Shown one piece after another: positions 1 to 32,000 of a stretch of DNA of 32,000 bases. The position numbers were made by a program, and so were the translations under genes. Numbering within the stretch: the stretch's first letter is position 1; each line of letters begins with the position of its first letter. The stretch is from Candidatus Saccharimonadota bacterium. GTDB lineage: Bacteria; Patescibacteriota; Gracilibacteria; UBA1369; 2-02-FULL-48-14. The notes under the pieces are model-generated. The model was given only the letters and a program-made list of their open reading frames with translations, was not told where the DNA came from and made no database searches. Where the stretch lies: positions 840,001 through 872,000 of the forward strand of contig JBAZVE010000001.1 in NCBI GenBank assembly GCA_041661045.1, in the 5' to 3' direction.

Positions 1-263
1 CTAATTATGATACCCAGCATAAGGCGGGGGCTTTTTTGCGACGAGTTCATTTTGGTGAGGCAACTCCGGAAGAAATTGCTGAGCATTTGCCTCTAATGGT
101 TCGGATGGGGTTTGTGGTTGAGAATGATTCCGGTGTTCGCTTGCGCTCACCGTTGATTCGATCCTTGTTCGACAGTAATGGCCAATCGGCTTATGTACAT
201 CCATTGTCCTCTGACTCAGAGGCCTCTGGGGGGGGAGATACGGTGGTCTATGTCCATGTCTAG
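1..263 (+). CDS. 3' end of a CDS entering from upstream of the window (hypothetical protein)
   Basis: The frame of ORF 36..263 stays open back to base 3 (NYDTQHKAGAFLRRVHFGEATPEEIAEHLPLMVRMGF...), so it is probably a C-terminal fragment. The competing antisense ORF 1..204 looks like a shadow ORF. No recognisable motif. Confidence 0.35.
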   Translation, partial: NYDTQHKAGAFLRRVHFGEATPEEIAEHLPLMVRMGFVVENDSGVRLRSPLIRSLFDSNGQSAYVHPLSSDSEASGGGDTVVYVHV

Positions 264-297
264 TACTTTGCTTTCTTCATGAACTCAAAGACTTGTC

Positions 298-936
298 TTA
301 GTTGAAGAATTCTAAGATCTCACTGACATTGTCGATCACTTTATCTGCTTGAGAGAAATCGGTTCCTTTGGAGTATGCTGTTGGACAAATAAAGCAGGGG
401 AGGCCGGCTCTCTTTGCAGCAGTTAGCCCTCGTCCAGTATCTTCAATCACTAGGCATTCGCTTTTTTTAAAGCCACTTATTCTCCATGCTTTAAGATAGG
501 GTTCTGGATGGGGTTTGATTTGCTCCACTTCATCACCGCAAATAGTGAAGTCAAAATATTTCCCTAAGCCTGTTGCTTTCATGATTTGGTTGAAATGCAT
601 CCGTGGGCTCGTTGTAACGATTCCCATTGGCACTCTCCCGTACAATTCCTCTAGGGTAGGAATGACCCCTTCCATAACTTCGACATTTTTCTTCAATTCC
701 TTAAAGTAAAGTTCATCCCTTCTTTCTCTTAACTTTTGAATAGTCTCTTCGTCTATGCCCGCAGCCTCTGCAAGTTCAAAGCTGCTTCTGCCTTTCTTCA
801 AGCATTCATTTGCATTCCACTCTTCGGTTAATTCTATACCAACACTCGCGAGTACTTTCTGTGTTGCTAGAAAAAATGGAACTTCAGTGTTCACAAGGGT
901 TCCATCATTGTCCCAGAAGATTGTTTTGAATTTCAT
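298..936 (-). CDS. HAD-superfamily hydrolase (subfamily IA, phosphatase/beta-phosphoglucomutase-like)
   Basis: 212 aa. HAD motif I DxDGTL (FWDNDGTLVNTE), motif II (GIVTTS), and a C-terminal acidic motif (LVIEDTGRG). Confidence 0.85.
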   Translation of the reverse strand: MKFKTIFWDNDGTLVNTEVPFFLATQKVLASVGIELTEEWNANECLKKGRSSFELAEAAGIDEETIQKLRERRDELYFKELKKNVEVMEGVIPTLEELYGRVPMGIVTTSPRMHFNQIMKATGLGKYFDFTICGDEVEQIKPHPEPYLKAWRISGFKKSECLVIEDTGRGLTAAKRAGLPCFICPTAYSKGTDFSQADKVIDNVSEILEFFN

Positions 937-957
937 GGTGTGAGTATAGCAAAATCA

Positions 958-1425
958 CTAAAAGCGATCTTTAAACTTTTTTAAGAACCACTCGTCCAAG
1001 TAGGGAAGGTATTCCCTTTGTTTTTCTGACGGAAGTTTGAAGAAATCGATATGACAAAGTTTGCTGCAGCTTGAAGCTCCGCAGTGGCATTCCCAAGTGA
1101 ATTCTCCATATCCTCCGATACGATAATCAAAGAACAGTTCATCACCCGCCTGGATATCTTTCATTGCGAGGACCTTTCGTTTTCCATCAATAGTTTTTAA
1201 GTAAACATTCGGTTCACAAGAATGATTGATGTATCGTTCTGGTTCCATCCATAGGATGTCGTTCCCGTCGAAAGAATCGATATAATTATGCTCAGCTTCA
1301 GGAACTGCTGTGGGGTCTCCAATAATGTGAGAATCATCGATTTCGAGAATCATCTTTCCCTCCGGGATTTTTTCAGTAGCAAATACTCCTTTGCCATGGA
1401 TATTTGAGCTTTTGGTTTCAATCAT
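958..1425 (-). CDS. SET-domain protein (putative protein lysine methyltransferase)
   Basis: 155 aa. SET signatures NHSCEPN and ELFFDY, followed by a Cys cluster CHCGASSCSKLC (post-SET-like). Confidence 0.85.
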   Translation of the reverse strand: MIETKSSNIHGKGVFATEKIPEGKMILEIDDSHIIGDPTAVPEAEHNYIDSFDGNDILWMEPERYINHSCEPNVYLKTIDGKRKVLAMKDIQAGDELFFDYRIGGYGEFTWECHCGASSCSKLCHIDFFKLPSEKQREYLPYLDEWFLKKFKDRF

Positions 1426-1613
1426 AAATATTTCATGAATAGTAGAAAGACCGGCTTCCCTTCAGTACTTTCTTCAATCCCTTTGATGCAATCCTTTTGA
1501 GCTTCCTGTTGCCACTCGCTTTCAGGATTCCAAGCCCACGGTACGGTGAGCTTTTTGAAGTCTTCGATTTTTCCTTGGCGGATTTGGATCATGGCGAAAG
1601 TATAGCGCATCAC
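1422..1613 (-). CDS. small hypothetical protein, translationally coupled to the SET gene
   Basis: 63-aa ORF whose TGA overlaps the SET ATG (ATGA at 1425..1422). The N-terminus MIQIRQGKIEDFKKL loosely recalls GNAT N-termini, but the ORF is far too short for a GNAT fold. It could be a truncated remnant. Confidence 0.3.
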   Translation of the reverse strand: MMRYTFAMIQIRQGKIEDFKKLTVPWAWNPESEWQQEAQKDCIKGIEESTEGKPVFLLFMKYL

Positions 1614-1621
1614 TCAATAAT

Positions 1622-1653
1622 TGGCTCCCCAAGTTGGAAGCCATTAGAACTGC
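1622..1653 (-). repeat. tRNA-Asn 3'-end-like repeat, copy 1
   Basis: TGGCTCCCCAAGTTGGAAGCCATTAGAACTGC. Read on the minus strand it ends ...CCAACTTGGGGAGCCA, versus the true tRNA-Asn end CCAACCGGGGGAGCCA. Confidence 0.7.
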
Positions 1654-1727
1654 TCTTGTGGCTTCTTGCCAAGACAATGGCTTTATGTTAATGTGGCTGT
1701 ACAATTCGTTTCCTTACCTATAACTAT

Positions 1728-2423
1728 ATGTTTGAGTTTCACCTCGGTAAGGGGCTCACTCTTTCTTCGGAAGAGCTTAAGGCTCCTTTATTGCTTCTCG
1801 GTCGGTCTGGTCAGGGCAAGTCCACTTTTTTGATGCAGTTTGTTTTAGAACTCATTAAAAATAAGCAATCTGGTTTGCTTTACGATCCTTATGGAGATTT
1901 GACTTTGAGTATTCAAAAGCATCTGCAGTCGGAAGAGGCGAAGTCTTTTGTCCAAGTATTAAATCAGGATGAAGATTTACCTGGCTTTGATGGGTCTAAG
2001 TTTTTACTTGTTTCGGGGAATTTAATGGAAGAGGGAACTCGCATTACTGCAAAGAAAGCTCAAGCCTTTCTTAAGGCGTATGTATCACTCAAGTCTGATG
2101 GCTGGCTCATTGTTGATGAGGCTTTTGATTTAATGGATGAAGAATTATTTGATTTCTATGTGAATAGGGAAGGTAAACAAAAGATTCTCCTCTCTGCAGA
2201 AGAACTTGTTGGACTTTCGAAAATAGAAAGAGAACGGCTCCTCCGGGTGGTTCAGTCTATCGTTGCATATAAGACAAGAAAACTATGTGCGAAATGGTTG
2301 AGTGAATATCAACCTGTTTTCAAGACCAAAGACATGGAGGCGATTAAACAGTACCATTTTCAATACTCGATGGGTGATCAATTTGGCTACGATAGTGTTC
2401 GATGGCCCCTTGAGGATATTTGA
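1728..2423 (+). CDS. small P-loop NTPase (HerA/FtsK/VirD4-like Walker A/B core)
   Basis: 231 aa. Walker A LLGRSGQGKST and Walker B-like WLIVDEAFD. Flanked by repeat copies 1 and 2. Confidence 0.6.
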   Translation: MFEFHLGKGLTLSSEELKAPLLLLGRSGQGKSTFLMQFVLELIKNKQSGLLYDPYGDLTLSIQKHLQSEEAKSFVQVLNQDEDLPGFDGSKFLLVSGNLMEEGTRITAKKAQAFLKAYVSLKSDGWLIVDEAFDLMDEELFDFYVNREGKQKILLSAEELVGLSKIERERLLRVVQSIVAYKTRKLCAKWLSEYQPVFKTKDMEAIKQYHFQYSMGDQFGYDSVRWPLEDI

Positions 2424-2437
2424 TCTGCAAAATTAAA

Positions 2438-2469
2438 TGGCTCCCCAAGTTGGAGGCAATTAGAGCTGC
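2438..2469 (-). repeat. tRNA-Asn 3'-end-like repeat, copy 2
   Basis: TGGCTCCCCAAGTTGGAGGCAATTAGAGCTGC, preceded by CTGCAAAATTAAA (this flank is shared with copy 5). Confidence 0.75.
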
Positions 2470-2487
2470 TTGTATCTCCCTATGTAT

Positions 2488-2805
2488 TTAAGGAGTTTCT
2501 TCAAACACAGTTTCGACCTGTCTACGAGTTTCGTCTATGTAAAATCTAACTTTATAAGGCCCTTCACTTCCCCAATCTACTCCATCAATATGGGCTATTG
2601 CTTGATCAGGGTGTCTTTCTGGATGAAATCGGTCACTGGTGACGACGAAACCATATGTGTCAGCTACCTCTTTAACTTCACTTCTTACCCGACTCCACTT
2701 TACTCGACTACATCCAGAGCGGGATCTGGCAATTCTTTGGAGAGGGGCTTCAATTGGTTCTATTTCAGGCTGTATCAATTGTGAAATTCTTGTTCCTCCT
2801 AACAT
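2488..2805 (-). CDS. hypothetical protein (105 aa)
   Basis: ATG-initiated ORF with ordinary amino-acid composition. The overlapping plus-strand ORFs look like antisense shadows. Its stop lies 19 nt from repeat copy 2. Confidence 0.45.
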   Translation of the reverse strand: MLGGTRISQLIQPEIEPIEAPLQRIARSRSGCSRVKWSRVRSEVKEVADTYGFVVTSDRFHPERHPDQAIAHIDGVDWGSEGPYKVRFYIDETRRQVETVFEETP

Positions 2806-2830
2806 GATTTTGGGGGTTAAATGTTTTGTA

Positions 2831-2868
2831 AAAAAAAACCGCTGGTATTTACCGCGGTTTACCTTTTT
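2831..2868 (-). terminator. bidirectional Rho-independent terminator-like hairpin
   Basis: AAACCGC(t)GGTA..TACCGCGGTTT stem (2836-2860). An A8 run sits on the left (a U-run on the minus strand) and ACCTTTTT on the right. Confidence 0.5.
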
Positions 2869-3065
2869 GATGTTTTAGAATGATTTATTCCACAAAAAGT
2901 CTCCGCGGGTTGACTAGAAGGAGCTCTAGGAGGTTTTTGTTGAAATATGTTTCTGCTCTGCGAGTCATGGTTTGACTATTATTTGTGTGGATTATGCTAG
3001 TTCTTTACTTTTGGTGCGTCAACTATTTGTACTCGTTAACCGTGCTTGTAACCTGAAAATGATGA

Positions 3066-3097
3066 TGGCTCCCCAAGCTGGAGGCAATTCGAACTAG
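3066..3097 (-). repeat. tRNA-Asn 3'-end-like repeat, copy 3
   Basis: TGGCTCCCCAAGCTGGAGGCAATTCGAACTAG. It contains a TTCGAAC T-loop-like segment. The stop codon of the 3094..3846 ORF lies inside it. Confidence 0.75.
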
Positions 3098-3846
3098 TTT
3101 GCTAATTGGTATGTCTGAATTTCCTCGGGGAAAAGTAGCCTGATACTATCTAGACTTAAGTGGGTTAGGCCTAGGCCGTTCCAGAGATATTGAGTGATTT
3201 CTTTGCTTGGGTACTCAACATTTATTTCATCTTTCCAATCGATGATCATGTGTGGGCATTGGTCACAGGTGGGGTCGTAGCCGATCGCTAAATCTTCTTT
3301 GATTTTGTGAGTGACCTCACCATTTTCTAGCTTCAATATGAATAGCTTGGTTTCAAGTGGATAATCTTCACTATAGTTAAATGTTGCGAAACCAATATAT
3401 TTTCCATCTGGACTGTATCCAAATGGAGTCACAAAACTATCTTCATAGAATGAAATCAAATCAGTTGTTTCTTTTGTTTCGACTTTGTAATGCTGCCAAA
3501 TATTGCTGTAATTTTCGCTGAATACAATCGATTGAAGATCGGGTGAAAAGAAATAATTTGTGCTGATTGGTAACTCTGCCAGTTGCTCATTCGTCAATCG
3601 TTTTCTTTGTGTGTCATCATAAAGTGGTCCGTTCCAATACTGGTCATCGTATATTATTGATTCAATGTGTTCTAAGCTGTATCTGCCATCAAATTCTGAT
3701 TTAACTTTGTTTATTTCTTCGATTTGGCTCACTTCTTCTGTTGACTCTTGATCATTTTCAACAGAGCCTGCTGGGATTGGTTCACATGCACTAAATAGTA
3801 GTGTGGTTAAAAGAAGAAGAGATATTTTTTTCATTTGTAGGATCAT
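3094..3846 (-). CDS. lipoprotein, unknown function
   Basis: The signal peptide ends in a lipobox: MKKISLLLLTTLLFSAC. The likely true start is the internal ATG at 3834. The mature part is rich in D/E/Y/W. Confidence 0.7.
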   Translation of the reverse strand: MILQMKKISLLLLTTLLFSACEPIPAGSVENDQESTEEVSQIEEINKVKSEFDGRYSLEHIESIIYDDQYWNGPLYDDTQRKRLTNEQLAELPISTNYFFSPDLQSIVFSENYSNIWQHYKVETKETTDLISFYEDSFVTPFGYSPDGKYIGFATFNYSEDYPLETKLFILKLENGEVTHKIKEDLAIGYDPTCDQCPHMIIDWKDEINVEYPSKEITQYLWNGLGLTHLSLDSIRLLFPEEIQTYQLAN

Positions 3847-3887
3847 TAAGTGTTTACTTGGGTTCAGTGTAGCAAAAGTTCGATCAT

Positions 3888-3922
3888 TCAGCTCCCCAAA
3901 TTGGGAGTAATTAGAACTTTGC
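3888..3922 (-). repeat. tRNA-Asn 3'-end-like repeat, copy 4 (diverged)
   Basis: TCAGCTCCCCAAATTGGGAGTAATTAGAACTTTGC. It lies 7 nt from the stop of ORF 3929..4420. Confidence 0.6.
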
Positions 3923-3928
3923 TACAGG

Positions 3929-4420
3929 TTAATTGAAGGGCAAAAACTCCTCTAATTTGTAGTAGTGTTCGTCTACTTTGACACTGCCTGGAATTTCTTC
4001 GTAAAGATGAACCGTTATTCCGGCACCTATACTACTGAGAGAGTAAATGTAGAAAACTGGTCTAGAGGTCTCTGCGTAGTTTTGTGGATCGTAGTGAAGT
4101 TCAAAATCGTCGCCAAGAGTCTTTTGGAGCTCTTTGAGGAGCTCATCGTCTTCAATGTAAAGCACATCGGCACCACTCTGAAGTACCCACTCGGGAGTTT
4201 CCCCCTCGATTATGATCGAATAAACAGGTGTTGTGGCATATTCTTTCATTAGAGGGTAACTTCCTGTTTCTTCATGATATTTTTTTAATGCTTCTACATA
4301 ATAGTTGAAATCTGCGATTCTCGTCAGGTCTGCGTCAGCTTGATAATTGTCCTCAAAGGACCCACAGCCACTTATGAGTAGTAAGGTAATAAGGAAGACG
4401 GAAAGAAGAGCTGTTTTCAT
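3929..4420 (-). CDS. lipoprotein, unknown function
   Basis: Signal peptide plus lipobox MKTALLSVFLITLLLISGC. 163 aa. Confidence 0.7.
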   Translation of the reverse strand: MKTALLSVFLITLLLISGCGSFEDNYQADADLTRIADFNYYVEALKKYHEETGSYPLMKEYATTPVYSIIIEGETPEWVLQSGADVLYIEDDELLKELQKTLGDDFELHYDPQNYAETSRPVFYIYSLSSIGAGITVHLYEEIPGSVKVDEHYYKLEEFLPFN

Positions 4421-4476
4421 TAAGGCGTTTTAAACAGGGTTATTTTAGAGGATTTGGTTTGAACTGCAAAACTAAA

Positions 4477-4508
4477 TGGCTCCCGACTTGAGGCGCTACT
4501 TCGAACAC
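4477..4508 (-). repeat. tRNA-Asn 3'-end-like repeat, copy 5 (most diverged)
   Basis: TGGCTCCCGACTTGAGGCGCTACTTCGAACAC, preceded by CTGCAAAACTAAA. It retains the TGGCTCCC and TTCGAAC elements. Confidence 0.5.
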
Positions 4509-4645
4509 TGATGGTTTACCCTGGAATAGTAGAGGAGCCCCTTATTCGTGCTCTTAGGCATAGCACCTGGAAGGAGGAAACTCACCTGATGCGGAAAGAG
4601 TTAGCCGATGTCTTATAAGTCTTCCCATGTTGGGAAGGAACATAC

Positions 4646-5389
4646 TTAGGAGAGTCGTCTTTCGAGGAACTTCTTTTGATCTTCTTGAAAAACTTCCTTG
4701 CTGGCTGTTCTCCAGTTGAAGGAACTAAAAAGTTTCAAAGCGTCTTCTAAAGCGAAGCGTGCATGGTCGCTTATGATGTCTGCTTTGGTGATGTCGTGAA
4801 TGAATGTAATTTTATCACTGGGAAAATCGCATGTATAAATTGACCTAAGATGTCGATCCCTACTCCAGAAAAAGAGGGTTCTGTCTTTGACTCCAATCAG
4901 CTCAATTTCTAAGTGGAGGGAGTCGCCTAAGTAGCCAGCTTGGGCAAGTCTGGAAGTGAACAGAAATATTTCATTAAGCCTGTACAGCGTTGAAAGAACG
5001 TCCAAAAACCTATAAGGCTCTGTGCCTTCTTCGACTCCGAAATGAAAGCGTTGTCTAATCGCTTCAGCATCTTCTTCCTCAATCAGCCAATCCTCTCTGG
5101 TTCCAAAGTAGTGCACAAACTGCCCACTTAGAAAATACCGCCAGTATTCATATTCGGATCCGCGTTCCGAGCTACATTTTGAATGTATGCTATCTTCGCT
5201 TGCCGCGGATGTGTCTCGATCCACATGAGGGTAATCCCATCCACGTAAGTCTACCTTGTTTTCATCAATTACTTTTTTAGCTACATCAAGTGAGCTTATC
5301 AGGTTAGATTCAAACTTATTTGGGCGAACTAGCACCTTCCAGTAGCCTTTGCTTTTAATTGTATTTAGCAACTCATTTGTATCGATCAT
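4646..5389 (-). CDS. hypothetical protein, partner of the AlbA_2-domain protein
   Basis: 247-aa ORF. Its ATG overlaps the stop of the upstream gene by 4 nt (5386..5389). No motif I recognise. Confidence 0.6.
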   Translation of the reverse strand: MIDTNELLNTIKSKGYWKVLVRPNKFESNLISSLDVAKKVIDENKVDLRGWDYPHVDRDTSAASEDSIHSKCSSERGSEYEYWRYFLSGQFVHYFGTREDWLIEEEDAEAIRQRFHFGVEEGTEPYRFLDVLSTLYRLNEIFLFTSRLAQAGYLGDSLHLEIELIGVKDRTLFFWSRDRHLRSIYTCDFPSDKITFIHDITKADIISDHARFALEDALKLFSSFNWRTASKEVFQEDQKKFLERRLS

Positions 5390-6036
5390 AGGTCTTCAAG
5401 TTGTTGATTAAAATGATCCGCATCCGCCACTGTTTGAGTGGCAGCATCAAGTAGTTTCCAGGGGATCTTCGACACAAGCTGATTTTGATGTCTATCGAGT
5501 AGGAGGTCAACAAAATCCCTCCATTCTCTATGCCCCGATATTTCCCTTGATTCTACTGGAGATTTAGAACGTATGTAAACAGCACCCTCCCGCAAGGCTA
5601 AGTTCCCTAGATGTGCACCACCTGCTGGATTTATTGATACGGTTTTTGTGCACACTATTGGTAATGCGTTTGCTTCTTGAACCTGAATTACAACGAAGAG
5701 TTTCTCCGTGCCATCTGCTTCAGTAACTTGTCCTTTTTCGAGAGTGAAATCTATTGAAGGCTGTGCATGATTGTTCATGTATCTGCCGATTGTGTCATAT
5801 TCATAAGAATTTACCTCTGTCTGTGATAAACCGACTGGATTGAAAGTTCCATCCTCAACGCCAATTATTATGACTCCTCCATCTCTACTGTTTGACATAG
5901 CCATCATCGCTTTCGCAATGAAGTTGTTCGTTTGTCCATTGCCCCAGGTTAGATTTGCCTTGAATTCTACATTAACTCGTTCTTGACCAAGGTAAATAAA
6001 CTGCTTTAGGTCGTCATTGAATTCGGACAGGGGCAT
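5386..6036 (-). CDS. AlbA_2 / Schlafen-type putative DNA-binding domain protein
   Basis: 216 aa. ERVNVEFKANL and NSRDGGVIIIGVEDG resemble the E..EFK and GG.I.IGV.D signatures of the AlbA_2 (PF04326-type) domain. Confidence 0.6.
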   Translation of the reverse strand: MPLSEFNDDLKQFIYLGQERVNVEFKANLTWGNGQTNNFIAKAMMAMSNSRDGGVIIIGVEDGTFNPVGLSQTEVNSYEYDTIGRYMNNHAQPSIDFTLEKGQVTEADGTEKLFVVIQVQEANALPIVCTKTVSINPAGGAHLGNLALREGAVYIRSKSPVESREISGHREWRDFVDLLLDRHQNQLVSKIPWKLLDAATQTVADADHFNQQLEDL

Positions 6037-6147
6037 TTTAGAATAAGTAACCTTGGCATTGTAGCCAAACTGTTCCAGGCTGACAAATACATGTTGTGAC
6101 GCTTAAGTAATCTAGAATTGCTGTAGTTTCCAAGGTGCCTGCAAGAC

Positions 6148-8298
6148 TTAGACTTTATTTAAGCAGCATTTTTTGTATTTTTTTCCACTATTACAAAAAC
6201 AAGCATCATTTCTCCCGATTTTTTTTAATTTCTTGTCTTGTACTGTCATAGGCTTACCTGTTTTAAGTGCAATTTTTTCTACTTTTTCCAAATTTTCGTC
6301 ATGCATCCATTTTTCTTTGCTAAAAACGAGACTATCCACCATCCGTTTACTTCCTTCGTAGCTTCCAATCCCAAGCCATAGATCAGCTTTTGTTTTGTAC
6401 TTTCTCGCCATTGCATGAGTTAAAATATGTTTATCTAAAGTGCCTATGCTATCTGGCATACAAATGAAACTCACGCCGCTCTTCCCCTCTTCAAAGATCA
6501 TTGTCACATCATGTATCTGAGGATCGATCCTTGTTTTTATCTTCACGGAATTTATAGCTTCAATTAGTCGATCCGCGCCATCTCCTGCAAGGTCGTATAA
6601 GTAAAAGAGGGCATCGGTAAAGCCAGCAATTTGTGAGTTTTTAACCTCTGCTATAAGTTTCTCAAAATCCTTGTTATACCAAGAATGGTGTAATCGTTCT
6701 GTTGCTTCGGTTATGGGTTGGTGTCCTTTTAAGGCAGGGAAGTTGGCATCTATGAGTTGAGCCAAACTTTCATCTGCAAATATCATATCTGCATCGGGGT
6801 CTCTGAATAGTTTTCTTTTAAGATGCCATCCCAATAGAGCAATTTCAGAAGTACCTCTGAAGTATTCTGAAAGATCTATCCTTTGTCTAAGATAGTAGAG
6901 AAACTCAAATGGATCTTGCAGGTAGAAGCATAATATATCTAGATCAAAAATACTTATGGCAACTGGATAAGGCAGTTCATCACTCTTCTGTAAATATACG
7001 TCTACTTGATGAGTGATGGCGGGATAGGTATCCGATGTTAAGCAAATAATATAAGCATCTTCGATCGGTTCTTTTAGACTTAATTCATTACCATCTTCAT
7101 CTATAAGTTTATTTGTCCCTGAGAGTAGTGTTTCTCTGCAAACTACACCTTGATCATATGCATCTTGAATGGCCTTTTGAAAATCTTTTTTTAATGTTTC
7201 TTTATCGCCCTTTTTTGAAAGCTCCGTCAGTCTCTTTGCTTTAGATTGTATGATTATTGATTTGTTCCCTGTAAGAACCAGGATATCAATATCTGAAATT
7301 GTTTCTTTCTTACTCTTTTTGACTTTTACATTTCTATAAATATTTTCTACTCCAAAAATCTTTTCTAACCGTTCTATAGCTATTTCCTCATTGGTTGAAC
7401 CCCTGTGTTCAAAGGACTTGTCCTTGTAAACCTTGTCTTCTGCCATCCAGTAAAAGGGGCTTTCGTATATTGATTGAGCTAAACTAAAACTTATTGGCAA
7501 GAAAAACTTGTCATCATCTAGCCTAATTATGGGATGTGACTCCATCACATTGTACTGTCCGATACTTAAAAATCCTTTGTTTTCAATCCCTGGTTTAATA
7601 GAAAAATTTTCTAGAAAGGCGGTCACCGTTTTCTCGTCAAAGTCTTTTAACAAGTCAGTTCGATTGAAAGTGAAAATATTTAGAATGAAATGACAATACT
7701 CCTCAAAGGAAGCTGGTTTTTTAAGCCCTAACTTTTTTTGTTCTGAAAGTTTTTTCAATTTTTGAGATATGAGAGCCATCTTTTTCATTTCAATGCCGCG
7801 ATTTTTTTTAAGCCATAGTTCATCGTATTTATACTTTTTCGGTGCGAATTCCCAATACTCAAAATCGTATGCACCTGAATTTCCATAGAAAATTGCTTCA
7901 GTCATTATCTCTCCAGATCCAAATTTTTCTTTCATCAGATCCTTTTTCTCTTTATCGGTCATCTGCCTAGTTTTTTCAATATCCTCTTTTAGAATCTCTG
8001 GGATATAGCTATTGAGTTCAGTGTGAAGATCACGGAAGGCCTCATATATTCTTTGTGCCTGTTTAGCTGTTTCTTCTTTGGTTATAAGATTTACTTTTAT
8101 AGGATGTTTGATAAATAATCCAAGGAGGAAGTTAAGCTCCTGAAAACTTAGCCGTTCCCTCCAGTCGATGTCTGCCGCTTCATTGGGATCAAAGAAAAGG
8201 TCGTTCTTTAACAAAATCGCTAGGGTATGAATAAACCCTGGCTCTTTAGTGATAGCCTCAAGTTTACCGATCAACTCTGTTTTCTTGTCCACGCCCAT
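6148..8298 (-). CDS. large SEC-C-motif protein with a PD-(D/E)xK/NERD-like core
   Basis: 716 aa. The C-terminal GRNDACFCNSGKKYKKCC matches the SecA-type SEC-C zinc motif. The central DIDILVLTGNKSIIIQSKAK resembles a D...(E/Q)xK nuclease motif. Confidence 0.75.
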   Translation of the reverse strand: MGVDKKTELIGKLEAITKEPGFIHTLAILLKNDLFFDPNEAADIDWRERLSFQELNFLLGLFIKHPIKVNLITKEETAKQAQRIYEAFRDLHTELNSYIPEILKEDIEKTRQMTDKEKKDLMKEKFGSGEIMTEAIFYGNSGAYDFEYWEFAPKKYKYDELWLKKNRGIEMKKMALISQKLKKLSEQKKLGLKKPASFEEYCHFILNIFTFNRTDLLKDFDEKTVTAFLENFSIKPGIENKGFLSIGQYNVMESHPIIRLDDDKFFLPISFSLAQSIYESPFYWMAEDKVYKDKSFEHRGSTNEEIAIERLEKIFGVENIYRNVKVKKSKKETISDIDILVLTGNKSIIIQSKAKRLTELSKKGDKETLKKDFQKAIQDAYDQGVVCRETLLSGTNKLIDEDGNELSLKEPIEDAYIICLTSDTYPAITHQVDVYLQKSDELPYPVAISIFDLDILCFYLQDPFEFLYYLRQRIDLSEYFRGTSEIALLGWHLKRKLFRDPDADMIFADESLAQLIDANFPALKGHQPITEATERLHHSWYNKDFEKLIAEVKNSQIAGFTDALFYLYDLAGDGADRLIEAINSVKIKTRIDPQIHDVTMIFEEGKSGVSFICMPDSIGTLDKHILTHAMARKYKTKADLWLGIGSYEGSKRMVDSLVFSKEKWMHDENLEKVEKIALKTGKPMTVQDKKLKKIGRNDACFCNSGKKYKKCCLNKV

Positions 8299-8379
8299 TT
8301 ATCGTTGATAACTTGCCCTAGTAAACCACGCATTACACTAAAAGTAGAGGAGATGAATGTTGATGCTGGAAGGCGTATT

Positions 8380-8643
8380 TTACTTATGAATTCCTATGCC
8401 TACTTGCTCTTTTGTCTCTATACCCAGCTTTTTATAAAGCTGTTCTGTACCTTTCCACCATACGATAGCTAGAAAACATACCAAAGCGGACAATAATCCT
8501 TCTTTGACCTCCAAACGTATAAATGATCCAATGCTCCCAGCAAGAGGTAGCCACCAAAATAACAAGCAAAATAGCCCAACTACTCCTATCAGTTTGATAA
8601 GCATTTCGTAGCACCATCCCTCAAATTTAGTTTGTTTCTCCAT
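8380..8643 (-). CDS. small membrane protein (two predicted TM helices)
   Basis: 87 aa with hydrophobic stretches LIGVVGLFCLLFWWLPLAG and LLSALVCFLAIVWW. Divergent from the XRE gene. Confidence 0.5.
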   Translation of the reverse strand: MEKQTKFEGWCYEMLIKLIGVVGLFCLLFWWLPLAGSIGSFIRLEVKEGLLSALVCFLAIVWWKGTEQLYKKLGIETKEQVGIGIHK

Positions 8644-8678
8644 AACGGTGAATTGCCCTTAGTAAACACCAACGATCG

Positions 8679-8933
8679 TTGGTTCTCAATAGAAGGTGTT
8701 CCAAGGAAGATGATCTTGTGGCAAAAGACATCGTAATTCAATTCGGGAAGCATATAAGAGAACTGCGTCTTGAAAGGGAGTTTACTCAAGAAGAGTTGGC
8801 TAGTCGTTCAAAGATCAGTTTGAAATATATTCAAAAGATTGAAGGTAGAAACCCACCAAATCTTGGGCTCGTGGCACTACAAAAATTAGCAAATGGATTT
8901 GATGTGCCACTTTGGAGACTACTTAAATTCTAA
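8679..8933 (+). CDS. XRE-family helix-turn-helix transcriptional regulator
   Basis: FGKHIRELRLEREFTQEELASRSKISLKYIQKIEGRNPP is a classic HTH_3/XRE pattern. A GTG at 8718 preceded by AAGGAAG is a plausible true start, giving about 71 aa. Confidence 0.8.
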   Translation: MVLNRRCSKEDDLVAKDIVIQFGKHIRELRLEREFTQEELASRSKISLKYIQKIEGRNPPNLGLVALQKLANGFDVPLWRLLKF

Positions 8934-9010
8934 AGGGCTAATACCTCTTGCTGGGCGCCTTTTTTATAGTTTCGTATCGTTAAAGTAACGGACACGAAAA
9001 CAACATTTAT

Positions 9011-9039
9011 TTGACATGTGTCGGATATTTTTATATAGG
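9011..9039 (+). promoter_or_regulatory. sigma70-like promoter candidate
   Basis: TTGACA (9011-9016), followed by either N15-TATATA or N17-TATAGG. It points toward the 58-aa ORF and the recombinase. Confidence 0.3.
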
Positions 9040-9323
9040 GTTAATGTTCTTTAGGTGGGAACCTCCATGGGATATGGACTGGACCACCGTATGAACTGGT
9101 CACGGACCAGCGCGGTTGTACGCAAAGCGATTCGCTTGATAGGCTTATACCTCGGTATGAGCTGAATGTTGCATATCTATGTACTGCTAAAGAAGACGAG
9201 TAAGGGCCAGCATCCCCTGGTTCCTGAAAGAAATCCCGAAGTACATAGGTCTGCCCAACTTACGCAGTACAGCTAGCGACTGAACCCACTAACTAAACCT
9301 TATAAGTTTATGTTAGTGATTTT

Positions 9324-9500
9324 ATGTCGCGGAATATAAGTAAAATACAAAAAAGAGGCTTTGAGCCTTATCGAGATAAGAAGGATTATTTGGCTGATCT
9401 ATCTAAAGTCTTTCGCAAAGACTATGGTGTGGAGTTTTCTGAAAAAGAATTGGCTGAAATTGGAGGTAACCTAGATGCTTTTCTAGGTGTTTTCTGCTGA
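9324..9500 (+). CDS. small protein (58 aa) immediately upstream of the serine recombinase
   Basis: ATG..TGA ORF below the track cutoff: MSRNISKIQKRGFEPYRDKKDYLADLSKVFRKDYGVEFSEKELAEIGGNLDAFLGVFC. It shares a motif with the N-terminus of ORF 29356..29943. Confidence 0.4.
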   Translation: MSRNISKIQKRGFEPYRDKKDYLADLSKVFRKDYGVEFSEKELAEIGGNLDAFLGVFC

Positions 9501-9530
9501 TTTTTCAGCTAAAATATAGTCATAAACCTT

Positions 9531-11288
9531 ATGCCTCTCCGTACTGCCGTTTACATCCGAAGATCATCGGAAGACCACGATGAAAAACAGATCCATTCCA
9601 TTGAAAGACAGGAAGGAGATTTAAGTAGGTATTTTGAAAAAGAAACTAAATTAGAGTCAGATTTGTATAAACTGGAGTCCGATCCTGCAAAGAATTTTTA
9701 TCGAGAAGATGCCTCGGCAAAAAAACCAGGTAGGAAACAGTTCAATCAAATGTTAGAAGAACTTCGAAGGAATAAATATGATGTCCTTTTGTGCACTGAT
9801 CTCACGCGTCTTTCCAGAAATGCCATTGATAACGGAGCTTTAGTTCAGCTTTTGGAAGATGGCCATCTCAAAGAGATTCGTACTCTAGATAAGGTCTTTA
9901 CGACCATTCCCACGGATAAATTCACTTTATCTCTGTTTTTAGCGGTCTCCAAGTATGAGAACGATCAAAGAGCGCTCAATACAATTTCAGGCCTCCAGAA
10001 GCAAAAGTGGGATGGAAAGACGACCCATCGTGCACCTATGGGGTATGTCAATAAAGGGGAGAGAAAAGGTGATCATTGGGTAGAAAAGGATGGTGATAAT
10101 TTTGATAAGGCTCGTCAAATTTGGGACCTTTTCTTTATGGGGAACTATACCATTGATGCCTTAAGAGATCATGCTCGTGATATAGGCCTTACTTACATTG
10201 CTCATGGCCGTAGGGACTTCCCAAAAAGCCAGACGATTCGCTATATGCTTTCCAATCCTTACTATATGGCGAAAGTTCTTTGGAGTGATAAACGGTCAGG
10301 TGTGGAGGAATGGAGGGAAGGGCAGCACCCTATGATGGTTACTCAAGAAGAGTTTGATAAAGCTCAAATGATTCTGGAGAAAAATGGTTATAAGCATGCC
10401 AAACTTAATAAGGCCGTGGATATTGTCGAAATTATCAAAACCTTGGCGGTGAGTGGCATTTATACTCGCAAAAACGCCAAAGGGGAGATTGCTCGTGCTC
10501 CTATGATTTATGAAGAAAAGTTCCGCTATAAATGCACCCATTGTGGGCATCGCTACTTCTCTGTTGCTAAAAATCCATGTCCCGAGTGTTCCACCATTGT
10601 AAGCAATGCAACTCCTGTAGAGCATATGCAGAGGTTTTCCCACCTCTTGGACGCCAATACCAAGAAGGACTCGATTAAATTTGATCTTGTCCTTGATGCG
10701 CTCAAGGATGCATTAAGCACCCTTTATATTTCCCCTGCGTTGTATGATGTCTTGAGGAAGCGCCTCTATACTTTGTGGGTTGATAAGAACAAAAACCAGG
10801 CCAAATCAAGAAAGGAGATCAAAGCCAAGATTGAAAAATTAGAGGATGAGAGGGATAAGCTATACAGGAAGCAGAACCGACCTGAAGGTCCTCCACCTGG
10901 TATTCAGTTTGCTATTGATAATGTTCTTAAAGAGGTCGATGAAAAGAAAAGTAGTCTTGATAAGCTGGCTGACGAAATGGAAGAGGATTTCGAAAAAGCA
11001 TGGCAACGGCTGCAAGTCATCAATGACGCCAAGGAGATTTTAAGTCCTCAAATGGACTTCGAACCAAAAAAAGGACTGCTTTTATCCCTTACTTCGAACC
11101 TCGTTATTTACAAAGATAAAATTGAGGTCGAATGGCAAAAACCCTTTGATGAACTGGCTAAAATGGGGATTGCTAAAAAGCAGGGAAGTGCTGGGCCTAC
11201 TAAATGTTTGGGTACAAGTCTAAATGGCTCCCCCGGTTGGATTCGAACCAACGACCCAGCGATTAACAGTCGCTTGCTCTACCACTGA
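9531..11288 (+). CDS. large serine recombinase (integrase)
   Basis: 585 aa. The N-terminal resolvase catalytic region has VYIRRSSEDHDEKQIHSIERQ and LTRLSRN. It also has a recombinase domain, a zinc ribbon (CTHCGHRYFSVAKNPCPEC) and a K/E-rich coiled-coil tail. The last 21 codons run antisense through tRNA-Asn. Confidence 0.9.
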   Translation: MPLRTAVYIRRSSEDHDEKQIHSIERQEGDLSRYFEKETKLESDLYKLESDPAKNFYREDASAKKPGRKQFNQMLEELRRNKYDVLLCTDLTRLSRNAIDNGALVQLLEDGHLKEIRTLDKVFTTIPTDKFTLSLFLAVSKYENDQRALNTISGLQKQKWDGKTTHRAPMGYVNKGERKGDHWVEKDGDNFDKARQIWDLFFMGNYTIDALRDHARDIGLTYIAHGRRDFPKSQTIRYMLSNPYYMAKVLWSDKRSGVEEWREGQHPMMVTQEEFDKAQMILEKNGYKHAKLNKAVDIVEIIKTLAVSGIYTRKNAKGEIARAPMIYEEKFRYKCTHCGHRYFSVAKNPCPECSTIVSNATPVEHMQRFSHLLDANTKKDSIKFDLVLDALKDALSTLYISPALYDVLRKRLYTLWVDKNKNQAKSRKEIKAKIEKLEDERDKLYRKQNRPEGPPPGIQFAIDNVLKEVDEKKSSLDKLADEMEEDFEKAWQRLQVINDAKEILSPQMDFEPKKGLLLSLTSNLVIYKDKIEVEWQKPFDELAKMGIAKKQGSAGPTKCLGTSLNGSPGWIRTNDPAINSRLLYH

Positions 11289-11299
11289 GCTACAGGGGA
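11225..11299 (-). tRNA. tRNA-Asn (anticodon GUU)
   Basis: Manual cloverleaf on the minus strand: TCCCCTG-TA-GCTC-AGTGGTA-GAGC-A-AGCGA-CTGTTAA-TCGCT-GGGTC-GTTGG-TTCGAAT-CCAAC-CGGGGGA-G-CCA. CCA is encoded. Confidence 0.9.
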
Positions 11300-11392
11300 A
11301 TGGAAGTGTTGTGGCGGCTTGCGCCACACGATAAAAGGCAAGGGGGAGTATAGCGAAGGGAGCTTTTTCCTGCAAATGAATTTTACCTTGGC

Positions 11393-12610
11393 TTAGCCAA
11401 TCTTTAGCTTCCAGATTTCTCGAGCGACGGTTTGGTCTTTGCGTTCGTAGAAGAGGCTGGGGCGTTCGCGGGCTTGCAGGGGAATGATGGTGCCGTGGCT
11501 GGCCAAAATTTCGGGCAAGTGGGGGAGGAAGTGGCGGTCATTTTTCTCCTTATGAAAGGGCGCCGTGAGCACCAAGGTCACTGGCCTTTTCACTACCGTT
11601 TTCAGATGGCCCAAAAAGTTTTCGAAAAGTTCTTCCACGTCGGTTTGGATTTTCGCTAGCTCTTGGGGAGAGGGGAGTTTGGTGAGGCGGGGGCCGAGCC
11701 AGGTTTCGCTCACGATGGTGAAGGAGCCGCTGGGTAGGTCTTTGGGGCTGAGTGCGCCGGCGTCCGCTTGGATCACGGTGTACTCAAATTGCTCGCCCTT
11801 TTTACTCTTTTGACTGAGCCAGGCCAAGTTCGTTTTTGTGCCTTCCACCATGTCTTTTTCTAGATCGCTGCCCCAAGCCGCGTAGTCCATGAGCAGAGCT
11901 TCCTGCAGCACGGTTCCGCTTCCACAAAAGGGGTCCATAATAGTGCTGCCGGGTTCGGGTTCCGCAAGGTTGATGAGAATTTGAGCAAGCTTTGGCGGGA
12001 ACATCCCATTTTTTGCGTCTTTGGCGGGGCGGTCGTAATCGCGCTTGGAATACCATTCAAAATCCTGGATCGCCAAGGTTTTCACCAGATACCAGCGGCC
12101 TTTTTCGTCTTCGTTTTCCATGCTTTTAAAGAGATGCAATTCCACTGCGCCTTGTTCCAAAAGGTGTTCGTGCCAGGCCTGCACGGAGGAGAGATTTTGA
12201 AAATCCTTGTTCACAAAGCGCACATTGCCCAGCGCTTTTACGGCTTTTTTGGCGCCGATGAGAATTTTTTTAAGAGTCGCTTCGTTTTTGGGATGCATGC
12301 TGAGGCCATAACGCATTTTCCCCTTGTAGCCTTTGAACTTTTCTTCGAGGGCGTTTTTCACCCATTCCTCAAAATTCAGGGGCATGTGGGCCGGGCCACT
12401 TTGCAGGACTTCACCGATCCGCACGATGCTGCCCATTCGGTTCAATTGGGCGCGCGCATCCGGGATATTGCCTTCCACCACAAATCCATCCTCCACTTCG
12501 GCAATAATTTTGCCCTCGCCTAAATTTTTGGCCACCGCCTCAATTTCAGCTTTAGCGAGTCCTTTTCCGTGACCGGTTTGAAAGAGATAGGTTTTTGAAG
12601 GAGTTTTCAT
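11393..12610 (-). CDS. SAM-dependent RNA methyltransferase (UPF0020 / Trm11-RlmL-like)
   Basis: Motif I DPFCGSGTVLQEA. The overall layout resembles the putative RNA methylase family. The track start is 12634 (GTG), but the ATG at 12610 (MKTPSK...) is more likely. G+C-rich. Confidence 0.75.
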   Translation of the reverse strand: MKTPSKTYLFQTGHGKGLAKAEIEAVAKNLGEGKIIAEVEDGFVVEGNIPDARAQLNRMGSIVRIGEVLQSGPAHMPLNFEEWVKNALEEKFKGYKGKMRYGLSMHPKNEATLKKILIGAKKAVKALGNVRFVNKDFQNLSSVQAWHEHLLEQGAVELHLFKSMENEDEKGRWYLVKTLAIQDFEWYSKRDYDRPAKDAKNGMFPPKLAQILINLAEPEPGSTIMDPFCGSGTVLQEALLMDYAAWGSDLEKDMVEGTKTNLAWLSQKSKKGEQFEYTVIQADAGALSPKDLPSGSFTIVSETWLGPRLTKLPSPQELAKIQTDVEELFENFLGHLKTVVKRPVTLVLTAPFHKEKNDRHFLPHLPEILASHGTIIPLQARERPSLFYERKDQTVAREIWKLKIG

Positions 12611-12715
12611 AACTTGTGATGGGTAGAGTACCACAATCTGGCTTCTGTGGAAGCACTTCGTATTGATCCTTGAGCCATTGGCGAGTTAAATTGTTCTCAC
12701 CCTAAACCCCTTTTT

Positions 12716-13183
12716 ATGGCTTTCTCCCTCAATCGAGCGCAAATTATTGGTAATGTAACGCGTGATCCTGAAGTGCGTCAGACTAGTGGGGGACAGAGTG
12801 TTGCTTCCTTCGCCGTTGCCACCAATTCCACTTGGGTGGACAAAATGGGGCAAAAGCAGGAGAAGGCGGAATTCCACAATGTGGTGGCTTGGGGAAAGTT
12901 GGCGGAAATTTGTCAGGCCTATGTAAAAAAAGGCCGCAAACTTTATGTGGAAGGTCGCATGCAGACGCGGGATTGGGATGGGGAAGATGGCGTGAAACGA
13001 TACCGCAGCGAAATTGTGGCAGAGAATTTGATTTTGTTGGATCGATCGGGTGCGCCGGAATCCGGAGTGACCTATGATCGAGAGAGCAATTCTTCTGCAG
13101 TGAAGGGTCAACAAGATGACTCCGCCGTGGTCGCCTCCGCTCCTGTGGAAGAAGAGGTTTCCTTGGATGATTTGCCGTTTTAA
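12716..13183 (+). CDS. ssb: single-stranded DNA-binding protein
   Basis: The OB-fold N-terminus LNRAQIIGNVTRDPEVRQT...FAVATN is typical of SSB, as are the glycine/acidic tail and the canonical C-terminal DDLPF. Confidence 0.95.
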   Translation: MAFSLNRAQIIGNVTRDPEVRQTSGGQSVASFAVATNSTWVDKMGQKQEKAEFHNVVAWGKLAEICQAYVKKGRKLYVEGRMQTRDWDGEDGVKRYRSEIVAENLILLDRSGAPESGVTYDRESNSSAVKGQQDDSAVVASAPVEEEVSLDDLPF

Positions 13184-13572
13184 ATCAAAAGCGCGGATCA
13201 AGGGACACATGCGGCGCTAAAGGCCAAACAGAGGTGTGAACCGCGCTCTTGCATAATTGGATTAAGGACTTCTGCTGCTCCGTTGAGTGGTTTTTAGGCC
13301 ATTCAGGGAGAGGAGTCTTTAAGACCAATTCCTCGTAAGCTCCGTACTTTTATTTTTGTTTTTGAATTCTTTTGAGCTCTGGCGTGAGCTAAACAGTTCC
13401 GAAGAATTGTTTTGTCCCAAAGAATTTATTTTTGAGTTGGAGCAGAGAGGGAGGACCGTTGATCTTGGCATAGTCTAGGGCCGATCAGCAGTCTTCTCTA
13501 CCTGCACAGTTCCCTTTTTTTAAAGAACAAATCCTGTAGAATGAATCAGAAAAATCTTAATAGTATACTCCT

Positions 13573-14151
13573 TTGAACGATTTGAGTCAACTCGCTGGCA
13601 AGCTCTTTCTCATTCTTGGCCCCTCTGGCTCGGGCAAAGGGACCGTGCTCAAGGCTTTGCGTGAAAATCATCCGGAATTTGTGTTTCCTGTTTCCTGTAC
13701 CACTCGTGCACCGAGGCCGGGCGAGCAGGATGGAGAGGTGTATTACTTCATAAAGAAGGAGGAGTTTCAGCACCGCATGGAAAATGACGAATTTTTGGAG
13801 TGGGCGGTGGTGCATGGCGAAAATTATTATGGCACTTTGAAGGAAGAAATTTTGAAGCCGCTACGAGAAGGAAAAACCGTGATTCGTGAAGTGGATGTGC
13901 AGGGACTCCGCTCGATTCGTGAATTGATTCCCAAGGAAAATCTGCGATCCATTTTCTTGACGGTGGATGGGTGGGAAACGCTGCGCCACCGCATTCTGAA
14001 GCGCAGCACTTTGCCCGAAGACGAACTGGAGCGCCGCCGATTCAGTTTTATGAACGAAATGAAATGGGCCGAGGAATGCGACACCGTGATTGTGAGCGTA
14101 GAAGGGGAGATCGAAAAACTCATCGCCGACACCGAAGCCGCTATCGCTTGA
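13573..14151 (+). CDS. gmk: guanylate kinase
   Basis: P-loop GPSGSGKGT and the signature TTRAPRPGEQDGEVYYF. TTG start per the ORF track. Confidence 0.93.
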   Translation: MNDLSQLAGKLFLILGPSGSGKGTVLKALRENHPEFVFPVSCTTRAPRPGEQDGEVYYFIKKEEFQHRMENDEFLEWAVVHGENYYGTLKEEILKPLREGKTVIREVDVQGLRSIRELIPKENLRSIFLTVDGWETLRHRILKRSTLPEDELERRRFSFMNEMKWAEECDTVIVSVEGEIEKLIADTEAAIA

Positions 14152-14197
14152 TCTTAAGGGGGCTTTTTTGTATGCTTCCGATGCTTTTTAAGCCTAT

Positions 14198-14271
14198 TGG
14201 GGATTAGCCAAGTGGTAAGGCAGCGGGTTCTGGTCCCGCCACCGGGGGTTCGAATCCCTCATCCCCAGCCA
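14198..14271 (+). tRNA. tRNA-Gln (anticodon CUG)
   Basis: Manual cloverleaf: TGGGGAT-TA-GCC..GGC-A-GCGGG-TTCTGGT-CCCGC-CACC-GGGGG-TTCGAAT-CCCTC-ATCCCCA-G-CCA. The U1-A72 pair is typical of bacterial tRNA-Gln. Confidence 0.9.
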
Positions 14272-14342
14272 ATACGTGCGTGATTTAGGCCTATGACCCG
14301 AGTAGCTATGGCGATAGATACTCGAATTTTCGTTAATAGACT

Positions 14343-14369
14343 GAAAAATCACCCCTGTTTTAGGGTGAT
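14343..14369 (-). terminator. Rho-independent terminator candidate downstream of the recombinase
   Basis: ATCACCC(14348-14354)/GGGTGAT(14363-14369), a 7-bp stem followed on the minus strand by a short T run. Confidence 0.45.
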
Positions 14370-14395
14370 CTTTCCCCATGAGTCCAGCAAAGGGT

Positions 14396-15775
14396 TCAAT
14401 TCCCGTTCCCCTGAGGCGCAGTGGCATTAGGAGAAATCTGCACTTGTAGTGGGGTGATTGATTCATTTTCTGCATTTTTGAACCAAACTTTCCCTTCTTT
14501 CAAAAAGAGTTGCCCCGCCAAAGTTGCCAGAAAATCCCTTTTCTCTACTGGAGTTCCGCTTTTCAGGATGTAGTGGATGTATTCATGTTCCGTGATTTTT
14601 TTCGCCCCTTCGCCCATCGTAATTTCATGCAGTTCATTCATTTTTTGGACTTCCCGAGTTATTTTCTTATGTATCCGTAACTCCTTGCTTTTGAACTGAT
14701 CTACCAGCTTGGCGATGCTCTCAATAAGCTCCTCTTCACGGATGTATTTTTCATCGCACCGCTTGGTGCCTCCGTATTTTGTGCATTTGTAGTAGGTGTA
14801 GCTTTTTCCATGCCTGTTGATATGAGTTTCGCCACAAACCCCAGACTTACAGGCTCCGCACTTGAACAATTTACTGAAATAGAAGCTTTTGCTGCCCCAC
14901 TTCTTTCTTTCAAAGGTTTTAATGGCTTTCTGTGCGGCTTCCCACTGTTCTTTTGTAATGATCGGCTCATGAGTTCCTTCGTACCAGTTACCGCTTCCTT
15001 CTGGGTATTCGAACTCACCGTAGTAAAATTGATCTTTGAAGATTCTATAGGTCATGCTGAGTGTTACTTTTTTACCCTTCCTTGTTCTGAACCCTTCGTC
15101 CGTAAGGAAGTCGTTTATTTGTCTTCCGCTAAAACCGTTGATGGTCAGGTAGTCAAACATCTTTTTAATGAACGGGGCACGTTCAGGATCTATGATTATT
15201 TTGCTTTCCGCTGAAAGTTTTTCTGGATCTCGATACAATTTATATCCTAAAGGTTGGATTCCAGGTCTTTTCCCTCGTTCGCATTTTGCTCGAAGCCCAC
15301 GCTTCACGTTTTTCCCTCGATTGTCGTTCTCTAGCTTTGCCTGGCTACACAAGATCATGAGTAGAAACTTCTCGTTGGGTGAATTTATGAAGGTTTGTCC
15401 GTGAGTTCTAATGCTGACGAGCTTGCCTTCGTCCATAAGGTCTACAATATCGCCTAAATCGCCAGCATTACGGCTTAGGCGGTCTGGAGCCCATGTTAAA
15501 ATGGCATTGAATTTGCCTTCGTCCAGCTCCTTTAGCATTTCGTTAAACTTTGTTCTTACGCCCTTTGCCTTGGCACTTTTGCTCTCCTGTTTTACCTCAA
15601 CAATCGTGAGGTTTTCCTGCTCTGCGATCTGCATCATTTCATGAATCTGTGAGTCTATGCTCATCGCCTGTTTTTCGTCCGATTCCGAGGACTTTCTGGC
15701 GTAAAGGCAGTATTTCAGGGGTTCATCTAAATCTGTCATGGTAGGTGGGTTAAAGCCTACCCACATAGATGACAC
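14396..15775 (-). CDS. large serine recombinase (integrase), paralogous to 9531..11288
   Basis: LYARKSSESDEKQAMSIDSQ and APDRLSRNAGD form the resolvase catalytic domain. It also has a Cys-rich zinc ribbon (CGACKSGVCGETH...YYKCTKYGGTKRC). It aligns by eye with the other recombinase (Y.R.SSE..EKQ..SI..Q; F(N)(Q/E)ML(E/K)EL; (T/D)RLSRNA). The start may be the ATG at 15739. Confidence 0.9.
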   Translation of the reverse strand: MSSMWVGFNPPTMTDLDEPLKYCLYARKSSESDEKQAMSIDSQIHEMMQIAEQENLTIVEVKQESKSAKAKGVRTKFNEMLKELDEGKFNAILTWAPDRLSRNAGDLGDIVDLMDEGKLVSIRTHGQTFINSPNEKFLLMILCSQAKLENDNRGKNVKRGLRAKCERGKRPGIQPLGYKLYRDPEKLSAESKIIIDPERAPFIKKMFDYLTINGFSGRQINDFLTDEGFRTRKGKKVTLSMTYRIFKDQFYYGEFEYPEGSGNWYEGTHEPIITKEQWEAAQKAIKTFERKKWGSKSFYFSKLFKCGACKSGVCGETHINRHGKSYTYYKCTKYGGTKRCDEKYIREEELIESIAKLVDQFKSKELRIHKKITREVQKMNELHEITMGEGAKKITEHEYIHYILKSGTPVEKRDFLATLAGQLFLKEGKVWFKNAENESITPLQVQISPNATAPQGNGN

Positions 15776-15805
15776 AATGGATCGTGATAGCTAGAGCGAA
15801 TACTC

Positions 15806-17911
15806 CTATTCCTCAAGCTGAATGATCATAGGCAAATTTGACCTTACTGCTTTCCCTGTAATGATGGCGTGATACCGTTTCAAGTTTGGAAGTGTCTTAA
15901 CCAAGTTTTGTCCGATATAGTTTCCTAAAAATGTAAAACTCGTTTCATCAAAAGCTTGAAAACAAATGACGGTGTTACACTGAGTCAAAACCGTTTTGGA
16001 AACGTTTGCTGTTCGTTGTGCAATGACAAGCAATCCAACACCATACTTTCTTCCCTGTAATGCAATCTGACTCATCTTACTTACAAGTGCTTTACTGCTA
16101 CCATAATCGCCTAAATCTCCTAGGAAGTTTGTCTCTGGTATTATCGTGTGAGCTTCTTCGAGCACAATACATATTTTCTGTCCGCGATGCTGTTTTGCAT
16201 AAGAGAAGACTGCCTCTAAAAACAACTGAGTGAATTCCAAAACGAACATCGTATTAGACAGTTCAGGGAGCTCAAAAAGTGCAATTTTATCTTTTGACTC
16301 GATAAACGTTTTCACATAGCCCCCAAGTTTTTCATTGATCTTCTTTTTGTACTCTAAAAGTTTGGTTTTGTCCGCATTTCTCGAGCTAGCCTCAGTCTCT
16401 TTTTGTGCGATATCTGCTTCAAGTTGACTCAGATCTGACGTGCCGATTAATGCCACTGGATTCAAACTAGACATGCTTGTTTTCCACTCACCAGTAAAAT
16501 CAACACAAATAACTTTAGTATCTTGAGACAACTCTCGAATGATTTTACGCGCTAAGTGAGACTTACCAGATCCTGTTACCCCTAACAATGCCGTATGATG
16601 ACTTACAGCTTCGTTAAGATCCAATACCGACGGTAACGTTGTTCCTGGTATTATGCCGATCTTATAATCTGGGTATTGAAGTGCCGCCACATCAATATTT
16701 GAAGTATCAGCTTTGAAGACAGGTGTATTGATCGGTGGCACCCATCCAAATTTTTGAAAAGACAGGTCAGATGACTGCCATTCACCTAATTGAATAGCTT
16801 CGCCTCTGATATATCCCATTTCATTTCTACCCTCGAGATGTTCTCTTTGTGTTAGTCCACCAAAAACCTGATAAAACAATCTTTTATCTCCAATTTTTAA
16901 CTCAAGCAGGTCACCTTCCTGTAGGTCATCCTCCTTTTTCGAATACTCGAACTGTATCCGACCAATCTCTGACCCCTCTATAATGACACCGACAAAGTTC
17001 CGTATATTCAGCTGTTCACTTAAGGCTTGTTTCTCTTCGGCGTTAGTAATTTTATAAACGATATTATTATCAGATTTCTTTCTTTTCTCCTCGATCTCTC
17101 CTAACTGCAGTACTTTCGCCCATTTCTCTTGATTCAATAGGTAGGTATCAAAAACTATTCCAGACATAACATACTCATTTGAAGCTTGCATTGAGTATTT
17201 ACATTTGACCAGGTCGAACTTTTTTATGGATTTGCGATCCTCGTGCAATCTTACCAAAAACATTTTTTTTGACTGAACACCAAAAATAACTCCGATTTCG
17301 TCTGCATCCTTAACCTTTCTTCTGATAGAAAAAGTATTGGTCAGCTCATTGGGGTCTATAGCCATAATGATCCCCCATAAAACAAGTAAGAACATGAACT
17401 GCCCCGCAAAAATTTTACTAAGCCCATCTGCATCTATATTTACATATAGGAAAAGAAAAAATACTGCAGAGTAGATTACTTTCCCCTTTCCGATTATAAC
17501 CGCCAGATTTTTTAAGAAATCTGCTGTTTTATTTCTTATATGGTCAGGACTTTTATTCTCATCTTGAAGCCCAATTGAAATGAGAGATATAGAGAGTGCT
17601 AGTAAAAGTATCACAACTGCTATCCACCATAAGGGCTTATTGATAAAGTTGCTCTCTACAGAGAGAAAAACCAATAAAAGTGGTATCACATTTGTGATTA
17701 CATTTCTTGGTGAAGAATAATATGGCTCAATAAATAAAACTGAAAAGAGAACCATAAAAATTCCCGAATAAAACCAAAGATCTTCAGTCTGAGTGCTTGG
17801 TAAAAAACTTTTTGAAAAATAATAATTTGATACGATGAAAACTCCGATGAATATAAAAAATAGGAAGAACCTGTTTTTCAGCAATTTTCTGATCAACTCC
17901 ATACAAGACAC
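15806..17911 (-). CDS. membrane-anchored HerA/FtsK-superfamily (DUF87-like) ATPase
   Basis: 701 aa. The first ~190 aa hold roughly six hydrophobic helices. A central barrel-like region follows. The C-terminus has Walker A GVTGSGKSH, Walker B ICIVLEEAH and LLVIAQRTANVSKTVLTQCNTVICFQ. The start (GTG 17911 or ATG 17902) is 2-11 nt from the upstream stop. Confidence 0.75.
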   Translation of the reverse strand: MSCMELIRKLLKNRFFLFFIFIGVFIVSNYYFSKSFLPSTQTEDLWFYSGIFMVLFSVLFIEPYYSSPRNVITNVIPLLLVFLSVESNFINKPLWWIAVVILLLALSISLISIGLQDENKSPDHIRNKTADFLKNLAVIIGKGKVIYSAVFFLFLYVNIDADGLSKIFAGQFMFLLVLWGIIMAIDPNELTNTFSIRRKVKDADEIGVIFGVQSKKMFLVRLHEDRKSIKKFDLVKCKYSMQASNEYVMSGIVFDTYLLNQEKWAKVLQLGEIEEKRKKSDNNIVYKITNAEEKQALSEQLNIRNFVGVIIEGSEIGRIQFEYSKKEDDLQEGDLLELKIGDKRLFYQVFGGLTQREHLEGRNEMGYIRGEAIQLGEWQSSDLSFQKFGWVPPINTPVFKADTSNIDVAALQYPDYKIGIIPGTTLPSVLDLNEAVSHHTALLGVTGSGKSHLARKIIRELSQDTKVICVDFTGEWKTSMSSLNPVALIGTSDLSQLEADIAQKETEASSRNADKTKLLEYKKKINEKLGGYVKTFIESKDKIALFELPELSNTMFVLEFTQLFLEAVFSYAKQHRGQKICIVLEEAHTIIPETNFLGDLGDYGSSKALVSKMSQIALQGRKYGVGLLVIAQRTANVSKTVLTQCNTVICFQAFDETSFTFLGNYIGQNLVKTLPNLKRYHAIITGKAVRSNLPMIIQLEE

Positions 17912-17913
17912 TG

Positions 17914-20900
17914 TTAAAAACTACCTGTTTTATTCATTTTTTCCATGAGTTGGATCGTCTCATGAATTGCGGACGCCATCCTTTGATAGTGTTCAATGTC
18001 TTCTCTTGATAGCGATCTTCCACGGCGATCTTTTAGCCATTTTTGGAGTGGCTGATAGCCTCCGATAGAGAATCCCCAAGCTTCTTTAGATATATTTCCA
18101 AAGAACTGCTTATCGTTCATGAAAATATTTTTATCTTTAAATTTTGGATATCCGTCTTCAACAATGTCGTTACCTGTGATCTGAAAAGTTGTACTTAACT
18201 GATCCAATAATTTAGATTTGAGAAGATGCAACTCACGAAGTTCACTCCCAATTTTTGCAAACATGTGAAAATCCGCTTTATTTTTAGGATAAGGTATTTT
18301 TGGAAAATCAATTTTTAAAAAATCTAGATATCTCTTCCTGTATGGAGGGGCATGTAGTACGCCATAGACGTAATCCAAAATTTCTAATGGAGCAACCTGT
18401 CCAGCGATTCCAACAATTTTATTGAAAATATTTTGATTAATATTAGTCACGCGTTCACTCCCTTGAGAGTACAGATAGAGTGGGAATGTTTGACCACCAC
18501 CTCTTCTGAATATATTCAAATCTGTTGGAGAGTCGGAAATAAATGCTACATCCCATTCCTCAATATTTGCAGTTTTTCCTTGTCGTCCAAAAACTAGGGC
18601 GACATTGTCTTTGTCTATGAGATGAGACATGGTTTCGTACCTGGGATATGCAATAAACCCTTTCGATGATTTCGTTAGCAACGTATAGCGTGTATCAAAT
18701 GGGCGGTAACAAAATTTTGAAATACTGCCTTCATCTGATTTCACACTTTCTACTGCGACATCGATTCTCCAATCTCGTGTCTCATAAAGAGAATATTTTA
18801 CGATAAGATCCTTTTTCTCCATATATCTAAAATCAGCAGCGACCTTTTCCAAGCCCTCTTTGTCAAAGTGCACCGTTAAGTCGTCACGAAAAGTTGCTAT
18901 CCCGACACTATTGATTGGAAACAGCTCTGTGACAGAGAAGCCCTCATCATATTTCTCCTTAACTTCATCATTAAAAGGGATGAAATACAGATTTGGTGCC
19001 TTGGGATTTATTCGTACCCATTTCATTTCTGCCCAGCTATTTCCATCTAAAAGTTCATATTTTAAATCCTGCCGTCCAAAAAAATCCGCATGATATACTT
19101 CTGCTTTTTTATTCACTGATTTCTGATTTTTGACTGCAAACAATATTGCCGTCCCAGTTCTTATTCCAAAAACATTTCCGTCTTTTCCTCCGTCAGGAGC
19201 TCTCTCTTTTTTGTTTAAGTTGCCATGTAAATCTAAGATGTAGATCTCATCGAAGGTTTCCATCAAATGCCAACGCATGCCTCGAAAAGTTGGGTTATCA
19301 AGATAACCATGCGGTGTAATAAAACTCACGATTCCTTCACCAGTTTTTTGGATTTGATTCTCGGCAAAATGAATGAACTTCACATAATCGTCGTTGATCC
19401 ATTTTGAGTTTTTCTCTTGCAGTTTCACAAGACCTCCAGGTTCAACCTTGTAAACATCGTGACCTGAATAGTTTTTGTTAAAACTTTCACCAGAGTACGG
19501 AGGATTCCCCAAAACCACCATGATTGGCATCTCAGATTTTATCTTTGAAGCTTCGTGCGATTCTTCTGTAAGCCACTGACTCATGAAAAGATTTGGGACT
19601 TCGTGAACAGATTCTTCTAAGCTATTGGTGAGCCAGACTGACAGTCTTTCGTCTCCACTGTAGCCCAACTCTTTCAGGGTCACGCCTAATTTCAGATGGG
19701 CCATTGTGTAACTAGCCATCATCAACTCAAAGCCATGAATTCGTGGGAGCAGATGATCTTTCACATAGGACGGCCACAAACCTTCTTGGCCTTTGAAAGA
19801 TTTGAAAATCACATTGATGACCTCATTTAAAAAGGTTCCTGTGCCAACGGCAGGGTCAAGAACTTGCACTCTATGAATCTGGTTTTTCTTTCTTTTAATC
19901 CCATCTTTTCTTCGAGCATCTTCGCCTTGAAGCTTCTCTTGATGGTCAATCATACTTGTATCTGCTAAACCCTTTGGCAAATTGAATTTAGATTTCAAGA
20001 TTTCATCAACGGATCTCACGATGAACGAAACAACAGGCTCTGGGGTGTAATAGACTCCTCGATTTTTACGCAGCCCTTTGTCGTATTCAGCCAGAAATGT
20101 TTCGTAAAAGTGAAGGACGGGGTCTTTTTGCTTCGTAGCGAATTCCTTATGCATCAGTTCATACACATTTGCGCTCAGATATGCTTCGACTAGACTATCT
20201 ACTAACCATGCTATTTTTGGGTCATAATCCGTACCTGCTACGTGTCCGAAGAATTTTTTCAACAAAGGGTTTGAGGCTGGCAATAGGTCTTGAGCTTCAT
20301 GCCTTGAAAAGGTTTTGATTGTCGAATCGTAGTATCGAGCTACGAATAAGCCATAAACCAGAGTCTGTGCGTACATGTCTGCAAACTCTTGTTCGGAAAG
20401 CTCTCTAATAAGTACTTCTTTAAAAGTTTTGTACTGTGCGTAAATGTCCGAATCAGGATTTTCAGTCAGAGAAGCCAGCGCATTATCTCTCAAAATTCGT
20501 GCCTTACTTGCCATGATTTCTGCCAGTTTCCTTGCGGATCTAATCGTGCGATGAAACGGAGTGATGTAGTCCTGAATAATGTTCGCAAAACGCTCAAATT
20601 CTGACTGTCTGGCTATGATTTGATCACCGTTTTTATCTGCAATGGAAATCGCAACCACTTCACCCTCCTCACTTAAAATTTGGAAATCAAAATAATTCGT
20701 AAGCAAAATCCTTCCGAATGCTGCAACGTATCGGTTTGCCTGTTTCTGAACTTCTGAATTGGCGATATCAACCGTTACATCCTTACACTCAGCATAGGCT
20801 ACTGGAGTTGCTCCGCTCTTGAATAAAAAATCGGGAGCGTTACCTCCCGTGTAGGCTGGCTCATTGATCACTTGAATTTCTGGCTTCAGTCCTTGAATCA

Positions 20901-21006
20901 ACCTTTGAAAGGCTGGCCTATAAGCATGCTCACGCGCATCTCCAGACTGGAGTATTTTCTGTATCTCAACAAGATACTCGTGGATTATTTTATTTGAGTC
21001 AGCCAT
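17914..21006 (-). CDS. type IIG-like fused restriction endonuclease / N6-adenine DNA methyltransferase with a type ISP/MmeI-like C-terminal specificity region
   Basis: 1030 aa. The N-terminus has a PD-x13-ExK motif (APDFLFKSGATPVAYAECKD). MTase motif I (VLDPAVGTGTFL) precedes motif IV (VLGNPPYSGE), the gamma-class order. The C-terminal FSIGGYQPLQKWLKDRRGR pattern is as seen in MmeI/type ISP/YeeA-like enzymes. Confidence 0.85.
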   Translation of the reverse strand: MADSNKIIHEYLVEIQKILQSGDAREHAYRPAFQRLIQGLKPEIQVINEPAYTGGNAPDFLFKSGATPVAYAECKDVTVDIANSEVQKQANRYVAAFGRILLTNYFDFQILSEEGEVVAISIADKNGDQIIARQSEFERFANIIQDYITPFHRTIRSARKLAEIMASKARILRDNALASLTENPDSDIYAQYKTFKEVLIRELSEQEFADMYAQTLVYGLFVARYYDSTIKTFSRHEAQDLLPASNPLLKKFFGHVAGTDYDPKIAWLVDSLVEAYLSANVYELMHKEFATKQKDPVLHFYETFLAEYDKGLRKNRGVYYTPEPVVSFIVRSVDEILKSKFNLPKGLADTSMIDHQEKLQGEDARRKDGIKRKKNQIHRVQVLDPAVGTGTFLNEVINVIFKSFKGQEGLWPSYVKDHLLPRIHGFELMMASYTMAHLKLGVTLKELGYSGDERLSVWLTNSLEESVHEVPNLFMSQWLTEESHEASKIKSEMPIMVVLGNPPYSGESFNKNYSGHDVYKVEPGGLVKLQEKNSKWINDDYVKFIHFAENQIQKTGEGIVSFITPHGYLDNPTFRGMRWHLMETFDEIYILDLHGNLNKKERAPDGGKDGNVFGIRTGTAILFAVKNQKSVNKKAEVYHADFFGRQDLKYELLDGNSWAEMKWVRINPKAPNLYFIPFNDEVKEKYDEGFSVTELFPINSVGIATFRDDLTVHFDKEGLEKVAADFRYMEKKDLIVKYSLYETRDWRIDVAVESVKSDEGSISKFCYRPFDTRYTLLTKSSKGFIAYPRYETMSHLIDKDNVALVFGRQGKTANIEEWDVAFISDSPTDLNIFRRGGGQTFPLYLYSQGSERVTNINQNIFNKIVGIAGQVAPLEILDYVYGVLHAPPYRKRYLDFLKIDFPKIPYPKNKADFHMFAKIGSELRELHLLKSKLLDQLSTTFQITGNDIVEDGYPKFKDKNIFMNDKQFFGNISKEAWGFSIGGYQPLQKWLKDRRGRSLSREDIEHYQRMASAIHETIQLMEKMNKTGSF

Positions 21007-21081
21007 GTTGGTTTAGTTTGCTCCTGTACTTTAGATCAAATCATCTGGAATTTAAAGCGCATCAAGTCTTGCTACACAACA

Positions 21082-22599
21082 ATGACCTTTTTTGCTAAGC
21101 TCAACTCAATGAAAATCACCGCTTCCCACCTCTACAACTACAACGCTTGCCCACATCGGGTATGGCGAGATGCCCACGATAATCCAAATCTGAGGGATGA
21201 TCCGAATGAATTTGTTCAGCTTCTTTGGGAGAAAGGGACTCAATACGAACAGCAAGTTTTAGATGGGATGAAAGGTGAGCGTACGGTTTTGGATCTGTCC
21301 GTTGTCCCAAAAGATGACCGAGCAAAGGCAACATTGGATGCGATGGCTAAGAAAGAGCCCCTTATCTATCACGGTCGTTTGGAAGTCGATGAGCTTTTAG
21401 GAGAACCTGACCTTTTGGAGTTGCAACCGAACAATGAGTACGTTGCCATTGATATCAAATCGGGAATGGGAGTTGAGGGTGGAGATGATTTTGAAGAAGG
21501 AAAACTGAAAAAACACTATGCCCTTCAGTTGGCACTCTACACGGATGCATTGAGGAGGCTTGGGGTTGCCACTCACTACCTTGGAAAAATTTATGATAGT
21601 ACTGGTCAATTGGTTGAATATCGTCTCGATCAAGCTCGAGGAGTGAAAGCAAAAGAAACGTGGTGGGAATTTTACGAAGAAGCCCTCATGCATGCTGGCA
21701 ATATTCTAAAAGGTTCAATTCACACAAAGGCCGCTCTCGGGAGCGTTTGTAAGATGTGCGTCTGGTACACCGACTGTAAAAAGACGTGTATACAGGATGA
21801 TTATCTTTCGCTTATTCCAGAACTGGGTCGTGCCAAACAAGATGCTTTAGAGGCCATTGCCACTACGGTTCGTGAACTTGCAGATTTAGACCCTGCAGAC
21901 TTCATTGATGCAAATGGGAAAGTAGATTTACCTGGCATTGGAAAGCCTACTTTGGAGAAATTCCACAGAAGGGCTCAGCTCTTGGCTGATGGAGTGAAGG
22001 AAGTTCAAATCCTTGTACCTTTTACCCTGCCAGAGCGTCCAATTGAGCTTTACTTCGATATTGAGACGGATCCCACTCAAGACCTTGTTTATTTGCATGG
22101 AGTGGTTGAAAGACGTATGGATGCGCCCGATAAAACAAAGTTCCACGCTTTCCTTGCAAAAGGAGTGAGTAAAGCTGATGAACGTTTGGCCTGGGAAGAA
22201 TTCTGGGCATACATCCGTTCTTTGCCAGACGCTTATGCCGTTTACTATTACAGCAAGTATGAGCGCACACAGTTCCGAGCTTTAAGAGCAAAATACCCGA
22301 GTGTTATTACAGAGGAAGAATTGGAGCACTTTTTTGACAACGAGGCTTCAATTGACCTGTATGAATATGTGAAGAAATTTACCGAGTGGCCTACATACAA
22401 TTACTCCGTCAAAACACTCGCTCAATTTTTAGGATTCAAATGGCGAGATGCCAATCCATCTGGGGCTGCCTCCATCCAATGGTTCAACGAATGGTACAAA
22501 GATCAAACTCAAGACAAGATGCAACGCATCCTCGACTATAACGAAGATGATTGCATCGCCATGTTGGTATTGAAGGATGAGCTTTTTAAGCGCATCTAA
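21082..22599 (+). CDS. RecB-family nuclease, TM0106-like (Cas4-like Fe-S nuclease domain fused to an RNase H-fold exonuclease-like domain)
   Basis: 505 aa. The N-terminal part has YNACPHRVW, DIKSG, YALQLALY and CKMCVWYTDC (Cx2Cx5C plus an N-terminal Cys, a Cas4/AddB-type cluster pattern). The C-terminal part has YFDIETDP, YYYSKYE and DYNEDDC (DEDD-like). The start may be the ATG at 21109. Confidence 0.8.
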   Translation: MTFFAKLNSMKITASHLYNYNACPHRVWRDAHDNPNLRDDPNEFVQLLWEKGTQYEQQVLDGMKGERTVLDLSVVPKDDRAKATLDAMAKKEPLIYHGRLEVDELLGEPDLLELQPNNEYVAIDIKSGMGVEGGDDFEEGKLKKHYALQLALYTDALRRLGVATHYLGKIYDSTGQLVEYRLDQARGVKAKETWWEFYEEALMHAGNILKGSIHTKAALGSVCKMCVWYTDCKKTCIQDDYLSLIPELGRAKQDALEAIATTVRELADLDPADFIDANGKVDLPGIGKPTLEKFHRRAQLLADGVKEVQILVPFTLPERPIELYFDIETDPTQDLVYLHGVVERRMDAPDKTKFHAFLAKGVSKADERLAWEEFWAYIRSLPDAYAVYYYSKYERTQFRALRAKYPSVITEEELEHFFDNEASIDLYEYVKKFTEWPTYNYSVKTLAQFLGFKWRDANPSGAASIQWFNEWYKDQTQDKMQRILDYNEDDCIAMLVLKDELFKRI

Positions 22600-23666
22600 G
22601 CTCGGGCGAAGTTCTCCAATGCTTTGATGATCTTATCGCAGTTGGAAACGACTTCGTCTGTTTTTAGGTAGAGGTCTGAGAAGCTCTGAGGATTGATCCG
22701 TACCACTGAAGTCACATTTGCCTCCTTTAGCGCTTCGTACAGTTTTTGTTTTTGAGTATTGTCGCTGAGGTAGTTGAAATAGAAGACCGCCTTGCCATCG
22801 GAGCCGAGTGTGAAGAATGCTCTTGGAGAAATCGAGGAGAATCTGGGTTTGATGGAGCCAACTTTTACACCCGTTCCAAGTTCCATTTCATCCGCATTCC
22901 TTTTCAAGAATTCATAAATTTTCAAAAAGCAGTCGTACTCATTTTTGTTCAACCTTTGTTTAGCATCCATCATGAGTTCTTCCATGCTCCAGCCTCTTTT
23001 AGCCCCGCTCGATGTTTTTACGGTTATGTCTTTTTTTACTTCGGCACCGAAGAGTCTCGGGATAATGATTTCGAAGGCATCGTGCTTGTAATACTCCAGC
23101 TCTACCGCATACACATCAAATTGACTGTTCTGGTTTAAGAAAACGATCAAGTCTTTGAGTCTCTGGTGGAGTTTATCCATGAGCACTACGAATTTGAAAT
23201 TTCCTTCATTGAGGTTGTTTTTCACATTGTCCCAGAAATTTGCCACCTCCTCTTGCTCGAAACCGAAGAATTCTTTCAATTTATCTTCCACTGGCATGTT
23301 GAAAAATTGCTTGCTTGCGTGATCTATTTCAGAAATGAATTGAGCAAGATTGCTCCCGTTCTTCCAAAGGGAAGCACCGTAATCCAGGACTTGGGCTACG
23401 ACCGTGCGTTTATCGGCGTTTTTATAAAGTTTCGTTTCCACTAGGTAGAGGTTACCTTCTGCATCCACGCCTAGAGCGTCGATAGGTCCACTGTTTGTTG
23501 GGTACTCACGAATGAGGATTAGGAGTTGAATATCTTCTTTGATGTCGTATAGCGGAATGGAGCTTGGATTCTCATAAATATAGCGTTGCAGGTGATCCTC
23601 CCGATCGAAGTTGGACTGCTGTATTTTTTGTGCGTTCTTCCCTGATTGAGATACGATGATAGTCAT
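22596..23666 (-). CDS. NucS/DUF91-like PD-(D/E)xK nuclease-domain protein with a C-terminal extension
   Basis: GPIDALGVDAEGNLYLVETKLYKNADKRTVVAQVLDY fits the D...ExK...Q..Y pattern. The track start is GTG 23714, but that would run into a terminator-like hairpin, so the ATG at 23666 (MTIIVSQ...) is preferred. Confidence 0.6.
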   Translation of the reverse strand: MTIIVSQSGKNAQKIQQSNFDREDHLQRYIYENPSSIPLYDIKEDIQLLILIREYPTNSGPIDALGVDAEGNLYLVETKLYKNADKRTVVAQVLDYGASLWKNGSNLAQFISEIDHASKQFFNMPVEDKLKEFFGFEQEEVANFWDNVKNNLNEGNFKFVVLMDKLHQRLKDLIVFLNQNSQFDVYAVELEYYKHDAFEIIIPRLFGAEVKKDITVKTSSGAKRGWSMEELMMDAKQRLNKNEYDCFLKIYEFLKRNADEMELGTGVKVGSIKPRFSSISPRAFFTLGSDGKAVFYFNYLSDNTQKQKLYEALKEANVTSVVRINPQSFSDLYLKTDEVVSNCDKIIKALENFARA

Positions 23667-23678
23667 ATTTTTTGATTT

Positions 23679-23811
23679 AAAAACAAAAGGGACAACCTGA
23701 CTTGGCAGTCCCACATTCTTGGCTCACACAGAGTCAATTCAGCGGGCAAGTAGGTTGCCCCAGCTTGCACTGAATTGACATATAAATATGTGTGAGAATG
23801 GATTGTGGGAC
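23679..23811 (-). promoter_or_regulatory. candidate structured leader / attenuator (or long imperfect palindrome)
   Basis: Four nested perfect helices: 23708-15/23804-11 (8 bp), 23723-30/23789-96 (8 bp), 23733-42/23770-79 (10 bp) and 23744-49/23755-60 (6 bp). On the minus strand the outer 3' arm can instead pair with GTCCC (23693-23689), which is followed by TTTTGTTTTT. Confidence 0.35.
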
Positions 23812-23910
23812 TGCGTGCGTATCCTACAACACTCGACCTCAGTTGGGAATGGCTTTGCATCCGTATCAGGTTAAATCCCAACACATAGATGCCAGAACCA
23901 CGGCGAATAG

Positions 23911-25392
23911 CTAGTGCCTAAAGCGAATTAAGTTCCCACCTTCACTCGTTCTGGTGAATGCACCATAGAACTGGTGGGTAACGTTGATGAGCATGGAAAT
24001 GGCGTCTGGCAAATCGTCATGCTTCAATCCCTCGTGGAAGTTGAGTAGCTGACGGAGCGGATGATTGTACTTTTGTGGGAAAAACACGTGCCCTTGTTCC
24101 ATCGGGAAGGTGGCAGCCTGCAAACGACCCACTTTATCCGTCGATAGGTTCTTCTCCCTGTATACGGAGACATCTCCGTACTCAAACAACGCCGTTTCGA
24201 TATTGCTTGCAAGCAAGTCCTGCGCCCCGTTGGATTCTACGATGATTTTGATCGTTAAAGTACGTTTTTGACCGTATTTATCGATGAACCATTTTAATTT
24301 TTGGATTAGATCGGGTACAGAAATTCTTCTTTCTAAATATTTTGGTAAGAAATGTATTTCGTATCGCCCCTTAACGATATAAACGTAGGCGGCTACTACG
24401 GCCGTGAAGTCAGCGCTTTCTTTCAAGGAAAAGGCAGGATCTATGGAAATCACCATTTCCTCCAAGTGATAGTCAGCTCTACTCGGCAACTCATCTTCTC
24501 TTTTTATCCATTTTGGTTGGACGATCATGTCGTACCCAGAACTTGGTATCAGCAGGTACTCTCTGTTGAACATGAGCGTTCCACCAACTTTTAATCGGAC
24601 TTGTTCCATTTTGTTGTCTGGAAATTTTTCAGGCCAACGGGATTTTCCATTTTTATCCAGCAGTGGAATTTTGAGGAAGAGACCTTCGTTCCCCTTATCC
24701 ACCAAGTTGTGCTTTAGCCTCAGAAGATAGGACTCGTCATGGATAAGATTTCCCACAAAGAAGAAGCGTGTCCTTTGGTTGTGTCCCGCTGGCATTAGAT
24801 CCGCTAGTATTTTTTGATACATTTTGTCACGAATCTCTTGGGATCGTACCGAGTCAACGTCTTCAAGGTCATCACAAATGATGAGTTCGGGACGGTGGCG
24901 TCCGAACTTGATTCCACGGTAGCCCTGATTCTGAGAGACAATTGTTATCCTTGCACCGTAGTAAGTGAGATCAATGTCCGTACTGGACCACGTTTGACCC
25001 TGACCATTCTTTTCAATTTTAAACGGCCCAAGATCTTGTTTTAAAAGTTCATTCGTCTCCAATTCGATCTGTATGTTTTTTAAATAACGCTCTGCTTGGT
25101 CTTTAGTTTTTGCAACGATTAAAACAAACTTAAGTCCTTGAACGCCCATGATTGACCACAGTGGGAAGCAGGTTGTGAAAACCGTGGTTTTGGCCGACTC
25201 ACGAAATGCACTTACAATCACGTACTTGAACTTGGTTTCTTCGCAAGCGTCGAAGTAAGTCTGGTGGAAAGGTGCAAAATCGTACTCCATGTGTTCATGG
25301 AAGTAGACGGACATGTACGCTTTGATGGAGTGACGAGTGAGTTCTTTTCGGATTTTTGTGGTTTTTAATGCTTCAAAAAGAAAGTCATTCAT
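23911..25392 (-). CDS. terL: phage terminase large subunit
   Basis: 493 aa. Walker A-like SAFRESAKTT and Walker B ELIICDDLED. The C-terminal RNase H-like nuclease region has acidic motifs (ISIDPAFS, DDLPDAISM). Confidence 0.85.
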   Translation of the reverse strand: MNDFLFEALKTTKIRKELTRHSIKAYMSVYFHEHMEYDFAPFHQTYFDACEETKFKYVIVSAFRESAKTTVFTTCFPLWSIMGVQGLKFVLIVAKTKDQAERYLKNIQIELETNELLKQDLGPFKIEKNGQGQTWSSTDIDLTYYGARITIVSQNQGYRGIKFGRHRPELIICDDLEDVDSVRSQEIRDKMYQKILADLMPAGHNQRTRFFFVGNLIHDESYLLRLKHNLVDKGNEGLFLKIPLLDKNGKSRWPEKFPDNKMEQVRLKVGGTLMFNREYLLIPSSGYDMIVQPKWIKREDELPSRADYHLEEMVISIDPAFSLKESADFTAVVAAYVYIVKGRYEIHFLPKYLERRISVPDLIQKLKWFIDKYGQKRTLTIKIIVESNGAQDLLASNIETALFEYGDVSVYREKNLSTDKVGRLQAATFPMEQGHVFFPQKYNHPLRQLLNFHEGLKHDDLPDAISMLINVTHQFYGAFTRTSEGGNLIRFRH

Positions 25393-25807
25393 TGGAGGGT
25401 GGGGTAAAAGAATTTTTCGTATTCAACAACTTGAGAGCTCTTTGAAGAATTTCTGTCTCATTTTTGTTGAGTACATCGCTTCTTCTTTGAAGAAGCTGTT
25501 TTTGTGCAAGTGTTGAGTTGTAATCGATGTGATGATTTTTTAGCCAGTAGATTATTCCCGTCATATTGCCCGACTGAATGGCTTTGATGAGCTGGGCTTC
25601 TGCGACATCGTTCACCTCATCCTTGCCACCTTGCAGGGCGGTTTGGGCAGCTTCTCTGAACTCTTGATCGTCTTGGATCCACCTGTAGTAGGTGGCTCTG
25701 CTGACGCTCATTTTCTCACATGCTGCTCGGACGATTGGCATTTTCTTCAACTGGCTTATCAGTTGTTCTTTTCGAACGTCTTGTTTATCTTCTGTTGTCA
25801 TGGTCAT
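25385..25807 (-). CDS. HTH protein, terminase small subunit-like
   Basis: 140 aa. The HTH is ACEKMSVSRATYYRWIQDD, and IIYWLKNHH resembles the (I/F)(F/Y)WLKN motif of small terminases. It overlaps terL by 8 nt. Confidence 0.55.
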   Translation of the reverse strand: MTMTTEDKQDVRKEQLISQLKKMPIVRAACEKMSVSRATYYRWIQDDQEFREAAQTALQGGKDEVNDVAEAQLIKAIQSGNMTGIIYWLKNHHIDYNSTLAQKQLLQRRSDVLNKNETEILQRALKLLNTKNSFTPPSNE

Positions 25808-26577
25808 GGCGTTAAGAATATGGGTTCTATCCCTGTCATTTTTTTGAATCGATCGACGATGATTTGGCAGTACTTCGGTTCAAGTTCCATAGCGAAGCAT
25901 CGCCGTTTGGCCTGTTCCGCAGCAATAAGTGTGCTTCCCGAACCAGAAAATGGATCGTAAACCGTTGCGCCCACTTTGGAAGAATTTAGAATCAAGTGAC
26001 GCATAAGTGGCACAGGTTTCATAGTTGGGTGGAGCTTGTTGTTTTGGGTCTTTGGATAAATGAGGATGTTCTTATCCTTGGACTTGTAAAATTTGTGTGT
26101 TCCATGCCATCCGTAAGCGATGAGCTCTGACTGAGGTAGGTAATCCAGCCTTCCTATGTTTGCCGAGGTCTTGAGCCACACCAGCAGTTGCTTAAATAAA
26201 AACTGCTCGGCTTTAAGCCCATCTAGGAGAGCGTGGATCATGCGATCGCTGTTGAAAATATAGAAGGCATTTTTGTCAGCAAGGTGCGACTGGCAGGCCG
26301 TTAACCACTGTCGTGTGAAGTCCACATACTGCTCGTGCGACTGGAGTTGGTCGTTGGCAATGGGAATGTGACGGCTGGATAGATCTTCCTTGCTTTCCAC
26401 CACGGCCACTCCGTACGGTGGGTCGGTCGCAATGAGGTCTATTTTCTGCCCTTGCATGAGGGTTTCCACATCTTTGTGGTTTGTGGCACTTCCGCAGTAA
26501 ACTAAGTGGTTTCCGAGTTGTATTAAGACCCCTCGCTCAATTGAGCTTGAGGGCCTTTTGGTTGGTGAGTTTTTCAT
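25804..26577 (-). CDS. DNA methyltransferase (N6-adenine/N4-cytosine, beta class)
   Basis: Motif IV IATDPPYGV precedes motif I DPFSGSGSTLIAAE. Confidence 0.9.
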   Translation of the reverse strand: MKNSPTKRPSSSIERGVLIQLGNHLVYCGSATNHKDVETLMQGQKIDLIATDPPYGVAVVESKEDLSSRHIPIANDQLQSHEQYVDFTRQWLTACQSHLADKNAFYIFNSDRMIHALLDGLKAEQFLFKQLLVWLKTSANIGRLDYLPQSELIAYGWHGTHKFYKSKDKNILIYPKTQNNKLHPTMKPVPLMRHLILNSSKVGATVYDPFSGSGSTLIAAEQAKRRCFAMELEPKYCQIIVDRFKKMTGIEPIFLTP

Positions 26578-27808
26578 AGCGTGTAACGATTAATGAGGCG
26601 AATAAAGGATCAAGTTCAATGAGAAGGCAACGGCGGTTCATTTGCTGGCATGCGGCCATTATTGAGCCACTACCTCCGAAAAGCTCCAGTACGTAATCAC
26701 CTGGTTTGGTGCAACGTCTGAGCATGCGTTCGTAGATAGTGGGACTTTTCTCCGTGGGATGTAAATATTTGGCTGAAGGAAGCCGTTTTTCTAACCAAAT
26801 GTCTAGCAAATCAAGAACGTCATCGTGCGCACGATTGCCTGTGCCGACTTCCTTGTTCATGATCTCAGCGAAAGATGTGTGATAGCTGGAAAGAAAGGGC
26901 TTACCTCGTGTGCCGTAGCAACAGGGTTCATAGCAACGGTTGAAAGCGATCTGAGGTGTTACCATTGCGGAGTTTTTCAGCCATAGACAGACCCGTTGCT
27001 GTTTGATTTCGTGCTCTGCATAAAGACTCTGAATCAATCCAATGTAATTTTGATCTGAGAATGTGAAGTAATGGCAATCTGGCTGTGAGACTGTCACTGC
27101 ATTTTTTAAGATTTTGCTCAGGAAAGTTCGGTAGTCTTCGTCTGATTTGTTGTCGTCAACGACCGTTCCTCCATACTTACCCTTGGTTCCAATGCCTTTA
27201 TTATAGTCAATTTTCAGATTATAAGGTGGGTCCAGTGTGATGAAGTTTATCTTCTTGTCCCCGACAAGCTTCTTCACCACATTTAGGTCAGTGCTATCCC
27301 CACAGGCCAGCACATGCTGGCCTAGCTGGTAGAAGTCTCCTTCCTTTACGAATGGCTCCTTGAGTTGCTTCAACTCTTCCTCGACATTGAAGTCGTCATC
27401 TTCTGTTTCGGATACGTCATCCCAGAGATGCTGCAATTCCTCCGAAGAGAAGCCAACGTCTGTGAGAAGGTCTAGATCGAACTCACGCAGCAAATCCCAA
27501 TCCCAGCTTCCGAGATTTGAGTTTAGCCTGAGATTTAGTTCCCGTTCCTTATCAATATCATCGATTCTTACATAGGACACGGGTACTGTTTCGTAGCCGA
27601 GTTCCTTTGCTACGTGAACTCGGAAGTGACCGCCTAGTATCACGTTTTCTCTACCCTTAGCAGAATTTACTAAAATTGGGACAACCAGGCCGAAATTTCT
27701 AATACTGGCTTTTAGATCTGCTATTTGTTTCTCATCCCAGCGTCGAGGATTATAGTCGGAAAGTTTTAGCTCTGATATTTTAACTTGGTGAATTGTAAGA
27801 TCGTTCAT
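26537..27808 (-). CDS. ParB-like nuclease domain fused to a DNA methyltransferase (beta class)
   Basis: The N-terminus (LKLSDYNPRRWDEKQIADLKASIRNFGLVVPILV, GGHFRV) is a ParB/Srx domain. It is followed by LDPPYNL (motif IV) and ELFGGSGS (motif I). Confidence 0.9.
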   Translation of the reverse strand: MNDLTIHQVKISELKLSDYNPRRWDEKQIADLKASIRNFGLVVPILVNSAKGRENVILGGHFRVHVAKELGYETVPVSYVRIDDIDKERELNLRLNSNLGSWDWDLLREFDLDLLTDVGFSSEELQHLWDDVSETEDDDFNVEEELKQLKEPFVKEGDFYQLGQHVLACGDSTDLNVVKKLVGDKKINFITLDPPYNLKIDYNKGIGTKGKYGGTVVDDNKSDEDYRTFLSKILKNAVTVSQPDCHYFTFSDQNYIGLIQSLYAEHEIKQQRVCLWLKNSAMVTPQIAFNRCYEPCCYGTRGKPFLSSYHTSFAEIMNKEVGTGNRAHDDVLDLLDIWLEKRLPSAKYLHPTEKSPTIYERMLRRCTKPGDYVLELFGGSGSIMAACQQMNRRCLLIELDPLFASLIVTRYEKLTNQKALKLN

Positions 27809-27840
27809 GTTGAAGTGGGTTACGATTAAGTATCCCCGAC

Positions 27841-27880
27841 AAAGTTTGTCAGAGTTTGTCGGAGTTGTTCGGAGTTTGTT
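27841..27880 (+). repeat. four tandem 10-bp iterons (RAGTTTGTC-type)
   Basis: aaagtttgtc agagtttgtc ggagttgttc ggagtttgtt, with exact 10-bp phasing. It lies 33 nt upstream of the ParB-MTase start. Confidence 0.7.
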
Positions 27881-27910
27881 TTTTTGGAAGCTTCCTTTGT
27901 TTTTATTTGT

Positions 27911-27926
27911 ACGTTCGCGCGAACGT
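27911..27926. repeat. perfect 16-bp palindrome ACGTTCGCGCGAACGT
   Basis: Read directly from the sequence. It is flanked by a second palindrome, GGAAGCTTCC (27886-27895), and by CGATCG/GCGATT repeats. Confidence 0.6.
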
Positions 27927-27992
27927 AGCGATCGATTGCGATTGGATTCTAGGGTTAATTGATGCCGAAATCAATCAATAAACCACCTTTTC

Positions 27993-28022
27993 AGAGTTTG
28001 TCAAAGTTTGCAGGAGTTTGTC
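27993..28022 (+). repeat. three tandem 10-bp iterons, same family and orientation
   Basis: agagtttgtc aaagtttgca ggagtttgtc. Confidence 0.7.
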
Positions 28023-28114
28023 ACTTCGCTTGAGCAAGCCATTCTTTAGTCCAATTTTTATTTTTTTAAGCCCGCTTATTCGTATTTACGAGTTTATCAT
28101 AAATTGTGAAGTAC

Positions 28115-29161
28115 TCATTCCATGTTATTCAACTTGAAATTCACCTCATAAGTTTGCAATGAAACGTTGGGGAGTGTCTTGAGCGCATAGCGGATGCGGT
28201 CGTCATGGGAACCTAAAATGATGAGGCCTTTTACCGTTTCACCTTCACTAGCTAAATGTTCCGTTACAAAGCCGATGTACCTGAGCACTTGTCCAACTAC
28301 TTCGTCGCTGGATCTGCCTCGTTTTAATTCAATAACCAGCCACTCATTCCCATCTTTGCTTTTGGCGAGAATATCAATGCGGCCTACGATCTTGGTGTCG
28401 TATTGCTGTCCGATTAAATCACCGTCCTCTTCAAGAATTGAGTGTGTTGCGCCCAGAGGGGTTTTATCCCAGTTGTACACGAGGAATTCCTCCAAGAACT
28501 TTTCGAGTCCGAATTCAGCCACGTCTGTTACACCTTCTTTCTGGAGTATGGCTTCCACTACTTCCGAATCCTCATCTTCCTCACTGCCAATGGGTTTATT
28601 ACCAAGTGAGAGCCAGCCTACAATCTCATCTGTTTGCCAGAGAGTAAGCTCGTGCTCTTTGGCGAACTGTCTCAAGACTTCATTCACAGCAATGTATCGT
28701 TCCGCAAAACTTTTTCCTTTCAAATTTGGGAGTAGCCCAGCTGCCTCCAAACCTGCTTCACTCTTCGTATTGAATACTCCGTATCTTTCGGGATGAATTA
28801 CAAGCAGAATGGGCGTTACTATGGCCCTGCCTAAGCCTTTGATCATTGAAGGCCCTTTGGGCGGGAATAGGTCGTCCAAACGCTCTTTAAGAGACCGTGT
28901 TTCGTCCAATAGGATCTTCAACGCCCCGATGAGTCTCGGCATATTTTCTGTGATCATGTTGCCCTGACGATGGATTCCGTCCCAATGCCGATTGTTTTTG
29001 ATTACAAGAAACGATTTGAAATCTTCCTTTGTGAGGCGGTCAAGGTTGGATGGGTGAAAGATCTGGCCGTATTTACTGATCACGTCTTCCTCTTCCTGTA
29101 GTCGTTTGGGATTGGTGAGTACGAGCTGTTTCCACTCGTCGACTTGGTTTTTATCGATCAT
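28115..29161 (-). CDS. NucS/DUF91-like PD-(D/E)xK nuclease-domain protein (C-terminal) with an unknown helical N-terminal domain
   Basis: 348 aa. GRIDILAKSKDGNEWLVIELKRGRSSDEVVGQVLRY carries the same D...ExK...Q..Y signature as ORF 22596..23666. Confidence 0.6.
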   Translation of the reverse strand: MIDKNQVDEWKQLVLTNPKRLQEEEDVISKYGQIFHPSNLDRLTKEDFKSFLVIKNNRHWDGIHRQGNMITENMPRLIGALKILLDETRSLKERLDDLFPPKGPSMIKGLGRAIVTPILLVIHPERYGVFNTKSEAGLEAAGLLPNLKGKSFAERYIAVNEVLRQFAKEHELTLWQTDEIVGWLSLGNKPIGSEEDEDSEVVEAILQKEGVTDVAEFGLEKFLEEFLVYNWDKTPLGATHSILEEDGDLIGQQYDTKIVGRIDILAKSKDGNEWLVIELKRGRSSDEVVGQVLRYIGFVTEHLASEGETVKGLIILGSHDDRIRYALKTLPNVSLQTYEVNFKLNNME

Positions 29162-29175
29162 ACTTTTGGATTAGT

Positions 29176-29194
29176 CGTGGTAAAATATACCACG
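29176..29194. promoter_or_regulatory. operator-like inverted repeat in a divergent intergenic region
   Basis: CGTGGTA-aaata-TACCACG, perfect 7-bp arms, 15 nt upstream of the 28115..29161 start codon. Confidence 0.3.
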
Positions 29195-29208
29195 GTTTGT
29201 TCACGCCT

Positions 29209-29343
29209 ATGACCAAACACACTAAAAATAAGGGCAAGGACAGGTTCAATGTGACGGTTACTTTTTGCGAAGATGAGGAAGAATGTCAGGAGGCTTATGA
29301 GAAAGCTATTCGTGCTGTTTTAGGGCTAAATTTATTTCATTAA
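29209..29343 (+). CDS. possible small ORF (44 aa)
   Basis: ATG..TAA ORF: MTKHTKNKGKDRFNVTVTFCEDEEECQEAYEKAIRAVLGLNLFH. It ends 12 nt before the next gene. The only support is position and an intact frame. Confidence 0.25.
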   Translation: MTKHTKNKGKDRFNVTVTFCEDEEECQEAYEKAIRAVLGLNLFH

Positions 29344-29355
29344 CTTTTTACCTCT

Positions 29356-29943
29356 ATGAAATTATCTGATGAAGCTGTCCGTGAATTTCAAGAAATTTAT
29401 AAAAAGAAGTATGGGAAAGAGATCTCACATGCTGAAGCTTATGAATCTGGGAGTAGGCTTTTAGGTTTATTTGAAGTTCTGCTCAAAGGGGCTCAGGTAG
29501 AACGTGCGAGAAAATTGAGGCTGAAAGATGAACCTAAAGGCTTCCATATCAATGGTGGCCCATATACTTGTTTCATCTGCGGTCAATATGTGAGCGACGA
29601 AGAGACTTGGTACGATAAATATGGAATCAAGTGCTTGGTATGCCAGCGTGCTGTGGAGAAGCGGGTAGTGCCTGGGAAAATCTGTCAGGACAAAGACTCG
29701 TGGTACTCCATGTGGGAACTGGATCACTACTTCAAGATTAAACATCAAACTGCACGGAAGCTCATCCGACAAGGCAAGTTGAAAGCCAGGGTCATCACTT
29801 CGCAAAGTGACGATGCTTACTGTTTTGTTTTTCTCATCAAGGAGAACCCCATTCTAGGTTCAAAGCCGAAGTCCACCTTGGTCAAACATGAAGATGGTCG
29901 CTTTAGTACTAGTCTGGAGGAAAGAACTATTCAGTTTGATTAG
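29356..29943 (+). CDS. zinc-ribbon plus excisionase-type HTH protein (candidate recombination directionality factor / regulator)
   Basis: 195 aa. The zinc ribbon is CFICGQ...CLVCQ. WELDHYFKIKHQTARKLIRQGKLKARVI resembles HTH_17/Xis-type motifs. The N-terminal FQEIYKKKYGKEISHAEAYESGSRLLGLFEVL resembles the 58-aa ORF at 9324..9500. Confidence 0.6.
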   Translation: MKLSDEAVREFQEIYKKKYGKEISHAEAYESGSRLLGLFEVLLKGAQVERARKLRLKDEPKGFHINGGPYTCFICGQYVSDEETWYDKYGIKCLVCQRAVEKRVVPGKICQDKDSWYSMWELDHYFKIKHQTARKLIRQGKLKARVITSQSDDAYCFVFLIKENPILGSKPKSTLVKHEDGRFSTSLEERTIQFD

Positions 29944-29971
29944 AGCTTCATTCTTGATCGAATTGTCCCAA

Positions 29972-31408
29972 TTATTGATGATACAAAAATCCTGCTATTA
30001 AAAATAAAACTGCGGCGATGCCTGCTGAAGCGAAGTTATATGGGTTAGCATATTTTAGATACTTCATGTGATCGGCGCCGGTAACACCAGATGCCATATT
30101 GGTCATTCCAGCTACTGGTGAAGTGGTGTCTCCAAACGTTCCGCCAGTAATAACTGCTGCTACACAAATTGGAATTGAGACGCCACTGGATACAGCAATG
30201 AAAATTGCAAAAGGCATAATTAGTGAAGCTGTGGCCCAACCCTCCCCAATAAAATAAGTCACAAGAGAAGATATGAGAAAAAGTGATACAGGGATGCTCC
30301 ATATGGGCAGCTGATTTCCCAAAAGCTGTTGGATGAAATCACTCAAACCTAATTCCTGCGAAACGTCACCCAAAGCCCATGCGATCACGAGAATAATCAA
30401 TATTCTCATTAGTTCGTTTCCTCCCGAGATCATGTCTTCGGTCATTTTCTTTAAAGGGTACTTTTGGAAGGCATAAAGCAAGCCCGTAATAAATATTGAA
30501 ATAGATAGTGCAACCAACATTGCCATATTAGGGTCGGTGGCGGAAATAATGGATGCAATAGTTTCATTTACTCCATTCTCACCCCTGCCAAAGTACCAGA
30601 AGAAAAAGAAACAAAGGGAAACAACCGTTAACATGGGTACTATTAGGTTGATTATGCGTGGTTTTATTTGTGGCTTTTCATCACCCATAGACATACTCAT
30701 TTCGTCAGCAGTCTCTTTGTGATAATGCTCACCCTGTTTTCCTAAAGGCTGTTTTCTCCATTGAAAAAATATGGTGCTGAAAGTGATGAGAAGAACCACA
30801 ATACTATAAAATTCAAAAGGAATAGCGCGAAGTAAAACGCTATAAGCCGATTGCTCTTCAAGTACTCCTGCAGATTCCAATCCCTGACTGATATTGGCTA
30901 TATTGAACCCTACGAAAGTCGTAGCTATTGGAATGACTTCAAGAACCGGACTGGCTGTATTATTGATCATGAATGCAAGCCGTTCCTTCGCTATTTTATG
31001 TTTTTCTGCGAGTGAACGCATGATGGACCCCGCACCAACAATTCTGAAGTCACAATCAATGAACGTAACGGGTATCAATGCCCACAAGGTGTAAAAGACT
31101 CCACGGTCGCTTTTGATGTATTTACCGAGCCAACTTGAAAAGGCCTTGATGCCGCCTGCATTTTTTATAAGTGTGATCAAGCCGTTGAACAAATACAGAA
31201 AAAGTAAGACCTGTAAGTTACTTGTGTCCGACAATATCTTTAATATATTTTCTATGGCGACTTCCAGTCCGCCTATAATTGATGGGTCCAATAAATAGGA
31301 ACCCACCAATAAACCCAAGAGGAGCGACGGTAAAATCTTTTTTGACCAAATTGCAAAAGCAATGGTGATCACTGGGGGCAGAACTGAAAGCCAAGTTAGA
31401 GTTTCCAT
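29972..31408 (-). CDS. Na+/H+ antiporter, NhaC family-like polytopic membrane transporter
   Basis: 478 aa with many TM helices. The N-terminus LSVLPPVITIAFAIWSKKILPSLLLGLLVG is typical of NhaC-family transporters as I recall them. Confidence 0.75.
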   Translation of the reverse strand: METLTWLSVLPPVITIAFAIWSKKILPSLLLGLLVGSYLLDPSIIGGLEVAIENILKILSDTSNLQVLLFLYLFNGLITLIKNAGGIKAFSSWLGKYIKSDRGVFYTLWALIPVTFIDCDFRIVGAGSIMRSLAEKHKIAKERLAFMINNTASPVLEVIPIATTFVGFNIANISQGLESAGVLEEQSAYSVLLRAIPFEFYSIVVLLITFSTIFFQWRKQPLGKQGEHYHKETADEMSMSMGDEKPQIKPRIINLIVPMLTVVSLCFFFFWYFGRGENGVNETIASIISATDPNMAMLVALSISIFITGLLYAFQKYPLKKMTEDMISGGNELMRILIILVIAWALGDVSQELGLSDFIQQLLGNQLPIWSIPVSLFLISSLVTYFIGEGWATASLIMPFAIFIAVSSGVSIPICVAAVITGGTFGDTTSPVAGMTNMASGVTGADHMKYLKYANPYNFASAGIAAVLFLIAGFLYHQ

Positions 31409-31455
31409 AGAAATTTAAATTAAAGGATCTTTTCTTTCGAGTATCATGTGATTTC

Positions 31456-31980
31456 CTACGCAGATGGGGTAATTGGTTTTTCACTTTTTTGAAGTCGACT
31501 CACCAGTTCTATTAAACGTCCTGGATAGGGTACATATTTGAACTCAAGTGTTTGATAACTGGTAGGTAAATTCATTTCTACTTCTCCGTAGTGTAAAAGA
31601 TTCTTAATCAGTCCTCGTTGGTGTTTTTCAATTTCATTGATCTCTTGGATATTGATATAGCTCATGTCGTGGCGCACATAAGGGAAGAAGCGGAAGTCGA
31701 TGATTCTCCTTTTTGTGACTGCTAAACCTGAAAGCTGTAAGGACAGTAGATAGAGAAAGAGCAAATGATGCGCAATCAAAATGGTGCCGTAAGCTATAAA
31801 AGTAACCACCATAGCTGCTGGATGAGCCAGCTCATGTAGGTTGGTACCCAGCCAGAACAAGAAAGCTCCTAATGAAAGCCCAACTAAGTAAAGAGAAAGC
31901 GGCAAAAGGAAAACCATCCAATGTTCGTGCAGGAGCATAAGTAAAGGTTCCTTGTTTTGGTCTTGTTCATGGCTGTTCAT
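31456..31980 (-). CDS. membrane protein, possibly bacterial PH-domain (YdbS/YdbT-like)
   Basis: 174 aa. Two to three N-terminal TM helices are followed by a soluble beta-rich tail. The family assignment is tentative. Confidence 0.5.
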   Translation of the reverse strand: MNSHEQDQNKEPLLMLLHEHWMVFLLPLSLYLVGLSLGAFLFWLGTNLHELAHPAAMVVTFIAYGTILIAHHLLFLYLLSLQLSGLAVTKRRIIDFRFFPYVRHDMSYINIQEINEIEKHQRGLIKNLLHYGEVEMNLPTSYQTLEFKYVPYPGRLIELVSRLQKSEKPITPSA

Positions 31981-32000
31981 AAATTAGATGGAAAACAAGT

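What the first reader, a model, noticed from the sequence alone, without database searches (positions are those of the whole stretch)
1622..11299. One-gene cassettes punctuated by a repeat derived from the 3' end of tRNA-Asn, ending at a large serine recombinase that abuts the real tRNA
Five same-orientation copies are present (1622, 2438, 3066, 3888, 4477), with consensus TGGCTCCCCAAGTTGGAGGCAATTAGARCTGC. Read in tRNA sense they end CCAACTTGGGGAGCCA, versus CCAACCGGGGGAGCCA for the genuine tRNA-Asn 3' end at 11225-11240 (14 of 16 identical).

Copies 1-3 share the same TT-for-CG difference. They are therefore copies of one another, or of a foreign att site, rather than independently decayed relics of the resident tRNA.

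An upstream flank CTGCAAAAyTAAA is conserved in copies 2 and 5, and TAAA also precedes the real tRNA end.

The intervals are about 0.55-0.85 kb and each holds exactly one ORF (P-loop NTPase, a 105-aa protein, two lipoproteins). The repeat sits 0-19 nt from the stop of the three minus-strand ORFs, and one stop codon lies inside the repeat.

This ORF-plus-3'-site logic resembles integron cassettes. However, there is no tyrosine IntI here, and the only recombinase is a large serine recombinase whose ORF runs into the tRNA. Serine integrases do not normally leave long direct repeats, so the array is unexpected either way.

Alternative explanation: serial tandem integrations at tRNA-Asn followed by severe decay.
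Basis: partly seen in the sequence, partly recalled or inferred. Interest (0 to 1): 0.8.

Follow-up and report, generated by a model that had tools for sequence, protein, structure and literature searches.

The report
Serine-recombinase gene-cassette array at tRNA-Asn
Downstream of the tRNA-Asn gene of this small candidate-phyla-radiation (CPR; Peribacteria-type) genome lies a row of one-gene cassettes separated by a conserved recombination site, built around a large serine recombinase rather than the tyrosine integrase of integrons, and related genomes carry different, reshuffled cassettes at the same spot.

Summary
Four full copies (1622, 2438, 3066, 3888) and one variant copy (4477) of a tRNA-Asn-3'-end-like site lie in one orientation. 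A sixth, degenerate copy lies 2.8 kb left of the window.

The same site occurs in same-strand arrays (median spacing 824 bp) in at least 12 other CPR contigs. Wherever a tRNA is in view, the array runs from the 3' end of tRNA-Asn.

All 36 cassette sites tabulated have TGGCTCCCC, then exactly 13 nt, then a T-N-M-GAAC heptamer. The real tRNA has 8 nt before its T-loop TTCGAAC. This +5 offset is what distinguishes attP from attB half-sites of large serine recombinases (LSRs).

Copy 5 is the far junction of the 6.8-kb island that carries the LSR. It encodes the detached last 47 codons of the LSR gene, as do four related islands, so attP lies inside the LSR gene.

The cassette sites match the attP arm of a sister LSR subgroup.

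Homologous cassettes occur in swapped order (B-C versus C-B) and with different neighbours, and homology breaks at the site. No cassette holds an LSR fragment.

Best reading: tandem accretion at tRNA-Asn of one autonomous LSR island plus LSR-less mini-elements moved in trans. Verdict: a new variant of a known kind; the mobility mechanism is inferred.

The parts
1618..1656 (+). Site 1 (type 1): TGGCTCCCC 1622-1630, 13-nt spacer 1631-1643, heptamer TTAGAAC 1644-1650.
   Evidence: nhmmer E = 5e-14.
1631..2446 (+). Cassette c1 (816 bp): one ORF, 1728-2423 (+), a P-loop NTPase. Weak nSTAND/mad8-like hits, below the Pfam cut-off.
2425..2472 (+). Site 2 (type 1): left arm CTGCAAAATTAAA, TGGCTCCCC 2438-2446, heptamer TTAGAGC 2460-2466.
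2447..3074 (-). Cassette c2 (628 bp): 105-aa ORF 2488-2805 (-), no family hit.
3053..3100 (+). Site 3 (type 1): TGGCTCCCC 3066-3074, heptamer TTCGAAC 3088-3094. The stop codon of the next ORF (3094-3096) overlaps its last base.
3075..3897 (-). Cassette c3 (823 bp): 250-aa lipoprotein-like ORF 3094-3846 (-). It is an ORFan: the only hit in the 5.8-billion-protein search is itself.
3888..3920 (+). Site 4: TCAGCTCCCC, spacer AAATTGGGAGTAA, heptamer TTAGAAC 3911-3917. Its left side looks like a ~45-nt deletion that joins a conserved upstream piece (GTTCGATCATYCAGCT) to the site.
   Evidence: compare L008 873.
3898..4484 (-). Cassette c4 (587 bp): 163-aa lipoprotein-like ORF 3929-4420 (-).
4464..4506 (+). 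Site 5: the distal junction (attL-like) of the recombinase island. Cassette-type left arm CTGCAAAACTAAATGGCTCCC, joined to the island's own arm GACTTGAGGCGCTAC-TTCGAAC (14 nt after the 9-mer TGGCTCCCG).
   Evidence: (78% identical to the L018 junction).
4475..4618 (+). Detached 3' tail of the recombinase gene: 47 codons (NGSRLEALLRTLMVYPGIVEEPLIRALRHSTWKEETHLMRKELADVL) plus stop. It would be in frame with 9531-11233 across a circular junction.
   Evidence: Homologous tails lie at the distal junctions of L018 (58% identity, E = 1e-15), L019, L020 and L022. In L021 the tail is contiguous with the recombinase.
4485..11233 (+). Autonomous recombinase island (6.75 kb). Cargo: 247-aa ORF 4646-5389; Schlafen/AlbA_2 protein 5386-6036; NERD + SEC-C protein 6148-8298; 87-aa membrane ORF 8380-8643; HTH regulator 8679-8933.
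9324..9500 (+). 58-aa ORF just upstream of the recombinase, conserved at the same place in four other islands. Candidate directionality or accessory factor (inferred).
   Evidence: tblastn to L018, L019, L021, L022; E = 4e-11 to 6e-6; gene tables.
9531..11288 (+). Large serine recombinase LSR1 (585 aa as integrated). Its last 21 codons (11225-11288) are antisense tRNA-Asn.
11221..11247 (+). tRNA-proximal junction (attR-like): TAAA-TGGCTCCCC-CGGTTGGA-TTCGAAC. The heptamer lies 8 nt after the 9-mer, that is, at attB-type spacing.
   Evidence: (family D2).
11225..11299 (-). tRNA-Asn (GTT), intact. It is the attachment target.
   Evidence: Rfam 71.3 bits.

Best explanation
The 3' end of tRNA-Asn is the chromosomal attachment site (attB) of a CPR-specific family of large serine recombinases (LSRs).

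**How an element integrates.**
- Each element carries a site whose left part copies the last bases of the tRNA plus a short A-rich trailer (AAA-TGGCTCCCC).
- Its right part is an attP-type half-site: 13-14 nt followed by a T-N-M-GAAC motif.
- Strand exchange falls within AAATGGCTCCCC, most likely in the CCCC run.
- The tRNA therefore keeps its body and receives a new, identical 3' tip.
- The element's right arm is left at the far junction.
- Every insertion regenerates the same target next to the tRNA, so elements pile up, oldest farthest away.

**What the window holds.**
- The newest element is an autonomous 6.75-kb island (4485-11233). Its recombinase gene contains attP and is therefore split on integration, with its last 47 codons at 4475-4618.
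- Beyond it lie at least four, probably more, recombinase-less one-gene mini-elements (c1-c4). Each is bounded by the attP-type site of a sister recombinase subgroup.
- These mini-elements behave as discrete cassettes. They are excised and re-inserted, or acquired, by a recombinase supplied in trans. This generates variable, reshuffled arrays, functionally like integron cassettes or cis-mobilizable elements (CIMEs).

**Shown:** the site architecture, the arrays, the tRNA link, the split recombinase gene, and cassettes in different order and context.

**Inferred:** the exact crossover position, which recombinase acts on copies 1-4, circular intermediates, and the role of the 58-aa ORF.
For: 1. 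**Repeat and chance.** The copies are found where described, with 0 matches expected by chance.

2. **Arrays elsewhere.**
   - The same site occurs in 4 genome loci and 9 metagenome loci (two of the latter duplicate genome loci), all CPR apart from one contig binned as Pseudobdellovibrionaceae.
   - Within a locus all copies lie on one strand. Spacing is 120-2558 bp, median 824, with the 6.7-kb interval of the recombinase island as the single larger value.

3. **Link to tRNA-Asn.**
   - In every locus where a tRNA is visible (window, L001, L011, L023/L024, L026), the array starts at the 3' end of tRNA-Asn in tRNA orientation.
   - These loci share the neighbouring Trm11-like methyltransferase gene.

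4. **Half-site offset.**
   - All 36 cassette sites have 13 nt between TGGCTCCCC and the heptamer. tRNA-Asn has 8.
   - A 5-bp shift of the zinc-ribbon-domain motif between attP and attB half-sites is the published hallmark of large serine recombinases (PMC3783163, read).

5. **The recombinase family targets this tRNA.**
   - Most of the 29 homologues end in antisense tRNA-Asn codons.
   - This is confirmed on DNA in L018, L020, L022, L025, L028 and L029.

6. **attP inside the recombinase gene.** The ~45-aa tail is encoded at the distal junction of five islands, including window 4475-4615.

7. **Tandem accretion seen directly.** In L018 a second recombinase gene ends at the junction with the next island.

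8. **Cassette arms match a sister subgroup.**
   - Read in frame TGG-CTC-CCC, 35 of 36 right arms give WLPx[LFVI][ED][AE][IVL]RT....
   - This matches the tails of homologues P0013 and P0012. P0015 and P0016 end in tRNA-Asn antisense in that same frame.

9. **Mobility of recombinase-less units.**
   - Cassettes B (93% identical) and C (76%) are in order C-B towards the tRNA in L001, but B-C in L004. Homology breaks at TGGCTCCCC.
   - Further shared cassettes have different neighbours: L010/L017, L008/L010, L002/L013.

10. **No recombinase debris.** tblastn finds no recombinase fragments in any cassette array. The one exception lies at a recombinase-island junction, L019 2722-2808.

11. **Site conservation.** Sites are 90-100% identical between genomes whose adjacent core gene is about 70% identical.
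Against: - No circular cassette, empty site or within-population polymorphism was observed. Mobility is inferred from comparison of different genomes.
- The recombinase in the window has 14-nt spacing and a different reading frame across the site. The cognate enzyme of copies 1-4 is therefore not in the window.
- No recombinase is seen in the arrays of L001, L011 and L023 within the DNA held.
- Left arms are conserved only over about 13 nt. That is little for a full recombinase half-site.
- In the standard model, a hybrid site (attP-type half joined to an attB-type half) is auto-inhibited (PMC3783163). Repeated insertion at the tRNA-proximal junction would need relaxed site choice, as for Ccr recombinases.
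- One junction (L019 2799) does carry a recombinase remnant, so decay does occur.
- Homologous recombination between the 35-45-nt repeats could account for some of the reshuffling.
Confidence: 0.65

Rival explanations
1. **In-place decay only.** Each interval is the stump of a full-length recombinase island that integrated at tRNA-Asn and then lost its recombinase and most cargo by deletion. The stumps do not move.
For: - Tandem full-length islands exist (L018).
- One junction keeps the last ~29 recombinase codons without the gene (L019 2722-2808).
- CPR genomes are reductive (own knowledge).
- 'Decay then accretion' is the textbook route to cis-mobilizable elements (PMC5704250).
Against: - Among the cassette junctions examined, none other than L019 2722-2808 retains recombinase codons, although the gene abuts the site.
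- Deletions would have to end within a few bases of TGGCTCCCC every time.
- The same recombinase-less cassettes, with the same boundaries, occur in opposite order in L001 and L004, and with different neighbours elsewhere. This needs movement of units that were already recombinase-less.
- Sizes are tightly clustered (median 824 bp).
Confidence: 0.2
2. **A tyrosine-recombinase system.** An integron, Xer/dif-module-like or tRNA-integrase system acts on the 11-7-11 imperfect dyad TAAATGGCTCC-CCAAGTT-GGAGGCAATTA. The serine recombinase is only a neighbour.
For: - The type-1 site has a 9/11 dyad around a 7-nt centre (read), a layout typical of tyrosine-recombinase core sites.
- Acinetobacter pdif modules and integrons form similar one-gene arrays (own knowledge).
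- L026 11483 is a plain 19-nt duplicate of the tRNA end, a junction typical of tyrosine integrases.
Against: - No Phage_integrase hit in any window ORF tested, nor in the gene tables of array loci L023 and L026.
- The dyad is absent from site types 2 and 3.
- Single-strand folding is no better than for shuffled sequence (z -1.0 to +1.4).
- The attC cores RYYYAAC/GTTRRRY are not matched.
- The 13-versus-8 offset, the recombinase family reading into this tRNA, and the match to the recombinase tail coding all point to the serine enzyme.
Confidence: 0.05
3. **A generic dispersed repeat.** The repeat is a REP/MITE, terminator or other regulatory element derived from a tRNA, with no role in recombination.
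For: - It lies between genes and often directly after stop codons.
- The type-1 form has a short GC-rich stem followed by T-rich sequence in tRNA sense (read).
Against: - In about 250 kb of related sequence held here, every copy lies in a one-strand array. The arrays start at tRNA-Asn wherever a tRNA is visible.
- In the genome scan each positive genome gave a single stretch.
- None of the 4,227 Rfam families matches.
- There is no significant folding.
- ORFs flank the site in both orientations.
- Homology between shared cassettes breaks exactly at the site.
Confidence: 0.03

Closest known systems
Tandem accretion of integrative elements with cis-mobilizable elements (CIMEs), e.g. ICESt1/ICESt3 at fda in Streptococcus thermophilus (review PMC5704250)
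   Same: - Elements lacking their own integrase keep att sites.
- They sit in tandem at the 3' end of a conserved gene.
- They can be moved by the integrase of a neighbour.
   Different: - Those systems use tyrosine integrases and usually hold one or two decayed elements of several kb.
- Here the enzyme is a large serine recombinase and the target is a tRNA.
- Arrays reach 6-7 units of about 0.6-1.2 kb with one gene each. They are found across many CPR genomes.
SCCmec / SCC composite islands with CcrAB or CcrC large serine recombinases at the 3' end of rlmH in staphylococci (own knowledge; a related case in PMC10581047 appeared and was not read)
   Same: - A large serine recombinase inserts elements at the 3' end of a conserved gene.
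- The element mimics the gene's end, so direct repeats bound each unit.
- Recombinase-less units accumulate in tandem.
   Different: - The recombinase lineage differs: LSR1's best match to a solved structure is only 26-31 bits.
- The target is a tRNA.
- attP lies inside the recombinase gene.
- Units are single genes rather than elements of 3-60 kb.
Integrons and integrase-less attC clusters (CALINs)
   Same: - Arrays of compact, mostly one-gene cassettes, each with one recombination site next to the ORF end.
- Cargo rich in toxin-antitoxin pairs, small enzymes and ORFans.
- Insertion next to a fixed platform, with variable content between relatives.
   Different: - No IntI tyrosine recombinase.
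- Sites are conserved in sequence, not in structure, and do not fold.
- The platform is a tRNA gene.
- Cassettes appear to carry their own promoters, and some are inverted.
Tycheposons of Prochlorococcus (bioRxiv 10.1101/2020.12.28.424599)
   Same: - Elements integrate at tRNA genes.
- Successive insertions push older ones into the island.
- Partial tRNA copies and remnants mark old junctions.
- 27 of 937 elements carry a large serine recombinase.
   Different: - Mostly tyrosine recombinases, and elements carry replication modules.
- The recombinase-less material is described as degenerated remnants and scattered partial tRNAs, not as a regular array of one-gene units bounded by a conserved site.
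SSV1-type integrase genes of archaeal viruses, which are partitioned on integration (own knowledge; review PMC8371274 was listed and was not read)
   Same: attP lies inside the integrase gene. Integration into a tRNA gene therefore splits the gene, and excision restores it.
   Different: - Those are tyrosine recombinases, split roughly in the middle.
- Here only the last ~45 codons of a serine recombinase are detached. They are replaced by 21 antisense-tRNA codons, so the integrated gene probably still yields a near-full-length protein.

Membership tests
Large serine recombinase (serine integrase) element | N-terminal resolvase-type catalytic domain with a serine nucleophile | tested here: met
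   Pfam Resolvase 71.8 bits against a cut-off of 23.3. R10, S12 and R68 are invariant in 22 homologues.
Large serine recombinase (serine integrase) element | C-terminal recombinase domain plus a zinc-ribbon domain with a coiled-coil insert | tested here: met
   - Pfam Recombinase 26.4 bits against a cut-off of 21.1.
- C335, C338, C350 and C353 are invariant.
- PF13408 itself is not hit for LSR1, although it is for LSR2.
- The coiled coil was judged only by reading the heptad-rich stretch, roughly residues 410-495; it was not modelled.
Large serine recombinase (serine integrase) element | attP and attB of 40-50 bp, in which the outer (zinc-ribbon) motif sits 5 bp closer to the centre in attB than in attP | tested here: met
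   The heptamer T-N-M-GAAC lies 13 nt after TGGCTCCCC in 36 of 36 cassette sites, and 14 nt in 3 recombinase-island arms. It lies 8 nt after it in tRNA-Asn. The rule is taken from PMC3783163. Assigning the heptamer to the zinc-ribbon domain is an inference.
Large serine recombinase (serine integrase) element | Crossover at a 2-bp central dinucleotide; directionality set by a separate factor | not testable with these tools
   Homology breakpoints place the exchange within AAATGGCTCCCC. The conserved 58-aa ORF is only a candidate factor.
Integron | intI tyrosine recombinase next to the array | tested here: not met
   No Phage_integrase hit in the window ORFs scanned. The only recombinases found are two serine enzymes.
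Integron | attC sites: variable in sequence, conserved in structure, imperfect palindromes with RYYYAAC/GTTRRRY cores that fold as single strands | tested here: not met
   - Sites are 90-100% conserved in sequence across genomes.
- Folding z-scores range from -1.0 to +1.4.
- GTTGGAG and GTTGGAA do not fit GTTRRRY (read).
Integron | Compact mobile cassettes inserted at a fixed site; arrays vary between relatives | tested here: met
   This is a functional resemblance only.
Cis-mobilizable element (CIME) / accretion array | Elements without integration genes, still bounded by att sites, in tandem with an integrase-bearing element at one target gene | tested here: met
   c1-c4 lack any recombinase and are bounded by sites. 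The recombinase island lies next to them at tRNA-Asn.
Cis-mobilizable element (CIME) / accretion array | Mobilisation by the neighbour's integrase | not testable with these tools
   Only indirect evidence: the same cassettes occur in a different order and context in other genomes.
SCC (staphylococcal cassette chromosome) | Ccr-family recombinase and an rlmH target | tested here: not met
   The target is tRNA-Asn. The homologues found are CPR proteins only. No Ccr structure was among the solved-structure matches.

The most novel reading that the evidence does not exclude
Peribacteria and allied CPR bacteria have a serine-recombinase counterpart of the integron.

- The 3' end of tRNA-Asn serves as a self-regenerating docking site.
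- Single-gene cassettes, each carrying one ~40-bp attP-type site, are cut out as circles and inserted there.
- The recombinase acts in trans, and its own gene is switched between two C-terminal forms by integration.

This would be an independent invention of cassette-based gene capture, with a different enzyme class and double-stranded sites.
Probability: 0.4. Interest if true: 0.85.

Novelty: new variant of a known kind. Interest (0 to 1): 0.7.

Why it matters
**Gene flow in CPR bacteria.** CPR bacteria have tiny genomes and few recognised routes of gene exchange. This locus appears to be a dedicated, recurrent gene-acquisition site, seen in at least seven syntenic relatives and in further CPR contigs. 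It carries toxin-antitoxin pairs, defence-like genes, lipoproteins and ORFans.

**Use of serine recombinases.** It shows a large serine recombinase family that targets a tRNA gene and carries attP inside its own coding sequence. It also suggests that a cassette-array architecture like that of integrons can be built on serine recombinases.

**Practical value.** The family offers natural recombinases with a defined, highly conserved, short target (a tRNA end), together with many natural attP variants. These are directly testable as genome-engineering tools.

Tried and rejected
- **Rfam.** The whole window at gathering thresholds gives only the two tRNAs, and no family for the repeat.
- **Virus, phage and plasmid collections.** The viral-contig scan for the site gave 0 hits. 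Phage and plasmid BLAST of 1600-4520 gave no match. There is no sign that the array is phage- or plasmid-borne.
- **Same design at tRNA-Gln.** No copy of the tRNA-Gln 3' end lies downstream of the second recombinase.
- **attC-like folded sites.** Rejected: no folding signal, and the dyad is missing from site types 2 and 3.
- **Recombinase pseudogenes inside cassettes.** tblastn with 12 recombinases found none, apart from L019 2722-2808.
- **The window's own cassettes in other arrays.** tblastn of c1-c4 proteins against all loci gave nothing. The big-database search for c3 returned only itself.
- **Exact-protein look-up of P0151.** This failed. The HAD gene look-up worked instead and gave the sequence left of the window.
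- **SET/HAD genes as chromosomal flank.** Rejected. A further site lies beyond them. In L004 the SET homologue has an array on its other side.
- **A symmetric outer motif in the left arms.** Only about 13 nt are conserved there. Apparent GTTCAAA or CTGCAAA motifs occur in subsets with variable spacing, so I make no claim.
- **Literature.** Nine full-text searches found no description of this system. The Peribacteria genome paper does not mention it.

Full report
**1. What is in the window**

*Genes and composition.*
- tRNA-Asn (GTT) lies at 11225-11299 on the minus strand, and tRNA-Gln at 14198-14271 on the plus strand.
- Between them is a 3-kb core of higher G+C (0.47-0.52). Both sides are lower (0.34-0.45).
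- ORF 9531-11288 is a large serine recombinase, LSR1. It has Pfam Resolvase and Recombinase domains above cut-off. Ser12 and four zinc-ribbon cysteines are invariant in 22 homologues.
- Its last 21 codons are the antisense of the tRNA.
- A second large serine recombinase (14396-15775, minus strand) faces the 3' end of tRNA-Gln.

*The repeat.*
- It is present as described at 1622, 2438, 3066 and 3888, with none expected by chance.
- The copy at 4477 shares only the left part.
- Spacings are 816, 628, 823 and 588 bp, each with one ORF.

**2. The repeat is a conserved site that forms arrays in many CPR genomes**

*Where it is found.*
- Pattern scans found it in four genomes: Peribacteria, Gracilibacteria, 'Patescibacteria', and one contig binned as Pseudobdellovibrionaceae. 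They also found it in nine metagenome contigs, two of which duplicate genome loci. It was not found in viral contigs.
- A profile search and an anchored search show several copies per locus, always on one strand.
- Spacing runs from 120 to 2558 bp, apart from the 6.7-kb interval that holds the recombinase island. The median is 824 bp over 36 intervals.

*The tRNA-Asn link.*
- The source genome is a 1.3-Mb contig labelled Candidatus Gracilibacteria.
- I sampled the same locus in relatives through the neighbouring Trm11-like methyltransferase gene. tRNA-Asn is followed by such arrays in L001, L011, L023/L024 and L026.
- The cassettes differ between these loci: Fic, HicAB, Zeta and ParE toxin systems, an acetyltransferase, hydrolases and unknowns. 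No recombinase is in view.
- So the array is tied to tRNA-Asn, and its content varies between relatives.

*Extent in this genome.*
- L027 is identical to the window over 10.9 kb. It extends 9.7 kb to the left and holds one more, degenerate, site next to a ParE pair.
- Beyond that the G+C rises. The array is therefore at least 14 kb, and the SET/HAD genes lie inside it.

**3. Anatomy of the site**

- Anchored on TGGCTCCCC, all 36 cassette sites have exactly 13 nt and then a heptamer T-N-M-GAAC. Variants are TTAGAAC, TTCGAAC, TCCGAAC, TGCGAAC and others.
- The real tRNA has 8 nt and then its T-loop TTCGAAC.
- Conservation runs from -4 to about +35. Upstream, only AAA is conserved.
- Several sequence types share this frame, so the architecture is conserved rather than one sequence.
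- In large serine recombinases the outer motif, bound by the zinc-ribbon domain, lies 5 bp closer to the centre in attB than in attP (PMC3783163).
- The 13-versus-8 spacing fits that rule. It does so if the crossover lies in the CCCC run, which is also where homology between shared cassettes breaks. This placement is an inference.
Those bases belong to the element's arm and were never part of a working tRNA.
- The sites do not fold as single strands.

**4. The recombinase family and its own islands**

*Target.*
- LSR1 has 29 homologues of 37-54% identity; every source name or record title seen for them is CPR.
- Most end in antisense tRNA-Asn codons. This is confirmed on DNA in six further loci.

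*Split gene.*
- Read across a circular junction (11233 joined to 4485), the LSR1 frame continues for 47 codons, at 4475-4615.
- Homologous tails lie at the far junction of the islands in L018 (58% identity), L019, L020 and L022. In L021 the tail is contiguous with the gene.
- Hence attP lies inside the recombinase gene, and integration detaches its tail. Copy 5 is the far junction of a 6.75-kb island (4485-11233).
- These island arms have 14-nt spacing.

*Further features.*
- A 58-aa ORF just upstream of the recombinase is conserved in four other islands.
- In L018 another recombinase gene ends exactly at the junction with the next island, which shows tandem accretion directly.

**5. Whose sites are copies 1-4?**

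- Read in frame TGG-CTC-CCC, 35 of 36 cassette right arms give WLPKLEAIRTALL... or close variants.
- This matches the tails of homologues P0013 (NWLPILERMRTDWAQDIIELG) and P0012. One arm aligns over 24 residues at 46% identity.
- P0015 and P0016 end WLPRLDSNQRP, which is tRNA-Asn antisense in that frame.
- The cassette sites therefore correspond to the attP arm of a sister subgroup of the same family, not to LSR1 itself. That subgroup is not encoded in the window.

**6. Are the cassettes mobile units or stumps?**

- Cassettes B and C of L001 recur in L004, at 93% and 76% identity, with the same boundaries. Their order is opposite, and homology stops at TGGCTCCCC.
- Three further cassette pairs have different neighbours.
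- No cassette array contains a recombinase fragment, although the gene abuts the site in autonomous islands. The single remnant found lies at an island junction in L019.
- Sites are far better conserved than adjacent core genes.
- These points favour recombinase-less units that are inserted and exchanged as such. This matches the cis-mobilizable elements of the accretion model (PMC5704250), here reduced to single genes.
- Direct evidence of excision is lacking. Homologous recombination between repeats could contribute.

**7. Comparison with known systems, and novelty**

- It works like an integron in outcome. It fails integron membership on the enzyme and on the site type.
- In mechanism it is closest to three known systems:
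  - accretion arrays with cis-mobilizable elements;
  - tycheposon islands at tRNA genes.
- The split recombinase gene recalls SSV1-type integrases.
- I found no description of this system in nine literature searches, nor in the Peribacteria genome paper.
- I rate it a new variant of a known kind.

**8. Confidence by step**

| Claim | Confidence |
|---|---|
| The repeats are junctions of site-specific recombination by this recombinase family at tRNA-Asn | about 0.85-0.9 |
| The recombinase-less cassettes move as units | about 0.7 |
| A 'WLP-frame' recombinase supplied in trans is responsible | about 0.55 |

Noticed in passing
window 14198-29950: A second large serine recombinase (14396-15775, minus strand) ends 125 bp past the 3' end of tRNA-Gln. 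It is 72% identical to a recombinase next to tRNA-Gln in L023. Its island carries a HerA-like ATPase, a type IIG restriction-modification enzyme and a Cas4-like nuclease. No tRNA-Gln-derived repeats follow it.
   Followed up: partly
window 23911-27808: A phage-like block inside the tRNA-Gln island: a 493-aa ORF I took to be terminase-like from reading its sequence (no Pfam hit), a small HTH protein, and two N6/N4 DNA methyltransferases, one with a ParB N-terminal domain.
   Followed up: partly
window 8935-9323: An ORF-free stretch upstream of the 58-aa/recombinase operon. The 9040-9320 segment folds much better than shuffles (z = -3.7). It matches no Rfam family and has no homologue in the other loci. 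Possibly a structured RNA or regulatory region of the island.
   Followed up: partly
window 9324-9500: A 58-aa ORF with no Pfam hit is conserved directly upstream of the recombinase gene in L018, L019, L021 and L022. It is a candidate directionality or accessory factor.
   Followed up: partly
window 4475-4618 with 9531-11288: Integration replaces the recombinase's native 47-residue tail with 21 residues encoded by antisense tRNA. The enzyme therefore exists in two C-terminal forms, depending on whether the element is integrated. Whether this affects activity or direction is unknown.
   Followed up: partly
L019 11698-12288: In this relative the tRNA-Asn gene is interrupted by a group I intron (Rfam RF00028, 48.2 bits, E = 4e-11, just under the gathering score of 50). 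ARAGORN does not call the tRNA. The recombinase still reads into its 3' half.
   Followed up: partly
L026 11483: A plain 19-nt duplicate of the tRNA-Asn 3' end lies 120 nt downstream of the tRNA, without the 13-nt/heptamer arm. This junction type is expected from a different integrase with a T-loop crossover.
   Followed up: no
window 3854-3890; L007 2120-2165, 3260-3307; L008 873-940; L004 7434-7496: Many cassette ORFs are preceded by TTTTGCTATACT, which resembles an extended -10 promoter element. In a subset there is also an inverted tRNA-like piece, GTTCGATCATCCARCTTGG. Window site 4 appears to be a ~45-nt deletion that fuses that piece to the site.
   Followed up: no
L027 10640-14300 (left of the window start); L004 73-1586: The SET-domain and HAD genes at the left edge of the window lie between two sites. 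The SET homologue in L004 has further cassettes on its far side. A 30%-identical HAD homologue is a cassette in L007.
   Followed up: yes
window 2822-2855: A GC-stem plus T-run, terminator-like on the minus strand, lies inside cassette c2 upstream of its ORF. About 210 nt of c2 (2856-3065) have no ORF of 50 aa or more.
   Followed up: no

Follow-up and report, generated by a model that had tools for sequence, protein, structure and literature searches.

Described systems

In the solved complexes of HerA-type ring ATPases the partners (SIR2, DUF4297 or NurA, the last with an RNase-H-like fold) dock on the N-terminal barrel face. On the restriction side, DrdV is a single-chain Type IIL enzyme which is not known to need a helper. 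Accessory genes in R-M loci are exemplified by prrC, which in the EcoprrI locus takes the place of X in hsdS-X-hsdR, and by RloC, which accompanies Type I and Type III-like systems alike. Defence islands mix unrelated genes.

In the Thermus element ICEth1, which is integrated at a tRNA gene, one operon encodes Tth111II (a type IIG enzyme), NurA, TdtA and a methylase; TdtA, a HerA-like protein associated with the membrane, is required for DNA donation (PMC5365140). DndFGH and BRC are HerA/FtsK-anchored "capture" systems, proposed from comparative genomics, in which the translocase intercepts foreign DNA and passes it to nucleases in R-M-like systems (PMC10853773, PMC12839542).

The element and its cargo

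The window is the whole stretch of 32,000 nucleotides analysed here. Like ICEth1, it carries on a tRNA-integrated element a HerA-like membrane ATPase together with a type IIG enzyme, a nuclease and a methylase; TdtA is set apart by its published description, as a 568-aa protein for which no TM domain is mentioned and whose nuclease is NurA (PMC5365140). The domains and gene geometry which the original prediction had given for four neighbouring proteins were all found at the positions in Table 1. These four genes are the defence cargo of an integrated element of ~15 kb, running from a serine recombinase by tRNA-Gln to terminase, ParB-methylase and nuclease genes. G+C is 0.34-0.42 over 16-21 kb of the window compared with 0.47-0.51 over 11-14 kb, and lower in the cargo genes than in the adjoining host genes. 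The recombinase is 84% identical to that of the sister element L171 and 73% to that of L173, and the backbone order terminase/HTH/MTase/ParB-MTase is unchanged in L083 and L171.

Table 1. Features of the element and its right-hand border, in window coordinates
Feature	Position	Strand	Basis
tRNA-Gln(CTG), left edge of element	14198..14271	+	ARAGORN
Large serine recombinase, the element's integrase	14396..15775	-	Pfam Resolvase 2e-22, Recombinase, Zn_ribbon_recom
TM-HerA, 701-aa membrane-anchored HerA/FtsK-superfamily ATPase	15806..17911	-	Pfam, PADLOC, NCBIfam, AF2, Foldseek
TM-HerA ATPase core, aa ~430-701	15806..16624	-	Pfam DUF87, PADLOC HerA models, Foldseek to solved HerA rings
TM-HerA N-terminal 6-TM domain, aa 1-190	17342..17911	-	hydropathy, AF2, conservation
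Type IIG/IIL R-M enzyme, DrdV/MmeI-like, 1030 aa	17914..21006	-	Pfam, PADLOC, structure matches
Divergent intergenic region, 75 bp, between IIG-HerA operon and TM0106 nuclease gene	21007..21081	.	
TM0106/COG2251-family nuclease, 505 aa	21082..22599	+	TIGR03491, PDDEXK_1, RNase_H_2
NucS-like PD-(D/E)XK protein, candidate defence family PDC-S11, 372 aa	22596..23714	-	PADLOC
Rest of element backbone, the next four genes together	23911..27808	-	
Terminase large subunit	23911-25392	-	
Small-terminase-like HTH protein	25385-25807	-	
DNA MTase	25804-26577	-	
ParB-MTase	26537-27808	-	
Second NucS_C/YhcG-type PD-(D/E)XK nuclease, near island's right edge	28115..29161	-	
Host Na+/H+ antiporter gene, next after second NucS_C/YhcG-type nuclease	29972-31408		

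The divergent region gave no convincing match to a sigma-70 promoter. The 505-aa protein beyond it matches TIGR03491 (TM0106 RecB-like, 3e-67), PDDEXK_1 and RNase_H_2, and Cas4 models at about 1e-6; it has a C-x2-C-x5-C motif (CKMCVWYTDC) and one N-terminal Cys. Judged by these matches it combines in one chain a Cas4-like Fe-S PD-(D/E)XK domain and an RNase-H-like domain of 3'-5' exonuclease-like type, the architecture of DUF2779 (PMC3985635, PMC13621843). DUF2779 adjoins TM-HerA in at least seven other loci. The 372-aa protein, whose reading frame converges on that of the 505-aa nuclease with a 4-nt overlap at 22596-22599, matches the PADLOC candidate family PDC-S11 (1e-17) and is weakly NucS-like (NCBIfam 1e-6; Pfam 0.0026, below threshold).

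The restriction enzyme and TM-HerA

The 1030-aa enzyme consists of an N-terminal PD-ExK nuclease, a gamma-class m6A MTase and a Type_ISP_C target-recognition domain (TRD), and no helicase motor was found in it. The nuclease motif PD-x13-ExK (P58 D59 ... E73 C74 K75) and the MTase motifs DPAVGTGTFL (384-393) and NPPY (501-504) are invariant across 19 homologues, with and without a neighbouring HerA gene. Matches are to Type_ISP_C (2e-73), N6_Mtase and Eco57I in Pfam and to REase_MTase_IIG in PADLOC (2e-277). The nearest solved chains are DrdV (7lo5), LlaBIII and LlaGI: DrdV has the same length and domain order and aligns over MTase and TRD (6e-41), and the Type ISP enzymes LlaGI and LlaBIII align over the same two domains but have the SF2 helicase motor which defines Type ISP and which the present enzyme lacks. 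A 100% identical protein (P0121) is found on a 1.32-Mb contig labelled Ca. Gracilibacteria. On its sequence the protein is a complete Type IIG/IIL enzyme of the DrdV/MmeI kind and belongs to a known family whose members normally stand alone.

TM-HerA begins with a 6-TM domain, continues with a beta-rich, barrel-like middle region and ends with a RecA-like ATPase. Six hydrophobic segments lie in residues 14-187, where the AF2 model (pLDDT 82 for this domain) has helices; the domain has no recognisable fold relative in PDB (best E 0.46). On the face predicted to be cytoplasmic it carries the motif WFYSG...FIEPYYxSPxNVxT, which is invariant. In 23 homologues Walker A (GVTGSGKSH, 444-452), Walker B (IVLEEAH, 582-588) and many residues of the TM domain show no variation. 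Pfam assigns DUF87 (5e-14), the best Foldseek matches are SIR2-HerA, DUF4297-HerA and HerA-NurA (E 1e-18 to 1e-14), weak profile matches are to TrwB_AAD_bind (22 bits) and CedD, and no part of the protein looks like a toxin domain. The domain identities proposed for both proteins were thus upheld by Pfam, PADLOC and Foldseek. The stop codon TAA of the IIG gene is followed by 2 nt and the GTG of TM-HerA, the first ATG being 11 nt downstream; with this gap of 2-11 nt and without a terminator the two genes are predicted to be co-transcribed.

Comparison with the described HerA and FtsK systems

The C-terminal 500 residues of TM-HerA have their best Foldseek matches in the anti-phage complexes SIR2-HerA (Nezha, Gao19) and DUF4297-HerA. 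The HerA_antiphage models of PADLOC and NCBIfam match its ATPase core, and the defence-island context is likewise shared, but the NCBIfam score is about 70 bits against cut-offs of 800-850, no SIR2 or DUF4297 gene adjoins TM-HerA, and the protein has an N-terminally fused 6-TM domain and is embedded in R-M operons. The HerA-NurA machine for DNA-end resection is similar in that a ring ATPase is encoded beside a nuclease, here in a subset of loci, with an RNase-H-like exonuclease domain. It differs in that this nuclease is a Cas4-like and RNase-H-like fusion (TM0106/DUF2779) in about 10% of loci and that TM-HerA is membrane-anchored and has no Mre11/Rad50 context. FtsK/SpoIIIE, TrwB/VirD4 and CedB also join an N-terminal TM domain to a ring ATPase of the same superfamily; TM-HerA, however, differs from them in its TM domain and in having a HerA-type middle region, and it has no division, T4SS or Ced context. 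DndFGH and BRC share the principle of a HerA/FtsK translocase working with nucleases, but their partners are ORC/Cdc6-like, PglZ or DndF/G, they have no HerA fused to a TM domain, and the TM-HerA family is described in neither paper (PMC10853773, PMC12839542).

The family is large and unnamed; its members join a 6-TM domain to a HerA ring ATPase whose Walker motifs are intact. There are at least 253 confirmed loci in GTDB species genomes and 527 clusters at 50% identity (E<=1e-30); in most of the best 150 of these clusters the alignment starts at the TM domain and runs onward. That a transmembrane HerA with an R-M enzyme was uncatalogued agrees with what we found: no description of the family in PADLOC, NCBIfam or the searchable literature, and in the two databases partial HerA matches alone, far under cut-off.

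The ICEth1 precedent (PMC5365140) raises the possibility that TM-HerA is a TdtA-like or coupling-protein-like pump which exports or imports element DNA across the membrane and has no part in defence. The tRNA-integrated element of the window, the weak TrwB_AAD_bind and CedD matches and the FtsK/SpoIIIE-like layout agree with this. However, no relaxase, T4SS or competence families were seen among 125 immediate neighbours, which leaves the coupling-protein alternative of the original prediction, and a T4SS role, without support, and the window element has its own terminase. Most copies are in chromosomal R-M operons or defence islands and not in recognisable elements, phage collections contain almost none of the family (0 in INPHARED, 1 in IMG/VR), and its 13 plasmid matches are all distant (identity 37% or less). 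We regard a pump as improbable.

Is there a dedicated pair?

On the model of the original prediction the IIG enzyme and TM-HerA would be one dedicated two-protein machine, in which the membrane ATPase provides the translocase that Type ISP enzymes have in cis and licenses cleavage where DNA enters. The co-oriented genes 2-11 nt apart agree with such a machine, as does an enzyme with the Type ISP C-terminal domain and no ISP motor. L083 and L171 retain the pair, an independent pair with a 4-nt overlap occurs in L110, and in L046 TM-HerA is paired with an MmeI-family enzyme. The neighbourhood survey points the other way: no homologue of the 1030-aa enzyme lies within 10 kb of TM-HerA in any of 82 loci, and HerA adjoins relatives of the enzyme in 1 of 80 metagenomic loci, the same one among the 55 with at least 1.5 kb downstream of the enzyme. 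This bears out the view of the enzyme family as usually stand-alone, and it is an outcome which the original prediction itself had named as refuting the module. In the sister elements L172 and L173, whose recombinase and TM0106 flanks are the same, an Abi_C protein and an unrelated 213-aa TM protein, respectively, fill the slot after the IIG gene, and L171 has a frameshift in the HerA gene next to an IIG gene that is intact. TM-HerA is therefore dispensable for the element, and the enzyme, with motifs invariant regardless of HerA, is autonomous. Its closest solved relative DrdV, of the same length, is single-chain, and TM-HerA is also partnered with Type I and Type III systems, which come with motors of their own. 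A dedicated machine is thus very doubtful. In L152 a complete Zorya II system occupies the slot, in the arrangement IIG-module-DUF2779 which TM-HerA has in L110; Zorya II is also a membrane-anchored defence module with a nuclease, but its proteins (MotAB-like motor and HNH nuclease) are unrelated to TM-HerA.

Link to R-M operons

R-M linkage was counted in 82 surveyed loci, 55 with full flanks, using crude longest-ORF calls for the neighbours and detection profiles seeded from the very neighbourhoods being counted. On this basis an R-M gene directly adjoins TM-HerA in 23 of the 82 loci and lies within 3 kb in 32 (23/55 with full flanks). R-M genes hold position -1 in 20/76 cases (26% of upstream neighbours), +1 in 11/78 and positions +-6 to 8 in 5/231 (about 2%); Fisher p for enrichment beside TM-HerA versus distant positions is about 3e-9. 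The gap to adjacent R-M or DUF2779 genes has a median of -1 nt (n=34) compared with 134 nt for other neighbours, stop and start codons usually overlapping, often by 4 nt. The top Pfam families among the neighbours are Methylase_S, N6_Mtase, HsdR domains, ResIII, Mrr_cat, MmeI and DUF2779. With TM-HerA as X the operon orders include hsdM-hsdS-X-hsdR, hsdM-X-hsdS, mod-res-X-nuclease and IIG-X, that is Type I, Type III-like and two different IIG families. A second subfamily, 28% identical, has the same habit (mod-res-HerA-PDDEXK, hsdS-hsdM-hsdS-SMODS-SLATT-HerA-AlbA_2-hsdR, Dam-DpnI-HerA); the IIG-HerA-DUF2779 locus L110 belongs to it, and there the trio of IIG, TM-HerA and Cas4-RNaseH nuclease recurs independently.

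The link is frequent but not obligatory, since about 58% of the full-flank loci have no R-M gene detected by the profiles within 3 kb. There is no universal partner, as downstream genes do not cluster, phmmer included; DUF2779 or TM0106, the Cas4-like and RNase-H-like nuclease, is often encoded nearby, in about 10% of loci. Of the proposed connection between ATPase and restriction, the tie of the family to R-M operons in general therefore stands and the obligate pairing with this IIG enzyme does not.

Promiscuous partners and the many loci without R-M genes could mean that TM-HerA has a function unrelated to R-M and shares operons through joint travel in defence or mobile islands. Such hitchhiking has little probability: within the same loci the R-M fraction is sharply highest right beside TM-HerA and drops to about 2% by six genes away, insertion is inside operons, between subunit genes and with 4-nt overlaps, and the habit is common to two subfamilies mutually only 28% identical.

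TM-HerA could also be a guard like PrrC or RloC, kept inactive while it touches the R-M complex encoded next to it and set free as a suicide (membrane) effector once a phage anti-restriction protein disables that complex. It resembles PrrC and RloC in being a single co-transcribed accessory gene in the hsdS-X-hsdR position, closely packed with its neighbours through overlapping codons, and in accompanying Type I as well as Type III-like systems; it also has a slot in common with Abi_C. It is, however, an unrelated protein without an anticodon-nuclease domain or any toxin-like domain, and it is also found beside IIG enzymes and outside R-M loci, many copies having no R-M gene nearby. Its partners have no structural relation to one another (HsdMSR, Mod/Res, two IIG families, DpnI), and they are switched between sister tips of the HerA tree, which disfavours a specific inhibitory contact; a guard function is unlikely.

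Proposed role

A hexameric TM-HerA ring would sit on the inner face of the membrane, the TM domain joined to it at the N-terminal barrel end. It may load onto linear DNA or DNA ends, either fragments produced by the restriction enzyme next to it or phage DNA which has evaded restriction near the entry site. ATP hydrolysis could then feed DNA to the Cas4/RNase-H nuclease if present, else to the R-M nuclease, or it could drive the TM domain to damage the membrane and abort the infection. The first outcome is slightly favoured for the window because of the TM0106 nuclease next door, and membrane damage is favoured for the many loci without a nuclease partner; as the TM domain has no fold relative, an effector role for it is a guess.

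For the element this would make TM-HerA a self-contained membrane-anchored second-line defence module behind restriction and not an R-M subunit, a reading of the cargo to which we give about even chances. For the family as a whole, gene context predicts that TM-HerA is probably an undescribed second-line anti-phage module.

The integrated element and its gene arrangement

The genes for the 1030-aa restriction enzyme (IIG), the 701-aa membrane-anchored HerA ATPase (TM-HerA), a TM0106 nuclease and a 372-aa protein are bounded on one side by a large serine recombinase gene beside a tRNA-Gln gene. On the other side follow genes for a terminase large subunit, a small-terminase-like protein, a DNA methylase and a ParB-methylase, then a second nuclease gene (NucS_C/YhcG) and finally a host Na+/H+ antiporter gene. 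The G+C content is 0.34-0.42 across the cargo versus 0.47-0.51 in the host genes at 11-14 kb. The four-gene stretch lies within an integrated element of ~15 kb which carries phage-type packaging genes and no structural genes; no att repeats of the element were found. The same element with the same gene order is present in two of the surveyed loci (designated by L-numbers), namely L083 and the complete Peregrinibacteria genome L171.

Features of the element and its surroundings in the window
Feature	Coordinates	Strand	Length	Basis
NERD + SEC-C protein	6148-8298	-		
Second large serine recombinase	9531-11288	+		
tRNA-Asn	11225-11299	-		
tRNA-Gln	14198-14271			
Large serine recombinase	14396-15775			
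TM-HerA	15806-17911	-	701 aa	ORF calling
IIG	17914-21006	-	1030 aa	ORF calling
TM0106 nuclease	21082-22599	+	505 aa	ORF calling
PDC-S11 protein	22596-23714	-	372 aa	ORF calling
Iteron-like repeats	27836-28021			
NucS_C/YhcG nuclease	28115-29161			

The stop codon of IIG is followed after 2 nt by a GTG, the first ATG being 11 nt downstream, and no terminator lies between the IIG and TM-HerA genes; promoter and terminator scans were otherwise uninformative. The divergent IIG and TM0106 genes are separated by 75 bp, and the convergent genes for the 505-aa and 372-aa proteins overlap by 4 nt. The four ORFs and all these distances are as in the original prediction.

Two further observations concern the surroundings. 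Between the ParB-methylase and NucS_C/YhcG genes there are iteron-like repeats of ~10 nt, TTGTCRGAGT, which may serve the element as a parS- or origin-like site. The 3' end of the second large serine recombinase gene overlaps tRNA-Asn, and this recombinase and the NERD + SEC-C protein suggest another integrated island just upstream.

A protein 100% identical to IIG comes from a 1.32-Mb contig that carries the label Candidatus Gracilibacteria. An alternative genetic code was nevertheless rejected for the window: TGA ends 8 of its 20 long ORFs, and table 11 is therefore valid. In a surveyed locus from Ca. Gracilibacteria STC_129 (L018) the table 11 ORFs, HerA included, break into pieces of ~100 aa, which is consistent with UGA recoding (code 25), unlike the window.

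The restriction enzyme and the nucleases

IIG, the TM0106 nuclease and the PDC-S11 protein each belong to a known family. The motifs originally read in IIG, PD-x13-ExK (P58 D59 ... E73 x K75), DPAVGTGTFL and NPPY, were all found invariant in 19 homologues, and the domain calls were borne out by Pfam (Type_ISP_C 2e-73 at residues 694-1022, N6_Mtase, Eco57I). Nuclease and m6A methyltransferase motifs thus stand in a single polypeptide, which by its sequence would be a Type IIG/IIL enzyme; the PADLOC model REase_MTase_IIG matches it at 2e-277. The Type_ISP_C region is its own target-recognition domain (TRD) and aligns with that of DrdV/LlaGI. Its nearest relative of solved structure, DrdV, is a Type IIL enzyme that has the same length and consists of a single chain. 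Assignment to the Type ISP enzymes was rejected: the SF2 helicase-like ATPase motor, which lies between nuclease and methyltransferase in those enzymes and defines them, is absent, with zero helicase family matches in IIG, and the protein has 1030 aa versus 1406-1578 aa for LlaGI/LlaBIII, the alignment beginning only at the methyltransferase of the latter. The enzyme singled out in the original prediction is an ordinary member of a known family.

The 505-aa protein, predicted to be a Cas4-like nuclease fused to an RNase-H-like domain, is just that. It belongs to the TM0106 family (TIGR03491 3e-67, 227.7 bits against a cut-off of 97), its PDDEXK_1 and RNase_H_2 matches exceed their cut-offs, and the sequence has the Cas4-type C-x2-C-x5-C motif; it has the Cas4-like PD-(D/E)XK domain, Cys cluster and C-terminal RNase-H-like domain of TM0106 / COG2251. 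The same architecture, a Cas4-like PD-(D/E)XK domain with an RNase-H-like 3'-5' exonuclease domain, is shared by DUF2779 and COG2251/PF13482 (PMC3985635, PMC13621843), and the N-termini of DUF2779 and TM0106 align weakly.

For the 372-aa protein the proposed NucS/DUF91 likeness stood only as a weak similarity. A full-length match to NucS, spanning its N-terminal DNA-binding and its C-terminal nuclease domain, fails, since just 30-80 residues align at 18-28 bits against cut-offs of 24 to 252, and the protein matches the PADLOC candidate family PDC-S11 at 1e-17. Judged by sequence it is better described as a candidate PDC-S11 protein than as NucS.

The membrane-anchored HerA ATPase

The predicted layout of the 701-aa protein was recovered in full. 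Hydropathy gives six hydrophobic segments in residues 14-187, the middle (residues 205-420) is beta-rich in the predicted model, and the ATPase core matches Pfam DUF87 (5e-14, 53 bits against a cut-off of 23 bits). The Walker A motif is GVTGSGKSH and the Walker B motif IVLEEAH, of which GxTGxGKS and VLEEAH are invariant across homologues. The structure, predicted as a monomer only, has a pLDDT of 74, and Foldseek aligns it with the solved rings of SIR2-HerA, DUF4297-HerA and HerA-NurA (E 1e-18 to 1e-14). Sequence and model place TM-HerA in the HerA/FtsK superfamily, with a predicted RecA-like P-loop core after a beta-barrel domain.

The TM domain is a conserved 6-TM domain with the invariant motif WFYSG...FIEPYYxSPxNVxT, which is predicted to lie at the cytoplasmic face if an N-in, C-in topology is assumed by the positive-inside rule. 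Modelled alone it reaches a pLDDT of 82, and no fold relative of it was found in the PDB (best E 0.46). Clustered at 50% identity, the family falls into 527 groups (E<=1e-30); of the best 150 matches, most align from the TM domain on. In public records its members are named 'DUF87 domain-containing protein' or 'ATP-binding protein'. A typical phage gene TM-HerA is not: it is nearly absent from phage collections (0 matches in INPHARED, 1 in IMG/VR), and the 13 plasmid matches are all distant, with 37% identity or less.

The pair of IIG and TM-HerA

The original prediction was that IIG and TM-HerA belong to a candidate defence module, and in the window the two genes are all but contiguous. Recurrence of the pair was examined in a neighbourhood survey. 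TM-HerA relatives were collected by scanning one genome of each GTDB species with a sequence pattern and tblastn, whereby 253 loci were confirmed and the best 80 kept; no homologue of the 1030-aa enzyme lies within 10 kb of TM-HerA in any of the 82 loci examined. Of 80 metagenomic loci with IIG relatives, 55 extend 1.5 kb or more beyond the enzyme on the downstream side, and TM-HerA is found in one alone (L110). The pair is kept only in close relatives of the window element, and a dedicated IIG-HerA machine is improbable.

In L171 (Ca. Peregrinibacteria CP064962.1, 1614-11174) TM-HerA is 94% identical and split by a frameshift into 216 + 453 aa, and the terminase is split too. IIG is intact there and just 70% identical, versus 79-94% for its neighbours; the R-M allele therefore changed more quickly than the remaining genes, through divergence or a swap.

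The slot after IIG is variable among the sister elements. One of them (L173) keeps the recombinase and TM0106 flanks and has in the slot an unrelated 213-aa protein with one TM segment; elsewhere the slot is occupied by an Abi_C protein (L172), by a 186-aa TM protein followed by DUF2779 (L155), or by unknown proteins of 333 and 366 aa (L174, L175). In L152 (3859-12113) the genes that come after IIG encode a whole Zorya type II system (ZorB2, ZorA2, ZorE2), a DUF2779 nuclease and an Mrr-type nuclease (Mrr_cat + Zn-ribbon); they share one strand with IIG and lie close together. A crude hydropathy scan of the IIG loci (L085-L175) found a TM-like segment in the gene directly 3' of IIG in 23 of 53 loci, versus 24% of all ORFs there (Fisher p about 0.001).

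TM-HerA in restriction-modification operons

Neighbours of TM-HerA were annotated by clustering and profiles, by Pfam scans of the immediate neighbours and from precomputed annotations; the genes of the surveyed loci are longest-ORF calls, and many contigs are short. Several operon types recur. Type I genes are arranged as hsdM-(x)-hsdS-HERA-hsdR (e.g. L004, L005, L021, L031, L032, L045) or as hsdM-HERA-hsdS-Fic-helicase (L015, L052), also without the Fic gene (L048, L054). The order mod-res-HERA-DUF2779 is found in L084, where the HerA protein is 72% identical to that of the window, and in L017, with the variant res-x-HERA-DUF2779 in L035. An MmeI-family IIG enzyme precedes HERA in L046, and DUF2779-HERA occurs in L003, L072 and L073.

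A second subfamily, 28% identical only, is also found in R-M settings: IIG-HERA-DUF2779-PIF1 with a 4-nt overlap (L110), mod-res-HERA-PDDEXK_1, a helicase/DUF559 protein followed by HERA and an ExoVII-like protein, Dam-DpnI-HERA, and, in Aliarcobacter and an Arcobacter plasmid, hsdS-hsdM-hsdS-SMODS-SLATT-HERA-AlbA_2-hsdR. In the last case (L167, 1723-13657, and L169, plasmid CP146529.1) three modules are inserted between hsdS and hsdR of a Type I operon, namely SMODS + SLATT, TM-HerA and an AlbA_2/HATPase_c_4 protein.

An R-M gene adjoins TM-HerA in 23 of 82 loci and lies within 3 kb in 32 of 82, or in 23 of the 55 loci having 3 kb of sequence on both sides; these counts are lower bounds and depend on the sample because the R-M profiles were built from these same neighbourhoods. 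The R-M share falls from 26% at position -1 and 14% at +1 to ~2% at +-6 to 8 (5/231; Fisher p ~3e-9). Where an R-M or DUF2779 gene adjoins HERA, the two are separated by a median of -1 nt (n=34), 4-nt overlaps being frequent; other neighbours lie at a median of 134 nt. In a neighbour-joining tree of the HerA proteins (simple distance) partner types switch between sister tips. Plain hitchhiking of TM-HerA would go with this switching; weighed against the positional decay and close packing it is improbable. The loci show operonic embedding of TM-HerA in R-M systems and its interchange with Abi-type and Zorya modules.

The remaining TM-HerA loci resemble defence islands, with Fic, RhuM, AlbA_2, GmrSD, KAP NTPase, TIR and Shedu genes. 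At L166 (12492-13894) a diversity-generating-retroelement pair (RVT_1 reverse transcriptase and bAvd) lies beside a TM-HerA island with a serine recombinase.

DUF2779 or TM0106 occurs together with TM-HerA in the window and in L083, L171, L084, L017, L035, L003, L072, L073 and L110, and together with the IIG family without HerA in L173, L174, L175, L152 and L155. When 52 proteins encoded downstream of TM-HerA were compared all-against-all with phmmer, the only groups were HsdR, HsdS, DUF2779 and Fic, and no further conserved partner, such as a hidden small protein, emerged. What is conserved is the ATPase, accompanied or not by the Cas4/RNase-H nuclease.

Comparison with known systems

In defence, to our knowledge, HerA ATPases have been described solely in soluble form, partnering SIR2, DUF4297 or Dnd/BREX-like proteins. 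SIR2-HerA and DUF4297-HerA are both defined by the adjacent effector gene; in contrast, no SIR2 or DUF4297 gene is found in the window or in the top families of the 125 immediate TM-HerA neighbours. In HerA-NurA the NurA gene is adjacent, whereas NurA is absent from the window and the top neighbour families, and TM-HerA instead has the Cas4/RNase-H nuclease in a subset of loci. Conceptually closest are the 'HerA/FtsK-anchored capture systems' put forward for DndFGH and for BREX-related loci.

MADS, the methylation-associated defence system (a mad1-8 gene set that includes the MAD2 methyltransferase and the mad8 ATPase), was considered and rejected: mad8 matches the P-loop core at 2e-20, MAD2 reaches 38.6 bits against a cut-off of 720, and the other mad genes are absent. 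The likeness in the window is generic only, confined to P-loop and methyltransferase and far below the cut-offs.

A coupling-protein-like function, the alternative offered originally, found no support: TrwB_AAD_bind is marginal (22 bits), and no relaxase or T4SS family is among the top TM-HerA neighbour families. A DNA-transfer pump like TdtA (PMC5365140) would likewise have the ATPase move DNA, and we give it a low probability.

In the catalogues and literature covered, the claim that the combination is undescribed was upheld. PADLOC v2 and NCBIfam have no full-length TM-HerA model, only partial HerA matches far under the cut-offs, and no description of a TM-fused HerA in R-M operons was found in the literature searched. 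From sequence we rate TM-HerA as a putative defence module built on HerA and, at the same time, as an accessory gene embedded in R-M operons.

A possible role and its meaning

The docking face for SIR2, DUF4297 and NurA in solved HerA complexes is the N-terminal barrel. In TM-HerA the TM domain is joined to this very end and is therefore a possible effector or gate. TM-HerA may be a membrane-bound hexamer which engages linear DNA or DNA ends, and it would act as a second layer behind restriction, either feeding DNA to a nuclease or using its own TM domain as the effector.

Genes embedded in R-M operons, PrrC and RloC, are the classic examples of layered immunity. TM-HerA could be a PrrC-like guard of the R-M system, a role which we regard as improbable too. 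A bolder reading, to which we give a rather low probability, is that TM-HerA represents a widespread unnamed class of anti-phage modules which cooperates with any R-M type: a membrane-anchored ring translocase would capture DNA ends at or near the entry site and then finish off DNA already cut by restriction, or bring about cell death once restriction no longer copes.

Such a role can be put to direct test, since cultured carriers whose operons are annotated are available in Aliarcobacter, Parapedobacter, Polaribacter and Flavobacterium. The survey reveals a large membrane-fused HerA family in operons of Type I, Type III-like and Type IIG systems in many phyla, among them Patescibacteria, Bacteroidota and Campylobacterota. 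Provided that the family is functional, restriction would gain a further layer, and DNA sensors or translocases coupled to the membrane would gain a new kind. If the bolder reading is true, TM-HerA would be a 'second stage' common to restriction in general and physically linked with the membrane.
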